Shown one piece after another: positions 1 through 64,000 of a DNA stretch of 64,000 nt. A program made the translations under genes and the position numbers. The stretch comes from Candidatus Aminicenantes bacterium. GTDB taxonomy: Bacteria > Acidobacteriota > Aminicenantia > Aminicenantales > Saccharicenantaceae. The notes beneath the pieces are model-generated. The model saw only the letters and a program-made list of their open reading frames with translations. It made no database searches and was not told where the DNA came from. How positions within the stretch are numbered: the first letter of the stretch is position 1; the number at the start of each line of letters is the position of its first letter. Where the stretch lies: positions 160,807 through 224,806 of the forward strand of contig JAPKZD010000018.1 in assembly GCA_026393975.1 (NCBI GenBank), in the 5' to 3' direction.

Positions 1-1495
1 CGTCGTCGCCGTCACTCGCTTTTTCCAGGAGGGCGACGAGGCGCGGGAGATCCTTTTCTCCGGCGAGGTTGGCCAGGGCTCCGACAGCGGCCGAGCGGAC
101 CGCCGGTTCCGGGTCTTGGACCAGCACGAACACACGGTCGATCTCTTCCCGCGCCCCCTTTTCGCCGAGGACATCGATGAGGACCGCCTTGCCCGGCAGG
201 GGAGTGGAATCGAGGATGCGGACGCATTCCGGAACGACCAAAGTGCCGCGGTAGCCGAGGAGGGCCGCCCTCAGCGCGGGCATCTCCTCTTCGCCGGCGG
301 CGCCGACGAGCTTGACGATGTCGGGGAATACGGCCTCGCCGCCGAGCCGGGCCGCGGCGGGAATAGCGGCCAGCCGCACCAGCTTGTCCCGGCTGAGAAG
401 GCTTTCCCGGACGAAGGGCAGGGCCGCGGCGTCGCCGCGCCGGCCGAGCATGCCGACGATATCGGCCCGGACGTCCGGTCCGGACCCGGAGGCCTTTTCG
501 ACCCAATGGGCCGTCGCCTCGCTCCCCGGGATAGAGAGGGCCAGTTCGAGGGCGGCGGCGCGAAAGCCGCGGTCGGGGCTGTCGGCGGCCCGGAGTAGGT
601 CGGGGAGGGCCTTGCCCTTGAGGGCGGAGACGATGAGGGCCAGCGCTTCCGACGCGAAATGGCTTTCTTCGGGCCTTCCGTAAGAGGCGAGGACGGCCCG
701 GGCCGCGTCCAGCCCTTGGGCGGTCCGGCCGGTCTCGACCAGACGCCGGGCGAATAGAAGATAGAGAGAGGGCGCTTGCGCCCGTTCCCGGAACGAAACT
801 GCCACGCGGACCTTCGACAGAACCGGACCCGCCGCCGGGTCGCCGATGTTGGCCAGGGCGGAGAGGGCCGCCCGGCGCAGCCCTTCGTCCCCGCCTTCGG
901 CGAGGGCGAGGAGCTTTTTCAAGGCATCGCGGGCGCGGAGGTCCCCGAGCGACTTGACGACTGTCAGGCGGGCGCCCCGGGGCGCCGTGTCGAGCGACTT
1001 CAGGAAGGCTCTTGCCGCTTCCGGCCCGCCGATCGAGAGGAGCGCCGCCGCGGCCGGTCCGGCCAGCGTTTCGTCGGCGAGGTACCGGGCCACGGGCTTA
1101 ACGGATTCAGTCCTTCCGGCCACCTGGATCTGGGACAAGAGGAACGAGGCGACACTCTTATCCCGGCTCCCGGCCAGGGAGGCGAGGAGGGCGCGGATGA
1201 AAAGAGCGCGCTCGTTCTCCGCTCCCGGCCGGGTGACGTAGACGGCCAGGCCGTTCGCGGCGAACCTCGCCCGGGAGTCGTTTCCGCCTCCCGGAGGGAG
1301 CAGTCGGGAACAGATCTCCCCGACGCCTTGCGGGCCGAGCTTCAGGATCTCGGCGCAGAGGCCGTCCCTCACGGCGGCCGTCTCGGCCGGGAACCGTTCG
1401 AGGATCGACGAGACGCGCGGTTTCAGGTCCTCGGCGAGGAACGGGCCGGCGAGGACCGCGATAGCGAAAACGACGGCAAGGACTCGTTTCATCAT
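1..1495 (-). CDS. Secreted HEAT-repeat (PBS lyase-like) protein; partial, with the 3' end beyond the window start. Absent from the ORF track because it has no in-window stop.
   Basis: My own reverse-strand translation from the ATG at 1493-1495: MMKRVLAVVFAIAVLAGPFLAEDLKPRVSSILERFPAETAAVRDGLCAEILKLGP... Signal-peptide-like N-terminus, GGAGAAAG RBS upstream, repeated Ala/Leu/Arg-rich HEAT-like units, and no stops seen in that frame through the segments checked (about 960 nt from the start; the frame through position 1 was not fully verified). Confidence 0.65.
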   Translation of the reverse strand, partial: MMKRVLAVVFAIAVLAGPFLAEDLKPRVSSILERFPAETAAVRDGLCAEILKLGPQGVGEICSRLLPPGGGNDSRARFAANGLAVYVTRPGAENERALFIRALLASLAGSRDKSVASFLLSQIQVAGRTESVKPVARYLADETLAGPAAAALLSIGGPEAARAFLKSLDTAPRGARLTVVKSLGDLRARDALKKLLALAEGGDEGLRRAALSALANIGDPAAGPVLSKVRVAVSFRERAQAPSLYLLFARRLVETGRTAQGLDAARAVLASYGRPEESHFASEALALIVSALKGKALPDLLRAADSPDRGFRAAALELALSIPGSEATAHWVEKASGSGPDVRADIVGMLGRRGDAAALPFVRESLLSRDKLVRLAAIPAAARLGGEAVFPDIVKLVGAAGEEEMPALRAALLGYRGTLVVPECVRILDSTPLPGKAVLIDVLGEKGAREEIDRVFVLVQDPEPAVRSAAVGALANLAGEKDLPRLVALLEKASDGDD

Positions 1496-1514
1496 CTTTC
1501 TCCTCACGGCCGGC

Positions 1515-2786
1515 CTAAAGGTGCCAGGGGGCCCGCATGGGCTGGTCGATGAGGCGGTTGGCGGCCTCATCGCCGGGGAAAATCTCCCGCTCCGGGTCGT
1601 AATGGAGCGTCCGTCCGAGCTGGACGGCGATCTTGGCCAGGTTGACGAGAGTGCAGGAGCGGTGGCCGTTCCGTTCGTTGAGCGCGAACCGGCGCCTCGT
1701 CCGGACGGCCTCGGCGAAGTCGGTCGTCTGCGGCTCCGGGTCGGGCAGGGAGGCGAGCGTCTCCCTGAGGTTGGGGATGTCGGATTCGAAGCCGCGGAAG
1801 AGCTTCCCCTTCGGGCCCTCGAGGAAGGGCGCGTTCTTGTCCCGGTTCTCGCCGTCGAGGACGATGACGCAACCGTCGGCGTACTTCATCTCGATCCGCC
1901 GCCAGGTGCCGCAGGCGTCGGGGTGCTGCTGCGGACAGTCGGCCCAAACCTCGACCGGACTCGTCCCGTCCTTGTCCAGGATGTACTGGACGGGATCGAG
2001 GTAGTGCATGCCCATGTCTCCGAGTCCGCCGCCGTCGTAGTCCCAATAGCCGCGGAACGTGCCGTGGACACGGTGGGGATGGTAAGGCTTGTAAGGCGCG
2101 GGGCCGAGCCAGAAATCGTAGTCGAGCTCGGGCGGGACGGGCTCGGGCCGCTGGCTGGTCAGGCCGATCCAGTAGAACTTCCAGTCGAAGCCCGTCGTCG
2201 CGCTGACCGTCGCTTTCAACGGCCAGCCCAGAAGTCCGTTTTGGACGGCTTTCTTGATCGGCCGGACGTCGGTCCCGAAGCCGTAGAAGCGGTCCTCGAA
2301 GCGGAACCAGGTGTTGACCCGGAAGATCCGCCCGTTCCGCTTGACGGCCTCGACGACGGCGCGGCCCTCGGCGATGGTGCGGGTCATGGGCTTCTCGCAC
2401 CAGATGTCCTTGCCGGCCTCGGCGGCCGCGATAGAGATCAGGGCGTGCCAGTGAGGCGGCGTCGCGATGTGGATGATATCGATGTCGGGTCGCGCCAGGA
2501 CGTCGCGGAAATCCGCGTAGCCGGCGACCCCGGGCCCGGCGATCTCCATGGCCGAAGCCAGGTGCCCGCGGTCGACGTCGCAGACGGCCCGGAGGACGGC
2601 CCCGGGGTAGCCGAGGTGGCCCCGGCCCATGCCGCCGACCCCGATGACCGCCTTGGTCAACGTGTCGCTCGGGGCGAGCGTGCCCTGTCCTCCCAGGACA
2701 TGTCGAGGGACGATGGCCAGGGAAGCCGCGGCGGCGGCGCCTGTCCGGATGAATTGCCGGCGGGATATCCTATGGGAATGGGACAT
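1515..2786 (-). CDS. Gfo/Idh/MocA-family NAD-dependent oxidoreductase with a twin-arginine (Tat) signal peptide; possibly GH109-like.
   Basis: ORF 1515..2810. An internal Met at 2786 gives MSHSHRISRRQFIRTGAAAAASLA (RRxFI Tat motif) with a GGAGAGG RBS. Rossmann motif VIGVGGMGRGH and family motif EKPM. Confidence 0.8.
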   Translation of the reverse strand: MSHSHRISRRQFIRTGAAAAASLAIVPRHVLGGQGTLAPSDTLTKAVIGVGGMGRGHLGYPGAVLRAVCDVDRGHLASAMEIAGPGVAGYADFRDVLARPDIDIIHIATPPHWHALISIAAAEAGKDIWCEKPMTRTIAEGRAVVEAVKRNGRIFRVNTWFRFEDRFYGFGTDVRPIKKAVQNGLLGWPLKATVSATTGFDWKFYWIGLTSQRPEPVPPELDYDFWLGPAPYKPYHPHRVHGTFRGYWDYDGGGLGDMGMHYLDPVQYILDKDGTSPVEVWADCPQQHPDACGTWRRIEMKYADGCVIVLDGENRDKNAPFLEGPKGKLFRGFESDIPNLRETLASLPDPEPQTTDFAEAVRTRRRFALNERNGHRSCTLVNLAKIAVQLGRTLHYDPEREIFPGDEAANRLIDQPMRAPWHL

Positions 2787-2898
2787 GGGTCGATCCTCTC
2801 CAGAGGGCATTGGCGGACATTATATTACAATTTTCCGGAAGATTATGGAAAGGCGCCAGTCTAAAAAGATGAATGGCTGAAGTATAAAGGAGGTCCCC

Positions 2899-5016
2899 GT
2901 GCGTCGATTTCTGGCCAGGTTCCCTCGTCCGGCGGCAACCCTGCCGGTCCTCTTAGTTCTCGGACTCGCGCTCACGGCCGGCCCCGCGGCCGGCCAGGAA
3001 ACGCCGAGGTATCACGCGGAGATGACGTCGGTGCTCCAGACGCTGGCCGGGGCCCACAAGACGATCGCCCGCCTCGAATCCATCGGCAAGACCCGCGGCG
3101 GCCGCGACATCTGGGCCCTGGAGATCGCCAACCCGGCCGGCGTTCCGCCCGCCAAGCGGCCGGCTCTGCTCGTGGCGGCCAATTTCGAAGGCGACCACCT
3201 CGTCGGGAGCGAGATCGCCCTCTCCGTGGCCGGATTCCTCCTGGAGAACTACCCCGGCGATCCCGACGTCAAGCAGAGGCTCGACAATTCGACGATCTAT
3301 ATCATCCCCCGGGTCAATCCCGACGGTGCCGAGGGCTACTTCGCTCCCATAAAAACCGGACGGAGGACGAACGCGACGCCCCGCGACGACGACAACGACG
3401 GCCGCGTCGACGAGGACGGACCCGAAGACCTGAACGGCGACGGCTTCATCACCGTCATGCGGGTCAAGGCCGCCGGCGGGGAGTATATGATCGACCCGGA
3501 TGAGCCCCGCCTGATGAAAAAGGCCGACCCGAAGAAGGGGGAAACGGGAGCCTATAAAATATTCTGGGAGGGGATCGACCGCGACAAGGACGGCTTCATC
3601 GGGGAGGACCCTATCGGGGGCACCGACCTCAACCGGAACTTCATGCATGACTATCCATATTACAAGCCCGACGCCGGGCGATACATGGTTAGCGAGAAAG
3701 AATCTCAGGCCCTCATGGCCTGGATCATCGCCCATCGCAACGTGGCCGCGATCCTGACCTTCGGGGAGAGCGACAACCTGATCGCCCCGCCGGCGGGCGG
3801 GCGCATGGGTTCTTCCCGCGAGCTCGACCTCGTCCGTTTCGCCGACGCCGGAAACGCCCTGGCCCAGACCGTGGGCATGATCCAGGCGGGCGACGGAGTT
3901 GGCCCGGGCTTCGGCCGCTTCACGGGCGGGGAGTTCTCTTTCGAGATGACGGGCGATTTCCCGCGGCAGACGCGGCAACAGCAGGCCCAGCCGGCGGCCC
4001 AGGAAGGCGGCCGGTTCCGGATGCCAGACCGCAAGGCCCCGACGACGGTCAACACGGCCGACATCGAATATTTCCGGACGGTTAGCGAAAAATATGTCGA
4101 GCTGACCGGGATCCGTCAGCCTCTTTACGTCCGGGAGCCCCAGGGCGCTTTCTTCCAGTACGGCTACTTCCAGTTTGGCGTCCCCTCTTTCTCGACGCCT
4201 GGGTTCGGACTGGCAACGGCCGAATCCACCGGACAACGCCGGATGGGCATGACCCCGCCCGGGGCAGGGGCGGGCGGCGAGCCCGGTCCGCAGGCCCAGG
4301 CTGGACAAGCCGGCCGGCAGGAGCCGAGGACGGGCGGCACGACCGCGACCGTCGTCGTCTCGGGCGGCGGCCAGGAGATCATCCAGATAATGCAGGGCGG
4401 ACGCGGCGGCGAGATGGCCCGGGCGTTCCAGGGGCAGGCCGGGGCGGCGGCGGAGTCCGGGCTGGTCACCGCACCCGGCGTCGACAGGCAGATCCTCCGC
4501 TGGATGGACGCCGAAAAGGTCGACGGTTTCATCAAGTGGGCTAAGTTCAACCATCCCGATCTTGGCGAGGTCGAGATCGGCGGCTTCAAGCCCTACGCGG
4601 TCACTAACCCGTCCGCGGCCAAGATCGCGGAGCTCGGCGCCTCCCACACCAAGTTCGTTCTCTACCTCGCGTCCCTTTTCCCGAAGGTCAAGATCGCCAA
4701 GCTCGAGGTCCTGAACCACGGCGGCGGGATTTTCCGGATCAAGGCCGAGGTCGAAAACATTGGCTTTCTGCCGACGGCGCTGGCCCATGCTGTGTCGGCG
4801 CGGGCCGTTCGGCCGACCATGGTCCAGCTCCAGGTCAAGCCCGAAGCCATCCTCTCTGGCAACGCCAAGACGAATTACATTCAGACGCTGTCCGGGTCCG
4901 GGAGCGGTCGCGGCAAATTCGAGTGGCTCATCCGGGCCGGGGCCGGCGACGTCGTCGCCCTCAAGGTCGTCTCGGAAAAGGGCGGCACGGACACGGCCAA
5001 GGTCACCCTGAAGTGA
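2899..5016 (+). CDS. M14-family zinc carboxypeptidase, secreted, with a Gly/Gln/Ala-rich low-complexity insertion.
   Basis: GTG start after an AAGGAGG RBS, signal peptide, and M14 motifs (NANFEGDHLVGSE, IPRVNPDG). C-terminal region homologous to the next gene (HPDLGEVEIGG). Confidence 0.8.
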   Translation: MRRFLARFPRPAATLPVLLVLGLALTAGPAAGQETPRYHAEMTSVLQTLAGAHKTIARLESIGKTRGGRDIWALEIANPAGVPPAKRPALLVAANFEGDHLVGSEIALSVAGFLLENYPGDPDVKQRLDNSTIYIIPRVNPDGAEGYFAPIKTGRRTNATPRDDDNDGRVDEDGPEDLNGDGFITVMRVKAAGGEYMIDPDEPRLMKKADPKKGETGAYKIFWEGIDRDKDGFIGEDPIGGTDLNRNFMHDYPYYKPDAGRYMVSEKESQALMAWIIAHRNVAAILTFGESDNLIAPPAGGRMGSSRELDLVRFADAGNALAQTVGMIQAGDGVGPGFGRFTGGEFSFEMTGDFPRQTRQQQAQPAAQEGGRFRMPDRKAPTTVNTADIEYFRTVSEKYVELTGIRQPLYVREPQGAFFQYGYFQFGVPSFSTPGFGLATAESTGQRRMGMTPPGAGAGGEPGPQAQAGQAGRQEPRTGGTTATVVVSGGGQEIIQIMQGGRGGEMARAFQGQAGAAAESGLVTAPGVDRQILRWMDAEKVDGFIKWAKFNHPDLGEVEIGGFKPYAVTNPSAAKIAELGASHTKFVLYLASLFPKVKIAKLEVLNHGGGIFRIKAEVENIGFLPTALAHAVSARAVRPTMVQLQVKPEAILSGNAKTNYIQTLSGSGSGRGKFEWLIRAGAGDVVALKVVSEKGGTDTAKVTLK

Positions 5017-5029
5017 AGGGAGGACGACG

Positions 5030-6850
5030 ATGAAGACGATACGCGAAACGAGATCCAAGATGAAAAGAACAGGTACGATCCTGGCGCTAACGATGCTCGG
5101 CGCCATCCTCCTGGCGCTGGTTTCTCCCGTGGCCTTCGGTCAGAAAGCCTCCGACCCGCCGTTCAAAGTCAAGCTCGACTTCAACCGCTGGCACGACGTC
5201 CCCGATCTTTACGCGGACTTCCAGAGGCTCCAGGCCGCCTTCCCCAGGTTCCTCGAGTTCAAGTCCATCGGCAAGTCCTATGAAGGCCGGGACCTGATGG
5301 TCCTGACGATCAACAACCCGGAGACGGGCCCCGAGATGAGCAAAGCGGCCATGTACATCGAGGCCAACGTCCACGGCAACGAGATCCAGGGCGCCGAGGT
5401 CTGCCTCTACACGGCCTGGTACCTGATGGAGAACTACGGCCGTCTCGATGACGTCACGAGGCTCGTCAACGAGCGCGTTTTTTACATCATCCCGACCGTC
5501 AATCCCGACGGACGACAGTACTTTATGGAGACCCCCTCGGGCGTCAGCGCCCGGTCGGGCCACGTCCCGGTCGACGACGACGGAGATTGGCTGGTCGACG
5601 AGGACAAGCCCGATGACCTCAACGGCAATGGCATCATCGAGCAGATCCGGAAATATGTTCCTGGCAAGGGAAACTATAGGATCAACCGGGCCAGCCCCAA
5701 CATGCTGGAACCCGTGCCCTTCGGCGAAACCGGGGACTACATCCTCCTCGGCCGAGAAGGTCTCGACAACGACGGTGATGGTTTCGTCGATGAGGACAAC
5801 TTCGGCGAGTACGACGGGAACCGGAACTGGGCGGCCGATTGGCAGCCGAATTACATCCAGCGGGGCGCCATGGACTACCCCTTCCAGCTCCCCGAGGCCA
5901 AGGCGGTCAACGATTTCCTGACGGCCCATCCGAATGTCGCCGGCGTCCAGTCGTACCACAACTCCGGCGGCATGATCCTGCGGGGCCCGGGCGCCGAGGC
6001 CGCGGGCGATTACCCGATGAGCGATGCCCGCTTCTACGACGAGCTCGGACAGAACGGCGAACGCGTCCTGCCGTTCTACCGCTACCTCGTGATCTGGAGC
6101 GGACTCTACACCGTCCACGGAGGCTTCATCGACTGGACGAACGACGGCCTGGGCATCATTTCCTTCAGCAACGAACTCTGGAGCGGCGAGCAGTATTTCA
6201 CGAGCCCCAACCTCAAGGAGCAGCAGCAGAACCCTTCGAGTCCGATCGCGCCCAACGTCTCCCGGTACTTTTTCGACAAGTATCTCGAGTTCGGCCAGGA
6301 GTACCAGCCCTGGAAAAAATTCACCCACCCCCAATTCGGCGAGGTCGAGATCGGCGGTGCCTGGAGGAAGTTCCAAGGCCGGGTCCCGCCCCGCTTCATG
6401 AGCGAGGAGCTCTGCCACCGGAACATGGCCTTCACCCTCTACCAGGCGGACGAGATGCCTATGATCAAGATGGGCGAGACGAACGTCGAAAAAGTCGGCG
6501 GGGACGTCTACAGGGTGTTCGTCAATTTCACGAACCCCAAGGTCGCGCCGACGATCATGGCCCGGGCCGCCCAAAATAACGTCGTCCGGCCCGACCTTCT
6601 GACCCTCGAGGGCAAGAACGCCGAAGTCATCGCGGCGAGCTTTATCGACAACAAGGAGCTCTATAAGATCAAGCCCTCGGTCACTCAGCTCATCGACCAG
6701 AAGGACCTCAAGCGGATCTTGGTCCGCAACGGGCAGGCCGGGAGGACGACCCGGACCGTCATGTACCTCGTCAAGGGGTCGGGGGCGATCACAGTGATTT
6801 ACGACAGCGTGAAAGGCGGCCAGGCGAGCAAGACGATCAACCTTCAGTAG
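5030..6850 (+). CDS. M14-family zinc carboxypeptidase, a tandem paralog of the upstream gene.
   Basis: Signal peptide, zinc-binding motif EANVHGNEIQG, IPTVNPDG and HPQFGEVEIGG. The alternative start at 5060 (MKRTG) is equally plausible. Confidence 0.8.
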   Translation: MKTIRETRSKMKRTGTILALTMLGAILLALVSPVAFGQKASDPPFKVKLDFNRWHDVPDLYADFQRLQAAFPRFLEFKSIGKSYEGRDLMVLTINNPETGPEMSKAAMYIEANVHGNEIQGAEVCLYTAWYLMENYGRLDDVTRLVNERVFYIIPTVNPDGRQYFMETPSGVSARSGHVPVDDDGDWLVDEDKPDDLNGNGIIEQIRKYVPGKGNYRINRASPNMLEPVPFGETGDYILLGREGLDNDGDGFVDEDNFGEYDGNRNWAADWQPNYIQRGAMDYPFQLPEAKAVNDFLTAHPNVAGVQSYHNSGGMILRGPGAEAAGDYPMSDARFYDELGQNGERVLPFYRYLVIWSGLYTVHGGFIDWTNDGLGIISFSNELWSGEQYFTSPNLKEQQQNPSSPIAPNVSRYFFDKYLEFGQEYQPWKKFTHPQFGEVEIGGAWRKFQGRVPPRFMSEELCHRNMAFTLYQADEMPMIKMGETNVEKVGGDVYRVFVNFTNPKVAPTIMARAAQNNVVRPDLLTLEGKNAEVIAASFIDNKELYKIKPSVTQLIDQKDLKRILVRNGQAGRTTRTVMYLVKGSGAITVIYDSVKGGQASKTINLQ

Positions 6851-6932
6851 CCTGCGGAATCAGCGGCTAACAAGGGCAGGGGAACTTTCCAGCCCTGGAA
6901 TCCGTCCCTACAAATGAAGGATGGAGGTACGT

Positions 6933-7697
6933 ATGAGAAAAACGGCCCTTTTGCTTTCCTTTTTAATCCTGGCGGCCTTCCCGGCCGTGGGCTTCGAGAA
7001 GGTCCAGAGGCTGACCCTTCCCGCCGACGGGCTCACGAAGCTCGAAATAACGGCCGGGGCCGGGTCTCTCACGGTTTCGGGCCGCGATGGCCTGGCCGCG
7101 GTCGAAGTCGAGGTCCGCATCTCTGTTTCCGGCGTCGACGAAAAAGAAATGGAGGACTGGATCAAGACCCATGTCGAGCTCGAGCTCCGCAAGGCGGGGG
7201 ACGCCGGGGTCCTGGTCGGTGAGATCCATTCCCGCGGCCTGTTCTCCTTTTTCGAGGGGGACGCCAGGATCGATCTCACGGTGTCTGTCCCGAAATCCAT
7301 CGGCTTGAAGATCGACGACGGCTCGGGCGAGATGGTCGTGGAAGATCTCAAGGCGGACATCCGCATCAAGGACGGCTCCGGGGCGATCCGGGTCGGCAAG
7401 GTCACCGGGAACCTCCGGATCGACGATGGCTCGGGAGAGATCGCCGTCGACGGCGTCGAGGGAAACGTGGACATCATCGACGGTTCGGGCGGCATGGAGG
7501 TCCGGAACGTCACCGGCGACGTCTCCGTCGACGACGGTTCGGGCGGGATCACCCTGCTGAAGATGGGTGGAAACGTGACCATCGACGACGGGTCCGGCCA
7601 CCTGGAAATCGACGACGTCGGCAAGGACGTTCATCTGAGGCACAAGGGGAGCGGCAGCGTCGATATCGCGAACGTTCGAGGCAAGGTCATCCGCTAG
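6933..7697 (+). CDS. DUF4097-family repeat protein (putative adhesin-like beta-helix), secreted.
   Basis: Signal peptide MRKTALLLSFLILAAFPAVG and a GGAGG RBS 5 nt upstream. At least six repeats of the I/VDDGSG(x)I motif are typical of DUF4097. Confidence 0.7.
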   Translation: MRKTALLLSFLILAAFPAVGFEKVQRLTLPADGLTKLEITAGAGSLTVSGRDGLAAVEVEVRISVSGVDEKEMEDWIKTHVELELRKAGDAGVLVGEIHSRGLFSFFEGDARIDLTVSVPKSIGLKIDDGSGEMVVEDLKADIRIKDGSGAIRVGKVTGNLRIDDGSGEIAVDGVEGNVDIIDGSGGMEVRNVTGDVSVDDGSGGITLLKMGGNVTIDDGSGHLEIDDVGKDVHLRHKGSGSVDIANVRGKVIR

Positions 7698-7818
7698 AAA
7701 CGCCCGCCGGCCGGGACGAGAAGCGGTCGGGTCACGCTGAATCCTTATGCCCGGACGAAGGAAAGGGGGATAGCTCGGAGTCTTCCGCCGGGCTAAGCCC
7801 CCGCGTTGACCCGCCCGA

Positions 7819-9708
7819 TCAGAACAGCCCGGTCACCTTGCCGGTCGCGAGGTCGAGGTCGACGTCGTAGTAGACCGGCCGCGTCGGCAGGCCGGGCATA
7901 GTCCTTATGTCGCCGCAGAGGGGGTAGAGAAAACCGGCCCCGACGCTGGCCCGGATGTCGCGGACAGGGATCCTGAATCCTTTGGGAACACCCTTTAATT
8001 CCGGATTGTGACTCAGGCTGAGGTGCGTCTTGGCCATGCAGATGGGCAGCTTGTCGAAACCCAGCCGCGTGTAGAGCTCGATTTTGGCCTCCGCCTCCGG
8101 GGTGTAATCGACGCCGTCGGCGCCGTAGATCCGCGTCGCGATCGTCTCGATCTTCTTCTTGATGTCCCAATCGAGCGGATAGAGGAAGCGGAAGTTCCCG
8201 GGCTTGGCGCAAGCGGCGATGACGGCCTTGGCCAGGGCGACGGCCCCGGCCCCGCCTTCGGCCCAGTGGTCGGACATGACGGCGTCCTCGGCGCCGGCCG
8301 CGACGGCGGCCTGGCGGACCATCTCGATCTCGGCGTCCGTGTCCGTGGCGAAGCGGTTGACCGCGATGACGACGGGGACGCCGAAGGCCAGGGCGTTCTT
8401 GAGGTGGGCGACCATGTTGGGCAGGCCCTTTTCCAGGAGGCCGAGGTTCTCGTCGGTGTATTCCGGGGCGAGGGGCTTGCCGGCGACGACCTTGGGCCCG
8501 CCGCCGTGCATCTTGAGGGCGCGGATGGTGGCCACAATGACGACCGCGCTCGGGACGAGGCCGCTGGCCCGGCATTTGATGTTCATGAATTTTTCCATGC
8601 CGCAGTCGGCCCCGAATCCCGATTCCGTGACGACGAAACCGTCCTTGCCGACGAGGCGGAGCGCGATCTGGTCGGCGATGATCGAGGAGTTGCCGTGGGC
8701 GATGTTGGCGAAGGGCCCGGCGTGGACGATGGCCGCCGTATTCTCGACGGTCTGCATGAGGTTGGGCATGATGGCGTCCTTCATCAGGACGGTCAGGGCC
8801 CCGGCGACGCCGAGGTCGTCGGCCGTGACGGCTGCGCCCGCCCGGCTGGTGCCGATGACGATCCGGCCCAGCCGCTCGCGCATGTCGGCGACACCCGTGG
8901 TCAAGGCCAGGATGGCCATGATCTCGCTGGCGACGGAGATGTCGAAGCCCGTTTCGCGGACCATGCCTTTTTCCTCGGGGCCCAGGCCGATCTTGACGAC
9001 GCGGAGGAAGCGGTCGCTGATGTCGAGGACGCGGTTCCAGGTGATGGTGGCCGGGTCGATGTCGAGCCGGAACATGCGGCGCTTCTCCTCCGGCGTCAGG
9101 TCGGCGGGGTTCGTCTTGTCGATGCCCAACTTCTTGAGGCGGCGGAGCATGATCGGGGAGAAGCGGCGTTCGCCCTTCTTGTTGGCCGGGCAGAAAGCGT
9201 TGAAGAGCTTCTCGTCGTCCTGGCTCGATTCGTGGAGGATGCGGACGTCGATGGCCGCAGCCAGGAGGTCGTGGGAGGCGGTGACGGCGTGGATGTCTCC
9301 CGTCAGGTGGAGGTTGAAGTCCTCCATGGGCACGACCTGGGAATAGCCGCCCCCCGCCGCTCCGCCCTTGATGCCGAAGGTCGGCCCCATGCTCGGCTGG
9401 CGGACGACGGTGACGACCTTTTTCCCCAGATGGGCGCCGAGGGCCTGGCTGAGACCGACCGTGGTCGTCGTCTTGCCCTCCCCGAGCGGCGTCGGCGTGA
9501 TGGCCGTCACGTCGACGTAGTGGCCCAGGGGGCGGTCCTTCATCCGATCGAGGACGTCGAGGTGGATCTTGGCCTTGTGCTTGCCGTAGAGGTCCAGATC
9601 GTCCTCGCCGAGGCCGAGCTGTTCCGCGATCTTGACGATGGGCAGGAGCTCGGTGGCCTGGGCGATGTCGAGGTCGCTCGGGACGGGCTTGACGGGCTTC
9701 ACGGACAT
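7819..9708 (-). CDS. fhs: Formate--tetrahydrofolate ligase (10-formyl-THF synthetase).
   Basis: Full-length match to Fhs family hallmarks: [42 protein letters not shown], ending KTHLSLSH and MPGLP. Confidence 0.93.
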
Positions 9709-9835
9709 GTTTGACGACTCCCTGTTCCAGAATTTATTGGCGATGCGGCGCGCGGTTCTGGGCTCATCATCGGCGAGTCCCTATCGTAACGATTTGGCCC
9801 GGAGAAAACAAGGCTTCCCGCCGGGCCCGGTCCGG

Positions 9836-11128
9836 CTACATGCTGATCGAGAAGCTTTGCCCGCCGTTGCCGAACCTGGGGTTGACGATGTTGCTCCGCG
9901 TGGAGCCGAAGGAGAAATTCAGCCCGACGGAGAACGAGTAGTTGTAGCCCGTGGCCAGCTGTTTCTGGCGGAGGAGGACCTCCTCGTAGGACGCCCCGCC
10001 GCGGGGCAGGGCGATCTGGTCGCGGATCCGGGTATAATTGCCGTCGACCTCGAAGCTCAGGCCCCTCCAGATCCGGAATGACACTTCGCCGCCGAGCTCG
10101 ACCCGGTTCTTGCTCAAGTCGTGGAAAAAATGAGAGCCTTCGAGCTGGAGGGTGGCGTTTCCCCAGGGCCGGACGACCTCGTAGGCCCAGGCGAGAGACT
10201 CCTGGAGGAGGCTTTCCGCCGTCTTGAGGAAGATCGTCTCCTCATGGTAGCGGGCTCCCGTGTAGCCGATCCGGTAAAGGACCCGGAACTGCTTTTTCGT
10301 CGACTCGGAGTAGGGGAAGAAGTTGTACTCGACGGCCGGGGCGACGCTGACGCTGACCTGGAGGTTCGAGTAAGTCGAGGACTCGACGCTGAGGAAGGCT
10401 CCCGCCGACCAGTGTTGGGACAGGCTCTTGACGACGAGGCCGGAGAAACCGTAGCCGTGGGACGAGCTCTCATAGATGTCGTCGCCGAGATCGAACCACA
10501 CTTTCTGGAGGTCGCCGTAGACCGAGGTTCGGATCTTGAGCTCGGGGGTCACTCGGTTGGCCGAAAAAGAGCCGTAGTACGACCCGTCCTTGTACTGCGT
10601 TTCCCCCATCAGAAACGTGTTGGCGCTGAGGCTGAAGACCCAGGAGTTCCACTTGTCCACGACCGCCGTCGGTTTGGTCTGGTCCAAGAATCGGACCGTG
10701 AGGTCCTTAGCCACGGGGGTTTTCGCGGCGTAGCGCAGGAGGCCGATCTTGATCATGCCGGCGAGCCCCTGCCGGACGTCCTCCGGCTTCGCGCCGGGGT
10801 TCGGAACATACGAGAGCGTGTTGCCGTCGCCCTGGAACTCCCTGAGGCCGGAAAACTCGACGGCGAACGTTTCGCTTCCCGGGGGCCCCTGGGGCGTGAC
10901 GAGAACCCTGACCTGGGCCTCTTCGAGACCGGGGACGAATTCGACGAAAGGGATCTCCGCGCGGAAAAAACCGATGTCCGCGCCGGGCCAGTCGAGGAAA
11001 ACCCGCGGCAGAGGGGGCGGAGGCGGGCCGCCCGGCTTGGGCGGGGGGACCTGGGCGTCCGCCGCGAGGGCCAAGAGGGAGACGAGCGCGACGAGCAGGG
11101 CCGCGGTCTTGGGTTTCGAGCTTTTCAT
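9836..11128 (-). CDS. Secreted/outer-membrane-like protein of unknown function; paralog A of a tandem pair.
   Basis: Start MKSSKPKTAALLVALVSLLALAA with an AAGGAG RBS. Pro-rich linker, then alternating beta-strand-like sequence. About 40% identity with the next gene over the full length (SANRVTPE/K, HWSAGxFLExxSSxYSN, EYNFFPYSxST, PRFG). Confidence 0.6.
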   Translation of the reverse strand: MKSSKPKTAALLVALVSLLALAADAQVPPPKPGGPPPPPLPRVFLDWPGADIGFFRAEIPFVEFVPGLEEAQVRVLVTPQGPPGSETFAVEFSGLREFQGDGNTLSYVPNPGAKPEDVRQGLAGMIKIGLLRYAAKTPVAKDLTVRFLDQTKPTAVVDKWNSWVFSLSANTFLMGETQYKDGSYYGSFSANRVTPELKIRTSVYGDLQKVWFDLGDDIYESSSHGYGFSGLVVKSLSQHWSAGAFLSVESSTYSNLQVSVSVAPAVEYNFFPYSESTKKQFRVLYRIGYTGARYHEETIFLKTAESLLQESLAWAYEVVRPWGNATLQLEGSHFFHDLSKNRVELGGEVSFRIWRGLSFEVDGNYTRIRDQIALPRGGASYEEVLLRQKQLATGYNYSFSVGLNFSFGSTRSNIVNPRFGNGGQSFSISM

Positions 11129-11155
11129 GGTCTTCTCCTTACCGCTCATGTCGCG

Positions 11156-12445
11156 CTAGTTGATACTGATACTCATGCTGCTGCCGCCGGACGACCCGAA
11201 GCGGGGGTTGATGACGTTGGTGAAGATGGAGCCGAAGGTGAACTGGAAGCCTACGGAGACGAAATAGTTGCTGTTCGTCGGCAGCTCCCGCAGACGGAGC
11301 AGTATCTCCTCGAAGGTCGGCTCCCGTCCGAGGAGTGAAAGCTGATCCCGGATCCAGGAGTATCCGACGAAGGTGAAGACGCTGAGCCCTTTGTAGAGGC
11401 GCAGGTTGACGATGCCGAAGGTGTCCAGGCGGTTCTTACTGAAATCGTGGAAGTGATGGGAGCCCTCGGCGCTGACGCTGGCCGTCCCCCATTTCTCGCG
11501 AAGGTCCAAGGTCACCGACAGGGACTCCTTGAAAAGCGTCTCCCGGGTCTTGCCGAAGACCGTCGCCTCTCTGTACTTGACCGGATTCAGGGTCAGCGTG
11601 TAGAGGGCGCGGAGCTGCCGCCGTGTCGACTGGGAATAGGGGAAGAAGTTGTATTCGATGGCCGGGGCGACACTCATGCCGAGGTCGATGTTGCTGTAGA
11701 TAGAGGACTTGGCCTCGAGGAAGACGCCCGCCGACCAGTGCTCGCCCAGGCTCTTAACGTAGATGCCGCTTCCGTCCCAGCTCGACCGGGTGCCGGTGAT
11801 GACCTCACCGTCGATGTCGTATTTCTGCTTCTCGGTGTCAACGGAAACCCCCAGCCGGACCTTCGACTTCGGGGTGACGCGGTTGGCCGAGAACGAGGCA
11901 TTGGCCATCCGGCTCATGTAGGATTCCTCGCCCGAGAAATGGCCGCTTCCGGTCAGGCTGAAAACCCAGGAGTCCCAGCGGTCGCGGCCGGGCCCGGTGT
12001 TTTCCGGGCGGGCGTAGTCGACGGCGATGCGCCGGGCGATGGGCGTCCGGCCGACATAGCTCATCAGCCCCAATTTCAGGGCCTTGACCAGGCCGCGGCG
12101 GACGTCGTCGTTGGTGTCCGTCTTCGTCGAAAAGAATTTCTGGACGTCCTTCGTGTCCTTGAAATCGTTCTGACCCATAAAGGTCAGCGTGTATTCGATG
12201 CCGCCCCCGCCGGTGGCCTGGGTCGTGACCAGGACGTGGACCTGGGCCTCCAGGCGGTCCCGAACGTAGTTGACGAAGGTGATCTCGGTCTTGATGTACT
12301 CGAGGTCGCAACTGCCGCAGTCGAGGTAGACCTTGACGGCCGACTTTTTCAGCTCGTCGATGCCGGGCCGGCCTTCTTGAGCGGCCGCGGTCAGGGTCGA
12401 AAGCGAGAAGGCCAAACTGAGAAGGGCTCCGAGGGTTTTTCGCAT
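11156..12445 (-). CDS. Secreted/outer-membrane-like protein of unknown function; paralog B.
   Basis: Start MRKTLGALLSLAFSLSTLTAAAQ at 12445 with an AAAGGAG RBS. Conserved blocks shared with 9836..11128. Confidence 0.6.
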   Translation of the reverse strand: MRKTLGALLSLAFSLSTLTAAAQEGRPGIDELKKSAVKVYLDCGSCDLEYIKTEITFVNYVRDRLEAQVHVLVTTQATGGGGIEYTLTFMGQNDFKDTKDVQKFFSTKTDTNDDVRRGLVKALKLGLMSYVGRTPIARRIAVDYARPENTGPGRDRWDSWVFSLTGSGHFSGEESYMSRMANASFSANRVTPKSKVRLGVSVDTEKQKYDIDGEVITGTRSSWDGSGIYVKSLGEHWSAGVFLEAKSSIYSNIDLGMSVAPAIEYNFFPYSQSTRRQLRALYTLTLNPVKYREATVFGKTRETLFKESLSVTLDLREKWGTASVSAEGSHHFHDFSKNRLDTFGIVNLRLYKGLSVFTFVGYSWIRDQLSLLGREPTFEEILLRLRELPTNSNYFVSVGFQFTFGSIFTNVINPRFGSSGGSSMSISIN

Positions 12446-12768
12446 GCGCTCACTCCTTTGGGGCTCTTCCCGGCCCGCGCTGATTCGATCCTTCTTTTCA
12501 GGGATGCAGCAATTCTCATGCCATAATAAAACGGTCCCTCGGGGCGGACCTGACCCTGGCGGAATAGATATATACGTCGGGACGTAACAAATGTTTACAC
12601 GCAAGCATAAATGGGCGTCCCTTTTTTTCCCCGGTTACAAATCCGGGAAAAAGGGGAGATCCAGTAAGCTAAACGCCGGCGGGGACGGTCTGGATTCAGC
12701 TTCCGGCGATTGGCGATCTTTGGGAGGAAACCTCGGTCATGTCCCCGGCCGTTACCCGGATGGGAATA

Positions 12769-14036
12769 TTAAAAGAAATAGTAGGCCGCGAAGAGAAGCC
12801 TGAGGTTCCGGACGAACCGGGCGTTCCGGACCTTGCCGAAGACGTCGGGCGTCCCGTAGGAAGCGGCCGTCAGCTCCGCTTCGCCGGCAAAGCGCATTTT
12901 CCCGATGTTGTAGACGAGCCGCGGCGAGAGTCGGTAGAGCTCGTCGATATTGAAGCCGCGGGCGTAGTTGGCGCCGGAAATCGTGTGGCTCGAGCCCAGG
13001 TTCTTGGAGTATCCGGCGAAGAGGCCCGTCTGCCACGGGGCGCCGTTCGTCTGGACCTCCGTCCAGCAGGAGAGCGTGTCGATGGGCGTATAGTTCCAGT
13101 CGAGCCGGACCGCGTCGACGACGCCCCGGACGGCGTAGCCGCCGATCATGGTCAGGTGGTGGAGGTTCTGTCCCCAAACGGCCTCGGCCTTCCAGGTCCA
13201 TTTCGGCCACTTCTGCTTGAAAAAAACCATCGCGGCCAGGCCCGTCACCGACTCATTTGTTTCGTATCCGGCGGCGGTCGCGATCCGCGGGGAAAGCTTC
13301 ATGAAGTCCGCGCTGACGCCGGCCAGGGTCTCGGTCTTCCGCGAATCGTTCTTCGAGGCGGCCTGGAGCTTAAGGTTGAACTCGGGAAGGGCGGCGTTCC
13401 GCAGATAGACCGAGCTCGTCCCGTCCGGCCCGTTGCTGGCGAAGTCCCTCTGGGCCAGGGCCGTGGCGACCAGGCTGACCTTGCCGAACATCCGGGTGTA
13501 TCGGACCTGGGGGCTCCTGTTGAAGGGCTGGAAGGGCGCCCCGGTGTTGAACGAGACGACGTCGGGGAAGCTCTCGGTGATGAACATCGGGTGCCAGAAC
13601 TGGCCGATCAGGAGCTCCGATTTCGCCCAGTTGAGCTTGAGGTAGCCGTGGCGGAGGCGAAAGCCGTTGACGTCGGCGTCGGACGTGCCGAAGAACTCGG
13701 CTTCGATGTAGGCCGACGTCTTGGCGCCGAGGGCGTCCGGCCCGGTGATCTTGCCGACGAACCGCGTCTGGACGGAGAGGATGTTGAAGTTGGCCCGGCC
13801 GTTGAGGTCGCCGCCCTCGGGATCGAGGAGAGGGCCCTTCGGAAAGAGCAGATAATGGCCTTCCCGGATGCTGACGGTCTGGCGTGAATCATAGAAAATG
13901 TCCGTCTTGACGAACCCGGAAAGGGAGAGGCCGAAGGCGGGTGTGCTTTTTTCGGCCTGGGCAGCGGCCGGCGGCGCCGTCATGGCTGCGAAAAGGGCGA
14001 GCCCGAGAACCGTCGTTATGAGGGTCGTTTTTTTCA
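12769..14036 (-). CDS. Outer-membrane beta-barrel porin.
   Basis: Internal start MKKTTLITTVLGLALFAAMTAPPAAAQA (signal peptide). C-terminal aromatic terminus ...LLFAAYYFF typical of OMP beta-barrels, with alternating hydrophobic strands. Confidence 0.7.
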
Positions 14037-14188
14037 TGTCATCCTCCCTGGCGGGGGCCGGTCGTCCCGGCTGTTCGGGTCCGGGGGCGGACTCTCGTCC
14101 GGAGAGGATTATAGCGGCCGGGGATGGAATGTCAATTGTGTGGTAAAATTCCCGTGCTTCCATGAAACGATCGACCGGGGAGGGCGGC

Positions 14189-15994
14189 ATGAGAATCGTC
14201 AGGCGGGCTATCGTCGCGCTGGCCGTCATCTCTCTTTTTCCGGGGCTTTTCGGCCAGGTCCGTAATTTCCGGCTGGGGGAGAACGATTTTCTCCTCGGCG
14301 GCAAGCCGTTCCGGATCATGGCCGGCGAGATCCATTTCCAGCGCATCCCGCGGGAATACTGGGCCGACCGGCTGATGAAAATCAAAGCCGCGGGCCTCAA
14401 TACGGTTGGGACGTACGTCTTCTGGAACGCCCTCGAGCCCGAGCCGGGACAATGGGATTTTTCCGGCGGGAACGACCTGGCCGCCTTCATCCGGACGGCG
14501 GAACGGCTGGGGCTCTGGGTCATCGTCCGCCCCGGCCCGTACGCCTGTGCCGAGTGGGACTTTGGCGGCCTGCCCATCTGGCTCCTGCGGACCCCCGACA
14601 TCAGGGTGCGCTGTTCCGACCCCCGCTATCTCGCCGCCTGCGAGTCCTACATCCTGAAGATCGCCGACGTCATCCGCGACCTCCAGGTCGACCGCGGCGG
14701 GCCGGTGCTGATGGTCCAGGTCGAGAACGAGTACGGCAGCTTCGGCAACGACCGGGATTACATGCTCGCCCTTAAGGGCTTCTGGGAGAAGGCCGGGATC
14801 GAAGTCCCTCTGTATACGGCCGACGGCGCGACGCCGTACATGCTCGAGGCTGGAAGCCTGCCCGGGGCGGCCATCGGCCTCGATCCGGGGACGAAGGAAA
14901 AGGATTTCGCCGAGGCGGCCCGGCTCGAGCGCGGCGTGCCTGTCTTCTGCAGCGAGCTTTATCCGGGCTGGCTGACCCACTGGGGAGAGGAGTGGGCCAG
15001 GGTCAAGACCGAGGACGTCGTCACCGACCTGCGCTGGCTCCTTGACCACGGGAAATCCTTCAACCTCTACATGTTCCACGGCGGGACGAACTTCGGTTTC
15101 TGGGCCGGCGCCAACTTCAGCGACAAGTACGAGCCCGACGTGACGAGCTACGACTACGACGCGCCTCTGAACGAAATGGGGCAGCCGACGCCGAAGTACT
15201 TCGCCATCCGGGACCTTCTCTTGCGCTACCTGCCGAAAGGGACGGAGCTCCCGGAGCTTCCCCGGCCGGTCCCGACGATCGAGATCCCGGCAATCTCGCT
15301 GGACGAGAGCGCTTCGCTTTTCGACAACCTCCCGGCGCCCGTCCGCAGCCCCCAGCCCGGGCCGATGGAGTCCTATGGACAAAACCACGGCTTCATCCTC
15401 TACCGGACGAAACTCCTCGGCCATAGGGGCGGCAAGCTGACGGTCACGGACGTCCACGACTACGCCAGCGTCTACGTAGACGGGAAGTTCCTCGGGACGA
15501 TCGATCGGACAAAAAAAGAAACGGCCGTCGATATCCCCAAGGCCGAGCCGACCAACGAGACCCTGGACATCCTGGTCGAGGGGATGGGCCGGATCAACTT
15601 CGGTCCCCGCCTCATCGACCGCAAGGGCATCACCGAGCGGGTGACCCTGAACAACATGACGCTGATGACCTGGGACGTCCACTGCCTACCCATGGGCGAA
15701 GACGATTTGAGCCTGTTGAAGTTTGGCGGGAGGCCGGCCGACCGGCCGGCCAACTTCTTCCGCGGCCGTTTCGAGCTCCAGGAGACGGGCGACACCTACC
15801 TGGACATGACCGGCTGGAAAAAGGGGGTCGTCTGGGTCAATGGACACAACCTCGGCCGCTACTGGGAGATCGGGCCCCAGAAGCGGCTTTACTGCCCGGC
15901 GCCGTTCCTGAAAAGGGGCAGGAACGAGGTCGTCGTCTTCGACCTGCACATCCTTCGGCCGGCGCCCATTCGCGGCTTCACGACTTTGGAATAA
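14189..15994 (+). CDS. Glycoside hydrolase family 35 beta-galactosidase.
   Basis: Signal peptide MRIVRRAIVALAVISLF after a GGAGG RBS. GH35 motifs FRIMAGEIHFQRIP, GTYVFWNALEP, VQVENEYGSFG. Confidence 0.85.
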   Translation: MRIVRRAIVALAVISLFPGLFGQVRNFRLGENDFLLGGKPFRIMAGEIHFQRIPREYWADRLMKIKAAGLNTVGTYVFWNALEPEPGQWDFSGGNDLAAFIRTAERLGLWVIVRPGPYACAEWDFGGLPIWLLRTPDIRVRCSDPRYLAACESYILKIADVIRDLQVDRGGPVLMVQVENEYGSFGNDRDYMLALKGFWEKAGIEVPLYTADGATPYMLEAGSLPGAAIGLDPGTKEKDFAEAARLERGVPVFCSELYPGWLTHWGEEWARVKTEDVVTDLRWLLDHGKSFNLYMFHGGTNFGFWAGANFSDKYEPDVTSYDYDAPLNEMGQPTPKYFAIRDLLLRYLPKGTELPELPRPVPTIEIPAISLDESASLFDNLPAPVRSPQPGPMESYGQNHGFILYRTKLLGHRGGKLTVTDVHDYASVYVDGKFLGTIDRTKKETAVDIPKAEPTNETLDILVEGMGRINFGPRLIDRKGITERVTLNNMTLMTWDVHCLPMGEDDLSLLKFGGRPADRPANFFRGRFELQETGDTYLDMTGWKKGVVWVNGHNLGRYWEIGPQKRLYCPAPFLKRGRNEVVVFDLHILRPAPIRGFTTLE

Positions 15995-16057
15995 ACCCAT
16001 CCCTCGGAGGGATGGGGTTGCCAGGCGTTCGTTCGTCCGGGCCGATGGGATCCTAGT

Positions 16058-18001
16058 CTAAAGCACGCACCGGATGCCCGTTGTCAGCGAGAAGCCTGGG
16101 GCGCCGTAGCCCCAAACCTGCTCGTAACGGGCGTCGAGAATATTGTCGAGACGGAGGAACAATTCGAGCCGGGAATCGATAGCCGTCGACAGGACGGCGC
16201 CGAGGAGAACATAGCCGGGGAGCCCGACCGTCTGATAGGGATAGGCGCTGAAGTCCCGGTCGAGCCGGCGTCCGACGTAGAGGGTCGTCACCGTCAGATC
16301 GAACCGGCCGGCGAGGCGGGCACCGATGTCGGCGGAGAACTTGTCGCGGGGCCGCCGGAGGAGGTCCGTCCTGGCGTCCTCGTCCCTGGCCGTGAGCCGG
16401 GTGTAGGAGGCCCCCAGACTGACTCCGCCGCCAAAGCGCGTTTTGGCCGAGGCCTCGAGGCCTTTCGTTCGGGCCCGGCCGATGTTGATGTAGCCGGCCG
16501 CGAAGTCGAAGTCGACGAGGTCCCGAAAGGTATTCTCGAACCAGGTCAGCCCGAATGTGAAACGCTCCTTCATAAAGCTCTGCTCGAACCCCGCGTCCCA
16601 ACCCACGGCCCGCTCCGGCCGCAAGGCCGGGTTGCCTACCGGCCCCCAGGAAGTTTCCGGCGCGAAAAGCTGGTAAAGGGAAGGCGACTTGAAGCCGGTG
16701 CCGAAAGAGGCCTTGAGTTTCGTTCCCGTCGCGGCGACGAGATACGCCGGAGCGACGCGGAACGTCACCGCGGCCCCGGCCCGGCTGTGGCGGTCGGCCC
16801 GGACTCCGGCCGTGACGAAAAACCGCTCTCCGCGTTCCCAGCGATCGAGAACATAGACGCCGGCCGATTCGGCCCGGGCGGAGGGAAACCGGGCTTCCAC
16901 GGTGCCCCAAGCGCTTTCCGAGACGTAATCGGACAGCCCTCTTTCTTGCTCGAGCTCGAGGCCGGCCGTGAGCGTGTGTGCCGGGTGGAGGAAGAAATTA
17001 TTCTGCCAGTCGAGCTTGAAGATGTCGCTCCGATAGAGACCCTCTTCTCGATCCTGGGGATGAGTATCGTCGACCGGGTTCCTGTTTTCCCGCCTGGCAC
17101 CCAGCCAGGATACGGACAGGGCCTGCTCCCAGCGGCCGCTCGCGGCGAGGCCGCGATACTGTCCGCGGACGAGAAGAGTCCTGTAATCCTGGCGGCTATT
17201 CGGGTCGTCCCCTCCGGGCCCGCCGAAGTTGTCGAGCTCCGTCCGGGCCTCCACGGCCTTGACGGTCAAGGTCAGGCTCTTTGTCGGCCGGGGAGCGTAG
17301 CCGAATCGGGCGGCCAGAGAGAGGTTGCGATAACCGTCCCGTTCGGTGTTTCCCGGATAGGCGGACGAGGCCGCGGATATGCCCGCGGTCCGTTCGTGGA
17401 AAAGGGAGAGCGAGTAGTCGGTCTTCCGGCCCGAACCCGAGAGCCCGAGGTCGGAGATGAGCGTTTGGAACGTGCCCGCCGACGTGGCGAGGGTCAGGCG
17501 GGGCTTGCCGCGGCCGGCCCGGGTGATGATGTTGACGACGCCGCCGAGCGCGTCCGAACCGTAGAGGAGACCCTGGGGGCCTCGGAGGATCTCGATCCGC
17601 TCGACCTGGCTGAGGGACAAATGGGCCAGATCGTACGAGCGGGAGGGGTTGATCGGGTCGTTGAGCTCGAGGCCGTCGAGGAGGAATAGCGTGTGCTCGC
17701 TCCCCGCCCCGCGGATCGAGACGGACGCCGTGGCGCCCGGGCCGCCGTTCCGGAAGGTCGACAGACCGAGGACATCCTCCAGGGCGTCGAGGACGTAGGC
17801 CTTGTGGCTGCGGGCCAGCTCCTCGCCCGTTATGACCGTCAGGGAGCTTCCGACCTTCTTCTCCGGCGTCTCCAGCCGCGTGGCCGTGACGACGATGTCG
17901 CGCCGCAGGGCCGAGCCGGTTTTGTCCTGGGGGTCGTCGGCGCGAAGGCCGGCCGGGATAAGCGCGAGCAGGCCGACGAGGGCGAGCGTTCGTCTGTCCA
18001 T
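16058..18001 (-). CDS. TonB-dependent outer-membrane receptor, BtuB-like given its leader.
   Basis: Signal peptide, TonB box DIVVTATR, plug-domain motifs (IEILRGPQGLLYGSDALGGVVNIIT) and a C-terminal beta-barrel. Confidence 0.85.
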   Translation of the reverse strand: MDRRTLALVGLLALIPAGLRADDPQDKTGSALRRDIVVTATRLETPEKKVGSSLTVITGEELARSHKAYVLDALEDVLGLSTFRNGGPGATASVSIRGAGSEHTLFLLDGLELNDPINPSRSYDLAHLSLSQVERIEILRGPQGLLYGSDALGGVVNIITRAGRGKPRLTLATSAGTFQTLISDLGLSGSGRKTDYSLSLFHERTAGISAASSAYPGNTERDGYRNLSLAARFGYAPRPTKSLTLTVKAVEARTELDNFGGPGGDDPNSRQDYRTLLVRGQYRGLAASGRWEQALSVSWLGARRENRNPVDDTHPQDREEGLYRSDIFKLDWQNNFFLHPAHTLTAGLELEQERGLSDYVSESAWGTVEARFPSARAESAGVYVLDRWERGERFFVTAGVRADRHSRAGAAVTFRVAPAYLVAATGTKLKASFGTGFKSPSLYQLFAPETSWGPVGNPALRPERAVGWDAGFEQSFMKERFTFGLTWFENTFRDLVDFDFAAGYINIGRARTKGLEASAKTRFGGGVSLGASYTRLTARDEDARTDLLRRPRDKFSADIGARLAGRFDLTVTTLYVGRRLDRDFSAYPYQTVGLPGYVLLGAVLSTAIDSRLELFLRLDNILDARYEQVWGYGAPGFSLTTGIRCVL

Positions 18002-18039
18002 GGAAGGAGCTCCGCAGCCGCCCCCGCCGCTTTTAGTTT

Positions 18040-18215
18040 CCCGTCTTCCGCCCGAAGACCGGTCGACCCTGGCTTACGGAAGGTCTCCTGACTCCCGGAT
18101 CGCTCTCCTCCCAAGCCTTCCAGCCTCGCGGCCGTGGCGTCTCTTGGGATTCGTCCCCGGTTACAGTAGCGGGGGCTGTGTCCGCATCCGACGGACTTCC
18201 CTTCGAATAAGCCGC
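18040..18215 (-). ncRNA. Candidate cobalamin (B12) riboswitch in the 5' leader of the TonB-dependent receptor.
   Basis: Reverse-strand sequence AAGGGAAGUCCGUCGG...GCGGACACAGCCCCCGCUACUGUAACCGGGGACGAAUCC...GCCACGGCC resembles the cobalamin riboswitch core (AGGGAA.CCGG ... CCCGCCACUGUAA with a B12-box-like GCUACUG). Positioned directly upstream of a BtuB-type receptor. Confidence 0.5.
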
Positions 18216-18741
18216 AAGAATTCTAATATAAAAAAAGGATGGGGTCAAACCTTAAATCCTATGCGGTTTAACCCCTTCTTGAACCTTCTTGGAAGCATGA
18301 TCGGGGCTGCCCTGATCCGGGGTCCAGAGCAGGGCAGCCCCTTCTTGGGAATAGGTTAAGGGAGGCCAAAAAGGAGGTCTTTGTTGTCCATCGCTGTCTT
18401 CCATCATGTAGTACGACCGGCAGCGTGAGAGTGTTGCATTTGGAGCGGGGCAGGGCAGAAAAAACCGGCGGGCTATTTTTCGAAGTTTTTCAAATTCCCC
18501 TTGATGACCATTTTAAATTATACCACAAAGCCGCGAGGAAAGCAATGGCTTTTTTGGATCTTTTTAAAAATACTGCGATGGTCGGATTCATGACCAATTT
18601 TTACCTAAAAAACAGCCCTTTCATACGGTTATTCCAGAAATGACCCGGCCAGGGGCCCTCATTTTGAGATTTCCCCTGAAAAATAGTATAGTGGGGGGGC
18701 CTTCAAGAGGGACAAAAGGGCCCTTTATCGAGGAAAAAGGC

Positions 18742-20154
18742 ATGAAAAACGATGATTTTCGGCTCGCCGGGCACCATTTCGTGGACTGGATCGCCGACTA
18801 TTTCGAGAATGTCGAGAAATTCCCCGTCCTTTCGCCTCTAGAGCCGGGCGACGTTAAGAAAAATATTCCCGCCGTCCCGCCCGCTAGGGGTGAGGCCATG
18901 GAGGGGATCTTCCGGGATTTCGAGAGGGTCCTCCTGCCCGGTGTCAGCCACTGGCAGCACCCCGGCTGGTTCGCCTACTTCCCGGCCAATAACAGCCCAG
19001 CCTCGGTCCTGGGAGAATTCCTCACGGCCGGCCTTGGCGCCCAGTGCATGGTCTGGCAGACCTCTCCGGCGGCGGCCGAACTGGAGGAAGTCGTCCTCGA
19101 TTGGCTGCGGCAAATGACCGGACTCCCCGAGAACTTCTCCGGCGTCATCCAGGACACGGCCTCGACGGCCACCCTGTGCGCCCTGCTTTCGGCGAGGGAG
19201 AGGGCGACCGGGTTCGAATCGAACGACGCCGGCCTCCGGGCTCCCCTGACCGTCTACGCGTCCGAGGAGGCCCATTCGAGCGTCGACAAGGGGGTTAAAA
19301 TCGCCGGATTCGGGAGTAAGAACTTCCGCCGTCTCCCGACGGACGAGCGGTTCGCCGTCATCCCGGAGAAGCTCGAGGAGGCCATGACCAGGGACCGGGA
19401 CGCTGGGTTCGTCCCGGCCTGCGTCGTGGCCACGGTCGGCACGACGTCGTCCGGGGCCATCGACCCCTTGAGGGCGGTCGGCGAGATCTGCAGAAAGCAC
19501 GGCGCCTGGTTCCACGTCGACGCGGCCTGGGCCGGGACGGCCGCCCTGCTCCCCGAAAAGCGCTGGATCCTCGACGGGGTCGAGCTGGCCGATTCCTTCG
19601 TCTTCAACCCCCATAAGTGGATGGTGACCAACTTCGACTGCTCGGCCTATTTCGTCAAGGACCCGGCGACGCTCGTCCGGACTTTCGAGATCCATCCCGA
19701 GTACCTCAAGACCGGCGTCGACGCCAGGGTCAAAAACTACCGGGACTGGGGCATCCAGCTGGGCCGGCGCTTCCGGGCCCTCAAGCTCTGGTTCGTCATC
19801 CGCTCCTACGGCGTCGAGGGGCTCCAGGCCATGGTCCGCGAGCACCTCCGCCTGGCGGCGCTCGTCAAGGGCTGGGTCGAGGGGGACGGCCGCTTCGAGC
19901 TCCTGGCCCCGGTCGACCTGGGCCTCGTCTGCTTCCGCCTCGACGACGGCCGGGAGGAAAGCGGGCTCAACGAGCTCAACCGCAGGCTGCTCGAGCGGGT
20001 CAACGCTTCGGGACGCGTCTTTCTGACCCACACGACGCTTCGGGGGAAATACACCATCCGGTTGGTCGTGGGCCAGAGGACGACCGAGGAGCGCCACGTC
20101 CGGGGCGCTTGGGATATCATCTCCGCCGCGGCCGGGGACGTCCTGAAGACCTGA
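18742..20154 (+). CDS. Pyridoxal-phosphate-dependent aromatic-L-amino-acid (tyrosine/DOPA-type) decarboxylase.
   Basis: Group II decarboxylase hallmarks HWQHPGWFAYFPA, the SxHKW PLP-lysine region (FVFNPHKWMV) and C-terminal family conservation. Start MKNDDF after a GAGGAAAAAGG RBS. Confidence 0.85.
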   Translation: MKNDDFRLAGHHFVDWIADYFENVEKFPVLSPLEPGDVKKNIPAVPPARGEAMEGIFRDFERVLLPGVSHWQHPGWFAYFPANNSPASVLGEFLTAGLGAQCMVWQTSPAAAELEEVVLDWLRQMTGLPENFSGVIQDTASTATLCALLSARERATGFESNDAGLRAPLTVYASEEAHSSVDKGVKIAGFGSKNFRRLPTDERFAVIPEKLEEAMTRDRDAGFVPACVVATVGTTSSGAIDPLRAVGEICRKHGAWFHVDAAWAGTAALLPEKRWILDGVELADSFVFNPHKWMVTNFDCSAYFVKDPATLVRTFEIHPEYLKTGVDARVKNYRDWGIQLGRRFRALKLWFVIRSYGVEGLQAMVREHLRLAALVKGWVEGDGRFELLAPVDLGLVCFRLDDGREESGLNELNRRLLERVNASGRVFLTHTTLRGKYTIRLVVGQRTTEERHVRGAWDIISAAAGDVLKT

Positions 20155-20163
20155 ACCCCCGGC

Positions 20164-22203
20164 CTATTCCGGCTTGAGGGCGGAGCGCAGCTCGCCGCCG
20201 GGGTCTGCGAACCGGAGGTAATAGCCCCAGCCGCCGGCTCCCTGAAGGACCTTGAGCAGCACCTTGTTCCAGCCCTTTTTCAAGCGGACGGAAACCCGGT
20301 CCTGGTCGGGCGCCGCGGCCCGGTAGGCGGGGTTGGTGTGGACGAGCTCGCCGTTGATCCAGACCCGGACCCCGTCGTCGCTGCCGAGGAGAAGCGGCGC
20401 GCCCCTGTCGTCCGGAGAGAACACGTAGACCATGCCATAAACGATGGCCTGCTCGTTGGGCCGGACGCGGTCGTCGAGCCGGACATATCCGCTCTCGTCG
20501 GCCCGGATGGTCCGCCAGCCGACGTCGGCGCCCCCCTTGCCTTTGTAGGCCTTCGCGGGAGCGGTCTCTTTTTCGGGAGGGTAGACCGTCTGCAGGTCGT
20601 CCATGTCGGCGGCGGCAAAGGGTCCGACGAGGTTCCACTCGCGGATGAACCGGCGTGCCGCGGGCTTGAGCCCGAAGCCGACGAAGAAAACATCCGCCCC
20701 CACGGCCCGGCCGTCCTTTCCGGCCGTTTCGAAGACCAGCGCGTTGGGCCCGGGTTCGAGGAGGAGGTCCTTCAGCGTAACGGAGGCGAGTTCTGCCTCG
20801 CCGGCGTAGCCTTCGAAATTCCCGAGGATCTCCGGTCCGCCCGATCCTTTCCCCGGGCGCTCTCTCAGGATGCGGAAATTCCCGGCGCCGGGGGCCTTGA
20901 GGAAATGGAGCTCGACCGCGTAGAGGTCGCGGATTTCGACGGGGAAGCGGAACTCGACCCTCGTCCCTTCGGCCGCCCCGTCGGTCCGGAGGAGGGGATA
21001 GCGGTTCCCGGCGGCGTTGTAGTAAGAGGAGAGGGCCGAGGCGAGCCGGGGCGCGCTCATCCGGAGGCCGGCAGCATGGTCGATGTAGACGCCGGAGAGG
21101 CCCGGCTTCTCCAGTTCCCAATTCGGCAAGACGAAATTTTCCGGAGGCTCGAAGGCGAAAGGAAGTCTTTTCGCGACCGGAGCGAGCGGCGGAACGGGAC
21201 GGTGGGGCTCGGCCTGGTACCAGTAGGCGACCGAGGACAGGAAATCGCTCCGGTCGTTGGCGTGGCCGTGCTCGATCGTCACCCGGATGGATCTCTTGAA
21301 CGGCACGGGGTCCGGGACGTGGAAGCGGTAGACCGCGGCCTTGGATCCGGCTTGGAAGTCCTCCTCCTGGAGGGGGCACCCGTAGAAAAGGCTCTCGCCC
21401 TGCCGCATGCCCCAGGCGTCGGAAAAATAGTCCTCGGAGCCGGTGCCGTGGAGGGACGGCCGGGCCTCGCCGTCGACGAAGATCATGTCGTCGCCCTCTC
21501 CCCACCAGCCCATGGCCCGCTGGAGGACGCTCAGGTTACAGCCTACGTAGTGACCGGTCCCCTCGGCGGCGAGAAGAAGGTAGTTCTGGCCGGCGGCGGG
21601 AGGGAACTCCTGACGGTACTGGGCGTGGAAATACGAGGCCTCTGGGCCGAGCGTTTCGAGCTCGCGATAGTCGATGTAATAGTAGAATGCGTCGACGGGT
21701 CGCGCCCCTTCGTTCGTCGCCGTAACCCGGCAGGATTTACGGAACGGCATGTACCAGTAGCAGTTCCGCGCCCGCCCCTCGGACGAGCAGGCGATGGGGA
21801 GCGACGCGAAGTTTCTGTTCAGGCCGTGGCCGACGCCGAAGAAATCGCCCACCGGGGCTTCGACCGACGGCGTCCGCTCACCGTCCCAATAGATGCGGAG
21901 GACGATCTTCCGGCCGTAGAACGGTTCGGCTGCGATCGTCACCCAGATGTGGTCGATGGCCGCGGGGCCCTGGATCTCGGCCAGAACGGCGGTCTTCCCC
22001 GGTTCGATAACGATCGAATCCCGGTTGCCGCCGCTCTGGTCGTAGGACGAAACCCGGCCGCTCCGGTAATCCTGTTTCTCGCCGAGGTTCCTGAGGATGT
22101 CCTGTCCGGCCAGGACCGTCGAGGCCAGCAGAACGAGGACGGCGGCGGCGGCGAGCCGGGTTCTTTCGCGTCGGGGCGGGTCGTTCGGCGGGAGAATGGG
22201 CAT
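20164..22203 (-). CDS. DUF2961 / glycoside hydrolase family 172-like protein with a C-terminal PA14-like extension; secreted.
   Basis: Motifs SYDQSGGNRD, GEGDDMIFVDGE and HGTGSEDYF are characteristic of DUF2961 (GH172). N-terminal signal/TM segment. Confidence 0.75.
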   Translation of the reverse strand: MPILPPNDPPRRERTRLAAAAVLVLLASTVLAGQDILRNLGEKQDYRSGRVSSYDQSGGNRDSIVIEPGKTAVLAEIQGPAAIDHIWVTIAAEPFYGRKIVLRIYWDGERTPSVEAPVGDFFGVGHGLNRNFASLPIACSSEGRARNCYWYMPFRKSCRVTATNEGARPVDAFYYYIDYRELETLGPEASYFHAQYRQEFPPAAGQNYLLLAAEGTGHYVGCNLSVLQRAMGWWGEGDDMIFVDGEARPSLHGTGSEDYFSDAWGMRQGESLFYGCPLQEEDFQAGSKAAVYRFHVPDPVPFKRSIRVTIEHGHANDRSDFLSSVAYWYQAEPHRPVPPLAPVAKRLPFAFEPPENFVLPNWELEKPGLSGVYIDHAAGLRMSAPRLASALSSYYNAAGNRYPLLRTDGAAEGTRVEFRFPVEIRDLYAVELHFLKAPGAGNFRILRERPGKGSGGPEILGNFEGYAGEAELASVTLKDLLLEPGPNALVFETAGKDGRAVGADVFFVGFGLKPAARRFIREWNLVGPFAAADMDDLQTVYPPEKETAPAKAYKGKGGADVGWRTIRADESGYVRLDDRVRPNEQAIVYGMVYVFSPDDRGAPLLLGSDDGVRVWINGELVHTNPAYRAAAPDQDRVSVRLKKGWNKVLLKVLQGAGGWGYYLRFADPGGELRSALKPE

Positions 22204-22237
22204 GTTCGGGACCTCCTTCGCAGGACTTTGCCGCGAT

Positions 22238-22726
22238 CTATCGCGCGGGGCGGCCCTTTTTCCGGAGCCACCCCGTCCGGATCCGCGATTTCCGGTCCCG
22301 GGTCGTGTAGGGCTTGAGGTCGAGGACCGGCGTCCTGTCGACGAGGTCGAGGCCGGAAACTTCGAGGACCCGGCCGTCTCTCCCGAGCAGTTTGACGACG
22401 GTCATGCCCAAAGGATTCGGCCGATGCGGCGAACGGGTCGAGAATATCCCCCGCGGCCCGGACTCGCCCGGCGGAACGGTCTTGAGCTTGAAACCCGTGG
22501 AGCGGTGGAAATGGAAAAGGACGATGACGTGTGAAAAGCCCTCGAGGTCGTCGAGGCCGTCTGCGAATTCGGGGAAGACCTCGATCCGGCCGGCGACGCG
22601 TTCAAGGAAGCGGGGCGGGGCGAAGGCCGGCGGCGGCAAGTCGGCCGGCTCCTTGAAACGCGACCTGACGACCCCCACCGGCCGGAGCCGGACGGCGGCC
22701 GTCAACCGTTGACGTACGTCAGCCAT
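22238..22726 (-). CDS. trmO: tRNA (N6-threonylcarbamoyladenosine(37)-N6)-methyltransferase TrmO (TsaA/YaeB family).
   Basis: TsaA-like motifs GVVRS, SHVIVLFHFH, RPNPLGMTVVKL. Confidence 0.75.
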   Translation of the reverse strand: MADVRQRLTAAVRLRPVGVVRSRFKEPADLPPPAFAPPRFLERVAGRIEVFPEFADGLDDLEGFSHVIVLFHFHRSTGFKLKTVPPGESGPRGIFSTRSPHRPNPLGMTVVKLLGRDGRVLEVSGLDLVDRTPVLDLKPYTTRDRKSRIRTGWLRKKGRPAR

Positions 22727-23667
22727 TTCTCATAGCGGGGGGAGCGGCCGGTCACGGCCTCCTTGTAGGCCCCGACCATCCTCAGCGCGATTGGCCCCGG
22801 CAGGCCCTCGCCGACGGTGTTCTTTTTTCTCGGGCCGGCCGGGTCGGACCCGTCCGTGACGGAGATGATGGGGATGACTTCGGACGCCGTCCCGCAGAAA
22901 AAGGCCTCGTCGGCCCCGAAGAGGTCCTCCTTGGTGATGGGCCCGACGACCGTCTTGAACCCGAGGTCGCGGGCGATCTCGAGGAGACTCGTCCGGGTGA
23001 TCCCTTCGAGGGCGGATTCCTTCCGGTCGTTGGTCACGAGCGTCCCGTCCTTGACGATGTAGATGTTCTGGCCGGGCCCTTCGGCGACGCGGCCCTCGAA
23101 GTTCAGGAAGACGGCCTCGTCGAAGCCCTCCTCGCGGGCCTCGAGGCCGCAAATCGTCGACTGGACGTAGACGCCGCCGAGCTTGGCGGACATGTTGAAC
23201 TGGGTGTGGTGGACACGGCGCCAGGGGACGATAAAAGTGTTGATGCCGCGGGCCGCGTTCTCGCCGAGATAGGCGCCCCATTCCCAGGCGCTGATGGCCA
23301 GCTCCACCGGGCAGGCCTTGGGCACGAGCCCGAGGTTGCCGTAGGAGAAGAAAAGCAGGGGCCGGATATAACAGCTCTCGAGCTTGTTCTCGCGGACGGT
23401 CAGCTTGATGAAGTCGGTGATCTCGTCCTTGTTGTAGGGAGACTTCATCTTGGCCGCGCCCGCCGACAGGAGGAGCCGGTCGACATGCTCCGGCAAGCGG
23501 AAGATCGCGGGTCCCCGCGCCGTGCTGTAGGCTCGGATCCCTTCGAAGACCGACGTTCCGTAGTGAAGGGCGTGCATCATGGGGTGGCAGCCCGCCTCGG
23601 ACCAGTCGAGGAGCTTCCCCATGTACCAGTATTTCTCGGCCTTGGGAAAATGGGTGTTAAGAAACAT
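22702..23667 (-). CDS. ilvE: Branched-chain amino acid aminotransferase.
   Basis: Class IV aminotransferase motifs HYGTSVFEGIRAY, EVFFCGTASEV and the catalytic Lys region. Overlaps trmO by 25 nt. Confidence 0.85.
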   Translation of the reverse strand: MFLNTHFPKAEKYWYMGKLLDWSEAGCHPMMHALHYGTSVFEGIRAYSTARGPAIFRLPEHVDRLLLSAGAAKMKSPYNKDEITDFIKLTVRENKLESCYIRPLLFFSYGNLGLVPKACPVELAISAWEWGAYLGENAARGINTFIVPWRRVHHTQFNMSAKLGGVYVQSTICGLEAREEGFDEAVFLNFEGRVAEGPGQNIYIVKDGTLVTNDRKESALEGITRTSLLEIARDLGFKTVVGPITKEDLFGADEAFFCGTASEVIPIISVTDGSDPAGPRKKNTVGEGLPGPIALRMVGAYKEAVTGRSPRYEKWLTYVNG

Positions 23668-23817
23668 GGACGACTCCTTTACGGAATACGGGAGGATAGA
23701 TTGTGGGAATTATCAGGCATAGAGAACCGGCCAGTCCGGAGAGAGCCAGTTCGTGCTTGCAGAAGACACTACCTCGCAGAAAATCCATGCTATCACAGCC
23801 GAACGGCCCGAGTAAAG

Positions 23818-24753
23818 CTAGCCGCGGGCCCGGGCGAAGTACGTTTTTCCCTCGTAAACGGCCTTCCGAACTTTCCGCCGGCCGCGGAGCGAGGAAAGGG
23901 CCTTGAGGACTTCGTCCCGGTGACGGCCCAGGGAGAGAGAAATATCCTCGGCGGTCATGGGCCTGCGCCCGACCGCGGTCAGGAGGGCCGTTTCGAAGTC
24001 GCCGGCGGCCGGCGCCTGCTTCCGCTTTTCGAACGAGGCGATGATTTCCGCCCGGGGGCCGAGGGCATCGCGGATCTTTCCCATCGCTCCGGGGCTCAAC
24101 GGCTTTGCTTCGACGTCGGCGGGCGGCCGGACGACCGTGTTCAACTGGATGCGCTCCGGGCGGATCCTATCCGCGGCCGCCCTGAGGGCTTTTATGTGGG
24201 CCGGAGAATCGTTGACGCCCCTGATGAGCATGATTTCCAGCCAGATCTCGCCCCGGAATCCTTCGCGGAAGCGGGCCAGGCCGTCGATGATCTTTTCGGG
24301 ATCGAGAGCCCGGTTGGGCCGGTTGACGCGGCGGAACAAGTTCCCGGAAACGGCGTCGAGCGAGGGCACGACGATGTCGGCGTCGGCGAGGTCCCGCCGC
24401 ACCTCTTTCCGGGTGAGCAGGGTTCCGTTGGTCAGGACGACGACGGGGATCCGGGTCATCTTCTTGATGGCCCGGATAATGCGGCCGATGTCTCGGTTGA
24501 GGGTCGGTTCGCCCGAGCCGGAGAAGGTGATGACGTCGATCTTCTGCCCCGACTCCACGGCCTCCTTGACCTGAGCCAGGATCTCCCCGGGCGGAAACCA
24601 GCTCCCCCGCCGGCAGACGGTTTTCCGCGTCGACCCGAGCTGGCAGTACGTGCAGTCCAGGGTGCAGGTCTTGAAGGGGATGATGTCCACGCCCAGGGAG
24701 AAGCCCAGGCGCCGCGAGGGCACGGGGCCGTAGACATGGCGACGGCCGTCCAT
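23818..24753 (-). CDS. Radical SAM enzyme (CxxxCxxC, no SPASM domain) with a C-terminal winged-helix-like tail.
   Basis: Start [38 protein letters not shown] (CX3CX2C), and GSGEPTL. Its ATG overlaps the stop of the upstream small ORF (ATGA). Confidence 0.75.
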   Translation of the reverse strand: MDGRRHVYGPVPSRRLGFSLGVDIIPFKTCTLDCTYCQLGSTRKTVCRRGSWFPPGEILAQVKEAVESGQKIDVITFSGSGEPTLNRDIGRIIRAIKKMTRIPVVVLTNGTLLTRKEVRRDLADADIVVPSLDAVSGNLFRRVNRPNRALDPEKIIDGLARFREGFRGEIWLEIMLIRGVNDSPAHIKALRAAADRIRPERIQLNTVVRPPADVEAKPLSPGAMGKIRDALGPRAEIIASFEKRKQAPAAGDFETALLTAVGRRPMTAEDISLSLGRHRDEVLKALSSLRGRRKVRKAVYEGKTYFARARG

Positions 24754-24956
24754 CAAGCCTTGCCCTTGTAGATCTCGATGAACTTCCGGAGGGACCGGTC
24801 GTAGGTCTTCTCTACGGCATCGGGGAACAGGCAGGCCGGGAGCTCCCCGAGACTCCAGTGGTAGGCCAGGCAATCGCAGCAGAGCCCTTTCCGGCTGCAG
24901 GGCTCCCAGCTGCAGTTGCACCGGGCCTTGTTTTTCGCGCTCTTGCATTCACTCAT
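24753..24956 (-). CDS. Small Cys-rich protein (67 aa, 8 Cys) of unknown function, translationally coupled to the radical SAM gene.
   Basis: [47 protein letters not shown]... The stop overlaps the downstream rSAM start (ATGA). Clustered Cys (CxC, CC.C) suggest metal binding. Confidence 0.5.
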
Positions 24957-25112
24957 GCGTCGCTCTTTTGTATAAGGAGTATAGCTCTCCTTTTATTATA
25001 GGATTTCCCTGCCTATAAAGAAACCGCCCCTGCACGAAAGCCGTGGCCGCCGTTGTCGAGGCCGCGGCTTTCGTGTATCATAGCCATCTTCAAGAGGTTA
25101 GTGAGGAGTCCC

Positions 25113-25511
25113 ATGCCCCGATACACGGACCGGGAGGCCAAGGCCGGCCTCCAGGCGAAACTGCCTCCCCTCGAGACCTTCCCTAATCAGTTCCCGGACT
25201 ACGAGATCGCCATCGAGTTCCCGGAATTCACCTCGGTCTGCCCCAAGACGGGCTTGCCCGACTTCGGGACGATCTTCCTCCGCTATGTCCCCGACAAGAG
25301 AGTCCTCGAGCTCAAGTCCCTGAAAGAGTATTTCCTAGCCTACCGCAACCTGGGCATTTTCTATGAAAACGTTGTCAACCGCGTCCTCGAGGACATTGTC
25401 CGCGCCTGCCGCCCGTCGAGCGCTGTCGTCAGGGGCGAGTTCAACCCGCGCGGCGGACTCCGGTCGGTCGTCGAGGCCTGCTACCCACGTCCGCGCCGGC
25501 GGCGGGGCTGA
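25113..25511 (+). CDS. queF: NADPH-dependent 7-cyano-7-deazaguanine (preQ0) reductase.
   Basis: Type I QueF motifs EFTSVCPKTGLPDFGT (catalytic Cys), LKSLKEYFLAYRN and the trailing E of the QueF signature. Start MPRYTDRE. Confidence 0.85.
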   Translation: MPRYTDREAKAGLQAKLPPLETFPNQFPDYEIAIEFPEFTSVCPKTGLPDFGTIFLRYVPDKRVLELKSLKEYFLAYRNLGIFYENVVNRVLEDIVRACRPSSAVVRGEFNPRGGLRSVVEACYPRPRRRRG

Positions 25512-25554
25512 GGCCGTTCACTCTTTCGAACGAGGCATCCGCTTGTCAAAATCC

Positions 25555-26514
25555 ATGATCCGTCCTCTGACGAACGGTCCGCGTATAGGCGGGACGGATC
25601 TGCTGATGCTGATGACCGTCCTCATCTGGGCCGGCAACATATCGGTGGTCAAGATCGGCCTGCGCACGCTCTCTCCCCACGGCTTCAACGCTATCCGGCT
25701 CAGCCTGGGCGCGATCGCCTACCTCATCGCTCTCGCGGCGAGCCCGGAGAAGTTCAAGCTGGGGCGGAAGGGGGACGTCTGGAAAGCGGGCGGGCTGGGG
25801 CTGTTGGGGATGACGGCCTATCAGATCTTCTTCATCCAGGCCATCGCCCGGATGGACGCGTCGGCTGCCTCGGTCGTCATGGGGACAAGCCCCCTCTTCA
25901 TCGCCCTCCTGGCCACCGTGGCCGGGAAGGAGAGGATCTCTCCCGCCGGCTGGGTCGGTATCGCCATCTCCGCGGCCGGCATCCTTCTCGTCGTTTCCGG
26001 GCAGAACGGGGGGATCGTCCTCAGCTGGAAGGCCATGGGCGGGGCCGTCCTGATCATGCTGGCCAACCTCTGCTGGGCAGGATACACGGTTTTCTCCAGG
26101 CCGGTCCTAGAACGGAATTCTCCATTCCGGCTGGCGGCCATGAGCGCCATCCTGGGGACCCTGGCCTATCTGCCCTTCGCGGCGCGAGATGTGGCCGCAG
26201 TCGATTGGGCGGGCATCCGCTGGCAGGGCTGGGCGGCCATCCTGTACTCGGGGATCCTGTCCATCTTCGTCGGCTACACTATCTGGTACAAGTCCGTGCA
26301 CGAGGTCGGGAGCGCCAAGACGGGCGTCTACAGCAACCTGACTCCCGTCCTGGCCATCCTCATCGCCGCCGCCGTGCTCGGCGAGCGGCTGACCGGCCTC
26401 CAGGCGGCCGGCGCGGCCATCACCTTGACCGGGGTCTATCTGACGCGGTCGGGCTACCGCTTCTTTGAGCGAAAGAGCGCCGGACGCGATGCGGGCCCCG
26501 CGGCGTCCGCCTAG
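25555..26514 (+). CDS. EamA/DMT-family transporter (10-TM).
   Basis: Duplicated EamA domain pattern and a highly hydrophobic polytopic sequence. Sits between queF and queE. Confidence 0.7.
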   Translation: MIRPLTNGPRIGGTDLLMLMTVLIWAGNISVVKIGLRTLSPHGFNAIRLSLGAIAYLIALAASPEKFKLGRKGDVWKAGGLGLLGMTAYQIFFIQAIARMDASAASVVMGTSPLFIALLATVAGKERISPAGWVGIAISAAGILLVVSGQNGGIVLSWKAMGGAVLIMLANLCWAGYTVFSRPVLERNSPFRLAAMSAILGTLAYLPFAARDVAAVDWAGIRWQGWAAILYSGILSIFVGYTIWYKSVHEVGSAKTGVYSNLTPVLAILIAAAVLGERLTGLQAAGAAITLTGVYLTRSGYRFFERKSAGRDAGPAASA

Positions 26515-27140
26515 CGCAGTCCGTAAACCTTGTGAAGCTGGACGGACAGGCGGATCCCGGTGAGGCCCGACCGGCCGGCGGCTTCGAGGACTTTCAGCGC
26601 TTTCTTCCGGCTCCACGGAGCGTTCGACTGGGGTTGGAGGATGATGGGCGTGGCCGGGGGGAATATCGTCCTCATGGTCCTGACCGCGTCGAGCGTCAGA
26701 GCGCGGCAGACGACGAGCTTCACTTCGCGCGCCCTCTTCGGGAATCCGGGGTGGACATCGTAGTCGGGCGGCTTGGGCGACACCGTCAGCCAGTCCGCCC
26801 CCGGCTCGGGGGGGAACGTCCCGTTCGTCTCGACCTGGACCAGGAGTCGTTCTTCGTGGAGGCGCCGCACGAGAGGGTGGACGTCCTGGGCCAGGGGCTC
26901 GCCCCCGGTCAGGCAAACCCAAGCCGCCGGAAAGCCGCGCCGGAGCCGGAGGACTTCTTCCACGATCTTTTCGACCGGCGTCTCCCGGCCGCCCCGCCAG
27001 GCTTTCTTCGTGTCGCAAAAACCGCAACGGCGGTTGCAGCCGGAGAGACGGACGAAGATCGTCGGCTCACCCTGGCGCAGGCCTTCGCCCTGAACCGAGG
27101 CGAAGATCTCAATCGTCTTCAGCGTAGGTAGCCGACGCAT
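26511..27140 (-). CDS. queE: 7-carboxy-7-deazaguanine synthase (radical SAM).
   Basis: QueE motifs FASVQGEG, IFVRLSGCNRRCGFCDT and CLTGGEPL. Confidence 0.85.
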   Translation of the reverse strand: MRRLPTLKTIEIFASVQGEGLRQGEPTIFVRLSGCNRRCGFCDTKKAWRGGRETPVEKIVEEVLRLRRGFPAAWVCLTGGEPLAQDVHPLVRRLHEERLLVQVETNGTFPPEPGADWLTVSPKPPDYDVHPGFPKRAREVKLVVCRALTLDAVRTMRTIFPPATPIILQPQSNAPWSRKKALKVLEAAGRSGLTGIRLSVQLHKVYGLR

Positions 27141-27456
27141 CCTCGGATTCCCAGACCGTCACCGACTTGACCGGGTACGTTTTCTTGAGTTCGCCGTAGA
27201 GATGGCGGGCGATGTTCTCCGCCGATGGATTGAAAGGGAAGACCTCGTTGAGGAGGGTGTGGTCGGGCAGGGCCGCGGCCAGAACCCTCTTGACCTCGGT
27301 GAAGTCGAACCCGATGCCGGTCCGGTCGAGTTCGCGGACGGTAATCTCGACCTCGACCTGGAATGTGTGGCCGTGGACCTTTTCGCACTTGCCCTTGTAT
27401 TCCTTGAGATAGTGGGCGGCCGAGAACTTGTCCCGGACCTTGAGTGTCCAGCTCAT
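27109..27456 (-). CDS. queD: 6-carboxy-5,6,7,8-tetrahydropterin synthase.
   Basis: PTPS family motifs FSAAHYL, CEKVHGHTF (CxxxHGH zinc site). Internal start MSWTLKV. Overlaps the queE 3' end. Confidence 0.85.
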   Translation of the reverse strand: MSWTLKVRDKFSAAHYLKEYKGKCEKVHGHTFQVEVEITVRELDRTGIGFDFTEVKRVLAAALPDHTLLNEVFPFNPSAENIARHLYGELKKTYPVKSVTVWESEDASATYAEDD

Positions 27457-28148
27457 CGTTGACCTTCCTTTCGAAGACGGACGAGGAGAGGGTCCTCGCG
27501 GCCGAGGGCCTTCCAGGCCCTGGCGCGAAGCCGGCAGGACGAACATGTCCCGCAGGGACGCTCCCCTCCGGCGTAACACGAGACGGAATGGGAATAGTCG
27601 GCGCCGAGGGCGAGGCCGCTCCGGATGATGTTCGCTTTGCTCAGTCCGAGGAGAGGCGCGATGATCCTCGTCTTCGGACCGCCGAAAGCGGCCTTCGTTC
27701 CCTCGTGGATGGCCCTTTCCATGGCCTTGACGAAACGCGGCGTAGTATCCGGATAGTCGGGGGAGTCGGCGACGTGGAAGCCGCAGACGAGGTCCCGGAC
27801 GCCGCGCGCTTCCGCCCAGGCGGCGGCCAGGGCGAGGAAGATGCCGTTACGGAACGGGACGTAGGTTGCGGGAGGGCCGGGCGCCTTTTTCGGCGGCCGG
27901 ACGGAGCGGGGGAGAGGGATGGCCGGGTCGGTCAGCGCCGAACCGCCGATCTGCCGCAGGTCGACCTTGAGGACGGTGTGCGCGACTCCCCGCTTGCGGG
28001 CGGCCTTCCGGGCGAGCGCGACCTCGACGCGGTGCCGCTGGCCGTAGTCGAAGGTCAGGGCGTGGACCCGGTCATAGCGGGAGAGGGCCCAGGCGAGGGC
28101 CGTGGTCGAATCGAGCCCGCCCGAAAAAAGCACTACGCAGGATGTCAC
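27453..28148 (-). CDS. queC: 7-cyano-7-deazaguanine synthase.
   Basis: QueC motifs VVLFSGGLDSTT, ALTFDYGQRH and the C-terminal zinc-cysteine cluster CGTCSSC. Likely GTG start at 28148 with a GGAGGAAAG RBS; the upstream in-frame extension in the ORF track is probably not translated. Confidence 0.85.
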   Translation of the reverse strand: MTSCVVLFSGGLDSTTALAWALSRYDRVHALTFDYGQRHRVEVALARKAARKRGVAHTVLKVDLRQIGGSALTDPAIPLPRSVRPPKKAPGPPATYVPFRNGIFLALAAAWAEARGVRDLVCGFHVADSPDYPDTTPRFVKAMERAIHEGTKAAFGGPKTRIIAPLLGLSKANIIRSGLALGADYSHSVSCYAGGERPCGTCSSCRLRARAWKALGREDPLLVRLRKEGQR

Positions 28149-28693
28149 CGCGACTTTCCTCCGACCACGATAATAATCGAGCCGGACCGGATTTTCAATA
28201 CGACCGCAACTATATGCGCCGCTCTGTCGACTGCGGAGTGGCCTCGGGCATCGTCTCCGTCCGCTGCGGTGATTCTTAACGCCTTCCCGGTCCGGATCCG
28301 GGGACATGTACCGGAGATACGCTCACTGCCGTACCTCCGGTGCGTGTCCCCCCTTCTTTCAGCCAGATCCTCTATTAAGATATTTCCTAAAAACGCGACT
28401 CCGAGTTGCTCCGTCGCGCTTTTATCGGTCGCTTCTAAGAATTCGCTCCCTGCCGCTCCCTCCGACGATACCCCTCGGCCCCTTATCCCGCAGCCTCCTC
28501 TGTGGATACCCTGCGCGGTTTGCGTGGGCTCGCTGAGGCGAGGGGTGGTGCTCCCGCCCGGAGCCGCTGATGCCGGTGAGATCTTTAGAGCGGTGAGGAC
28601 GGATGGAGGTGACACCGAGAGAGGAACCGCCCCTCGCGGCTGCCGTGCGGTTGACACCCCCGGGTCGGGATGGTATATCTTGAAATTCGAGCA

Positions 28694-29530
28694 ATGGCCG
28701 AACATCCGATCGAAAAGGGCATCGCCGATGTCGTCAGGACATACGAGCTCCTCGACCGTGTCCGCATGCGGCAGGACCTCGTCATCCGCGACGACCAGTT
28801 CGACTACGAACCCCTGCTCGACGCGGCGAAGTACGCCCGCAGGCGGCGGATCCGCCTGAGTGTTTTGGACACGGGCCGGTTCGGCCTGAACGAGCTTGAA
28901 GCGCTCGGCCGCGAAGGCGCCCGGGTCCTGACGTCGGACGAGGCCCGGCCGCGGGCCGACGAGTGGGCGATCCTCCTTGAAGCCTGCCGGGCTTCGAGGA
29001 CGTACCTGTCGGTCTTCTGGAACGGTCCTCTCCCGGCTGCGGACGGAAGCTCCGGCATCTCCCGCCAGGCCCTCGAGGGCCTTCTCGGGCACGGGATGGA
29101 TTTCCATGTCTCGAACCTGAACGTGCGGCGCGATCCCGTACTCCTGGCCGAGCTCGCGGCCGTGTCCAAGTCCGGCCGAGGCTATTTCGTCTATTACCAC
29201 CATGGACCGATCGTGGCGGAACTGTCCATGCCGGCGAGCCGGGGTGCTTGGGTCCATCTGACCGACAGCGGCTCCGCGGAGGAGGCGTGGGCCGGGCTTG
29301 CTGTCGGGGTCGCCTGCGCTGGCGCGGCGGCCGGAGCCCGGGCCGTCGTCCGCGTCGAGCGCGGCCTGCCGCTCGAACTCCTGGAGGAGCTCTGGACCGC
29401 GGGAGCCGCGCTCCTCTTCCTGACGCCGCCGAGCGACGACCGGTCCCTGCTGCGTCCGGTCGAGACGCGCGCGGCGAGACGAAAGATCCCGGCGCGCGCC
29501 TTCCATCTGTCCACGGCTTTCCTTCCCTGA
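28694..29530 (+). CDS. Hypothetical protein with no recognisable domain.
   Basis: ORF of 278 aa from MAEHPIEKG. Candidate promoter TTGACA-N17-TATATC at about 28653..28681. Codon usage is consistent with the rest of the window. Confidence 0.45.
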   Translation: MAEHPIEKGIADVVRTYELLDRVRMRQDLVIRDDQFDYEPLLDAAKYARRRRIRLSVLDTGRFGLNELEALGREGARVLTSDEARPRADEWAILLEACRASRTYLSVFWNGPLPAADGSSGISRQALEGLLGHGMDFHVSNLNVRRDPVLLAELAAVSKSGRGYFVYYHHGPIVAELSMPASRGAWVHLTDSGSAEEAWAGLAVGVACAGAAAGARAVVRVERGLPLELLEELWTAGAALLFLTPPSDDRSLLRPVETRAARRKIPARAFHLSTAFLP

Positions 29531-29568
29531 CTTGAAAAAACCGGCTCTTCCGCTACAATACGAATCTC

Positions 29569-30819
29569 ATGAACGCGCATGAACTCGGGCAATCGCTGTC
29601 GCTGTGGGCCGTCGTCCCGTTCGCGGGACTTCTCCTGTCCATCGCCCTCCTTCCCCTCCGCGCGCCGCACTTCTGGGAGAACCACAAGAACAAGGCCCTC
29701 GTCGCCTTCCTCTGGTCCCTGCCCGTCGCCGTCTTCTTCCTCTTCCAGGCCCCCCACGAACTCGCCTTGTCGATGAAGGACTACTCTTCCTTCCTTCTTC
29801 TTCTCACGGCCCTGTTCATCATCTCCGGCGGCATCGTCCTCAAGGGCGACCTCAAGGCGCCCCCCGCGGTCAACACGATGTTCCTGCTCGTCGGCGCCGT
29901 TCTGGCCAATTTCATCGGCACGACCGGGGCGAGCATGCTCCTCATCCGTCCTCTCCTGCAGACTAACTCCGAGCGCCGGCGGACCCTCCACATCCCGATC
30001 TTTTTCATCTTCCTCGTCTCCAACATCGGCGGCAGCCTGACTCCGCTCGGCGACCCGCCGCTCTTCATGGGGCTCATCAAGGGCGTGCCCTTCTTCTGGA
30101 CGCTCCGGCTCTTCCCGCTCTGGGCCTTCATGGTCACCGGCGTCCTGGCCATTTTCTACGTCCTCGACCGGCACCACTACCATCGCGAGGAATGCCGCGA
30201 CCTCATCCGCGACCGGCGGCGCGTCGTCCCGCTGCACGTGACCGGGACGATCAACTTCCTCTGGATCGCCGGTGTCATCGCCGCGATCTTCCTGCCTTTC
30301 CCTCAGCGAGAGGGCGTGCTCATCCTCATGTCCGTCATGTCCCTGCTGACGACGAAGCGTCAATGCCGGACCGACAACAAATTCAACTACAACCCCATCC
30401 TCGAGGTGGCCATCCTCTTCGCCGGCATTTTCGTCACCATGATCCCGGCCCTGCTCATCCTCAACGCCCGCGGCGCCGATCTCGGCCTCACCCAACCGTG
30501 GCATTTCTTCTGGGCCTCCGGCTCCCTGTCGTCCTTCCTCGACAACACGCCGACCTACCTGGCCTTTTTCTCCATGGCCCAGGGCCTCGGGCTGAACGGC
30601 GACATGATGGGCATCCCGTCGATCTTCCTCAAGGCTATCAGCGCCGGCGCTGTCTTCATGGGCGCGAACTCCTACATCGGCAACGGCCCGAACTTCATGG
30701 TCAAGGTCATCGCCGAGGAATACAAGCTGAAGATGCCCTCGTTCTTCGGCTACATGGCCTACTCCTGCGCCGTTCTCATCCCGCTCTTCATCGTCGTCAC
30801 GCTCGTCTTTTTCAGGTAA
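29569..30819 (+). CDS. ArsB/NhaD-superfamily ion transporter (putative Na+/H+ antiporter or citrate-transporter-like permease).
   Basis: Twelve or more predicted TM helices. Family-typical segments GGSLTPLGDPP and GANSYIGNGPNFMV. Confidence 0.7.
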   Translation: MNAHELGQSLSLWAVVPFAGLLLSIALLPLRAPHFWENHKNKALVAFLWSLPVAVFFLFQAPHELALSMKDYSSFLLLLTALFIISGGIVLKGDLKAPPAVNTMFLLVGAVLANFIGTTGASMLLIRPLLQTNSERRRTLHIPIFFIFLVSNIGGSLTPLGDPPLFMGLIKGVPFFWTLRLFPLWAFMVTGVLAIFYVLDRHHYHREECRDLIRDRRRVVPLHVTGTINFLWIAGVIAAIFLPFPQREGVLILMSVMSLLTTKRQCRTDNKFNYNPILEVAILFAGIFVTMIPALLILNARGADLGLTQPWHFFWASGSLSSFLDNTPTYLAFFSMAQGLGLNGDMMGIPSIFLKAISAGAVFMGANSYIGNGPNFMVKVIAEEYKLKMPSFFGYMAYSCAVLIPLFIVVTLVFFR

Positions 30820-30991
30820 GAATCATCAGGACCCCGCCATGATTTCCACTCTCGCCGCGGCGCAAGTTCCGTGCCGTTCCTCTTCGTCCGCCGGTTTTGA
30901 GAAACGGGTACGCCGGGACGGATTGACACCACTAATGGTGCGGGCTGGGCGCCGTCCTACAAAGAAAAGTGGTCGACCGGTAAGAAAAAAA

Positions 30992-31019
30992 CTTGACATT
31001 TGGTCAGAATGGTCTATAA
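30992..31019 (+). promoter_or_regulatory. Sigma70-like promoter (TTGACA-N16-TATAAA) upstream of the ATP-grasp/GNAT/KamA operon.
   Basis: Exact -35 TTGACA at 30992-30997 and -10 TATAAA at 31014-31019, in an AT-rich intergenic region about 70 nt upstream of the ATG at 31090 (RBS GAAGGAA). Confidence 0.5.
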
Positions 31020-31089
31020 ATGAAAATGAATTAAATGATCACGGCCATCGGAAATTACGAAGGCTTGAGTTGAAAGAAGGAATAGAGCG

Positions 31090-32199
31090 ATGAAAGTAGC
31101 ATTGCTTTTCAGTTCGAAAGCGGGGATGGAAGCGACGCTCTCTCATCGCCCCGACGAGCGACACGACGAGGAAGACGAGCCCCCATCGCCAGTCGACCTG
31201 TTCGCGGAATGCGATTCGGACGAAACGATCGCGGCCGTCGGGCGGGTGCTCCAGGAACGGCACCAGGTTGTCTTCATCGAATCCGATGAGAAGGCCTACG
31301 CGCGCCTGAAGCGCCAGCGCCCCCATCTCGTCTTCAACATCGCCGAGCGCGTCGTCGGCCCGAACCGCGAATCCCACATCCCGACGATCTGCGAGATGCT
31401 GGACATCCCCTACACCGGCTCCGACCCGCTGACCCTCGGACTCTGCCTCGACAAGTCGCGGGCCAAGGAGATCCTGTCTTACCACAGGATCCCGAACCCG
31501 GCCTTCTGGATCGTCGAGTCCGCGGCCGGCATCCCGGCCGGCATCCGGCTCCCGGCCATCGTCAAGCCCCTCTTCGAGGGGTCGAGCAAGGGCATCAAGA
31601 ACAACTCCCTCGTCCACAGCCTGGGCGACCTCTACGAGCGCGTGGAGGAGGTCATCGCGGCCTACAACCAGCCGGTAATCGTCGAGCGTTTCCTCTCCGG
31701 CCGCGAGTTCACCGTCGGCGTCCTCGGAAACACTCCGAACCATGAGATCCTGCCCATCGTTGAGATCGACCACGGCCAGCTGCCCTCCGGGGCGGCGCCG
31801 ATCTATTCCTACGAGGCGAAGTGGGTTTGGGACACGCGGGAAAAACCCCTCGACATTTTCAAGTGCCCGGCGCCCGTCAGCCCGGTACTCAAGGCCAAGA
31901 TCGAGAACTTCGTCACGCGGACCTGCGCCGTGCTTCGCATCCGGGACTGGTGCCGGGTCGACATCCGGCTCGACGAAAAAGGAGAGCCCAACATCCTCGA
32001 GGTCAACCCGCTGCCGGGCATCCTGCCCAACCCCGAGGACAATTCCTGCCTGCCCAAGGCGGCCCGGACGGCCGGGTATTCCTATTCGGACCTGATCCAC
32101 AAGGTCGTCGAGGAGGCCTCGAAACGGTACGGCCTCCGTCCCACGCGCATCCGGCCTGCGGCGAGCGAGCGGCCGGCGGTCCTCGCGGATCGCGTATGA
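31090..32199 (+). CDS. D-alanine--D-alanine ligase-family ATP-grasp enzyme (paralog 1).
   Basis: Ddl-like N-domain plus ATP-grasp motifs (LPAIVKPLFEGSSKGI, EREFTVGVLG, C-terminal ILEVNPLPGI). Confidence 0.75.
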   Translation: MKVALLFSSKAGMEATLSHRPDERHDEEDEPPSPVDLFAECDSDETIAAVGRVLQERHQVVFIESDEKAYARLKRQRPHLVFNIAERVVGPNRESHIPTICEMLDIPYTGSDPLTLGLCLDKSRAKEILSYHRIPNPAFWIVESAAGIPAGIRLPAIVKPLFEGSSKGIKNNSLVHSLGDLYERVEEVIAAYNQPVIVERFLSGREFTVGVLGNTPNHEILPIVEIDHGQLPSGAAPIYSYEAKWVWDTREKPLDIFKCPAPVSPVLKAKIENFVTRTCAVLRIRDWCRVDIRLDEKGEPNILEVNPLPGILPNPEDNSCLPKAARTAGYSYSDLIHKVVEEASKRYGLRPTRIRPAASERPAVLADRV

Positions 32200-33230
32200 A
32201 TCCTGCCCCACATATCGCCATCGTTTTCAACGCCTACGAACCGAGACCGACGGCGACGGGCGAGCGTCTGTCCGAAGAGTCCGTGGCCGAGATGGCCCAG
32301 CAGACGCACGACGCCGTCCGCACGCTCGGGATCGAGGCGACGCTCATCCCCCTCCAGAGGAGCCTCCTCAATTTCCTGGGACGCGTCCGCGAGCTCAATC
32401 CCGACGTTCTGATCAACCTCTGCGAAGGGTACTACGGCCGGCCGCAGTGGGAGTCGAACGTCGCCGGCATCTTCGAGCTCCTCGGCCTCGCGTTCACCGG
32501 GAGCGCCGCCAAAACCCTGGCCTTCTGCCAGGACAAGTTCAAGGCCAAGGCCGTCCTCCGGGCCGCCGGCCTGCCCACGGCCCCGGCCCAGCTCATGCTG
32601 ACGGGGGACGAACCCCTCGAGCTGAAATTCCCGCTCATCGTCAAGCCGAACGCCGAGGACGCCAGCCTGGGCATCTACCCGGACTCCGTCGTCCGCGACG
32701 AGGAGTCCTTCCGCCGGCAGGTCCGGCGTTGCCTCGACAACTACAAGCAGCCGGTCCTCGTCGAAGCGTTCATCGATGGCCGGGAGTTCAACGTCTCGGT
32801 CCTGGAGAACGGCGCGGTGGCGCCCCTGCCGGTCTCCGAGATCGATTTCTCGGCCATGCCCAAGGACCTGCCGCGCATCCTCGGTTACGAAGCCAAGTGG
32901 TTCGAAGACAATCCGCTCTATCAAAAGACGCCCCCGGTCTGCCCGGCGCCCATCGACGAGGAGCTCCGTGCCAAGCTCCAGGGCCAGGCCGCCGCCGCGT
33001 TCCGGATCATGGGCTGCCGGGACTACGCCCGGGTCGATTTCCGGATGGACGCCAAGGGCCGGCCGTTCATCCTCGAGGTCAATCCGAACCCCGACATCAG
33101 CACCAACGCCGGCTATGCCCGGGCCCTCAAAGCGGGCGGGATCGCCTACGCTTCGTTCTGGGGCACGATGATCGAAAACGCCCTTGGGAGAAGAGTCGTC
33201 CATGATCCGACCGATGGAACCGCGCGATAA
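32196..33230 (+). CDS. D-alanine--D-alanine ligase-family ATP-grasp enzyme (paralog 2).
   Basis: ATG overlaps the upstream stop (ATGA). Motifs FPLIVKPNAEDASLGI, GREFNVSVLE, ILEVNPNPDIS. Confidence 0.75.
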   Translation: MNPAPHIAIVFNAYEPRPTATGERLSEESVAEMAQQTHDAVRTLGIEATLIPLQRSLLNFLGRVRELNPDVLINLCEGYYGRPQWESNVAGIFELLGLAFTGSAAKTLAFCQDKFKAKAVLRAAGLPTAPAQLMLTGDEPLELKFPLIVKPNAEDASLGIYPDSVVRDEESFRRQVRRCLDNYKQPVLVEAFIDGREFNVSVLENGAVAPLPVSEIDFSAMPKDLPRILGYEAKWFEDNPLYQKTPPVCPAPIDEELRAKLQGQAAAAFRIMGCRDYARVDFRMDAKGRPFILEVNPNPDISTNAGYARALKAGGIAYASFWGTMIENALGRRVVHDPTDGTAR

Positions 33231-33675
33231 GGAACCGGTCATGGACCTCATCCGGGCGACCGGATTTTTCATGCCCGCCGAGGTCGAGGTGGCCGAGGAG
33301 CTCATCGACGTCTATCTCGAGGATCCGGAGCAGAAAGACTATCGCATTGTCGTTGTCGAGAACGACCAGAAGGACGCCGTGGGCTACCTGACGTGGGGGC
33401 CGACGCCGCTCGCCGAGGACGCCTACGACTTGTACTGGATGGCCGTCGCGCCGTCCGAGCAGGGCAAGGGGCGGGGCAAGATGCTTGTCCGCTGGCTCGA
33501 GGACGAGGTCGGCCGGCGCGACGGACGGATGATCATCATCGAGACGTCGTCGCAGCCGAAGTACCACGGCACGAGGCAGTTTTATATCGACTTGGACTAT
33601 AAAGAAGTCGCCCGGATCCCGGATTATTACCGGGCCGGGGACGACCGCGTCATCTACGCGAAGTATTTTCGCTGA
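33202..33675 (+). CDS. GNAT-family N-acetyltransferase.
   Basis: GNAT acetyl-CoA-binding motif QGKGRGKMLVRWLEDE. Overlaps the 3' end of ATP-grasp paralog 2. Confidence 0.7.
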   Translation: MIRPMEPRDKEPVMDLIRATGFFMPAEVEVAEELIDVYLEDPEQKDYRIVVVENDQKDAVGYLTWGPTPLAEDAYDLYWMAVAPSEQGKGRGKMLVRWLEDEVGRRDGRMIIIETSSQPKYHGTRQFYIDLDYKEVARIPDYYRAGDDRVIYAKYFR

Positions 33676-33692
33676 CAAGGAGTTTCGAGGAG

Positions 33693-34805
33693 ATGGACGA
33701 CTGGCAACGCTTGCTCCAGGGCAGTCTCCGGAAACCGGAGGAGATCGCCCGACGTTTCGGACTGGATGTCGAGGAGGTCCGCCGGATCGCCCGCGTTTTC
33801 AAGATCCAGATCACGCCGTATTACGCTGGTTTGATCAAGGAGCGCGGCGACGCGATGTGGCGCCAACTGGTGCCCGACCCGGCCGAATTGAAGGAAAATA
33901 CCGGGGAAACGGATCCCCTCCAGGAGGACAGGGACTCGCCCGTGCAGAGCATCGTCCACCGCTACCCCGACCGCTGCCTCTTCCTGGTTTCGCACAGCTG
34001 CGCCTCGTACTGCCGTTTCTGTACGCGCAAGAGAAAGGTCGGAGACGTGTCGAAGATCCACCCCCGGTACATCGAGGACGGCCTCGCCTACATCCGGAAC
34101 CATTCGGAGATCCGGGACGTCGTCATTTCGGGCGGCGACCCGCTCATGCTGAGCGACCGCAAGCTCGAGGCGATCATCAAGGGCGTCCGGGCCATCCCTC
34201 ACGTCGAGATCATCCGTGTCGGCACGCGCGTCCCTTGTGTCCTGCCGCAGCGGGTCACGGAAAAGCTCGTGGCCATGCTCCGCAAGTACCATCCGCTTTA
34301 TGTCAACGTCCACTTCAACCACCCCGACGAGATCACGCCGGAATCGTCGCGCGCCCTGAATTTGCTGGCCGACGCCGGCATCCCGCTGGGGAACCAGACC
34401 GTGCTCCTCAAAGGCGTCAACGACGACCCGCTGGTCATGCGCCGGCTCATGCAAAAGCTCCTCTCGGTCCGGGTCCGGCCCTACTACATCTACCAGGCGG
34501 ACTACGTTTCGGGCACCGAGCACCTGAGGACGACGGTCGAAAAGGGACTCGAGATCATGGAGGCCCTGCGGGGCTGGACGTCGGGGCTGGCCGTCCCGTA
34601 TTACTGCATCGACGCGCCCGGGGGCGGCGGCAAGATTCCGGTCCTTCCGAAGTACCTCCAGTCGATCACCGACGAGCAGGTCGTCCTGCGGAATTACGCC
34701 GGCGAGCTCTTCGTCTACCCGCAGGTGAAGCCGAAGCCGAAGCGCAAACCACGTCCGGCGATCGCTCCCTGCTATAGCTTCGACGGCGCCCCCCCCATGC
34801 CATAA
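33693..34805 (+). CDS. KamA-family radical SAM lysine 2,3-aminomutase.
   Basis: CASYCRFCTRK (CxxxCxxC of KamA), ISGGDPL, and the PLP-binding region. About 370 aa. Confidence 0.85.
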   Translation: MDDWQRLLQGSLRKPEEIARRFGLDVEEVRRIARVFKIQITPYYAGLIKERGDAMWRQLVPDPAELKENTGETDPLQEDRDSPVQSIVHRYPDRCLFLVSHSCASYCRFCTRKRKVGDVSKIHPRYIEDGLAYIRNHSEIRDVVISGGDPLMLSDRKLEAIIKGVRAIPHVEIIRVGTRVPCVLPQRVTEKLVAMLRKYHPLYVNVHFNHPDEITPESSRALNLLADAGIPLGNQTVLLKGVNDDPLVMRRLMQKLLSVRVRPYYIYQADYVSGTEHLRTTVEKGLEIMEALRGWTSGLAVPYYCIDAPGGGGKIPVLPKYLQSITDEQVVLRNYAGELFVYPQVKPKPKRKPRPAIAPCYSFDGAPPMP

Positions 34806-34812
34806 GCGGTCA

Positions 34813-34877
34813 AAAAGAAGGTACCAGGTCTCCGCACTGCCAATTTTGGCATTGCGTAGACCTGGTACCTTCTTTTT
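34813..34877. repeat. 65-bp near-perfect palindrome (left flank of the Y1 transposase gene).
   Basis: AAAAAGAAGGTACCAGGTCTCCGCACTGCCAA-TTTTGGCATTGCGTAGACCTGGTACCTTCTTTTTT. The arms are complementary with two mismatches. Same core as the palindrome at 35896..35955. Confidence 0.8.
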
Positions 34878-35821
34878 TAGGGGGGAAGACGACGCTCAAT
34901 TTCGCCGACGGTGCGAGCCAACGTATCGTTGTGAATGAGCTCTTTTCGTATCCGGCGACAAATATCCGTTATTCCGGAAACTCCTAATTGGAAGAACTCT
35001 CCAATCTCTTTGAGCGTGTAATCGGTATCCTTATGGCTGATAAATATCGAGAGATTTCGAGTGAACCTGTTTTTTGAGCCAAGGGACGATTCTGTAGCTG
35101 CGAATATTTGTTCTAGCCCCGGCCGGGGAAAGAGCTTACGGAGTTGAGGTAGGTCTCGAACTGGATGTGCATTTGTATCTGACAGGAATGATTTCCTGAT
35201 CCGTTCGGTGAAGTCGGCATTTCCAAGTATTCCGGTTTGCCTTGCCGCCTCGAGGGGGCTCGGCAGATTTTGGGACAAACGCCAAATAATATGCTCTTCG
35301 TAATTGTTCCTCGCCTCGGCCAGGGACGTCCCGAACAGGCGAAGAACGAACGAGTTAGTCGTCCATGGTTGTGGCGCCGCTATCCCTAAAAATTCACGGT
35401 AATTAGACCAGACGTAATCTTCGGGACGGTTAACGATCCTGGCCCGAACCGGATTAAGGTGGATATAGGGCGCGAGCTCCCGCGCATATTCCTCTGCTTG
35501 AACTAAGATCGCCGTAAATCGAGATTGGAAAGTATGCCCACAGCGGTCATGTTTCAGGTTGAAGTAGCTTGAATACCTCATGTTGATCAAGTGCATGATC
35601 CTAGAAAGCTGGCCCTGAGGTGTTTCAAGAAAAAGATGGTAGTGATTCTCCATCAGGCAATAAACATGTATGACAACGCCTAACTTTTCATGGGCATCTC
35701 TTAAGCAATTAAGGAAGAAATATCTATCCTCATCGGCGAGAAAGATTGGCAGTCTTCTATTCCCTCGAGAGGTCACATGATAGAACGCGCCCGGGAATTC
35801 GATTCTCAGAGGTCTCGCCAT
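34877..35821 (-). CDS. IS200/IS605-like (REP-associated, RAYT-type) Y1 tyrosine transposase with a C-terminal extension.
   Basis: HuH-Y1 motifs FYHVTSRGNRRLPIF and HVYCLMENHYHLFLE. C-terminal region resembles DnaA-C-like HTH extensions seen in some RAYT/IS200-like proteins. Confidence 0.75.
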   Translation of the reverse strand: MARPLRIEFPGAFYHVTSRGNRRLPIFLADEDRYFFLNCLRDAHEKLGVVIHVYCLMENHYHLFLETPQGQLSRIMHLINMRYSSYFNLKHDRCGHTFQSRFTAILVQAEEYARELAPYIHLNPVRARIVNRPEDYVWSNYREFLGIAAPQPWTTNSFVLRLFGTSLAEARNNYEEHIIWRLSQNLPSPLEAARQTGILGNADFTERIRKSFLSDTNAHPVRDLPQLRKLFPRPGLEQIFAATESSLGSKNRFTRNLSIFISHKDTDYTLKEIGEFFQLGVSGITDICRRIRKELIHNDTLARTVGEIERRLPP

Positions 35822-35895
35822 GGCCTCATCTCAAGGAGCTTGTTTCTTGAAGATAGACGCTCAGCCACCAATTCTTTTCTCAAGGGGAAGCGAAC

Positions 35896-35955
35896 AAGAA
35901 GGTACCAGGTCTACGCAATGCCAATTTTGGCATTGCGTAGACCTGGTACCTTCTT
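35896..35955. repeat. 60-bp perfect palindrome (right flank of the Y1 transposase gene).
   Basis: AAGAAGGTACCAGGTCTACGCAATGCCAA-TT-TTGGCATTGCGTAGACCTGGTACCTTCTT. Confidence 0.85.
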
Positions 35956-35961
35956 ATTTTC

Positions 35962-38058
35962 TTATTTAAGGGAAGCGAGGTAGGCGCTGAGGCCGACGGC
36001 CTTGACGATGTCGAGCGTTTCTTCCCGGCTGATGCCGCGTTTCTGCTTCAGCGACTCCAGGATGCGGACGATGGAAAAAGCGACCTCGGCCGTCTGCCCC
36101 GCCTCGGCCTGCCGGTCCTTGAGGTAGGCGATGGAATCGAAAAGGACGGCGTTGGCCTCGCCGTAGGATATCGGCTCGCGCCCGCCGTTCGCCTTAACCC
36201 AATCGGCCAGCCCCAGAATGTCGTTCACGTGCGACTGGATGAGATACGTGGCCCGGCCGACGAGCTTGAGGTTGCTGGGGCTGACGTTGGTCATGGTATT
36301 GCCGACGACCTTGCCGAGCTTGGCCATGACGGCCGTCGAATGGGCATTGAGGAGCATCTTGGCCGCGATCTGCTGCCGCAGGCCGAACGGGTCGCCCGTC
36401 GCCCGGACATGGACGGGGACCACGATGAGCCTGCCGCTCCGCCCCTCGAACAGACGCCGGATTCCCGCCTCTAACTGCGGGTATTCCTTCTGCGGACGGT
36501 CGGTGACCAGAACGACCGCCGCATCGGCGCCGCTTTCCCCGGCGAGCCGTAGGACCTTCCCGAATGACGACCCTTCGCGCCCGAACTCGCTCTCCTCGGG
36601 CATCAGGCCGACCAGGACGCATAAGTCTCCCTTCTTCGGGCCGCGCCGCTCCAAGTTCGATGCGGAAAGTGAAAAATCGTAGAGCTCCGCCTGGTCGTCC
36701 CCGGCCTTCTTCAGGCTCTCGAGCGCTGCCCGCCGCAGGTAGGGATCGTCGATGCCCGTTTCGAACGCCGGCCTGTACTTCTCGGACGCCAACCCGCGGA
36801 AGGGCCTGCCCAGAAAAGCGCGCCAGGCGTCGCCGGCTGTCTTCGCCCCCGTCCAGACCTGGATCCAGCATTTCCGCTGCGGCTCCCTGACGGTGTCCAG
36901 CGGGAAGAGCCGGAACGTCGGGCTCCGTTCCGTGCTGTCGATGAAGACCGTGATCAGCCCTTTTTCGGCGTAGTATGTTGAGAACCGTCCGCCCGCGTAA
37001 GCCGCCGCCTCGATGTCGGTCAACGGTGCGAGAGCCGGGAGCGCCGCCCGCGCCCCCTCGAGGACGCCGCCGAACTCGCTGAGCTTCGCCGCGACCCCCG
37101 CTCGTTCCGCTCCGCCGCCGTCCTCAAAACCGAACCGAACCATCTCGTTCTCCCCGAGGAAACGGGCCAGGGCCCGGCCCACAGCCGTCTCGATGACGGC
37201 GGCCACGACATAGGTCTCGATGGTCGTGGCCTGCATCCGCGTCGAGCCGGTGATGGCCTGGGGCCCGGTCGTCAGGTTGATCTTGGTGATGCCCGGCTCA
37301 GTCAGGACGCTACGGCTCCGGTCGAAGGGCAGGAGCCTGTCGTCCGGGTTGTTGTAGACGAAGTACAGCCGCTTGCGGCTCTCTCCGGGGCTGTATCCCG
37401 GCTCGCCCTTCCACTCGTCGAGCGCGGCCAGGACCGTCCCGATGACCGACGACGTCTCGCCGCCCTCGGTGACGCAGATGACGACGTCGCCCTTGCGGAT
37501 ACCCCTGTCATGGAGCTGCAGGCGGCCGATGAGCTGGAGGTCCTCGAAGCCCTCGAGGGAGCTGATCAAGGCCCTGTCCGCCCCGGTCATCTCGCCGATG
37601 AGGGCATCCTCGACGCCCTCCGGAATGCGGCCGGCGAGCTTCGCCGCGATCTTTCTGTCTGCCTTCACCCTCCGCCAAAAGGGACGCCAGAACGTGCTCT
37701 CCATCTGCTTGGCCAGCCGGCCCGTGGCCCCGCAACCGTAAACATAGATCTTCCTGCCGCCGAGGATGGCGTCCTCGACGGCCCGGGCGGCTTGCTCGAG
37801 GACCGCGGGCGCCGCCGCCAGTTCCTCCAATTTTGCCCGGATATCGTCGTCGACCGAAGACAGCATCTTCAGGCCGGCCAGCGTGTCCTTCTGGATGCGC
37901 TCGCCGAGGGGCCACGTTTTCTGATGGCGCTGCTCCGTGAGCAAGGCATGGAGCTGGAACTGCGTTTTCGTCCGGACGTAATCGACGGATTCCGCGGAAG
38001 GCTCGACCCCGAGCAACTTGAGAAGATTCCCCTTTGCATCCCCTGTTTCTTGCGTCAT
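35962..38058 (-). CDS. Double-SIS-domain protein of the GCKR/MurQ (glucokinase regulator / MurNAc-6-P etherase) family.
   Basis: Internal start MTQETGDAKG at 38058. GCGATGRLA SIS phosphosugar-binding signature and a second SIS-like half. About 699 aa. Confidence 0.65.
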   Translation of the reverse strand: MTQETGDAKGNLLKLLGVEPSAESVDYVRTKTQFQLHALLTEQRHQKTWPLGERIQKDTLAGLKMLSSVDDDIRAKLEELAAAPAVLEQAARAVEDAILGGRKIYVYGCGATGRLAKQMESTFWRPFWRRVKADRKIAAKLAGRIPEGVEDALIGEMTGADRALISSLEGFEDLQLIGRLQLHDRGIRKGDVVICVTEGGETSSVIGTVLAALDEWKGEPGYSPGESRKRLYFVYNNPDDRLLPFDRSRSVLTEPGITKINLTTGPQAITGSTRMQATTIETYVVAAVIETAVGRALARFLGENEMVRFGFEDGGGAERAGVAAKLSEFGGVLEGARAALPALAPLTDIEAAAYAGGRFSTYYAEKGLITVFIDSTERSPTFRLFPLDTVREPQRKCWIQVWTGAKTAGDAWRAFLGRPFRGLASEKYRPAFETGIDDPYLRRAALESLKKAGDDQAELYDFSLSASNLERRGPKKGDLCVLVGLMPEESEFGREGSSFGKVLRLAGESGADAAVVLVTDRPQKEYPQLEAGIRRLFEGRSGRLIVVPVHVRATGDPFGLRQQIAAKMLLNAHSTAVMAKLGKVVGNTMTNVSPSNLKLVGRATYLIQSHVNDILGLADWVKANGGREPISYGEANAVLFDSIAYLKDRQAEAGQTAEVAFSIVRILESLKQKRGISREETLDIVKAVGLSAYLASLK

Positions 38059-38339
38059 CCCCGTCGCGACCAACGTCACGATAGCCGCTACAGCCGCTGC
38101 CGCCCTGCCTCTCCCTCCGAGTTCCTTATTCCTCCTCTCTTTTGGTTCTTCTCCTATTAAAGCGGAAGTCCTCCGTCGGGCGGCGATGGATATCGCCCCG
38201 ACGACCCCCGTAGCGGAGGGGGACCCATCGTTTGCGATGGGGGGACCGTCGGGACAGGTTCCCGGGGGGGCCGGGGGGCTAGGGGGGATATCCTTTGCCG
38301 AGCCGAAAAGGAGAGTTCCGCGAAATTGGGAGAAGAACC

Positions 38340-38858
38340 TCACTCGTCTTTCCCGTATTGATGTTCGTCGTCGAGGATGTCGCGCTCCTGCCAATCCCGG
38401 ATCCACTCCTCGACCCGGAAGACCATGGTTCCGCCGTCGGCCGTCGAGCAGACGACCCGGTCGAGGCCGCAGTTGATCAGCATCTTTTTGCAGATGTAGC
38501 AGGGGAAGGCGTCGATCGGCGCGCTCCCGCCCGGGGCGCTGCCGTAGATGTACATGTTTCCCCCGAGCAGGCTGACGCCCGCCCGGGCGGCGTTGATGAT
38601 GGCGTTCTGCTCGGCGTGGACGCTGCGGCAGAGCTCGTAGCGCTGGCCGTGGGGGATGCCCAGCCGGTCGCGCAGGCAGAAGCCGTGCTCGAGGCTGTCG
38701 CGGGTCTTGCGCGGGGCGCCGACGTAGCCCGTCGAGATGATCTGGTCGTCACGGACGACGATGGCTCCGATCGTTCTCCGGAAGCAGGTGCTCCGGAGCG
38801 AGACTTCCTTGGCGATGCCCAGATAGTAAAGGTCCTTGGGCGTTCTCGGCGGCGTCAT
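38340..38858 (-). CDS. Deoxycytidylate (dCMP) deaminase.
   Basis: CMP/dCMP deaminase zinc motifs HAEQNAI and PCYICKKML. Confidence 0.8.
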   Translation of the reverse strand: MTPPRTPKDLYYLGIAKEVSLRSTCFRRTIGAIVVRDDQIISTGYVGAPRKTRDSLEHGFCLRDRLGIPHGQRYELCRSVHAEQNAIINAARAGVSLLGGNMYIYGSAPGGSAPIDAFPCYICKKMLINCGLDRVVCSTADGGTMVFRVEEWIRDWQERDILDDEHQYGKDE

Positions 38859-39394
38859 GCGACCTCCTCGAGTTTTCGATGCAAGTCCGGGATGGTCCCG
38901 TCGTTCAGGATAAGCCGGTCGGCCGCGGCCATACAGGCTTCGAGCTGCTGGGCCGTCGCTCCTCCCGTCCGCTCCTGCTCTTCTTTTTTCCGGAAGGACT
39001 CGAGGTCGGCGGCCGACTCGTCCCGGCCCCGGGCCGCAACCCGGGCGAACCTCGTCGCGACGGGGGCGTCGACGGCCAGCAGGACGAAGCCTTCCTGCCG
39101 GCGGAGGAAAGCGACCTCGTGCGTGTTGCGGATGCTGTCGATGACGGCCGGCCTGCCGACCTTGGCCATGGTCCGTCTGGCCAGGACGTCGGGCCCGAAG
39201 CGCTCCCGGAGCTCGTTGCCGGTCCGGATCAGGTTGTCCCTGGTGACCGCCTCGCCCCGGATCCCGAGCTCCTCTCTAAGGATATCGGAGAGCGAGAAGT
39301 AAGCGTAGCCCCTGGCCGTGAAGAACGCCGCGGCCTCGCCCTTGCCGGCCCCGTTGGTCCCGGTCAGTCCGATGAGCCGAGGCTGAGTTTTCAT
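38855..39394 (-). CDS. P-loop nucleoside/nucleotide kinase-like protein (dephospho-CoA kinase / dNMP kinase fold).
   Basis: Internal start MKTQPRLIGLTGTNGAGKGE (Walker A). About 180 aa. Start overlaps the upstream stop (ATGA). Confidence 0.55.
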   Translation of the reverse strand: MKTQPRLIGLTGTNGAGKGEAAAFFTARGYAYFSLSDILREELGIRGEAVTRDNLIRTGNELRERFGPDVLARRTMAKVGRPAVIDSIRNTHEVAFLRRQEGFVLLAVDAPVATRFARVAARGRDESAADLESFRKKEEQERTGGATAQQLEACMAAADRLILNDGTIPDLHRKLEEVA

Positions 39395-41043
39395 TTTTTC
39401 AGAAGCCGCGGCAGGGCCCGGACATAGTTTCCGAGCGGAGCGGTCGCCTTGATCCGCCGCCACTCCTTCCGCAGTCCAAGGCCGGCCTTGGCCCTGGCGC
39501 TGAGGCCCCGGCCGTGGAAGATCGTGATCGCTTTTTCCATCAGGCCTTCTAAGCTCCGGTCGTAAGGGAACCACCAGGTCTGCGATTTCTTCCGGAAAAA
39601 GTCCGTGCCGACGTACTTGATATTGACGAGTTCGTGGAGGCCGAACGGACCGTGCGACCGGCCCATGCCGGTCTGCTTGATGCCGCCCCAGATCGCCCGG
39701 GGCTCGACGAACGAATACATGTGGTCGTTGACGGTGACGGACCCCGCTTCGAGGCGCTCGGCGAACCACGCGGCTTGCTTCCGGTCGCGCGTCCAGACCG
39801 AAGCGGTCAGCCCGTAGACGCTGTCGTTGGCCAGGTCCACGGCCTCGTCCGGGTGGTCGAAGACCATGATGGGCAGCGTCGGGCCGAAGGTCTCCTCGGT
39901 CATGACGCGCATCGTATGATCGACGCGGGTGAGGACCGTGGGCTCGATGAAATGGCCGGGGAGGCCGGCGACCCTTTTCCCTCCGATCGGGATCAGGGCC
40001 CCTTTTCCGCGGGCGTCGGCGATGTGCTCCTCGACGACTTTGAGCTGGCCGGCCGTGGTCATCGGTCCCATGTCGACGCCGGAGTCGAGGGGGTTTCCGA
40101 CCTTGACCTGGCCGGCGAGCTCGACCACCCGCGCGATGAACGGCTCGGCGACCTCGCGGGCGACGTAGGCCCGCTCGATCGAGCCGCAGCTCTGGCCGCA
40201 GTTCATGAAAGCCGTCCAGACGGCGCCGCGGGCGGCCCGCTCGAGGTCGGCGTCCTTCAGGACGATCATCGGGTCCTTGCCGCCGAGCTCGAGGGTCAGG
40301 TTGGTCAGGTTCCGGCTGCAGAGTTCCATGACGCGCTTACCGGTGCCGACGCTGCCCGTGAACATGACGGTCTGGATGTCCCGGTCGACGATCATGGCCT
40401 CGGCCTGCGGGACGCGGCAGGGGACGACGTTGAGGACGCCGGGCGGGAGGCCGGCTTCGACGAAGACCTCGCCGATAAGGAGCGCTGTGAGCGGCGTCGT
40501 CGTCGACGGGCGGAGGACGACGGTGTTGCCGGCCGTGAGGGAGCTGAGGATGTCGCAGAAGGGGATGAGGAAGGGGAAGTTCCAGGGCGAGATGATGAGC
40601 GTTGGGCCGAGGGGATGGAAATGGAACGCGCCCGACTTATTAAAGAAAAGGGGAGTATGGTGACCGGTTCGACGGGGACGGAGGAGGCGTCCCTGGTTAT
40701 GACCGTAGTAGTTGAGGGATTGGAGGGCGCCGAAGACCTCGACGGCGAGGGCTTCGGGGTAGGGCGACCCCTTTTCCATGGCGATGAGGCGCCCGGCTTC
40801 GCTCGCCCGCCGGGCCAGGATGTTCTCGGCCCGCTTAAAGATGGCCCTTTTTTCCCGGGGGTGGAGCCAGCGCCACACGGGGAAGGCCTCCTTGGCCGCC
40901 CGGATGGCCTGTTCGCAGAGAGCCCCGGACGCCAGGCTGACCTCGCCCACGGCCTTCAGGGTGGCCGGGTTCTCGGAAACGAGTTTCTCGGACGTTTCGA
41001 TCCGGTCGTTGCGGATGATGAGGCGTCCGTCCATGGGCGTCAC
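39391..41043 (-). CDS. NAD(P)-dependent aldehyde dehydrogenase family protein.
   Basis: ALDH motifs LELGGKDP (Glu active site region), FMNCGQSCGSIER (catalytic Cys), EETFGP. Confidence 0.85.
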   Translation of the reverse strand: MTPMDGRLIIRNDRIETSEKLVSENPATLKAVGEVSLASGALCEQAIRAAKEAFPVWRWLHPREKRAIFKRAENILARRASEAGRLIAMEKGSPYPEALAVEVFGALQSLNYYGHNQGRLLRPRRTGHHTPLFFNKSGAFHFHPLGPTLIISPWNFPFLIPFCDILSSLTAGNTVVLRPSTTTPLTALLIGEVFVEAGLPPGVLNVVPCRVPQAEAMIVDRDIQTVMFTGSVGTGKRVMELCSRNLTNLTLELGGKDPMIVLKDADLERAARGAVWTAFMNCGQSCGSIERAYVAREVAEPFIARVVELAGQVKVGNPLDSGVDMGPMTTAGQLKVVEEHIADARGKGALIPIGGKRVAGLPGHFIEPTVLTRVDHTMRVMTEETFGPTLPIMVFDHPDEAVDLANDSVYGLTASVWTRDRKQAAWFAERLEAGSVTVNDHMYSFVEPRAIWGGIKQTGMGRSHGPFGLHELVNIKYVGTDFFRKKSQTWWFPYDRSLEGLMEKAITIFHGRGLSARAKAGLGLRKEWRRIKATAPLGNYVRALPRLLKK

Positions 41044-41780
41044 CCCGCCTGATCCGTCCCCGTCCGGCGGGCCTTCTCTTTTCCCCGGCCGACGACCAGG
41101 GCGATGAGGATGCTGATGCCGTACAGGACGATCATGGGAACGGCCACGATGCTCTGGGTGATCGCGTCCGGGGTGGGCGTGATCACGGCGGCGATGACGA
41201 AGATGAGGAGAACGGCGTACTTGAAGTTTCTGACCATCCAGCGGGCCGTGATGAGCCCCATCTTGGACAGGAAGAAGACAAGCGTGGGCAGCTCGAAGAC
41301 GAGGGCGATGCCGAGCAGGATTTTTAGGGCGAAGCCGAAATACTGGTCGACGGTGATGACGGGCTGGAAGTCGCGCCCGAGCGTCAGGAAGAAGCGGCAG
41401 GCCCAGGGGAAGACGATGAAGTATCCGAAGAGCGCGCCCAGGGAGAAGAAAAACGTCGTCATCAGGACGAAGGGAACGGCGTACTTTTTCTCTTTCAGAT
41501 AGAGGCCGGGGGCGACGAAATACCAGAGTTGGAGGAAGACGAAGGGCGACATGAAGAAGAGGGAGGCCAGAAAGGCCACCTTCATGTAGAGCATGAAGGG
41601 CGCGGTCAGGGTGGTGAAGGCGAGCTTGGTGCCCGCGGGCAGGTATTGGGTTACGGGCCGGGCCAGGATGGCGTAGAGCTCCTTGGAGAAGATCCAGCCG
41701 GGGACGAAGCCGATGAAGAGGGCGACGAAGGAGTAGAAGAGCCGCTTCCGGAGATCCTCCAGATGCTCGAGGAAGGTCAT
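41040..41780 (-). CDS. tatC: Twin-arginine translocase subunit TatC.
   Basis: Start MTFLEHLEDLRKRL at 41780. Six-TM TatC pattern. The N-terminal 119 aa of the listed ORF is a low-complexity artefact. Confidence 0.85.
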   Translation of the reverse strand: MTFLEHLEDLRKRLFYSFVALFIGFVPGWIFSKELYAILARPVTQYLPAGTKLAFTTLTAPFMLYMKVAFLASLFFMSPFVFLQLWYFVAPGLYLKEKKYAVPFVLMTTFFFSLGALFGYFIVFPWACRFFLTLGRDFQPVITVDQYFGFALKILLGIALVFELPTLVFFLSKMGLITARWMVRNFKYAVLLIFVIAAVITPTPDAITQSIVAVPMIVLYGISILIALVVGRGKEKARRTGTDQAG

Positions 41781-41784
41781 TTCG

Positions 41785-42090
41785 TCAGGTGACTTTCGGC
41801 CCTTCCCCAGTCTCATGTGTCTCGATGTCCTTCTTGATGTCGTCCTGGAAGCTCTTGACCCCCGATTGGAGGCCGTCCATGCCCGACCGGATGTCCTTGC
41901 GGATGTCCTTGATCTCCGAGGCCTCGATCTCCTCCTCGATCCGGCCCTTGATCTCGTCGGACGCCTTCTTGAATTCCCGGAGGGCCTTGCCGACCGACCG
42001 GCCGATCTCGGGGAGCTTCTTAGGGCCGAAAACGAGCAGGGCGATGACGAAGATGAGGATGAGTTCCGCCGGCCCGATGCTCCCGAACAT
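41785..42090 (-). CDS. tatA: Sec-independent translocase protein TatA/TatB.
   Basis: MFGSIGPAELILIFVIALLVFGPKKLPEIGRSVGKALREFKKA, the canonical TatA/E N-terminus. Confidence 0.85.
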   Translation of the reverse strand: MFGSIGPAELILIFVIALLVFGPKKLPEIGRSVGKALREFKKASDEIKGRIEEEIEASEIKDIRKDIRSGMDGLQSGVKSFQDDIKKDIETHETGEGPKVT

Positions 42091-42204
42091 GTGCGTCTCG
42101 CGGCGGTATTATAGCACGAGGCCCCCCTGAGCGCCAAAGCGAATCGGCGGCGGGCCGCCGTCTGCCTTTACAACGGGGGCCGCCGATGATAAAATTGTCA
42201 GCAC

Positions 42205-43756
42205 GTGAAGCCCATGAAAAAGCGCCTCATCCCCTTCGTCCTGCTTGGGCTCGTCCTCGTCCGGATGCCGTCGCATGACCAGGACCTCTGGACCGCCTCT
42301 TTGGACAAGGCCCGTGCCATCGCCGGCATCCTCGAAGATAGCTATTACAAGCCGCTCGAGGAGGAGGCCCTGGCCGTCGCCTCGATCAAGGGGACCCTGG
42401 ACACGCTCGACCCCCACTCCTATTTCCTGGACCCCGCGAGCTTTTCGCGCATGCGCGAGGACTACTCGGGCAAGTACTTCGGCGTGGGCATGCAGATCCA
42501 GAAACAGGGCGACAACATCGTCGTTATCGCGCCGATCGAAGGCGGGCCGGCGTGGCGCCTGGGCATTCTTCCGGGGGACGTCGTCTCCCACATCAACGGG
42601 GAATCGACGGTGCCCATCTCGAGCTACGACGCCATGCAGAAGCTCCGCGGCGAGAAGGGGACCAAGGTCACCATCACCTTCGTCCGCGACGGTACCGACA
42701 AGCCCTTCGAACTGACCATCGCCCGCGAGGAGATCCCGCTCCTGAGCGTCCCGTACGCCTTTCTCCTCGACGGCGGGGTGGGCTACCTCTATATCCGAGC
42801 TCGAAGACGGGCTGGCCAAGCTCACCGCCCAGGGGATGAAAAGCCTCATCCTCGATCTCCGCTTGAACTCGGGCGGCACCCTCGTCCAGTCCATCGAGGT
42901 CTCCGACCTCTTCCTGCCCAAGGGCGCGCTCATCGTCTCCATGAAGGGACGGAACCCGGCCTACGACCGGGAATTCCCGGCCTTCCTGGACAACCAGTAC
43001 GAGAAGCTGCCGCTCGTCATTCTCATCGACCAGGGCACGGCCAGCGCCTCCGAGATCGTCAGCGGGGCGGTCATGGACCACGACCGGGGGATCATCGTCG
43101 GCGAGGATTCCTGGGGGAAGGGCCTCGTCCAGACGGTCTTCCCGCTGGCCCCGAACATGGCTGTGGCCCTGACCGTGGCCAAGTACATGACGCCGAGCGG
43201 ACGGTCCATCCAGCGGGATTACAGCCATCTCGAGGATTACCTCATGAGCAAGCGCGCCCCCGAGGACAGCCGCGAGGTCCGCTACACCGACCGCGGCCGC
43301 AAGGTCCTCGGCCAGGGCGGGATCACGCCCGACTACGCCGTCAACTCCCTGCTCAAGCCGTTCACCGGGCGGCTCCGCATGAGCGGGGCGTTTTTCTCCT
43401 ACGCCCGGAGGCTCGTCCAGCACCAGACCGACCTCGGCCGGAAGTTCGTCTTTCCGCAGGACCCGAAGGACGCCGGGGCCGCCGCGTCCGGGAAGATCCA
43501 GGTCGGAACGACGTTCATCGTGAACGCCGACGTCATCGCCGATTTCCGCAAGTTCCTCGGGACGCGCAAGGTCGAATACGACGAGAAGACGTTCCTGGAG
43601 GCCGAGGCCGAGATCCGCCGGGAGCTCGAACGCGAGATCGCCGGGGCCATTTGGGGCGTCGAAGCCGGGGTCCGGGCCGCGCGCGTGAACGACCCCGTCG
43701 TCATGAAGGCCATCCAGGTCATGCCCGAGGCGGCCAGGCTCCTCGAACAGAAATGA
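42205..43756 (+). pseudogene. S41-family C-terminal processing peptidase (Prc/CtpA-like, PDZ-containing), interrupted by a frameshift near 42795.
   Basis: N-terminal part in frame 1 ends ...GVGYLYI. Continuation ELEDGLAKLTAQGMKSLILDLRLNSGG...GTASASEI (catalytic Ser/Lys) is in another frame (ORF 42836..43756). Consistent with a 1-nt indel: sequencing error or pseudogene. Confidence 0.7.
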
Positions 43757-44202
43757 AGATCGCTATTGCCTCGGACCATGCCGGGTTCGAGCTTAAAACG
43801 GGAATCGCCGATTATCTCCGCGGCCGCGGCTTCGCCTTCGAGGATTTCGGCTGCGGGCCGGGGGAATCCGTGGACTACGTCGATTACGGGGCCAAGGGCG
43901 CCCGGGCCGTCGTCTCCGGCGCCTGCGACCGGGCCATTCTCGTCTGCGGCACCGGCCTCGGCATGGCCATCGTGGCCAACAAGTTCAAGGGTCTCCGGGC
44001 GACGCCCTGCTCGAGCGAATACGCGGCCGAGATGAGCCGCAAGCACAACGATTCGAACTGCCTCACCCTGGGCGGTCGGACGCACAGCCTGGCACTGGCC
44101 CTGAGCCTCGTCAAGGTCTGGCTCGAAACGGAGTTCGAGGGCGGCCGCCACGCCCGGAGGGTCCAGAAGATCCGCGACCTCGAAGACGAAAATTTTAAGT
44201 GA
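43753..44202 (+). CDS. rpiB: Ribose-5-phosphate isomerase B (RpiB/LacAB family).
   Basis: MKIAIASDHAGFELK...ILVCGTGLGMAIVANK. Confidence 0.85.
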   Translation: MKIAIASDHAGFELKTGIADYLRGRGFAFEDFGCGPGESVDYVDYGAKGARAVVSGACDRAILVCGTGLGMAIVANKFKGLRATPCSSEYAAEMSRKHNDSNCLTLGGRTHSLALALSLVKVWLETEFEGGRHARRVQKIRDLEDENFK

Positions 44203-44213
44203 GGAGCTGTTCC

Positions 44214-45656
44214 ATGCCCGCGTTTTACGAGAAGGTCCAGGCCTTGGCCACGAGAGCCGAGCGGAACAACGCCTGGCGCCAAAGAGAGTGTTTCAACCTC
44301 ATCCCGTCGGAATCGACGCCTTCTCTGCTCGTCAAGATGTGCGAAATCGCCGACCCGGCCGGGCGTTACGCCGAGCACCGGACGATGAAAGGGGAGGAGG
44401 TCTACTTCTACCAGGGCACGGATTTTATCCGTGACGTCGAGGTCGAGGCCCAGAGGGAGCTCGGGGCCTATTTCGGGTGCACCGACGTCGAGCTTCGCCC
44501 GGTCAGCGGCCAAATGGCCAACGAGATCGTCTTCAAGGGCGTCGTCAAGTACATCAACAGGGGCCGGGCCGCCGGGCAGCCCTCGCGCCGGATGCGCCTC
44601 GTCTTGAACAACGAGCTCATCTACGGCGGCCACCTCAGCTCCCAGCCCATGGGGGCCCTCTTCAACTACGTCGAGGAGGACCCGGAGACGGGCAAGGAAC
44701 GGGTGGTCAATTTCCCCGTCCTCAAGGGGAATCCTTATAAACCCGACCTCGAGAAGCTGGCCGGGCTCCTCGATTCGCACAAGCCCGAGCTCGTCGTCTT
44801 CGGCAAGAGCATGTTCCTCTACCGGGAGCCCGTCCGGTTCGTGGCCGACATCGTCAAGGACTGGAAGGACCGGCCCATCCTGATGTACGACATGGCCCAT
44901 GTCCTCGGCCTTTACGGGGCCTTCCAGGCCCCCTTCGACGAAGGCGCGGACCTCGTCACCGGCAGCACGCACAAGACCTTCTTCGGGACCCAGCGCGGCG
45001 TCGTGGCCGGGAACTTCCCCAAGGGCTCGCCCCTGCGGTCGCTCTGGCTCGAGATCAAGGGCCGCGCCTTCCCCGGCTCGACCAGCAACCACCACCTCGG
45101 GACGCTCCTCGGGCTGCTCCTGGCGGCCTACGAGATGAACGAGTTCAAGGAGGCCTTCCAGAACCAGGTCCGGGCGAACGCCCGGGCTTTCGCCAAAGCC
45201 CTCCACGCCCACGGCGTCCCGGTCGAGGGGGACCCCGCCGACGGCTACACGGAAACCCACCAGGTCATCGTTCGGGTCAAGGCGTTCGGCCCCGGCATGG
45301 AGATCGCCCGGCGCCTCGAGACGAACAACGTCCTGACGAACTACCAGGCCCTGCCCGACGATGCCACCTTCCTCGATTCGAGCGGCATCCGTCTCGGCGT
45401 CCAGGAGATGACCCGGTTCGGCATGAAGGAGAAAGACTTCGACGCCCTGGCCGGCCTAATGAGCGACATCATCGTCGGGAACAAGCCCGCCGCCGACGAA
45501 GTGGCCCGGTACCGGAAAAACTTCCTGACCATGGGCTTCTCGCTTCCGCCCGCCGAAGCCCTGCCGCTGGCGGCGCGGATCCTCACGAGTGTCATTCCGG
45601 ACCCCGGCTACGCGGCCCTCTTCGCCGAGAACCTCCGCCGGGCCGCCGGGGCTTGA
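44214..45656 (+). CDS. Serine hydroxymethyltransferase-family PLP enzyme (divergent GlyA-like).
   Basis: NLIPSES (compare IASEN), RYAEHRTMKGEEVYFYQGTDFI, and the PLP-Lys region VTGSTHKTFFGTQRG. Diverges from canonical bacterial GlyA. Confidence 0.65.
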   Translation: MPAFYEKVQALATRAERNNAWRQRECFNLIPSESTPSLLVKMCEIADPAGRYAEHRTMKGEEVYFYQGTDFIRDVEVEAQRELGAYFGCTDVELRPVSGQMANEIVFKGVVKYINRGRAAGQPSRRMRLVLNNELIYGGHLSSQPMGALFNYVEEDPETGKERVVNFPVLKGNPYKPDLEKLAGLLDSHKPELVVFGKSMFLYREPVRFVADIVKDWKDRPILMYDMAHVLGLYGAFQAPFDEGADLVTGSTHKTFFGTQRGVVAGNFPKGSPLRSLWLEIKGRAFPGSTSNHHLGTLLGLLLAAYEMNEFKEAFQNQVRANARAFAKALHAHGVPVEGDPADGYTETHQVIVRVKAFGPGMEIARRLETNNVLTNYQALPDDATFLDSSGIRLGVQEMTRFGMKEKDFDALAGLMSDIIVGNKPAADEVARYRKNFLTMGFSLPPAEALPLAARILTSVIPDPGYAALFAENLRRAAGA

Positions 45657-45694
45657 GGAGAAGATCGATCGTCCCGTGAACGGAGTGTGAGACG

Positions 45695-46975
45695 ATGAAG
45701 ATACTGATCGTCGGGTCCGGCGGCCGGGAACACGCCCTGGCCTGGAAAATCGCCCAGAGCCCGCAGGCGGACAAGGTTTATTGCGCGCCGGGGAACGGCG
45801 GGACGCGGCTCGTCGCCGAAAACGTCCCCCTGGCCGAGACGGCCATCGCCGGGCTGGCCGATTTCGCCGCTCGGGAAAATATCGAGCTGACCGTGGTCGG
45901 CCCCGAGATCCCCTTGACCATGGGCATCGTCGATGAGTTTGAGAAGCGCGGCTTGAAGATCTTCGGGCCCTCGAAGAAAGCGGCCGAGATCGAGGGTAGC
46001 AAGGTCTTCGCCAAGCAGTTCATGGACCGCCACCGCATCCCCACGGGCCGGTTCAAGGTCGCCGATGGCTTCGACCAGGCCAAGAAGATCCTGGCCTCCG
46101 GAGAGTTCGGTTTTCCCGTCGTCATCAAGGCCGACGGACTGGCGGCCGGCAAGGGCGTCGTAGTCTGCTCCTCGCAGAAAAAGGCCGAGGACACGGCCGG
46201 CGAGATGCTCGTCCAGAAGAAGTTCGGGCCGGCCGGCCGGCGTATCGTCATCGAGGAATTCCTCCGCGGCCGCGAGGTGTCTTTTATCGTCATTTCCGAC
46301 GGGATGAGGGTCCAGCCCCTGGTCTCGGCGATGGACCACAAGGCGGCCTACGACGGAGACAGGGGGCCGAACACGGGCGGCATGGGCGCCATATCGCCGT
46401 CGCCCTTCATGACCGAGAAGCTCTTCAACGAAGTGATGAACACCGTGATCACTCCAGCCGTCACCCGCCTGCTCGAGGAGGGCCGGAAGTTCAAGGGGGT
46501 CCTCTACGCGGGCCTGATGATCACCGAGCAGGGGCCCCGCGTCCTTGAGTTCAACGCCCGTTTCGGAGACCCGGAGACCCAGCCCCAGCTCATCCGTCTG
46601 GAGAGCGATCTGGTCGAGCTCCTGACGGCCGCGGTCGACGAGAACGTCCTGCGGGAGAACGTCCGCTGGTCCGCCAAACCCTCGGGATGCGTCGTCGTGG
46701 CCTCGGGCGGATATCCGGTCCGCTACGACAAGGGCAAGGCGATCTCCGGCCTGGCCGAGGCGGCCGAGATCCCCGGGGTGAACGTTTTCCACGCCGGAAC
46801 CAGGTACGAAAACGACACTTGCCTGACGACCGGCGGCCGCGTCCTCGGGATCTGCGCTTCGGAAGACAACCTCGCCGGGACCATGGCTAAAATCTACGAC
46901 GCCTGCGGCCGGATCCACTTCGAGGCCATGCACTACCGCCGCGACATCGGTGCGATACAGGAGGAGCGGACATGA
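45695..46975 (+). CDS. purD: Phosphoribosylamine--glycine ligase.
   Basis: MKILIVGSGGREHALAWK, ATP-grasp core, C-terminal domain. Confidence 0.9.
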   Translation: MKILIVGSGGREHALAWKIAQSPQADKVYCAPGNGGTRLVAENVPLAETAIAGLADFAARENIELTVVGPEIPLTMGIVDEFEKRGLKIFGPSKKAAEIEGSKVFAKQFMDRHRIPTGRFKVADGFDQAKKILASGEFGFPVVIKADGLAAGKGVVVCSSQKKAEDTAGEMLVQKKFGPAGRRIVIEEFLRGREVSFIVISDGMRVQPLVSAMDHKAAYDGDRGPNTGGMGAISPSPFMTEKLFNEVMNTVITPAVTRLLEEGRKFKGVLYAGLMITEQGPRVLEFNARFGDPETQPQLIRLESDLVELLTAAVDENVLRENVRWSAKPSGCVVVASGGYPVRYDKGKAISGLAEAAEIPGVNVFHAGTRYENDTCLTTGGRVLGICASEDNLAGTMAKIYDACGRIHFEAMHYRRDIGAIQEERT

Positions 46976-47463
46976 AAGTCATGGTTTTTCTCGGCAGCGA
47001 ATCGGACTTCGGCGCGGTCGAGGACGCGCTCGTCCTCCTCAAGGACTTCGGCGTGCCCTTCGGCCTCGAGGTGACCTCCGCCCACCGCTCGCCGGAGCGG
47101 ACCCTTCGCCTGGTTAAGTCGGCGGAGGCCGGGGGGGCCGAGATCTTCATCGCCGTGGCCGGCAAGGCCGCCCACCTGGCCGGCGTCGTCGCTTCCCAAA
47201 CGGTCAAGCCGGTGATCGGGGTTCCCGTCGAGAGCGAGACGCTGGCGGGACTCGACGCCCTCCTTTCGACCGTCCAGATGCCCAAGGGCATCCCCGTTGC
47301 GACCATGGCCCTGGGCCGGCACGGCGGCTCGAACGCGGCCCTGCTCGCGGTCGAGATCCTGGCCCTCAACGACGAGGCGCTCCGGACGAAGCTCGTCACT
47401 TACCGGGCGAAGATGGCGGACAAGGTCGAGGCGGCCTCGCTCAAGATCAAAGAAAAGCTGTGA
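46972..47463 (+). CDS. purE: 5-(carboxyamino)imidazole ribonucleotide mutase.
   Basis: PurE fold motifs IAVAGKAAHLAGVVA and GVPV. Overlaps the purD stop. Confidence 0.85.
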   Translation: MKVMVFLGSESDFGAVEDALVLLKDFGVPFGLEVTSAHRSPERTLRLVKSAEAGGAEIFIAVAGKAAHLAGVVASQTVKPVIGVPVESETLAGLDALLSTVQMPKGIPVATMALGRHGGSNAALLAVEILALNDEALRTKLVTYRAKMADKVEAASLKIKEKL

Positions 47464-47472
47464 CCCCCGGCG

Positions 47473-48735
47473 ATGCCCTCTTTTTCCGTCCGGAACTTCG
47501 GCTGCCGCGTCAACCGGGCCGAGGCCTTCGCCTGGGCTGAGGCCTTCCGGGAGAGGGGCCTCCGGCTCGAAGAGAATGAGGGCGGGAGCGACGTCGTCCT
47601 GGTCAACTCCTGCACCCTGACCGGCCGGGCCGACCGGGACGTCCGCAAGTTCATCCGGAAAACCGCCCGCGATAACCCCGGGACGAGGATCGTCGTCACG
47701 GGGTGCTACGCCGAGCGGGCGCCCGAGGAGATCGCCGGGATGCCGAACGTCGTCGCCGTCCTCCCGAACAGCGCCAAGGCCCGTCTTCCGGAGCGGGTGA
47801 TGGAGATCGTCGGGGGAGAAGGGGCGAGGATGGGGGCGGCGCAGGAGGCGGAGGTCCCGTTCCGGGCGCGGGCCTTCCTGAAGGTCCAGGACGGCTGCGA
47901 CAACCGTTGCGCGTTCTGCGTCATCCCGAGCGTCCGGGGAAAGAGCGTGAGCGTCGGCCCGGACGAGGTCAAGGCCCGCGTCCGAAAACTCGCCGGCCGC
48001 GGCTTCCGGGAGATCGTGCTGGCCGGTATCCATCTCTCGTCCTACGGGCAGGACCTCGAGCCGCCGGGCACGCTCCTCGGCCTTCTCCGGGAGCTCGAAG
48101 GGATCCCCGAGCTCGGGCGGGTCCGGTTGAGCTCCCTCGACCCGGGGAAGACGGACGGTGCGCTCGTCGAGCACATCGCGGCGAACCCGAAGATCTGTCA
48201 GCACTTCCATCTTTCGCTCCAGCACGCCTCGGCCCGCCTCCTGCGGCTGATGGGCCGCGCCGTGGAGCCGGGAACCTGCGAACGGATATTGGGGGAGTTG
48301 AGGACGAGGTCGCCGGAAGCGGCCCTCGGAGCGGATATCATCGTCGGCTTCCCCGGCGAGACCGCAACGGAGTTCGGTGAGCTGCGGAGTTTCCTGGCCG
48401 GTTCTCCGCTGACATATTTCCACGTCTTTTCGTATTCGCCGCGGCCGGGCACGCCCGCCGCGGGACGGCCCGGTGTCCCGGCGATCGTCGTCAGAGACCG
48501 GGCGATGGAACTCAGGCGGCTCGCGGCGGAGAAGGACTTTCGCTTCCGCAGGCAGTTCGAGGGGCGGGAGCTCGAGGCCGCGGTCATCCACGCGTCGGAG
48601 AAGGGCGCCGAGCTCTTGACGGGAAATGCCATCCGGGTCTTCGTCCCCTCGTGCCGGGCTCCGAAATGCGAGCTCGTCCGGATTGCGATCGGCCGCGTCC
48701 TGCCGCGACGGACGGAAGGCGAGGTCGTCGAGTGA
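47473..48735 (+). CDS. mtaB: MiaB-like tRNA methylthiotransferase (MtaB-type, radical SAM).
   Basis: MTTase N-domain Cys (GCRVN, NSCTLT, TGCY), radical SAM CDNRCAFC, TRAM-like C-terminus. Confidence 0.75.
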   Translation: MPSFSVRNFGCRVNRAEAFAWAEAFRERGLRLEENEGGSDVVLVNSCTLTGRADRDVRKFIRKTARDNPGTRIVVTGCYAERAPEEIAGMPNVVAVLPNSAKARLPERVMEIVGGEGARMGAAQEAEVPFRARAFLKVQDGCDNRCAFCVIPSVRGKSVSVGPDEVKARVRKLAGRGFREIVLAGIHLSSYGQDLEPPGTLLGLLRELEGIPELGRVRLSSLDPGKTDGALVEHIAANPKICQHFHLSLQHASARLLRLMGRAVEPGTCERILGELRTRSPEAALGADIIVGFPGETATEFGELRSFLAGSPLTYFHVFSYSPRPGTPAAGRPGVPAIVVRDRAMELRRLAAEKDFRFRRQFEGRELEAAVIHASEKGAELLTGNAIRVFVPSCRAPKCELVRIAIGRVLPRRTEGEVVE

Positions 48736-50504
48736 AAAAGATCCATCTCCTGTCCGAGGAGGTCGCCCAGAAGATCGCGGCGGGTGAGGTCGTCGAAAGG
48801 CCCGTTTCGGTCGTCAAGGAGCTCGTCGAGAACTCCATCGACGCCGGAGCGACGGACGTCCGCGTCGAGCTCCTCGACGGCGGCAAGCGCCTGATCAAGG
48901 TCCAGGACGACGGCTCCGGGATGGACCGGGAGGACGCCGCCCTTTGCTTCAGACGGCATTCGACGAGCAAGCTTGCCACGGAGGAGGACCTGGAGCGCAT
49001 CGCGACGCTCGGCTTCCGCGGCGAGGCCCTGGCCAGCATCGCCGCCGTCTCTCGGCTGACCCTGCGCACCCAGGACGGGGCCGACGACCGGGGGACGATG
49101 ATCGAGCGGGAGGGCGAGCGCCTCGTCGCGGTCACGGACATCGCTTTCCCGCGCGGCACGAGCGTCGAGGTCAGGGACCTGTTCTTCAACCTGCCGGCCC
49201 GGCAGAAGTTCCTCCGCTCGGGCCCGTCTGAGCTCGGGCCCGTCGCCAAGTACGTAACCCAGGCCGCCTTGGCCGCTCCCGGCGTCCGTTTTACGCTCAT
49301 CCACGGGGCGCGGGAGGTCATCGCCTGCCCCCCGGTCATGACCCTCCGGGAAAGGGTCTTCCAGATCTTCGGAAAGAAGATGGTCGACGGCCTGATGGAC
49401 GTCGCCGCCGAAGAGGGCGGCGGCCGCGTCGAGGGCTTGGCCTCGCGGCCGCTGGCCGGCCGGCCTGACAAGACCGTCCAATACTTTTTCGTCAACGGCC
49501 GTCCGGTCAAGGATAGGATCCTCATGGCCGCCCTCAACCAGGCTTATGCCGGCATCCTCGAGCGGGGAAGGTCGCCCGAGGCGTTCCTCTTCGTGTCCCT
49601 GCCCTACGCCGATGTCGACGTCAACGTCCACCCGGCCAAGGCCGAGGTCCGGTTCAAGGACACCCAGCTCGTATTCCGGCTCGTCCTCCGGGCCGTGGGC
49701 GAAGGCGCCTCCCGCGGACATACAATAAAGGAAGTCCTCCCGGCGGCCGGGGACAAGGGGCCGGCCGGGCGCGTCGCGGAGGAAGGCGCCGCCTGGACGT
49801 CTCGAGGTCTCGGCTTCGGGCCCGCCGCTGTCGTCGTCACCGCCGCTGCGGGCGGCGACGACCGCTTGGCGCCTGGCGCAGCGGCCCGCCTCGGGGGCGG
49901 CGCGGAATTGACGGCGACGTCGGCGGACTCGCAGGTGGCGAAAGGGCCCGCGGTCCTCGGCCAGTACGAGAACATGTACATCGTCGCGGCAGGAGAAGAC
50001 GGCCTTCTCGTCATCGACCAGCACAACGCCCACGAACGCGTCCTTTTCGAGAAGTACCGGGAGATCGATCGAGAAAAGATCTGGCCGCGGAAGACGCTCC
50101 TCATCCCTCCCATCCTCGAGCTCTCCCCCTCGATGGTCGTCAGCCTCGAAACGAACGTCGTCCTCTTCGAGGACCTGGGCTTCCGCGTCGAGACCATGGG
50201 CGGGCGCTCCTACGCCCTCAAAGAATACCCCGACCTCTTCAAACCCGAACAGGCCGTGGATATCTTTCTTGGCCTGCTCGAAGAGGCGGGCCAAAAGACC
50301 GCCGAAGACCGCCGCGAGCACATGTTGGCGACGCTGGCCTGCAAGACGGCCGTGAAAGCCGGGGAGCCCCTGAACAGGGAGAAGATGGGCTATCTTGTTG
50401 AGGAACTATTTAAAACCTCTCAGCCGGCGCTTTGCCCGCACGGGCGACCGGTCGTGGTCCGCATCGATAAGTCTATGATCGATAAGGGCCTCGGAAGAAA
50501 ATAG
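48732..50504 (+). CDS. mutL: DNA mismatch repair protein MutL.
   Basis: GTG start overlapping the mtaB stop. GHKL ATPase motifs IAAGEVVERP, ELVENSIDAG, DDGSGM. C-terminal dimerisation domain. Confidence 0.88.
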   Translation: MKKIHLLSEEVAQKIAAGEVVERPVSVVKELVENSIDAGATDVRVELLDGGKRLIKVQDDGSGMDREDAALCFRRHSTSKLATEEDLERIATLGFRGEALASIAAVSRLTLRTQDGADDRGTMIEREGERLVAVTDIAFPRGTSVEVRDLFFNLPARQKFLRSGPSELGPVAKYVTQAALAAPGVRFTLIHGAREVIACPPVMTLRERVFQIFGKKMVDGLMDVAAEEGGGRVEGLASRPLAGRPDKTVQYFFVNGRPVKDRILMAALNQAYAGILERGRSPEAFLFVSLPYADVDVNVHPAKAEVRFKDTQLVFRLVLRAVGEGASRGHTIKEVLPAAGDKGPAGRVAEEGAAWTSRGLGFGPAAVVVTAAAGGDDRLAPGAAARLGGGAELTATSADSQVAKGPAVLGQYENMYIVAAGEDGLLVIDQHNAHERVLFEKYREIDREKIWPRKTLLIPPILELSPSMVVSLETNVVLFEDLGFRVETMGGRSYALKEYPDLFKPEQAVDIFLGLLEEAGQKTAEDRREHMLATLACKTAVKAGEPLNREKMGYLVEELFKTSQPALCPHGRPVVVRIDKSMIDKGLGRK

Positions 50505-50556
50505 GGTGGTTTGACCCCCTCTTCCGACTCTGTTAAGATTTGACAGCTGAACGGGA

Positions 50557-50631
50557 CGGGGAGTGGCGCAGCCTGGCTAGCGCGCCTGCCTTGGGAGCAG
50601 GAGGTCGGCGGTTCAAATCCGCTCTCCCCGA
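50557..50631 (+). tRNA. tRNA-Pro (anticodon TGG).
   Basis: Hand-folded cloverleaf: acceptor CGGGGAG/CTCCCCG, anticodon stem-loop CCTGC-CTTGGGA-GCAGG, T-arm GGCGG-TTCAAAT-CCGCT. Confidence 0.8.
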
Positions 50632-50649
50632 TCACCTTACAGCCGACGC

Positions 50650-50723
50650 GCGCCTGTAGCTCAGGTGGATAGAGCAGCTGCCTTCTAAGCAGCGGGTCGG
50701 GAGTTCGAGTCTCTCCAGGCGCG
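50650..50723 (+). tRNA. tRNA-Arg (anticodon TCT).
   Basis: Acceptor GCGCCTG/CAGGCGC, D-arm GCTC-AGGTGGATA-GAGC, anticodon loop CTTCTAA, T-arm GGGAG-TTCGAGT-CTCTC. Confidence 0.8.
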
Positions 50724-50894
50724 CTCCCTCATTCCCCGAGAAAATGGCCATTTAGGCATCATCCTCGGCACTCGAAAAGTGTCGCAATTTTCTACAGCTT
50801 TACACCGCTTTAGGCATCTGTTGAGCACTATTTCGAGCACACATTTGAGCACAGCGGGCTTGCCGGGCTGAAAGGCCAAGGAAGAACGCCGGCC

Positions 50895-50935
50895 GGTCAC
50901 GCCCGAGGTCGCGAGTTCGAGTCTCGTCGCCCCTC
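50895..50935 (+). other. Orphan tRNA 3'-half-like fragment (T-arm plus 3' acceptor strand) with no matching 5' half.
   Basis: GGTCGCGAGTTCGAGTCTCGTCGCCCCTCGC has a canonical T-stem/loop (GCGAG-TTCGAGT-CTCGT) and a 7-nt acceptor strand. No complementary AGGGGCG was found within 400 nt upstream. Confidence 0.5.
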
Positions 50936-51124
50936 GCTTCGTTTGGGCGCAACTTGACATCATAACACTCCGGAAACTAGGATAGCCGAATGAACGTCCA
51001 TCCCCCGATCCGGCGGAATATCCGCCCCTTGTCCCCAGTTCAGATCCGTACGGCGGTGGACGGAATCAGTCTGTTCGGCTGATCAAGCATGACGTCCTCC
51101 TATGACGTCCAAAGAGGAGCGAAC

Positions 51125-54100
51125 ATGAACATGACCACCGCAAGAGCCGCATTCACTCGCCGCTGGATCCTGGTCTTTGCCTTCGTCCTGGCGGTCGCGA
51201 TGTCGGCGGCCTACTTGACGCCGCAGGCGCAAACCGCCGCCAAGAAGGCCATGGCCGTCGACGATTACGCGAAATGGCGCGATATCGCCAGCCCGGCGAT
51301 TTCGGGAGACGGACGGTGGGTTGCCTACGTCCTCCAGCTGACCAATACCATCCCGGCCGAAGCAAAGCCGGCCCTTCACCTGCTGAATCTGGAGACCAAC
51401 GCCGATGTGACGGTGAACGACGCGTCCGATCCGGTCTTCTCTTTGGATTCGAAGTGGATCGCCTATCAGGTGGATCCGGGGGCCGCCCAACGCGCCCGCG
51501 CCGCCCGGACCGGCCCCGGCGGAGCGCCCTCGACGCAGCCGGCCGCGCCCGCCCCGGCTGAAGCCCCCGGCACGCAACAGGATCAGGGCCAGACCGGCCG
51601 CGGGACCGCGGCGGCGGCCATCCCTGCGCGGCGCGTCGAGCTGCGCAATCTGGAGACCGGAGCGGTACGCTCCTGGCAGGACATCGGAACCTTCGCCTTC
51701 GCCCCGACGTCCACCCATCTCGTCCTCCGCCGTCGCGGCGCCGAAACGGCCGGTCCCACGGGCCGGAGAGACGGCGGCGGCCCGCAGGCGCCGGTCGGAG
51801 GCGCCGCGTCCGCGAGCGCCGCCGTCGGTTCGCGTGGGCAGGACGCCATTCTGCTGGATCTGCGGACAGGGAGTTTCCAGCTTCTCGGAAGCGTGGGCGA
51901 GTTCGCCTTTAGCCGCAGCGGCGAGCTTCTCGCCTTCACCGTGGAGGCCGCCGTGAAGGACGGCAACGGCGTCTTCATCTTCGACTCGCGCAACGGGCGC
52001 GTGACGCCGCTCGACAACGATGCCCAGATCTACGGCCGGCTCGCCTGGAACGAGGACGGCACGGCCGTCGCCGTGCTCAAGGGGAGCGAAGTCGAGAAAA
52101 TGCGCGAAAGGAACAACGTGCTCGTCGCCTTTCCGGACATCTCCGCGGCGTTGAAGGACGGTGCCGGCGCACCGTTGGCGGTTCTCTTCGAACCCGCAAA
52201 AGCGGACGGCTTTCCCAAGGGCTGGGTCGTCAGCGACCGGGCTGCCCTTGCCTGGAGCGAGGACAACAAACGGGTGTTCTTCGGTATCAAAGAGCAGGCG
52301 CCGACGCCCGATACGACGCGCAAGTCGACGGACGAGGCGGCCGACGTCGACGTCTGGAACACGGGAGACGAGCGGGTCCAATCCCTGCAAATGGTCCGGG
52401 CTGAACAGGATCGCAACTTCACCTTCCGCCAGGCCTTCGACATCTCGGCGAAACGGTTTATCAAGCTCGCCGACGAGACGATGCGGGAGCTCGACGTCGC
52501 CCCGGACGGCACATGGGCCGTGGGATTGGATACGCGCGCCTATATCCGCAATGAAAAGATCCTGCCGACGGCGGACATCTACCGTGTGAACACATCCACA
52601 GGCGAGCGGACGCTCGTTGTCAAGGGCCAACTGACCGGCCGGCACACGTTCGGCATTAGCCCCCATGGCCGGCATTTCCTCTTCTGGAAGGACAACAAGA
52701 TCCAGGCCTACGACTTCGAAGCGGGGACGACGAAGGCCCTCGGCGCCGGTACGGTGAGCTTCGTGGACCTCGAATACGACCACCCGGGGGCGAAGCCCTC
52801 CTATGGCATCACAGGCTACTCGAGCGACGGCAAGGCGGTCATCGCCCAGCACCGCTACGATCTGTGGCTCGTTCCCTTTGACGGTAGCGCGGCCAAGAAC
52901 CTGACCCACGGTGTCGGGGCGAAGAGCGAGATCCGCTTCCGCATCCTCCGCCCCGTGCCGGCGGACCCGACTCTTCCCCGCTCGGTCGGTCCCCGCGGGA
53001 CCATCGATCTCTCGAAGCCGATCACCCTGTCCGCGTACGGCGAATGGACGAAGAAATCCGGATATTATGAGCTCGCGGGCGGGCAATTGAAGGAGCTCAT
53101 TTATGAAGACGCTTCGTTCAACAATCCAGTCCGGGCGATGAAGGCGGATCGCTTTCTCTTCACCCGCCAGACGTTCGTCGAGTTTCCGGACCTCCGCGTC
53201 TCCGGTCCGAGCTTCAGGGAATCCAAGAAGATCTCCGACGCCAACCCGCAACAGAAGGATTATCTGTGGGGCCATCGCCTGCTTTTCGACTACAAGAACA
53301 AGGACGGCGTGAGGCTGCAGGGCATCCTGGCCATCCCGGACGATTACAATCCGGGCGAAAAGTGTCCCATGCTCGTCATCTTCTACGAGAAGAACTCACA
53401 GAACATGCACATGTACAGCGCCCCGGCCTATCTTCCCAGCATGGGACGGATGCCGGTCCAGGCAGTCAGCGACGGCTACCTGTCTATGCTGCCGGACATC
53501 CACTTCCGCACCGGCTCCTCGCACACCGACATGCTGGAATGCGTCGAGGCGGCCACGCGCAAGGTCATAGAGATGGGCTACGCCGACCCGAAGCGCATCG
53601 GCGTCTCCGGACACAGCTACAGCGGCGAAGGCGCGGCCTTCATCGGGACGATGTCCAAGATGTTCGCCGCCGTCGGCATGGGTGCCGGCGTCGTCGACCT
53701 GTACAACGATTTCAGCATGCCCTGGGGCTGGGGATACGGCTACCAGGGCGGGAGCGGCGATACCGCGTTCCAGTACTACCTCTACGATCAAGGCCGCTGG
53801 GGTTTCTCGCCCTGGGACCGGCCCGACCGATACTATTTCGAGTCAGCCCTCACCCATGCCCCGAACGTGAGCGCGCCGTTCCTCATCATGCACGGGACGG
53901 CCGACCCGACGGTCGGCTTCATCAACGGGCTCGCTTTCTACAACGCCCTGCGCTACAACGGCAAGAAGGCCGTCCTGCTGGCCTATCCGAACGAGGGCCA
54001 CGGGCTGCGCGGATTGGCGAACCGAAGGGATCTGACCATCCGGTTCTTCGAATTCTTCGACCATTACCTCAAGGGTACGCCGGCGCCGAAGTGGCTGACC

Positions 54101-54142
54101 GAGGGCGTGCCTTACCTGAAGAAGGAGGGGGGCGTCTCCTAA
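51125..54142 (+). CDS. S9-family serine peptidase (prolyl oligopeptidase / acylaminoacyl-peptidase type) with an N-terminal TolB-like beta-propeller; secreted.
   Basis: AGAGGAG RBS before MNMTT, signal peptide, WD/TolB-like repeats. C-terminal alpha/beta-hydrolase with GVSGHSYSGEGAAF (GxSxG) and the His/Asp region MHGTADPTV. Confidence 0.8.
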   Translation: MNMTTARAAFTRRWILVFAFVLAVAMSAAYLTPQAQTAAKKAMAVDDYAKWRDIASPAISGDGRWVAYVLQLTNTIPAEAKPALHLLNLETNADVTVNDASDPVFSLDSKWIAYQVDPGAAQRARAARTGPGGAPSTQPAAPAPAEAPGTQQDQGQTGRGTAAAAIPARRVELRNLETGAVRSWQDIGTFAFAPTSTHLVLRRRGAETAGPTGRRDGGGPQAPVGGAASASAAVGSRGQDAILLDLRTGSFQLLGSVGEFAFSRSGELLAFTVEAAVKDGNGVFIFDSRNGRVTPLDNDAQIYGRLAWNEDGTAVAVLKGSEVEKMRERNNVLVAFPDISAALKDGAGAPLAVLFEPAKADGFPKGWVVSDRAALAWSEDNKRVFFGIKEQAPTPDTTRKSTDEAADVDVWNTGDERVQSLQMVRAEQDRNFTFRQAFDISAKRFIKLADETMRELDVAPDGTWAVGLDTRAYIRNEKILPTADIYRVNTSTGERTLVVKGQLTGRHTFGISPHGRHFLFWKDNKIQAYDFEAGTTKALGAGTVSFVDLEYDHPGAKPSYGITGYSSDGKAVIAQHRYDLWLVPFDGSAAKNLTHGVGAKSEIRFRILRPVPADPTLPRSVGPRGTIDLSKPITLSAYGEWTKKSGYYELAGGQLKELIYEDASFNNPVRAMKADRFLFTRQTFVEFPDLRVSGPSFRESKKISDANPQQKDYLWGHRLLFDYKNKDGVRLQGILAIPDDYNPGEKCPMLVIFYEKNSQNMHMYSAPAYLPSMGRMPVQAVSDGYLSMLPDIHFRTGSSHTDMLECVEAATRKVIEMGYADPKRIGVSGHSYSGEGAAFIGTMSKMFAAVGMGAGVVDLYNDFSMPWGWGYGYQGGSGDTAFQYYLYDQGRWGFSPWDRPDRYYFESALTHAPNVSAPFLIMHGTADPTVGFINGLAFYNALRYNGKKAVLLAYPNEGHGLRGLANRRDLTIRFFEFFDHYLKGTPAPKWLTEGVPYLKKEGGVS

Positions 54143-54256
54143 ATCCTCTCGTGTGCGTGATGCTTCGTAGGGGATATGATGCCTCCCATTGACCGGCCCC
54201 CCCCCTTATTGTTAACCTTGGCCTAATCAGGCAGGAACCCGAAAGCAGGAGAGACG

Positions 54257-56184
54257 ATGGGCTCATCAAGCGGGGGGACGGCTCCTTCCGGGGATAAGAA
54301 TAGGGCTTCTTTCCCTGAATTTTTCCAGAAACTTCGCAAGCGCCATATCATCGAAACCCTTGCCGCCTTCATCGGCGGCGGGTGGCTTCTTGTCGAGGTC
54401 GTCGAGCGGCTTCTGGTTGGCCATTACCGTTTTCCTGAGGAAACCATCGACCTGACAGTCGTCTCGGTCATTGGCGCCCTCCTCGCGACCATCGTCTGGC
54501 GCTGGTTCCGGAGCGCTGAGAAGCGGCCGGGAAACGTCAAGCTCGAGGTCCTGCTTGTTCCTTTGATCTTGCTCGCGACCCTGGCAATTGATCTAGCTAT
54601 TCTTTTAAAGATCCTTGGCATTCCCGGCAAGACCCTGCTTGTGGCTGCTGTCGCCCTCTGCCTCGGGATCGTCTGGGTCATCCTCAAGCTCTCGCAATGG
54701 GCGGCTGCCCCGTCCTCATCGTCCGTTGAACGCGTCCAGGCTCCCGCCGAATCCCTTACTCCTACCCCGGCTGTCCCCGAAAAATCCATCGTGGTGCTTC
54801 CCTTCGCCGACCTCAGCCCCCAAAAAGACCAGGAATACTTCTGCGATGGGATGACCGAAGAGATCATTACCGATCTCTCCCATGTCCATGATCTTCTAGT
54901 CATCTCCCGCTCGTCGGCGATGACGTTCAGGGGGAGCTCAAAGACGGTCCGCGAAATCGCCAGGGACCTGAACGTCCACTACGTCATGGAGGGGGCAGTG
55001 TCCGCAAGGCCGGGAACGATCTCCGGATCACCGCCCAGTTCATCGACGCCACGAACGATGCCCACGTCTGGGCCCAGAAATATTCCGGCACGCTCGATGA
55101 CGTGTTTGATATTCAGGAGAAAGTCTCCCGGTCCATTGTCGATGCCCTCAAGATCAAGTTGAGCTCGGGAGAGATCGAGAAGATCTCCGAACGGCTTATC
55201 GATAACGTCCAGGCCTACGACTGCTATCTCAGGGCGAAGCGTGACATCTTCGAGTGCACGCCCGATGCCCTCAAAAGGGCGCTCCGTGACCTTGAGGCCG
55301 GTCTCTCCGTCCTGGGCGATAACGTTCTTCTGAATCAGGGCATGGCGGAAGTCTATCTGCATTATTATGAGTATGGGTTTAAATCGGACGAAGAGACCCT
55401 GCAAAAAGCTGAAGAATATACGAGAAAGGTCATACGCCTGAAGCCGAAATCCGCCGAGGGATATTACCTGCTCGGGCGGATCGAGCGGTTCCGGGGCAGC
55501 GTCATCAAAGCCATCGGATACTTCAGAAGCGCTCTGGCGACGGATCCGAACCATAGCAGCGCGCTGCTCTTCCTGGCCAACGGGCTTGGCCTCCATGCCG
55601 GCAAGCCCCGCCTCGCGGAGCCCTTGCTGGCCAGGCTTCGGGAGATCGACCCGCTCACGCCCCTTTTTCTTTTCGTGTCTGGATACATCCAATTGTTGGA
55701 TGGCAAACCTGACCACGCCCTCCTGACATTCCAATATATGATAAACATGGAGCCAGACCTCGCGGCATTTGGCAAGTTTGCGATCGCCATTTCCCTAGCC
55801 TGGCAGGGGCGTTACGATGAGGTCTTCAGGCTGGCCGACGAATCGATCTCGCGCTGGCCCGATGACAACGTCGCCCTGTGGACCCTGGCTTTTAAATACG
55901 CCCTGCAAGGCGAGAAGAAGAAAGCCTTAGATACGTTCACCGATAAGGCGAGGGAGTTCTTCTGGAATGATCCGGAGGTGCCGTGGTTTGGCGCGAGCCT
56001 GTTCGCGCTTGTCGACGAAAAGGAGGAAGCCCTGCGTTGGCTCGAACACTCCGTCGACCGAGGGTGGATCAACTACCCCGTTTTTGCCGAGCGAAGCCCC
56101 TTCTTCGCCAACATCCGCGGCGAAGAGCGTTTCAAGAAGCTCATGGAGCGGGTGAAGTACGAGTGGGAGCATTTTGAAGCATAG
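54257..56184 (+). pseudogene. Membrane-anchored TPR-repeat protein with a TolB-like N-terminal domain (adenylate-cyclase/CadC-associated), split by a frameshift in a G5 run near 54987-54991.
   Basis: Frame A ends ...NVHYVMEG then nonsense. Frame B continues SVRKAGNDLRITAQFIDATNDAHVWAQKYSGTLDDVFDIQEKV, matching the conserved continuation of this domain. The shift maps to ATGGAGGGGGCAG. Confidence 0.65.
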
Positions 56185-56401
56185 CAATGGGAAAATATGT
56201 TTGCCGGAAGCATGCGCGAACCTCAGTTTTGGAGGGGCTAAGAAGAACCGCCTGTTCATGACCGCCAGCCAGTCTCTCTATGCCGTTTATGTTGAGGCGA
56301 AGGGCGCGTAGTTCGGCTTCTGGAATCTTGCGGCCGGCGCCGCATTGTCATGGCGAAGGGGAGACCGGCCCCTGAAGGTCATTCGCATGAGGAGGGAACC
56401 T

Positions 56402-57397
56402 ATGAAAGGCAAACGGGTCCTTATATCGGCCCTGGCAGTCTTGACATCTCTCACCGCCATTGGATATTTCGGCCGGATCTTCGCCCGGCAGACCAGCCCG
56501 CCGGCGACGCTTGGTGCTCGAAAGGCTGCGGAACCGCCCCGGTCTTCGGGCGTGGTGGTTGTGCGCGGCATGGCGATGCCCTATCTCGCCCAAGGATCCG
56601 GGATTCCCTGCCTGGTCGCCGGCTATTCATCCCTGTATCAAGCGGTCTTCTCGGACGAGCTCATGAAGCATTTTCAGTTCATCTTTGTGGATTGGAAGAA
56701 TTCGTTCGCGGCCGATGATCCCTTTCCACAGGCTGCTAAGATCACGATCGATACCCTGGTGGATGATCTGGACGAAGTCCGCCGTCAGCTCGGTCACGAG
56801 AAGATCGCGATTCTCGGGGCCTCATATCCGGGATTCCTTCCGCTCGCCTATGGAAAGAAATACCCGAGCCACGCCTCGCATCTGATCAGCATCGGCACTC
56901 CGCCCTATGCGAACAAGAAAACCGATAAGGCGAGTGCTGAGTACTGGGAGCGAGACGCATCGCCCGAAAGGAAGGCGGCGCACCGGCGCCATCTTGAAGC
57001 GCTGTCGAAAAGCCTTCTCGAAAAGCTCGAGCCCCTTGAGCGTTGGGTCATGCAATACATCAGGGATCGGGCGATCTGCTGGGCGAACCCGGAATATGAT
57101 TGTTATTGGCTCTGGCTGGGCAAACGCTTCAGCTTAGACTTTGAGCATCAATATTACAGCGTCCTTTTAGCCGACTACGATCCGACACCTGACTTCCAGG
57201 CGATCACGGCGCCGGTCTTTATTGCGAACGGCCGCTATGATTACTGGACGCCGCCCAAGCTGTGGGAAGCCGAGAAAGGGAAGCTGCCGAACCTCACGTA
57301 CCATTTGTTCGAAAACAGTGGGCACTGGCCTATGTGGGAAGAGCAGGAGCTTTTTGACCGGAGGATGATCGACTGGCTGCAAAGCACAAAAAAATGA
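56402..57397 (+). CDS. Alpha/beta-hydrolase-fold protein; secreted.
   Basis: RBS GAGGAGGG, start MKGKRVLISALAVLTSLTA. Nucleophile-elbow-like ILGASYPGF, and C-terminal His region NSGHWPMWE. Confidence 0.55.
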   Translation: MKGKRVLISALAVLTSLTAIGYFGRIFARQTSPPATLGARKAAEPPRSSGVVVVRGMAMPYLAQGSGIPCLVAGYSSLYQAVFSDELMKHFQFIFVDWKNSFAADDPFPQAAKITIDTLVDDLDEVRRQLGHEKIAILGASYPGFLPLAYGKKYPSHASHLISIGTPPYANKKTDKASAEYWERDASPERKAAHRRHLEALSKSLLEKLEPLERWVMQYIRDRAICWANPEYDCYWLWLGKRFSLDFEHQYYSVLLADYDPTPDFQAITAPVFIANGRYDYWTPPKLWEAEKGKLPNLTYHLFENSGHWPMWEEQELFDRRMIDWLQSTKK

Positions 57398-57491
57398 ATA
57401 TTCCCCCATATTAAACTTGACTCGGGCCGGTCCCCGACGTAAATTTTGGAGCAGCAACAGCGATTGGATTGAAGTCGGAAAGGGGGATCGA

Positions 57492-58295
57492 ATGTTCATT
57501 GGCAGGTACTCGAAGATGGTCGCCGTATTGGCCGGTTGGATCGTTCTCTCCCCGATTCTTGCTTCGGCCCAGAAAGCCATCATCATCGACGACGATCTCA
57601 GGGCCAACGCCGACGTCCTGAAGGTCAAGATGGGCACCCAGGCGCTGGGAAAGATATGGAAATTCAAGTTCGGCGAATTTGGCATCGTCTCGAGCAAGAT
57701 GGGCGCGGCCAAGACCACAACTACGGGCGCATTTCTCAGCCCGGTGGAGAAAAGCCGGACCAAGCAGAAATTCTCGTTCGTCCTGAAAGGGGCTGGCCCC
57801 GAGACCGTCAGTGTCAAAGCGGCCCAGAACCTCGAGTCCGAAGCCCTCAACGAGATTGCGATCTCACCCAGGGTCTCGATGAGTGTCGTGGACATATCGG
57901 GGACATCCGACAATCTCGTGGCCGAAATAGCATTCGACGGCGAATCCGCAAAACCCTGGACTCTTCTCGTTCAGGTCGCCAGCAGCCTGGCCGTCCTCAA
58001 GGAGAACACCCTGTCATCCTTATTGACCGACGGGACCCGGGAGATCGTCATCACTCCCGTGACGTCGGACGAACTCGGCGCCAAGTCGAGGGGCACGCCC
58101 GCCCGCGGCTACGAATTGTCCGAGGCTGGACAGGCCCTGGGCGCGGTCCAGTACTGGGGGGGCGGGGTCTTAGGGTTCAACAAGAATGTCGTCTACATGC
58201 GCCGGGACCTGGATACGAAGACGAAGCTCCTGCTGGCGGCGGCCATGACAACTATCCTGCAGGTCAAGGTCAACGCCCAGACGTCGTTGGACTGA
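57492..58295 (+). CDS. Hypothetical secreted protein.
   Basis: Start MFIGRYSKMVAVLAGWIVLSPILASA (signal peptide) after GGGGGA. No recognisable domain. Confidence 0.5.
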   Translation: MFIGRYSKMVAVLAGWIVLSPILASAQKAIIIDDDLRANADVLKVKMGTQALGKIWKFKFGEFGIVSSKMGAAKTTTTGAFLSPVEKSRTKQKFSFVLKGAGPETVSVKAAQNLESEALNEIAISPRVSMSVVDISGTSDNLVAEIAFDGESAKPWTLLVQVASSLAVLKENTLSSLLTDGTREIVITPVTSDELGAKSRGTPARGYELSEAGQALGAVQYWGGGVLGFNKNVVYMRRDLDTKTKLLLAAAMTTILQVKVNAQTSLD

Positions 58296-58372
58296 TCGTC
58301 GCCCCTGGCGACCGCAGGTTGGCTTCCCCTGGCTGCCTGTCATTCTTGGGCCGGCGGATAAGGGGGCTAGAA

Positions 58373-58531
58373 ATGGCCATCAAGTGTCCTTAGTGTCATT
58401 CTGACAACCCGGACACGGGCCGGTTCTGCGCCAGTTGCGCCGCACTGCTCGCGTCCGCTCCTGGCTCCTCCGCCTCTCCGGCCGAGACCGCCCAACCCCC
58501 CCTTATCCGGGAGCTCGTTTCGGGCCGCGCG
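58373..58531 (+). pseudogene. Zinc-ribbon domain gene remnant with an in-frame TAG at codon 7, truncated after 52 codons.
   Basis: MAIKCP*CHSDNPDTGRFCASCAALL... matches the double-CxxC zinc-ribbon N-terminus (CPxC...FCxxCG). The TAG is at 58391-58393. The ORF ends where the TGAGCAC repeats begin. Confidence 0.5.
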
Positions 58532-58608
58532 TGAGCACAATTCTGAGCACACCTTTCGTAGACGAGCTCGCAAACCATTCATCTTCCTTCAATTAAGAAC
58601 GCAACCTA

Positions 58609-58659
58609 GCTGCCTTCTAAGCAGCGGGTCGGGGGTTCGAGCCTCTCCAGGCGCGCCAT
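58609..58659 (+). repeat. 51-nt direct repeat of the 3' half of tRNA-Arg(TCT), including CCA; att-like.
   Basis: AGCTGCCTTCTAAGCAGCGGGTCGGGGGTTCGAGCCTCTCCAGGCGCGCCA versus tRNA-Arg positions 50675..50723. Identical except two substitutions (A to G in the T-stem, T to C in the T-loop). Confidence 0.8.
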
Positions 58660-58935
58660 CTTTTTTCGCGAGGCGGCTCCTCTCCCCCGAGGCGGCCCCT
58701 CACCCCTATAGAGGAGACAATTTTTGTTTATTTCACCCAGGCAATGCTCACGCCGGGTGATTGACGCAATTTGTCGATAAGCGAGAATAGGGCTATTGGA
58801 GAAATGCCTTGGTTCCCGTGAGCTTCTGCCTGGCGAGAGAAAATTCGGCTTCCCGGTCGTCTAATAGAAGATGGAAATCGAGGTACCCGGTGATTGACAG
58901 GAATTGTCCAAAATAATATGATTATGGAATAAAAA

Positions 58936-60666
58936 ATGGCATCCAACCTGGGCGAGCTTCTTTTACGGGAAAAGATCGTTTCCGTCGACCAGTTGAAGTC
59001 CGCTCTTGAATTCCAGAAGAAAAACAGCTTGCCCGTCGGCACCTCGCTCGTCCAGCTCGGCTATCTGACCGAGGAAGACATCGCCCAGGCCCTTAGCCGC
59101 CAGCTCGGCTACCCATACATCGACCTCGACCAGTTCGACGTTTACCCCGAAGTCATCAGCCTCATCCCGGTCGACGCGGCCAAGAAGCACATGGTCATGC
59201 CCATCCACCGGATCCGGTCCTTCCTGACCCTGGCCATGGTCGACCCGACCGATCTCGAGATCATCGAGGACATCCGCTTCCGGACGGGGCTCTCCATCCA
59301 GCCCGTTATCGCCTCGGAGACGGGCGTCGTCAACGCCATCAATAAGTACTACGGGACGGCCGACTCCATCCGGGTCAAGAAGATCATCGAGGATATCGCC
59401 CTGGCCGACGACGGCCGCGTCAACATTGTCGAGGACGAGAAAGAGGACAACGTCCTCGACAACATGGATAGCGAGGCCGACGAGGCCCCGATCATCAAGC
59501 TCGTCAACCAGACCTTCATCGACGCCATCAAGCGGGGCGCGAGCGACGTCCACTTCGAGCCGTACGAAACGAGCTTCCGCGTCCGCTACCGGATGGACGG
59601 CGACCTCTACGAGATCGTCAGCCTGCCGCTGAAGTACCGCAGTCCGGTCATCTCCCGGGTCAAGATCCTGTCGAACATGGACATCGCCGAGAAGCGCCTG
59701 CCCCAGGACGGCCGGATCAAGATGCGCATCCGCCTCGACAACGGGAAAAAGAAGGAAGTCGACATGCGCGTCTCCTCGATACCCACGCTGTGGGGGGAGA
59801 AGATCGTCGCCCGGATCCTCGATAAAGAGATGCTCAAGCTCGACCTGACCCAACTCGGGTTCGAGGAGGAGTCCCTGGTCGCCTTTCAGGACGCCATTCA
59901 CAAGCCCTGGGGCATCGTCCTCGTCACCGGGCCAACCGGGAGCGGCAAGACGAACACGCTCTACTCGGCGGTCTCGACGATCAACACGCCGGACATGAAT
60001 ATCCTGACCGCCGAGGACCCGGTCGAGTTCAACGTCCCGGGCATCAACCAGGTCCAGATCAAGGAAGAGATCGGCCTGACCTTCGCCACCTGCCTGCGGA
60101 GCTTCCTGCGCCAGGACCCCGACATTATGCTTGTCGGCGAGATGCGCGACCAGGAGACGGTCGACATCGCCATCAAGGCCGCCCTGACGGGCCACCTGGT
60201 CTTCTCCACCATCCACACGAACGACGCCGCGAGCTCCATCGTCCGCATGGTCAACATGAACATCGAACCCTTCCTCATCGCCGACTCGCTCATGCTCGTC
60301 GTCGCCCAGCGGCTCATCCGCCGCCTCTGTAAGAAGTGCGCCCAGCCCCACGCCCTGCCCGAAGCCGCCCTGCTCGAGATGGGTTACCAAAAGAGCGAGC
60401 TCAAGGGACTCCAGATCATGAAGCCCGGCAGCTGCGAAGCCTGCAACAGGACCGGATACAAGGGCCGGACGGCCCTCTTCGAGGTCATGAAAATCGACGA
60501 CGACATCCGGGCCATGATCCTGACCCGGGCCCAGTCCCGGGAGATCAAGAAAAAAGCCATCGAGAAGGGCATGCTGACCCTGAGGCGGAGCGGCCTCGTC
60601 AAGATCAAGACCGGAGTCACCTCGGTCGAGGAAGTCCTGCGGGAAACCGTCCGGGACGAAATCTAG
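58936..60666 (+). CDS. pilB: Type IV pilus assembly ATPase PilB (GspE family).
   Basis: GspII_E N-domain, Walker A LVTGPTGSGKTNTL, Asp/His boxes, tetracysteine motif CKKC...CEAC. Confidence 0.88.
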   Translation: MASNLGELLLREKIVSVDQLKSALEFQKKNSLPVGTSLVQLGYLTEEDIAQALSRQLGYPYIDLDQFDVYPEVISLIPVDAAKKHMVMPIHRIRSFLTLAMVDPTDLEIIEDIRFRTGLSIQPVIASETGVVNAINKYYGTADSIRVKKIIEDIALADDGRVNIVEDEKEDNVLDNMDSEADEAPIIKLVNQTFIDAIKRGASDVHFEPYETSFRVRYRMDGDLYEIVSLPLKYRSPVISRVKILSNMDIAEKRLPQDGRIKMRIRLDNGKKKEVDMRVSSIPTLWGEKIVARILDKEMLKLDLTQLGFEEESLVAFQDAIHKPWGIVLVTGPTGSGKTNTLYSAVSTINTPDMNILTAEDPVEFNVPGINQVQIKEEIGLTFATCLRSFLRQDPDIMLVGEMRDQETVDIAIKAALTGHLVFSTIHTNDAASSIVRMVNMNIEPFLIADSLMLVVAQRLIRRLCKKCAQPHALPEAALLEMGYQKSELKGLQIMKPGSCEACNRTGYKGRTALFEVMKIDDDIRAMILTRAQSREIKKKAIEKGMLTLRRSGLVKIKTGVTSVEEVLRETVRDEI

Positions 60667-60694
60667 GGAACGACAAGGAACGGAGGATAACGAC

Positions 60695-61810
60695 ATGGCG
60701 AAACCGATATTCGAACTCTTGAAGGCCTGCGTGGAAGCCGACGCGAGCGACCTCCACATCACGACCTACATCCCGCCGCGCATCCGCGTCCACGGCATAC
60801 TCAAGGACATCGAGCACCCGGCCCTGACGCCTTCCGAGACGAAAGAGGTCATCTACAGCATCATGACCGACAAGCAGAAGCGGCAGTTCGAGGAGAAGCT
60901 CGAGCTCGACTTCTCGTTCGGGGTCAAGGAGCTCGGCCGGTTCAGGGCCAACGTCTTCATGCAGAAGGGCGCCGTGGCCGGGGCCTTCCGCCGCTTTCTG
61001 CCCACGATGTGGAGCTTCGCCCAGCTCGGCATCCCCCAGCGCGTCCAGCAGCTCTGCTTCCTGCCGCGGGGCCTCGTCCTCGTCACCGGGCCGACCGGCT
61101 GCGGCAAGTCGACGACCCTGGCCTGCATGATCGAGCACATCAACTCGGAGCGGCCGGTCCACATCGTCACCATCGAGGACCCCATCGAATACTACCTGAC
61201 GCCCCGCAAGGCCATCATCAACCAGAGGGAGCTTTACGCCGACACCATGTCCTACGGCAACGCCCTCCGCTCGGTCCTCCGCGAGGACCCGGACGTCGTC
61301 CTCATCGGCGAGATGCGCGACCTCGAAACCGTCGAGGCCAGCCTCCGTGTCGCCGAGACTGGCCACCTGACCTTCTCGACGCTCCACACGAATTCGGCCG
61401 TCGAGAGTATCAGCCGCATCATCGATATCTTCCCCAGCCAGTACCAGACGCAGATCCGGATCATGCTGTCCATGTCGCTCGAGGCCGTCATGACCCAGGC
61501 GCTCCTGCCCCGGATCGACGGCAAGGGCCGCGTCCTGGCCATGGAGATCCTCATCCCCAACCCGGCCATCCGGAACCTCATCCGCGAGAACAAGATCCAC
61601 CAGATCTACTCGACCATGCAGATGGGCCAGGAGAAGTTCGGGATGCAGACGTTCAACCAGTCCCTGGCCAGCCTGTACTACCGCAAGCTGGTCAGCCTCG
61701 ACGTGATCATGAGCATGAGTTCCTTCCCCGAAGAGCTGACCGATATCATCCAGCGCCACGACGGCGTGAAGATCACCCGCGGCGGGTCCGCGGGGTCGTC
61801 CAGAAAATAG
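60695..61810 (+). CDS. pilT: Type IV pilus retraction ATPase PilT (twitching motility).
   Basis: Walker A LVLVTGPTGCGKST, VLIGEMRDLET, AETGHLTFSTLHTNSA. Confidence 0.88.
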   Translation: MAKPIFELLKACVEADASDLHITTYIPPRIRVHGILKDIEHPALTPSETKEVIYSIMTDKQKRQFEEKLELDFSFGVKELGRFRANVFMQKGAVAGAFRRFLPTMWSFAQLGIPQRVQQLCFLPRGLVLVTGPTGCGKSTTLACMIEHINSERPVHIVTIEDPIEYYLTPRKAIINQRELYADTMSYGNALRSVLREDPDVVLIGEMRDLETVEASLRVAETGHLTFSTLHTNSAVESISRIIDIFPSQYQTQIRIMLSMSLEAVMTQALLPRIDGKGRVLAMEILIPNPAIRNLIRENKIHQIYSTMQMGQEKFGMQTFNQSLASLYYRKLVSLDVIMSMSSFPEELTDIIQRHDGVKITRGGSAGSSRK

Positions 61811-61849
61811 GGGCGAGTCCCCGAAAGGCGAGGTATACGATGCCGACAT

Positions 61850-63041
61850 ATGTTTGGAAAGGGAAAAACCGCTACGGAGACACGGTCGGGGGCGAGCGTG
61901 TCGCCGCGTCCAAGGAAGAGGTGGGGCGCGTGCTCCAGAAGGACCAGATCACGGTCCTCAGCGTCGCCCCGGCCAAGGGAGGGTTCTCCATCCCCTTCCT
62001 CAAGCGGGAGAAGGTCAAGCTCAAGGACCTGGCCGTCTATAGCCGCCAGCTGTCCGTCCTCATCGACGCCGAGCTGCCGCTCATCCAGAGCCTGGGCATC
62101 CTCGAGGAACAGCAGAAGAACACCTATTCAAGAACGTCATCAAGACCATCAAGGAGGACGTCGAGGCCGGCTCGACCCTGAACCAGGCGAAAAGGAAGCA
62201 CCCCAAGGCCTTCGACGACCTCTACTGCAACCTCATCGCCTCGGGCGAGCAGTCGGGCTCCCTCGACGTCATGCTCCGCCGGCTGTCCGAGTTCATCGAG
62301 AAGACCGTCCGGCTGAGGGCCAAGGTCAAGCAGGCCTTGATCTACCCGGTGGCCATCGTCCTCTTCGCCATCGTCGTCTCCATTTTCCTGCTCTGGAAAG
62401 TCATTCCCGTCTTCGCCACGATCTTCCGCGACCTCGGCGCCGAACTGCCCTTGCTGACGGCCGTCGTTGTCGGCATGAGCGAGTTCGTCCAGAAGTACAT
62501 CATCTTGATCGCCATCGGCCTCGTCGCCCTCCTCTTCCTCTTCCGCTACTACCGGAGCACCAAGCAGGGGCACTGGACGACCGACCGCCTCATCCTGAAG
62601 ATGCCCCTCTTCGGCAAGCTCCTCTACAAGGTGGCCATGACCCGGGTGACGCGGACGCTGGCGACGCTCATCTCCGGCGGCGTGCCCATGCTCGAGGCCC
62701 TGAAGATCACCTCGACGACGGCCGGCAACGTCATCATCGAGCAGGAGATCGTCGAGGCCCGAAGACTCGTCTCCGAAGGCAAGACGATGAGTGAGTCGTT
62801 TAAGCAGGCCGGGCGGTTCCCGACGATGATGCTCCAGATGATCAACGTCGGCGAGGCGACGGGGACGCTCGACGAGATGCTGTCGAAGCTGGCCGAATTC
62901 TACGACGAGGAAGTCGACGTGTCCGTGTCCGCCCTGCTCTCGATCCTCGAGCCCATCCTGCTCATCTTCGTCGGCGTTATCGTCGGCGGCTTGGTCATTT
63001 CCATGTACCTGCCGATCTTCGACCTCATGTCGAAGTTTTAA
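61850..63041 (+). pseudogene. pilC: Type IV pilus inner-membrane platform protein PilC, interrupted by a frameshift near 62125.
   Basis: N-terminal part MPTYVWKGKNRYGD...LPLIQSLGILEEQQKNT in one frame. Continuation FKNVIKTIKEDVEAGSTL...GSLDVMLRRL...(ORF 62271..63041) in another. Implies a 1-nt indel at AACACCTATTCAAGAAC. Confidence 0.7.
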
Positions 63042-63080
63042 GGTTTCGGGACGAGGTCCGGCGGCGGTGAATTCGGCCCC

Positions 63081-64000
63081 ATGAAAGCGCGCGGGATGAC
63101 GATGAAACGCTTGATCGAGAAGAAACACGTCCTTCTGTACAACCTGTACCGGCTGGCCGTGGTCACGTCGCTCCTCGTCTCGGCCTTCATCATCCAGCTG
63201 TCCTCGTCCGACGCCCAGCCCAACCTGCCCTTCTATTACCTCATCCTCGGTACCTACGGTTTTTCGGCCCTCTTCTTCGGCCTCTACGCCTGGGGCCGGG
63301 GGCTTGTCACCCAGGCCTACGTCCAGGTCGTCTTCGACCTTCTCCTCATCACCGCCTTCGTCTACATCTCCGGCGGCATCGCCTCCTCGATGTACTTCCT
63401 GTACTTATTCCCGATCATCGCCGCGGGCCTGGTCGTTTCCGGCCGGGCCGGTTTCCTGGCGGCCTCCCTGTCGGCCATCCTGTTCGGCCTTCTGGTCGAC
63501 GGCGTCTACTTCGGGTTCATCCCGGCCTACCGGCCCGAGCACGCCGTCAAGACGTCCCTCGACTCGATGCTCGTGACCATCTTCATCGCTTGGGGCGTTT
63601 TCTTCGTCATCGCCGGCCTGATGAGCAAGCTGGCCGGGAGCCTACGCAAAACCCGCGAGGCGCTCCGCGTTGCCGAAAAGGAGCTTCTCATCCGCGAGCG
63701 CCTGTCGGAAGCGGGCCGCGTCTCGGCCAGCCTGGCTCACGAGATCCGGAACCCCCTGGCCGCCATCTCGGGCTCCGTCCAGGTCCTCAAGAAAGAGCTC
63801 GCCCTCAGCGACGAGCAGCGCGACCTCATGGGCATCGTCATCAAGGAGTCGGAGCGGGTCTCCCACAGCCTGGAGCAGTTCCTGGATTTCGCCCTGCCGT
63901 CCAAACACGTCTTCTCCGTGATCAGTCTGACCGACATCATGGACGAGACGCTCAAGATCCTCCAGGGGGGCGGCGAGCTCAACGGCAAGGTCGAGGTCAC
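63081..64000 (+). CDS. PilS-like sensor histidine kinase (partial; continues past the window end).
   Basis: My own translation: MKARGMTMKRLIEKKHVLLYNLYRLAVVTSLLVSAFII... has about 6 TM segments, then the HisKA region RVSASLAHEIRNPLAAISGSVQVL. Not in the ORF track because there is no in-window stop. Confidence 0.7.
   Translation, partial: MKARGMTMKRLIEKKHVLLYNLYRLAVVTSLLVSAFIIQLSSSDAQPNLPFYYLILGTYGFSALFFGLYAWGRGLVTQAYVQVVFDLLLITAFVYISGGIASSMYFLYLFPIIAAGLVVSGRAGFLAASLSAILFGLLVDGVYFGFIPAYRPEHAVKTSLDSMLVTIFIAWGVFFVIAGLMSKLAGSLRKTREALRVAEKELLIRERLSEAGRVSASLAHEIRNPLAAISGSVQVLKKELALSDEQRDLMGIVIKESERVSHSLEQFLDFALPSKHVFSVISLTDIMDETLKILQGGGELNGKVEV

Follow-up and report, generated by a model that had tools for sequence, protein, structure and literature searches.

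Four co-directional genes in an Aminicenantes genome, lying within a window of 64 kb (the whole stretch of DNA that was analysed), encode two ATP-grasp ligases (lig1 and lig2), a GNAT acyltransferase and a KamA-family aminomutase, and raise the question of which compound such a set of enzymes would build. We posit that they form a self-contained small-molecule pathway leading to an N-capped beta-lysine di- or tri-amide, a reading to which we assign a probability of roughly 60%. Our literature search found no papers on this widespread, uncharacterized module.

Layout and regulation of the operon

The original prediction described genes with overlapping or abutting junctions, and our analysis confirmed from the sequence that the four genes constitute one operon with its own phylogenetically footprinted promoter and a strong end hairpin (Table 1). 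The lig2 start, read directly in the sequence, is the ATG at 32196 within an ATGA stop/start overlap, through which lig2 is predicted to be translationally coupled to lig1. The 5' end of the GNAT gene overlaps the 3' end of lig2 by 29 nt. Its ATG at 33202 is preceded by the Shine-Dalgarno-like stretch GGGAGAAG, and the alternative longest ORF would start at TTG 33184 and encode 163 aa. The KamA gene begins 17 nt past the GNAT stop and has a GGAG ribosome-binding site.

Table 1. Features of the operon and its flanks, with positions in the window and predicted assignments
Feature	Position	Strand	Size or composition	Assignment
Operator-like block GACACCACTAATGGTG	30925-30940	+	imperfect palindrome CAC-N8-GTG	conserved, 5' of promoter
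Operator-like block CTACAAAGAAAAGTGGTCG	30957-30975	+	A-tract inside	conserved, 5' of promoter
Sigma70-type promoter	30993-31020	+	-35 TTGACA 30993-30998; 16-nt spacer; -10 TATAAA 31015-31020	
lig1	31090-32199	+	369 aa	Ddl-fold ATP-grasp amide ligase (Pfam Dala_Dala_lig_C)
lig2	32196-33230	+	344 aa	second Ddl-fold ATP-grasp ligase (Pfam Dala_Dala_lig_C)
GNAT	33202-33675	+	157 aa	N-acyltransferase (Pfam Acetyltransf_1/7)
KamA	33693-34805	+	370 aa	KamA-family radical-SAM/PLP aminomutase (Pfam Radical_SAM + LAM_C)
REP-like hairpin	34812-34878	.	long palindromic hairpin, then U-run	probable operon terminator

The sigma70-like promoter proposed upstream of the genes proved real, and both of its hexamers are the same in all 17 Aminicenantes species aligned; a consensus promoter scan did not return it because the scanner accepts a -10 element only if its sixth base is T. 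The two operator-like blocks are nearly invariant in the same alignment. An 84-aa ORF that overlaps them showed no conservation as a protein, which indicates that the conservation of these blocks is regulatory. Expression of the Aminicenantes operon would be regulated through the sigma70 promoter and the conserved operator-like sites, and that of the Desulfovibrionaceae and Calditrichaceae cassettes via sigma54 and an enhancer-binding protein. The terminator hairpin folds with -48.3 kcal/mol (z = -9.15). Its 24-nt arm is found four times, flanking a Y1/RAYT transposase gene (34877-35821, minus strand).

The layout also bears on whether the cassette might produce a microviridin-like graspetide, that is, a RiPP for which two ATP-grasp macrocyclases and an N-acetyltransferase would act on a precursor peptide, with radical-SAM tailoring. 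Two ATP-grasp genes plus a GNAT are indeed the microviridin architecture, but the gene junctions are too tight for a precursor gene, the one small ORF upstream shows no conservation at the protein level, and neighbourhood clustering of ORFs of at least 80 aa gave no conserved small gene. The ligases are moreover of Ddl type and not of RimK type, and KamA retains its free-lysine binding residues, which together make a graspetide extremely improbable.

The encoded enzymes

The two ligases had been described as Ddl-family paralogs outside a cell-wall setting, and this holds: they are 35% identical to each other, and the 64-kb window contains no murF/ftsZ context, no further ddl and no efp. The ATP/Mg ligands of DdlB are all invariant across about 80 orthologues of each ligase, and an AF2 model of lig1 (moderate, pLDDT 74.7) resembles Ddl structures that share about 25% sequence identity with it. 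Between phyla, lig1 retains 52-96% identity. The possibility that they are bona fide D-Ala-D-Ala ligases had been named as a caveat of the original prediction. Their NCBIfam Ddl scores (168 for lig1 and 148 for lig2) lie far below the cut-off of 243, and D-Ala-specific residues are replaced. Y216 (DdlB numbering), the residue deciding between D-Ala2 and D-Lac, is W in both ligases and in all ~160 orthologues. Aligned with DdlB, lig1 further shows L282 to C and a 4-aa insertion beside S281, and lig2 shows S150 to A, G276 to D, S281 to A and L282 to G; lig1 also has E at the position aligned with H63, in alignments whose N-terminal (site 1) part is unreliable. On account of the sub-cut-off scores, the Y216W exchange and the remodelled D-Ala2 site, we regard both proteins as Ddl-fold ATP-grasp enzymes without true D-Ala-D-Ala ligase character.

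That the pair might be ordinary or spare peptidoglycan ligases of the D-Ala-D-Ala or D-Ala-D-X type, with KamA and GNAT adjacent by coincidence, is suggested by their best sequence and fold matches, by the database name D-alanine-D-alanine ligase and by the title of a GNAT homologue, PDB 2R7H ('putative D-alanine N-acetyltransferase'). It has next to no probability in view of the substitutions above, the ~25% identity to DdlB, the absence of a mur/fts context, the conserved synteny with KamA and the existence of KamA fusions.

The GNAT carries a QGKGRG acyl-CoA motif and resembles 2R7H with an E value of 8e-31. An AblB-type model is absent among its NCBIfam hits at E <= 0.01, and no YodP- or EctA-level match was found for it; the original prediction had already remarked on its small size. 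AblB and YodP are about twice the size of this protein. Its best NCBIfam match is RimI, a weak one (35 bits vs a cut-off of 86).

[quoted passage not shown] The protein scores above the TIGR00238 cut-off but under the equivalog cut-offs for AblA, Glu-, Arg- and EpmB, with 468 bits on the AblA model (cut-off 525; the KamA of locus L058 scores 521) and 227 on the EpmB model (cut-off 369). Since the catalytic and lysine-binding residues are retained, we strongly infer a lysine 2,3-aminomutase with beta-lysine as the expected product, in agreement with the original prediction.

Conservation, fusions and the link to polyamine genes

A search for the four genes together, which had been suggested as a check, showed the set to be conserved across phyla. 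The arrangement lies far beyond chance expectation: the same order occurs in most of 160 loci from genomes and metagenomes. At evaluable lig1 loci, lig2 adjoins lig1 in 77/80, GNAT co-occurs in 72/80 and KamA in 71/80; the loci were picked by lig1 similarity, so that these proportions describe lig1 neighbourhoods and not genomes. The synteny survey recovered loci in Aminicenantes, Verrucomicrobiota, Kryptonia, Lentisphaerae, Calditrichota, Bacteroidota, Ignavibacteriota, Desulfuromonadales, Planctomycetota and Nitrospinae, and the cassette is also present in Desulfovibrionaceae. Archaea and ten or more named bacterial groups keep it, sometimes in fused form. Cultured carriers include Desulfuromusa kysingii DSM 7343 (L076) and Desulfovibrio mangrovi (L164). 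Not all four genes are required at every locus, since GNAT is missing at some (L106, L110) and only KamA and lig1 are visible at others (L120, L131). Recurrent neighbours are a third ATP-grasp protein, methyltransferases and GNAT-HDAC deacetylases; in some lineages a methyltransferase stands in place of, or beside, GNAT, with a GNAT-HDAC deacetylase adjoining.

Gene fusions join the same partners. KamA-lig1 fusions (P0253, P0324 and more than 100 clusters at 90% identity, many of them in Thermoplasmatota, Methanocellales, Woesearchaeota and Nanoarchaeota) are accompanied by a fusion in reverse order (lig1-KamA, P0338), 17 or more naturally occurring lig1-lig2 fusions and fusions of lig2 to GNAT (P0383, P0389), and one archaeal locus holds the whole module in two genes, KamA-lig and lig-GNAT. 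Many fusion proteins are only 33-45% identical to those of the window, and their function could have diverged. The lig1-lig2 fusions strengthen the earlier suggestion that two ligations follow each other or that the ligase is heteromeric, and the KamA-lig1 fusions the suggestion that beta-lysine feeds the ligases.

In the pathway that we propose, KamA would convert L-lysine to beta-lysine. For every step past beta-lysine formation we infer the following: beta-lysine would be passed directly to lig1; lig1 and lig2, catalytically competent but with remodelled substrate sites and acting as a pair either in a complex or sequentially, would each use ATP to form a single amide bond by way of an acyl-phosphate; and GNAT would transfer an acyl group, probably acetyl, to a free amine on the product or on an intermediate and so cap it. 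More speculatively, with the alignment to E. coli DdlB as the sole basis, lig1 retains the serine that binds the incoming amino acid by its carboxylate and would use an amino acid such as beta-lysine as nucleophile, and lig2, which has lost this serine and gained an Asp, may use a carboxylate-free amine. The core cassette encodes no source of the second or third building block.

A minority of loci combine the same ligase pair with a pyruvoyl arginine decarboxylase (PvlArgDC or ADC), with or without SpeY/SpeB. The order SpeY-SpeB-PvlArgDC-lig1-lig2 is found in L053 and L056, with overlapping junctions, and in L083 and L084, and is partly visible in L082 and L085-L090; four loci (L073, L092, L095, L115) show SpeY-PvlArgDC-ATPgrasp3-lig1-lig2-GNAT, and L058 unites ADC and KamA in one operon (PvlArgDC-lig2-GNAT-KamA-lig1). 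Polyamine genes occur at ~9/80 evaluable loci and come from few lineages, so that part of the link could be lineage synteny. SpeY, SpeB and ADC form an experimentally shown homospermidine route, in which SpeY makes free homospermidine (PMC13625781). Because the unchanged ligase pair sits in ADC and SpeY/SpeB operons, agmatine or a polyamine is the probable partner amine, unless the compound itself acts as a polyamine-like cation. The links to arginine decarboxylase, homospermidine, the third ATP-grasp, methyltransferases and GNAT-HDAC deacetylases move the expected chemistry closer to cationic amides that resemble polyamines.

The same loci allow another reading, in which the ligase pair accepts different cationic amines and joins each of them to one shared cellular carboxylate, such as an acidic amino acid. 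KamA-type operons would supply beta-lysine as the amine, and SpeY/ADC-type operons agmatine or homospermidine. On this view beta-lysine would act solely as a nucleophile, and the KamA module and the polyamine module would replace each other and not belong to one pathway. Most loci indeed have KamA or ADC/SpeY and seldom both, KamA is absent within 8 kb of SpeY/ADC-type (type A) operons, and the extra acidic pocket residues (lig1 E at H63, lig2 D at G276) suit cationic substrates. Such a mechanism would however lead one to expect context-dependent pocket positions; between the two operon types no strongly conserved lig1 position differs, and lig2 shows six mild differences, all outside the catalytic motifs. 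L058 holds both ADC and KamA, and the KamA-lig1 fusions are compatible with either role of beta-lysine. We consider interchangeable amines unlikely.

A third possibility is that the ligases put beta-lysine or a polyamine on a carboxylate or amine of a macromolecule, such as a translation factor or ribosomal protein, in the manner of EpmA/EpmB on EF-P, RimK on S6 or RimI on S18. The modifications of EF-P and IF5A depend on two types of enzyme, KamA relatives (EpmB) and DHS relatives (SpeY), and both kinds are linked to this ligase pair. RimI is the top, though weak, NCBIfam match of GNAT, and the conservation of lig1 (52-59% identity across phyla) is unusually high for a secondary-metabolite enzyme. 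We nevertheless judge protein modification very unlikely: every above-cut-off ligase match is to a Ddl-type model, lig2 reaches 19.7 bits on Pfam TTL against a cut-off of 20.1, neither ligase matches RimK, KamA is far under the EpmB cut-off, neither efp nor any other gene for a possible target recurs in the neighbourhoods, and the homospermidine made by SpeY is free.

The osmolyte NAGGN of other bacteria is made by a GNAT paired with an ATP-grasp enzyme. Together with the ablAB logic of a KamA plus an acetyltransferase and the proximity of KamA to the AblA cut-off, this would suit the compatible solute that the original prediction had considered, with KamA and GNAT producing N-epsilon-acetyl-beta-lysine or a peptide derivative; ablAB is cited as salt-induced in methanogens (PMC3543383, PMC9337991). 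We found no specific support for it. Riboswitches (Na+, c-di-AMP, other) were found neither in the window nor in 19 loci, and the hosts are largely non-saline, belonging mostly to freshwater, soil, groundwater and sediment lineages and including peat and lake-sediment MAGs. Both ligases are at least as conserved in the module as GNAT, which is small (157 aa) and has no AblB-type model among its hits at E <= 0.01, and the polyamine-gene and sigma54 links do not indicate osmotic control, so we regard an AblAB-like osmolyte as unlikely. The original interpretation stands for the operon, the ligases, KamA and the synteny, where none of the refuting conditions that it had named came out against it, but not for the osmolyte, and it missed the polyamine links, which could not be seen from the window.

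Comparison with known systems

With DdlA/DdlB and the VanA family the ligases share the fold and the ATP/Mg2+ catalytic residues, and would hence share the acyl-phosphate amide-ligase chemistry. They differ in being only ~25% identical to these enzymes and in forming a conserved heterologous pair, often fused, outside a cell-wall context. AblA/AblB and B. subtilis KamA/YodP likewise have a lysine 2,3-aminomutase adjoining a GNAT, with beta-lysine as the expected intermediate. Here, in contrast, the core includes two ATP-grasp ligases, one of which even occurs fused to KamA; the window KamA has no C-terminal Zn/Cys region, no salt-related regulation is visible, and no AblB-type model is among the hits of the window GNAT at E <= 0.01. 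In EpmA/EpmB, too, a KamA-family enzyme feeds beta-lysine to an ATP-dependent ligase (for EF-P beta-lysylation), but the window ligase is an ATP-grasp enzyme and not a LysRS paralogue, KamA falls short of the EpmB model, and no efp linkage was seen.

The structural-genomics entry 2R7H (Oleidesulfovibrio/Desulfovibrio) is a close GNAT homologue within the same cassette, whose locus reads sigma54 activator, KamA, ligase, ligase, GNAT. It differs in that KamA comes first and in that its ligases are 29-35% identical to those of the window. The entry has no assigned function, and the citing literature we found concerns an unrelated Salmonella toxin.

The NAGGN (Ngg: GNAT + ATP-grasp; AsnO) and NAAG (N-acetylation, RimK-like ligase) pathways combine a GNAT with an ATP-grasp enzyme to give an N-acetylated di-amide, and the lig2-GNAT fusions resemble the domain arrangement of Ngg. 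The Ngg model TIGR03103 is matched weakly by the accessory third ATP-grasp and is not among the NCBIfam hits listed for GNAT or for the ligases (for the latter the best 25 of 35-41). The cassette has no amidotransferase and takes beta-lysine as its amino-acid input. In trypanothione synthesis, two paralogous ATP-dependent amide ligases, glutathionylspermidine synthetase and trypanothione synthetase, act sequentially on a polyamine scaffold. The analogy is functional only. Here a paralogous pair of a different ATP-grasp subfamily is joined to homospermidine operons, glutathione genes are absent, and beta-lysine is supplied by KamA.

Organization and control of the operon

The prediction of four co-directional, overlapping or abutting genes behind a sigma70-like promoter was borne out, coordinates included (see table). 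The stop of lig1 and the start of lig2 lie within a common ATGA, the GNAT gene starts 29 nt inside lig2 and is preceded by a GGGAGAAG stretch, and kamA starts 17 nt past the GNAT stop with GGAG in front. The promoter consists of TTGACA and TATAAA hexamers separated by 16 nt, and was not listed by the pattern scanner because the latter requires a T at the last -10 position. Both hexamers are invariant in an upstream-region alignment of 17 Aminicenantes species, in which two more upstream blocks, GACACCACTAATGGTG and CTACAAAGAAAAGTGGTCG, are conserved. A hairpin of 67 nt with a perfect stem, ahead of a U-run, starts 6 nt past the kamA stop (-48.3 kcal/mol, z = -9.15) and is the likely terminator. 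Given the overlapping or close junctions, the operon's own promoter and this hairpin, lig1 to kamA make up a single transcription unit. No conserved fold was found in the 5' UTR of the operon. An 84-aa ORF overlapping the promoter region was considered as a RiPP precursor peptide and rejected, being conserved as DNA only and not as protein.

Promoter types differ among carriers. Sigma54-type promoters precede the cassette in Desulfovibrio mangrovi and Calditrichaceae (TGGCAT-N5-TTGCT; TGGCAC-N5-TTGTA), while the window has a sigma70 promoter instead. Palindromes of the form CGGAAC-N6-GTTCCG (GCGGAAC-N6-GTTCCGC) are found before the cassette in D. mangrovi and in the Oleidesulfovibrio-like locus L162, beside a sigma54 activator gene. 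Upstream of lig1 the Calditrichaceae carry genes for a histidine kinase and for a sigma54 regulator, and promoters of sigma54-like type are present as well.

Several flanking features were also recorded. Downstream, two nearly identical long palindromes bracket the gene of a REP-associated tyrosine transposase (RAYT); the 24-nt palindrome arm GGTACCAGGTCTNCGCANTGCCAA occurs 4 times against 0 expected, and the first palindrome coincides with the likely terminator. A relative with 78% identity (L001) carries a RAYT gene at the equivalent place and a 779-aa counterpart of the SIS-like protein. The que trio just upstream is present in L001 too, together with queF, and its linkage to the cassette is lineage-specific. 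The protein unk286 (32-83% identity) recurs immediately ahead of lig1, or ahead of an inserted CitMHS_2 gene, in many Aminicenantes loci, and it is not kept outside this group. We excluded unk286 and CitMHS_2 from the system, since their conservation does not extend beyond Aminicenantes and the operon is served by a promoter of its own.

Features of the window and of loci fetched from other genomes or metagenomes (L-numbers)
Locus	Feature	Position	Strand	Remarks
Window	queE-queD-queC-like trio	26511-28307	-	7-cyano-7-deazaguanine synthesis
Window	unk286	28670-29530	+	286 aa; no Pfam/NCBIfam match
Window	CitMHS_2 transporter gene	29569-30819		
Window	Operator-like blocks	30925-30975		Upstream of -35 box; one imperfect palindrome CAC-N8-GTG, other with A-tract
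Window	TTGACA	30993-30998		Operon promoter
Window	TATAAA	31015-31020		Operon promoter
Window	lig1	31090-32199	+	369 aa; Pfam Dala_Dala_lig_C
Window	lig2	32196-33230	+	344 aa; Pfam Dala_Dala_lig_C
Window	GNAT	33202-33675	+	157 aa; Pfam Acetyltransf_1/7
Window	KamA-family radical-SAM protein	33693-34805	+	370 aa; Pfam Radical_SAM + LAM_C
Window	Palindrome	34812-34878		Also likely terminator
Window	RAYT (Y1_Tnp)	34877-35821	-	NCBIfam REP_Tyr_transpos 83 bits, cut-off 80
Window	Palindrome	35901-35950		
Window	SIS-like protein	35962-38406	-	814 aa; weak SIS / MurNAc-6-P etherase-like matches at C-terminal part only; long low-complexity N-terminus
L164	Sigma54-type promoter/palindrome site	5457-5472		
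L066	Sigma54-type promoter/palindrome site	about 4260		
L075	Sigma54-type promoter/palindrome site	about 7885		
L162	Sigma54-type promoter/palindrome site	5250-5480		
L040	Third ATP-grasp	11691-12626		
L044	Third ATP-grasp	9627-10562		
L073	Third ATP-grasp	5173-6093		
L066	Third ATP-grasp	200-1141		
L075	Third ATP-grasp	3805-4719		
L035	lig1 directly followed by KamA	8001-10315		Aminicenantes-like MAG
L106	Cys-rich protein between lig1 and lig2	978-1619		213 aa; CxxCxxCxxxCC motifs
L165	Distant lig1 relative	207279-208289		pNGR234a

Residue conservation in the four enzymes

The radical-SAM protein is a KamA-family member and a predicted lysine 2,3-aminomutase, in line with its original assignment. 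It passed the family model TIGR00238 (292.2 bits, cut-off 199.2) and aligned to the Clostridium subterminale lysine 2,3-aminomutase (2A5H) with an E-value of 2.7e-112, keeping C125, C129 and C132 of the CxxxCxxC Fe-S motif and the PLP lysine K337. R134, D293 and D330 of 2A5H are all conserved as well; we take R134 to bind the alpha-carboxylate and D293 and D330 the epsilon-ammonium of lysine. C268 is replaced by D, and the C-terminal Zn/Cys cluster is missing. Scores remained below the cut-offs of the models for AblA (TIGR03820; 467.7, cut-off 525.4), glutamate 2,3-aminomutase (TIGR04368; 427.9, cut-off 650), arginine 2,3-aminomutase (TIGR04468; 350.5, cut-off 600) and EpmB (TIGR03821; 226.8, cut-off 369.3). 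The protein is closest to AblA, yet in a clade of its own.

The ligases are Ddl-family paralogs outside a cell-wall context, as the original prediction held. No mur, fts or ddl context was found in the window, where the neighbours are the que genes, the CitMHS_2 transporter, the RAYT transposase and the SIS-domain protein, and no locus inspected has mur or fts neighbours. The two proteins share 35% identity with each other and about 25% with solved Ddl structures, which are the top sequence matches of both; an AF2 model of lig1, the only ligase modelled (pLDDT 74.7), matched Ddl structures only. With the NCBIfam Ddl models PRK01372 and TIGR01205, lig1 scored 168.3 and 133.1 bits and lig2 148.4 and 137.6 bits, below the curated cut-offs of 243 and 245.65, and the orthologues in L053 likewise missed the family cut-off.

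For a comparison of residues, about 80 orthologues per ligase were aligned to E. coli DdlB, an alignment that is unreliable at E15 of the E15-S150-Y216 triad. K97, K144, E180, E187, K215, R255, D257 and N272 (DdlB numbering) are invariant in both families, and E270 is kept in all but one orthologue, with D in one lig2 sequence. Y216 is replaced by W in every aligned sequence of either family, and both ligases have an [A/C]-E-[G/R] motif at the position of His63. While lig1 keeps S150 and S281, with L282 replaced by C and a 4-residue insertion adjoining, lig2 has A, D, A and G in place of S150, G276, S281 and L282. The conserved ATP/Mg2+ and transition-state residues, together with the altered D-Ala site, argue that both enzymes are active in amide ligation but differ from Ddl in their substrate sites; the catalytic residues do not mean Ddl specificity. 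Conserved D-Ala-specific residues had been named among the observations that would refute the idea, and genuine D-Ala-D-Ala ligases were rejected on the sub-cut-off scores and the replaced active-site residues. The database label 'D-alanine-D-alanine ligase' is almost certainly wrong for these proteins.

The GNAT matched Acetyltransf_1 and Acetyltransf_7 above threshold and has the acyl-CoA loop QGKGRG (Q/RxxGxG/A type). It is a close homologue of PDB 2R7H (E 8e-31), so far the module's single solved structure and a structural-genomics entry titled 'putative D-alanine N-acetyltransferase of GNAT family', a name that we consider almost certainly incorrect. NCBIfam matches at E <= 0.01 were all weak (RimI, AAC(6'), EctA, MshD), and AblB was absent among them, assuming that its model is in the searched set.

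These results bear on the compatible-solute function that had been suggested for the operon, which would make it a variant of the AblAB-type osmolyte pathway. Against this idea, the GNAT lacks a match to an AblB-type model and the ligases are core members of the module. Moreover, Rfam searches of the region ahead of the operon, run in E-value mode for the window and extended to 19 diverse loci, detected no riboswitch or leader RNA, osmotic riboswitches included, and the hosts are mostly non-saline. We therefore regard an osmolyte pathway as unlikely.

Spread, fusions and polyamine genes

The nearest lig1 relatives are from Candidatus Aminicenantes and Acidobacteriota MAGs (70-96% identity). 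A lig1 profile scan of one genome per GTDB species confirmed >597 loci, and we continued with the 80 best of these; 80 further loci came from metagenomes, scanned with distant lig1 sequences as seeds. By tblastn with the window proteins, the order lig1-lig2-GNAT-KamA was found in Aminicenantes, Verrucomicrobiota, Kryptonia, Lentisphaerae, Calditrichota, Bacteroidota, Ignavibacteriota, Planctomycetota and Desulfuromonadales, the last including the cultured Desulfuromusa kysingii DSM 7343. Nitrospinae have the cassette in rearranged order, and in the Oleidesulfovibrio/Desulfovibrio clade from which 2R7H derives a sigma54 activator gene is followed by those of KamA, two ligases and the GNAT. Across phyla, identity to the window protein was 57-72% for KamA, 51-59% for lig1, 35-47% for lig2 and 36-54% for the GNAT. 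Conservation of the neighbourhood, which had been proposed as a check, was evident: among 80 loci with enough DNA flanking lig1, lig2 lay beside it in 77, the GNAT in 72 and KamA in 71.

Some loci deviate from this pattern. L035 lacks lig2 and the GNAT and represents a deletion variant or an assembly artefact, and the metagenome locus L106, with its Cys-rich insertion, is also without a GNAT. Distant lig1 relatives (about 33-36% identity), annotated as 'ATP-grasp domain-containing protein', occur on rhizobial symbiosis plasmids. In NGR234 the gene (about 34% identity) adjoins a CapA-family gene, and such relatives are present on 13 more plasmids, of which 12 are rhizobial. These probably belong to a different system and are too distant to inform on this one.

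An exhaustive HMMER search with lig1 against 1.84 billion cluster representatives gave 1030 matches at E <= 1e-30. Among the top 150, which were inspected for fusions, we found KamA-lig1 (P0253, P0324), lig1-KamA (P0338) and lig2-GNAT (P0383, P0389) proteins, and at least 17 lig1-lig2 fusions with the domains in gene order, from which a lig1/lig2 heteromer would be expected. A search with P0253 retrieved KamA-ligase fusion proteins in >100 clusters (90% identity), with Thermoplasmatota, Methanocellales, Woesearchaeota and Nanoarchaeota accounting for many of these. The genes around these fusions supply the missing parts: one version consists of two genes, [KamA-lig] and [lig-GNAT], while [KamA-lig] is accompanied by lig and GNAT in a Methanocellales MAG, by lig in a woesearchaeote and by two lig genes in a deltaproteobacterium. 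That every adjacent pair of activities is fused somewhere is strong evidence that the activities serve one pathway in which beta-lysine would be handed directly to the first ligase.

In a minority of lig1 loci the ligase pair is part of a polyamine-type operon; the window contains no SpeY/SpeB/ADC homospermidine module. L053 and L056 encode, with overlapping junctions, a DHS-like SpeY, an arginase-fold ureohydrolase, a pyruvoyl arginine decarboxylase, lig1, lig2 and a methyltransferase, and the first three proteins of L053 were confirmed by Pfam (DS, Arginase, PvlArgDC). By tblastn, this order recurs in full in L083 and L084 and in part in L082 and L085-L090. L073, L092, L095 and L115 encode, in sequence, SpeY, PvlArgDC, a RimK/LysX-like third ATP-grasp, lig1, lig2 and the GNAT, with a methyltransferase fused to the GNAT or placed after it in L073 and L095, and the Nitrospinae locus L058 has PvlArgDC, lig2, GNAT, KamA, lig1. 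Experiments have established that SpeY, together with arginine decarboxylase and a ureohydrolase, makes homospermidine in an agmatine-dependent manner, with N1,N9-bis(guanidino)homospermidine as the intermediate (PMC13625781). The third ATP-grasp (about 305-313 aa) is located near the cassette in unrelated lineages, directly after KamA in L040 and L044 and upstream in Calditrichaceae, a hint that the oligo-amide may be longer in these carriers. A GNAT-HDAC gene resembling acetylpolyamine amidohydrolases flanks the cassette in Calditrichaceae, Desulfuromusa and several metagenome loci, and is an extra gene of the cassette in D. mangrovi.

Between KamA-type and SpeY/ADC-type operons, no lig1 position was strongly conserved within each type yet different between them, and lig2 showed six mild, non-catalytic differences only. 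The chemistry is therefore most likely the same in both, which favours one joint pathway using both beta-lysine and an arginine-derived amine. Alternatively, the two could be interchangeable substrates of the ligase pair, against which stands the same near-absence of positions that separate the operon types.

Proposed pathway and comparison with known systems

The conserved residues argue strongly that KamA converts lysine to beta-lysine. Each ligase would then form one amide bond via an acyl-phosphate, a chemistry indicated by the catalytic residues, with putative substrates. From the DdlB alignment we tentatively propose an amino acid as the incoming substrate of lig1, which retains the carboxylate-binding Ser; lig2, without that Ser and with Asp at 276, would fit a cationic amine that has no carboxylate, for instance agmatine or a polyamine. 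The GNAT, or a methyltransferase in some lineages, would cap an amino group, and the adjoining HDAC-type enzyme may remove the cap. On chemical reasoning, masking of the epsilon-amine ahead of carboxylate activation could avert self-cyclisation. The predicted product is an N-capped beta-lysyl di- or tri-amide that may have agmatine or homospermidine at its end.

A bolder reading, to which we give a probability of roughly 0.3, is that the module makes an unrecognised class of amide-linked polycations, namely beta-lysyl oligo-amides with agmatine or homospermidine as their base or terminus ('pseudo-polyamines'). If so, their role could be polyamine-like housekeeping (nucleic-acid or ribosome binding, nitrogen storage) and not osmoprotection. 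The module is widespread among anaerobic bacteria from many phyla and occurs in a number of archaeal lineages. Modification of a protein, EF-P or a target of RimK-like ligation, is improbable: no target gene recurs near the cassette, and the above-threshold ligase matches are all of Ddl type. The link to EF-P in particular was rejected, with no efp gene in the window or in any neighbourhood inspected and the EpmB model unmatched. A graspetide/microviridin RiPP was discarded in view of the missing conserved small ORF, the overlapping gene junctions and ligases that are Ddl-type and not RimK-like.

In full-text searches we found neither a description of the module nor an assigned function, an earlier in-silico mention being possible, and it is absent from both the G20 transposon paper and the DvH sigma54 regulome. 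Iyer et al. (2009, Mol Biosyst) reportedly surveyed the gene contexts of ATP-grasp amidoligases. The enzyme families and their chemistry are known, while the combination, its breadth and the link to polyamine genes appear to be undescribed; its physical linkage to genes for arginine decarboxylase and homospermidine synthesis points to a branch of polyamine-type metabolism that is still unexplored. Cultured carriers of the module are D. kysingii DSM 7343, D. mangrovi and the Oleidesulfovibrio/Desulfovibrio source of 2R7H, and its function is therefore open to genetics and metabolomics.

In bacteria and archaea, beta-lysine is known mainly from three settings: as the precursor of one osmolyte, in the modification of EF-P and in a few actinomycete antibiotics. 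N-acetyltransferases of the AblB/YodP type have about 270-290 aa, from which the window GNAT differs in its much smaller size and in its model matches. In graspetide clusters a precursor gene adjoins RimK-like ATP-grasp macrocyclases, whereas the window cassette has neither. The cassette represents a different, presumably beta-lysine-consuming module, repeatedly fused and distributed over at least ten named bacterial groups as well as Thermoplasmatota, Methanocellales and DPANN archaea.

Follow-up and report, generated by a model that had tools for sequence, protein, structure and literature searches.

Cargo-only cassettes inserted into a tRNA-Arg(TCT) gene of a Candidatus Aminicenantes bacterium

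The tRNA-Arg locus

The window analysed here is a 64-kb stretch of Candidatus Aminicenantes DNA in which an intact tRNA-Arg(TCT) gene and a distal copy of its 3' part bracket a segment of several genes (Table 1). The order mutL-tRNAPro-tRNAArg on the left is common to all Aminicenantes relatives examined. The tRNA-Arg gene, which ends at 50724 according to ARAGORN rather than at 50723 as given in the initial annotation, includes no more of CCA than its first C. The block shared with the distal copy (50676-50724 versus 58608-58656) extends from tRNA position 26/27 to that first C, with two mismatches, at 58634 and 58642, both in the T-arm; the distal copy then continues as G-CCA (58655-58658). 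The partial copy, its two substitutions and its CCA were recognized in the initial annotation, but the repeat is 49 nt long, not 51.

Table 1. Features of the tRNA-Arg locus (window coordinates)
Feature	Position	Strand	Basis or remark
tRNA-Pro(TGG)	50557..50631	+	ARAGORN; conserved left context mutL-tRNAPro-tRNAArg
Intact tRNA-Arg(TCT), attL side	50650..50724	+	ARAGORN and Rfam concur
L-arm of att unit	50725..50860	+	alignment of 10 left arms; consensus of 41 R-core-L units
Decayed tRNA-Asp(GTC) 3' fragment, anticodon stem to acceptor	about 50888..50935	+	
Cassette 1 cargo	50954..54146	+	Pfam; promoter scan; copies in other contigs
Promoter-like site, cassette 1	50954-50983		promoter scan
Secreted S9 (prolyl-oligopeptidase family) peptidase gene	51089-54142	+	Pfam
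Junction of cassettes 1 and 2; R-arm-core-L-arm unit missing (deleted)	54147..54154		
Cassette 2, foreign, lower GC	54155..58338	+	L121 match; composition; Pfam
Frameshifted membrane-TPR gene	54257-56184	+	+2 nt near 54993
Alpha/beta hydrolase gene	56345-57397	+	Pfam
Signal-peptide hypothetical gene	57417-58295	+	
Cassette 3 remnant: first ~52 codons of Zn-ribbon Ser/Thr-kinase gene	58373..58534	+	
R-arm of att unit	58530..58607	+	alignment; conservation profile; >100 homologous copies
attR core: displaced native tRNA-Arg 3' part, 49 nt and native CCA	58608..58658	+	
Native tRNA trailer and pilB upstream region; right flank, outside insertion	58659..58935	+	
PilB	58936-60666		Pfam
PilT	60695-61810		Pfam

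Seven relatives (L002, L004, L016, L035, L036, L032 and L039) lack the segment and carry pilB-pilT within about 250-450 nt of tRNA-Arg, an unoccupied arrangement found in relatives with 88-91% identical MutL. The window from 58608 to 59000 is colinear with the tRNA 3' half and trailer of L002 and L004, homology beginning at tRNA position 26/27, and the right flank matches the sequence directly after their tRNA-Arg. The region 50725-58607 is therefore an insertion in the 3' part of tRNA-Arg, between mutL-tRNAPro-tRNAArg and pilB, which displaced the native end that now forms the distal copy. The attL/attR signature proposed initially is thus borne out by the empty sites and the colinear distal flank. 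The alternative of an old tRNA-Arg pseudogene or partial duplication at the distal position, with the intervening genes native, draws on the repeat itself and has no further support; it is refuted by the empty sites and by a content that differs even in a 98%-identical relative, which leaves it a negligible probability.

Interior of the segment

At least three cassettes make up this composite segment: one with the S9 peptidase, one of four genes with a lower GC, and one reduced to a Zn-ribbon kinase stub. All of the interior genes listed in the initial annotation (S9 peptidase, frameshifted TPR, alpha/beta hydrolase, secreted hypothetical and truncated zinc-ribbon) are present. Four other contigs (L038, L015, L158 and L041) carry the S9 peptidase module by itself, and homology with these copies breaks off 4 nt past the stop codon; in L015, a truncated R-arm and a degenerate core directly follow that codon. 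Homology to the S9 module ends at 54146 and homology to L121 and L092 starts at 54151-54155; both of these contigs have R-core-L units ahead of that point. Cassette 2 is 95% identical at the nucleotide level to L121 1349-5515, a stretch with an R-core-L unit on one side and a core on the other. Comparison with the intact 650-aa ORF in L121 confirms the TPR frameshift as a +2-nt change in a G-run, and cassette 2 closes with the initial ~8 nt of a core (GGCTGCCT, 58331-58338). The Zn-ribbon stub, identified against a full-length kinase (L030 12495-14993), contains an in-frame TAG, and its translation terminates in the first TGAGCACA, so that the right-hand array truncates this ORF as originally described; a deletion reaching to the R-arm has removed the remainder of the gene.

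The expectation of a foreign composition holds for cassette 2 (GC 0.574 versus 0.643 +/- 0.018 in the host; GC3 0.68-0.78; tetranucleotide r 0.81) but not for the S9 cassette, whose GC3 of 0.84 is host-like. Both internal junctions have been lost to deletions, and the outermost attL/attR is the only intact att pair left in the window. With both of its att junctions and two of its genes destroyed by deletions, a frameshift and a stop codon, the interior has become fixed.

The segment was initially read as one degenerate island that had lost its integrase. Such a remnant of a phage, ICE or IME, integrated once by its own enzyme, would agree with the intact outer pair and the decayed interior (frameshift, stop codon, truncated gene), and because the internal junctions are missing the segment does look like one block. 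However, its two main modules are found apart from each other in other contigs, each accompanied by att units of its own, and are unlike in GC and GC3; L038, the closest relative, has nothing of the segment in common beyond the S9 module and the right end; and at least 86 further members of the family are mostly single-gene cassettes, none with a recombinase remnant. The decay sits in two internal junctions and two genes, and the family carries cargo only. A single decayed 8-kb island is thus largely refuted and appears quite improbable.

The orphan tRNA 3'-half-like fragment noted inside the left end derives from tRNA-Asp(GTC), as an alignment with the intact tRNA-Asp(gtc) gene of L098 (10258-10334) shows, and not from tRNA-Arg. 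Its anticodon loop is mutated to CGGTCAC and it lacks CCA; counterparts are found in L038, L124, L154 and L182.

The attachment unit and the cassette family

The L-arm begins with about 20 nt (TCCCTCATTCCCCGAGAAAA) resembling a tRNA trailer, includes a terminator-like hairpin (50766-50784) and terminates in three GAGCAC(A) repeats (50823, 50835 and 50847) with a period of 12 nt. The R-arm opens with TGAGCACA-ATTC-TGAGCACA (58532-58551), followed by CATTCAT and TCAATTAAGAA blocks up to the core. Arrays at both boundaries had been described correctly, as had the 12-nt spacing on the left, whereas the spacing of the right-end cluster (58533/58545) is also 12 nt and not 13. Every GAGCAC cluster of the window lies just within the two segment ends, as do all three TGAGCACA octamers; across the 64 kb, the dimer pattern GWGCACAAWTNYGARCACA (two or fewer mismatches) has three matches against 0.01 expected, at the segment ends alone. 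The motif is thus absent elsewhere in the window.

In the family as a whole, the attP-like site measures about 260 bp and comprises an 80-nt R-arm starting with TGAGCACA-N4-TGAGCACA, a core of 49 nt identical to tRNA-Arg positions 26/27-74, and an L-arm that resembles the tRNA trailer over its first ~20 nt and in a subset of cassettes ends in TGAGCACA repeats about 105 nt out. On either side, conservation among relatives reaches exactly as far as the outer TGAGCACA repeats, and TGAGCACAATTCTGAGCACA is nearly invariant across 41 unique R-core-L junctions while adjacent arm positions vary; no conserved hairpin was found in the arms. As the most conserved part of the att-like unit, marking its two outer edges, the repeats are probably arm-type sites, as suggested initially, and tandem 8-bp direct repeats on both arms would fit arm sites of the lambda type.

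The att unit recurs at least about 200 times in at least 150 Aminicenantes contigs (of the 120 metagenome contigs among the matches listed, 119 are true matches). At least 237 core copies lie in 151 sequences; at least 200 are partial, 147 of these having an R-arm, a frequency biased upward because the metagenome contigs were ascertained via the R-arm. Arrays run from mutL and the tRNAs to R-core, native flank and pilB, with units of 0.5-8 kb and up to four or more in tandem. Complete cassettes (n at least 86) have a median length of 3.0 kb, and 46 of the 86 contain one ORF. At least 168 cassette ORFs fall into at least 91 cargo clusters, the commonest being the Zn-ribbon kinase family (at least 76 ORFs in at least 59 loci); a third of the genes lie on the opposite strand, and many cassettes have promoter-like sites. 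Pfam, applied to representatives only (the window genes, 10 island ORFs and 33 recurrent cargo clusters), returned enzymes and regulators alone. The S9 peptidase gene is 91% identical to that of L015 at the nucleotide level, against 75%, 83% and 84% for MutL, PilB and PilT. Cassettes have spread horizontally, and we hold this with high confidence jointly with the insertion, its boundaries, the family, the composite nature of the segment and the lack of recombinases in cis.

Recombination and related systems

The overall explanation favoured here, with a probability of about 0.65, is that the segment is a short array of non-autonomous, cargo-only cassettes inserted site-specifically into tRNA-Arg(TCT). 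Somewhat less securely, though on balance favoured, the cassettes would be moved by a trans-acting, arm-binding tyrosine integrase with crossover at the anticodon stem-loop. A heterobivalent enzyme, its gene lying at another chromosomal site or on a helper element, would bind the TGAGCACA arm repeats as well as the inverted anticodon-stem halves (GCTGC/GCAGC) and exchange strands in the anticodon-loop region. On integration, the cassette core would restore a functional tRNA, and the former 3' part with whatever followed it would be displaced downstream, so that successive events would build arrays. An identity block that starts in the anticodon stem and reaches the 3' end of the tRNA is said, after Williams, to be the signature of anticodon-loop tRNA sites. 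The class of recombinase, the place of crossover and the part played by the repeats are all inferred. At many internal junctions the R-arm and core are accompanied by no more than the proximal ~20 nt of the L-arm, or by none of it, which a simple two-armed attP x attB model does not predict.

As stated initially, the segment has no integrase: motif regexes for tyrosine and serine recombinases found none in segment or window, nor did phmmer with XerD, lambda Int and Cre (all tyrosine recombinases) find a tyrosine recombinase. Extended to all loci, about 1.5 Mb of arrays among the matches listed, the regexes for both classes and the phmmer queries hit an unrelated prophage in L204 and nothing else. 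Searches of the window, the arrays, IMG/VR, and plasmid and phage records turned up neither a cognate integrase nor an autonomous element carrying this attP, so that the central actor is hypothetical; an enzyme that is novel or very divergent could escape the regexes, the three queries and Pfam.

Movement may instead involve no dedicated recombinase at present, the units and the mutL/pilB flanks serving as homology anchors for RecA-dependent exchange (e.g., after natural transformation) and TGAGCACA being a transcription-factor site or part of a terminator or promoter. The failure to find an integrase anywhere searched agrees with this, as do a unit length sufficient for homologous recombination, the adjoining type IV pilus genes, the terminator-like hairpin of the L-arm with promoter-like sites after the arm, and chimeric Arg-core/Asp-3' copies that are joined in shared T-loop sequence and resemble homology-driven products. 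It leaves unexplained, however, how each new cargo was first captured beside a unit and how the tRNA is restored exactly; conservation lies in short repeats at a fixed distance on either side of the core, even at the terminal R-arm beside pilB, which has nothing to regulate; and the identity block begins precisely at the anticodon stem in all copies. As a full account, it is unlikely. That homologous recombination through the 130-260-bp units or the conserved mutL/pilB flanks could also move cassettes weighs against the integrase mechanism.

A helper of another recombinase class is very improbable. The large serine recombinase of the T-loop-targeting L204 prophage abuts a partial core, but the phage sits inside the T-loop of a core copy and brings a tRNA-Asp-like end, and therefore has a different site and identity block; serine integrases, moreover, do not use arm repeats. 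The HUH Y1 transposase of the window (34877-35821) is flanked by perfect palindromes, and tRNA fragments form hairpins in single-stranded DNA; against it, its own palindromic ends are unrelated and absent from the array, and the arms have no conserved hairpin.

Tyrosine-integrase tRNA islands of the anticodon-loop sublocation likewise insert in the tRNA 3' part and regenerate the tRNA, with a direct repeat that starts at the anticodon stem and reaches the 3' end, the native end and its CCA displaced to the far border, and attP-like arms with tandem short direct repeats. In contrast to these islands, the cassettes lack integrase and excisionase, are 0.5-8 kb long and usually hold one cargo gene, and at least four units can stand in tandem, one att unit serving more than 90 cargo families. 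The ssrA islands of Dehalococcoides differ from the cassettes in having their own serine recombinase and a ~20-bp ssrA repeat. They are similar in forming tandem islands at one small-RNA gene, each bounded by a 3'-end direct repeat, and in their adaptive cargo (PMC3146451).

CIMEs, whose accretion and mobilization at ICE and IME att sites have been reviewed (PMC5704250), also have functional-looking att bounds without recombination or transfer modules, stand in tandem at one chromosomal site and presumably depend on the integrase of a related element. CIMEs are recognized through att sites shared with a known ICE or IME (PMC5704250), whereas no autonomous partner was found here, and the cassettes greatly exceed the CIMEs described in number and diversity. 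The tycheposon-shaped islands known from Prochlorococcus are flexible-gene islands beside tRNA genes, with tandem elements separated by partial tRNAs, further partial tRNAs marking older events, and niche-adaptive enzymes as cargo; tycheposons are defined, however, by an internal hallmark tyrosine recombinase and replication genes (bioRxiv 10.1101/2020.12.28.424599), both lacking from these arrays, and the att arms here are unrelated. CALINs, integron arrays without an integrase, share mostly single-gene, cargo-only cassettes, each with its own recombination site, and an integrase that is not nearby and presumably acts in trans (PMC11389934). Their attC is conserved in structure, whereas the present site is conserved in sequence, tRNA-derived and without a conserved hairpin; the platform is a tRNA gene rather than an attI beside intI; and, unlike CALINs, the cassettes are about 3 kb long, many with promoter-like sites and with a third of their genes on the opposite strand. 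The segment at this tRNA-Arg gene belongs to a widespread family of small cargo-only cassettes that share a conserved attachment site of about 260 bp.

Borders and composite make-up of the segment

The longest direct repeat that a repeat finder returns for the region joins the 3' part of the intact tRNA-Arg(TCT) gene to a partial copy on the pilB side (49 nt, 2 mismatches). The repeated block starts at tRNA position 26/27, one base ahead of the anticodon stem, and stops with the first C of CCA; beyond it, the distal copy runs on into G-CCA, and CCA is not encoded by the intact tRNA-Arg gene. MutL relatives place the host in Candidatus Aminicenantes, and all of these relatives keep the order mutL-tRNAPro-tRNAArg. 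The initial annotation had described the bracketing by a tRNA gene and its partial 3' repeat and had proposed a comparison with relatives for presence or absence of the segment; the bracketing holds, and the site is uninterrupted in seven relatives (L002, L004, L016, L032, L035, L036, and L039), where tRNA-Arg is followed by pilB-pilT-orf314 within a few hundred bases. Positions 58608-59000 are colinear with the tRNA 3' half and trailer of two of these loci (L002 and L004). The colinear trailer and the unoccupied sites identify the distal copy as the displaced original tRNA 3' end and the intervening 7.9 kb as an insertion, and they rule out the reading of the distal copy as an ancient tRNA-Arg pseudogene.

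Both ends of the segment carry GAGCAC with a 12-nt period. The arrays were correctly located at first, with the right-hand spacing now 12 nt rather than 13. In the 64-kb window the motif dimer pattern has 3 matches (0.01 expected), solely at the segment ends, where all three TGAGCACA octamers also lie (3/3).

Features of the window and of related loci (L-numbers are comparison loci and metagenome contigs; positions without one refer to the window)
Feature	Position	Strand	Remarks
TonB-dependent receptor gene	16058-18001		
Cobalamin riboswitch	18061-18231	minus	Rfam 93.5 bits
Low-GC insertion	34812-35960		GC 0.48
Y1_Tnp ORF	34877-35821	minus	314 aa
mutL	48651-50504		left flank; right flank, pilB-pilT
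tRNA-Pro(tgg)	50557-50631		ARAGORN, Rfam concordant
tRNA-Arg(tct), intact	50650-50724		ARAGORN; Rfam 65 bits
Direct repeat, proximal copy	50676-50724		
Inserted segment	50725-58607		
S9 peptidase cassette aligned to L038	50725-54146; L038 886-4249		L-arm region 89.7%, ~50-nt deletion in L038
GAGCAC, left end	50823, 50835, 50847		
tRNA-Asp(gtc) fragment	~50888-50935		
Four-gene module aligned to L121	54155-58338; L121 1349-5515		95% identical
Remnant of L121-type core	58331-58338		GGCTGCCT
GAGCAC, right end	58533, 58545		
Direct repeat, distal copy	58608-58656		
GH31 cassettes without an L-arm	L003 8828-9014; L009 9811-9953		TTTCCCCTGGTTTTGTCGGTTTTGCAGAG after tRNA
Inverted duplication	L018 9981-14004		centred on tRNA-Arg
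Intact tRNA-Asp(gtc)	L098 10258-10334		inside array
Circular-path contig	L176 1-8648		Ga0315281_10020704
Prophage	L204 1-8147		

Between these ends lie genes for an S9 peptidase, a TPR protein in two frames, an alpha/beta hydrolase, and a signal-peptide protein. Their arrangement is described here in terms of an att-like unit made up of an R-arm, the 49-nt tRNA-Arg core, and an L-arm (R-core-L when complete). The S9 peptidase module (L-arm to 54146) holds the first position in L038 and L015 and is internal in L158 and L041; homology among the S9 copies stops 4 nt past the stop codon, where L015 has kept part of an R-arm and a degenerate core. The four genes that follow also occur in L121, between an R-core-L unit and a core, and an eight-base remnant is all that the window retains of that core. 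The TPR gene is a single ORF in L121 and is split in the window by +2 nt within a G-run. The zinc-ribbon gene, reported initially as cut by the right-hand array, is indeed so: its ORF (54 codons, with an in-frame TAG) ends within the first TGAGCACA and corresponds to the first ~52 codons of a kinase family, fused to the R-arm. Modules found apart elsewhere with their own att units, together with this kinase stub, replace the single decayed island first envisaged with a stack of three cassettes (S9 peptidase, four genes, and kinase stub), in which two internal junctions are deleted, two genes inactivated, and the outer att pair alone intact.

Composition, raised earlier as a possible mark of the whole segment, sets apart the second cassette clearly (GC 0.574, GC3 0.68-0.78, tetranucleotide correlation to the left flank 0.81) and not the first (GC 0.64, GC3 0.84, correlation 0.93); host 4-kb windows have a GC of 0.643 +/- 0.018 (minimum 0.592) and a correlation of at least 0.946. 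In nucleotide identity to the window, MutL, PilB, and PilT stand at 75%, 83-84%, and 84% in L015 and at ~98% each in L038, and the S9 peptidase gene stands at 91% and 95.5%, respectively. The S9 gene is closer to its L015 copy than the flanking core genes are and farther from L038 than the flanks, and L038 has different genes where the window has cassettes 2 and 3. The contrast and the L038 gene content therefore show that cassettes are transferred from lineage to lineage and replaced within each. The window and L038 come from the two closest genomes, and the lower identity of their S9 cassette than of its flanks hints that the "same" cassette may have been acquired independently or recombined.

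The att-like unit and the cassette family

Further partial copies of tRNA-Arg follow the tRNA gene in L003, L006, L008, L009, L010, L026, L038, and L041, and L030 has four. In alignment, the R-arm spans ~80 nt directly upstream of the partial copy (TGAGCACAATTCTGAGCACA ... CATTCAT ... TCAATTAAGAAGGCnGCCC), and the L-arm spans ~135 nt directly 3' of the core (consensus TCTCTTATTCCyCGAGAAAATGGCCATTTAGGCATCATCC ... TTGTCGCAATTTTGTACAGCTTTAyACCGTTTTAGGCATCyGTTGAGCACAcattTGAGCACAGy). Unrelated cassettes are alike precisely as far as the outer TGAGCACA repeats of the two arms and no farther. In a set of 41 unique complete R-core-L junctions, two parts of the arms are near-invariant, namely the repeat pair of the R-arm and the proximal ~20 nt of the L-arm, and other arm positions vary; the L-arm part resembles the native tRNA trailer. 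Neither arm has a conserved secondary structure by RNAalifold (~0 kcal/mol) or a match in Rfam.

Tandem 8-bp direct repeats, alike in orientation, lie on either side of the core at distances of ~60 and ~105 bp, and TGAGCACA-N4-TGAGCACA, conserved on both arms, is the sequence signature of arm-type sites. This layout is that of the arm-type sites of heterobivalent tyrosine integrases, and the repeats are putative sites of this kind. In the main rival explanation, the units would now do no more than supply homology for exchange by RecA, and the repeats would be regulatory; this explanation is weakened by conservation focused on the repeats, at fixed distances and on both arms, by their retention even at the terminal R-arm adjoining pilB, and by an identity block that starts uniformly across copies. 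Anticodon-loop tRNA sites have as their signature, as Williams reportedly set out in 2002, a block of identity that extends from the anticodon stem to the 3' end of the tRNA. Differences between tRNA alleles are no guide to the crossover position because the displaced copies have decayed. Many internal junctions consist of an R-arm and core with the proximal ~20 nt of the L-arm only, and a simple attP x attB model does not account for this R/L asymmetry. The GH31 cassettes of L003 and L009 have no L-arm and share another start.

One metagenome scan (R-arm plus core start) returned at least 120 contigs, and all of the matches listed are genuine except L132, a chance pattern match. The metagenome matches listed and the genome loci together contain at least 237 core copies in 151 sequences; at least 200 are partial, and 147 of these lie 3' of an R-arm, a frequency inflated by the ascertainment of the metagenome contigs via the R-arm. 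Arrays start at mutL-tRNAPro-tRNAArg (e.g., L098, L115, L116, L124, L126, L169, L187, and L202) and end at R-arm-core-native trailer-pilB (L136, L168, L154, and L099). The 86 complete core-to-core intervals among the matches listed have a median length of 3.0 kb (range 0.45-8.4 kb), and 46 of them (53%) hold a single ORF of at least 120 aa. Their 168 ORFs fall into 91 clusters, 65% share the strand of the tRNA, and promoter-like sites lie inside cassettes. The commonest cargo among the matches listed is a Zn-ribbon Ser/Thr kinase with TPR or beta-propeller domains (76 ORFs at 59 loci); other cargo includes glycosidases, peptidases, esterases, oxidoreductases, a sulfatase, RNase II, sigma factors, and sigma-54 activators. 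These small cargo-only cassettes, each bearing a tRNA-derived att and stacked at one tRNA gene across Aminicenantes, form a family.

An inverted duplication in L018 reads mutL-tRNAPro and then tRNAArg-tRNAPro-mutL on the other strand, and several other MAG contigs (L001, L013, L022, and L029) terminate at or near these tRNAs. The duplication and the contig ends suggest that assemblies break at the variable array.

Recombinases, neighboring elements, and a possible mechanism

Tyrosine and serine recombinases were sought in the window, L001-L041, and L089-L208 (~1.5 Mb) with motif regular expressions for both types and, for tyrosine recombinases only, with phmmer queries for XerD, lambda Int, and Cre against six-frame ORFs of at least 80 aa; none was found outside the L204 prophage. 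The lack of an integrase first noticed in the segment therefore extends to the 64-kb window and to the related arrays outside that prophage. By Pfam, the island ORFs are cargo genes only, with no recombinase, replication, or packaging gene, and none of the 33 scanned cargo clusters recurring in at least three loci is a recombinase or transposase. Three IMG/VR scans for the arms (R-arm, R-arm plus core, and core plus L-arm) gave chance matches or nothing, and a viral origin of the cassettes was rejected on these scans. The tRNA core is the sole match in plasmid (PLSDB) and phage records, and a search of the loci, IMG/VR, PLSDB, and phage records yielded no element that has both these arms and an integrase.

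The low-GC insertion of the window looks like a RAYT/IS200-type unit: its Y1_Tnp ORF (an IS200-like HUH transposase) has the same ~56-nt perfect palindrome on either side (GAAGGTACCAGGTCTACGCAATGCCAA..TTGGCATTGCGTAGACCTGGTACCTTC), with no further copies in the window. This transposase was rejected as a helper on the absence of its own palindromes from the array. The cobalamin riboswitch lies upstream of the TonB-dependent receptor gene.

The L204 prophage encodes TerL, a prohead protease, and a 594-aa large serine recombinase, and its insertion point is the T-loop of a partial copy of tRNA-Arg with the R-arm still in place; the phage end contributes a tRNA-Asp-like T-arm and acceptor with CCA. 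Its recombinase was rejected as the cassette enzyme, since the prophage to which it belongs lies within a core copy, at the T-loop, and contributes a tRNA-Asp-like end. In chimeric copies from L204, L141, and L127, the anticodon arm is that of Arg, and an Asp-like 3' end takes over within the T-loop. The orphan tRNA 3'-half-like fragment reported just inside the left end of the segment is present, and alignment to L098 settles its identity as tRNA-Asp(GTC): it matches the anticodon stem-loop, T-arm, and acceptor of the 3' part, with a mutated anticodon loop and no CCA. The full-length counterpart in L098 is intact and lies ~400 nt past an R-core-L unit, and equivalent fragments occur ~30 nt beyond the L-arm in L038, L124, L154, and L182. 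These matches and the chimeric copies, of which the L204 join abuts a prophage, identify the window fragment as a scar or att remnant left by another element, one associated with tRNA-Asp and the T-loop.

A scheme consistent with the comparisons made here has non-autonomous cassettes with an attP-like site entering tRNA-Arg through a site-specific recombinase that would act in trans. The architecture of the unit points to an arm-binding tyrosine integrase that would cross over in the anticodon loop. In the fullest form of this proposal, to which we give a probability of about 0.3, a large clade of Aminicenantes would use its tRNA-Arg(TCT) locus as a dedicated gene-capture platform, integron-like in function and different in mechanism. 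Its cargo-only cassettes, numbering in the hundreds, would each have a tRNA-derived recombination site of ~130-260 bp, conserved in sequence and with TGAGCACA arm repeats, and one trans-encoded integrase per genome or helper element would shuffle them, with multi-cassette circles (e.g., L176) as intermediates. The sole complete contig with identical 127-nt ends among the circular-contig candidates, L176 forms an 8521-nt circular path that consists of three cassettes, two with a kinase gene and one a three-gene unit, and has no mutL or pilB flank; L157 matches it at 99.9% identity over 1.7 kb and then at 85%. An excised multi-cassette circle, a tandem duplication, and a strain-graph artefact would each give such a contig.

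Relation to known systems and significance

Textbooks cover both integration at tRNA genes and remnants that lack an integrase. The segment shares an empty site in relatives, border repeats, and an intact tRNA with tRNA-integrated islands of the tyrosine-integrase type; however, these carry the integrase inside the element, usually beside att, and the segment has none. Like CIMEs (PMC5704250), it is att-flanked and lacks recombination and conjugation modules, but CIMEs share their att with an identifiable autonomous ICE or IME, and no such partner was found in the searched records. The attC sites of integrons and CALINs (PMC11389934) are imperfect palindromes with conserved structure and little conserved sequence, whereas the arms here are conserved in sequence and the core is tRNA-derived; integron cassettes are mostly promoterless, single-ORF, and co-oriented; here, single ORFs fill 53% of the intervals, 65% of the ORFs follow the tRNA strand, and some cassettes have promoter-like sites within them. 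Tycheposons (bioRxiv 10.1101/2020.12.28.424599) likewise integrate at tRNAs as tandem elements separated by partial tRNAs, but their hallmarks are a tyrosine recombinase and replication or packaging genes, whereas the segment holds cargo genes only. The Dehalococcoides ssrA islands (PMC3146451) are also among the closest known phenomena.

The array is unusual in scale and regularity, with one att unit on ~90 unrelated cargo families, mostly single genes, at the same tRNA in an uncultured class, and with no recombinase found in cis. For annotation, what is labelled an "island without integrase" need not be a prophage or ICE in decay and can instead consist of hitchhiking cassettes in a stack, and the conserved R-arm is a simple probe for such arrays and, given whole genomes, for the helper. 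If a single trans-acting integrase does serve the cassettes, they would represent a second, independently evolved cassette-array system beside integrons and would help account for the diversity of secreted hydrolases and Ser/Thr kinases in Aminicenantes.
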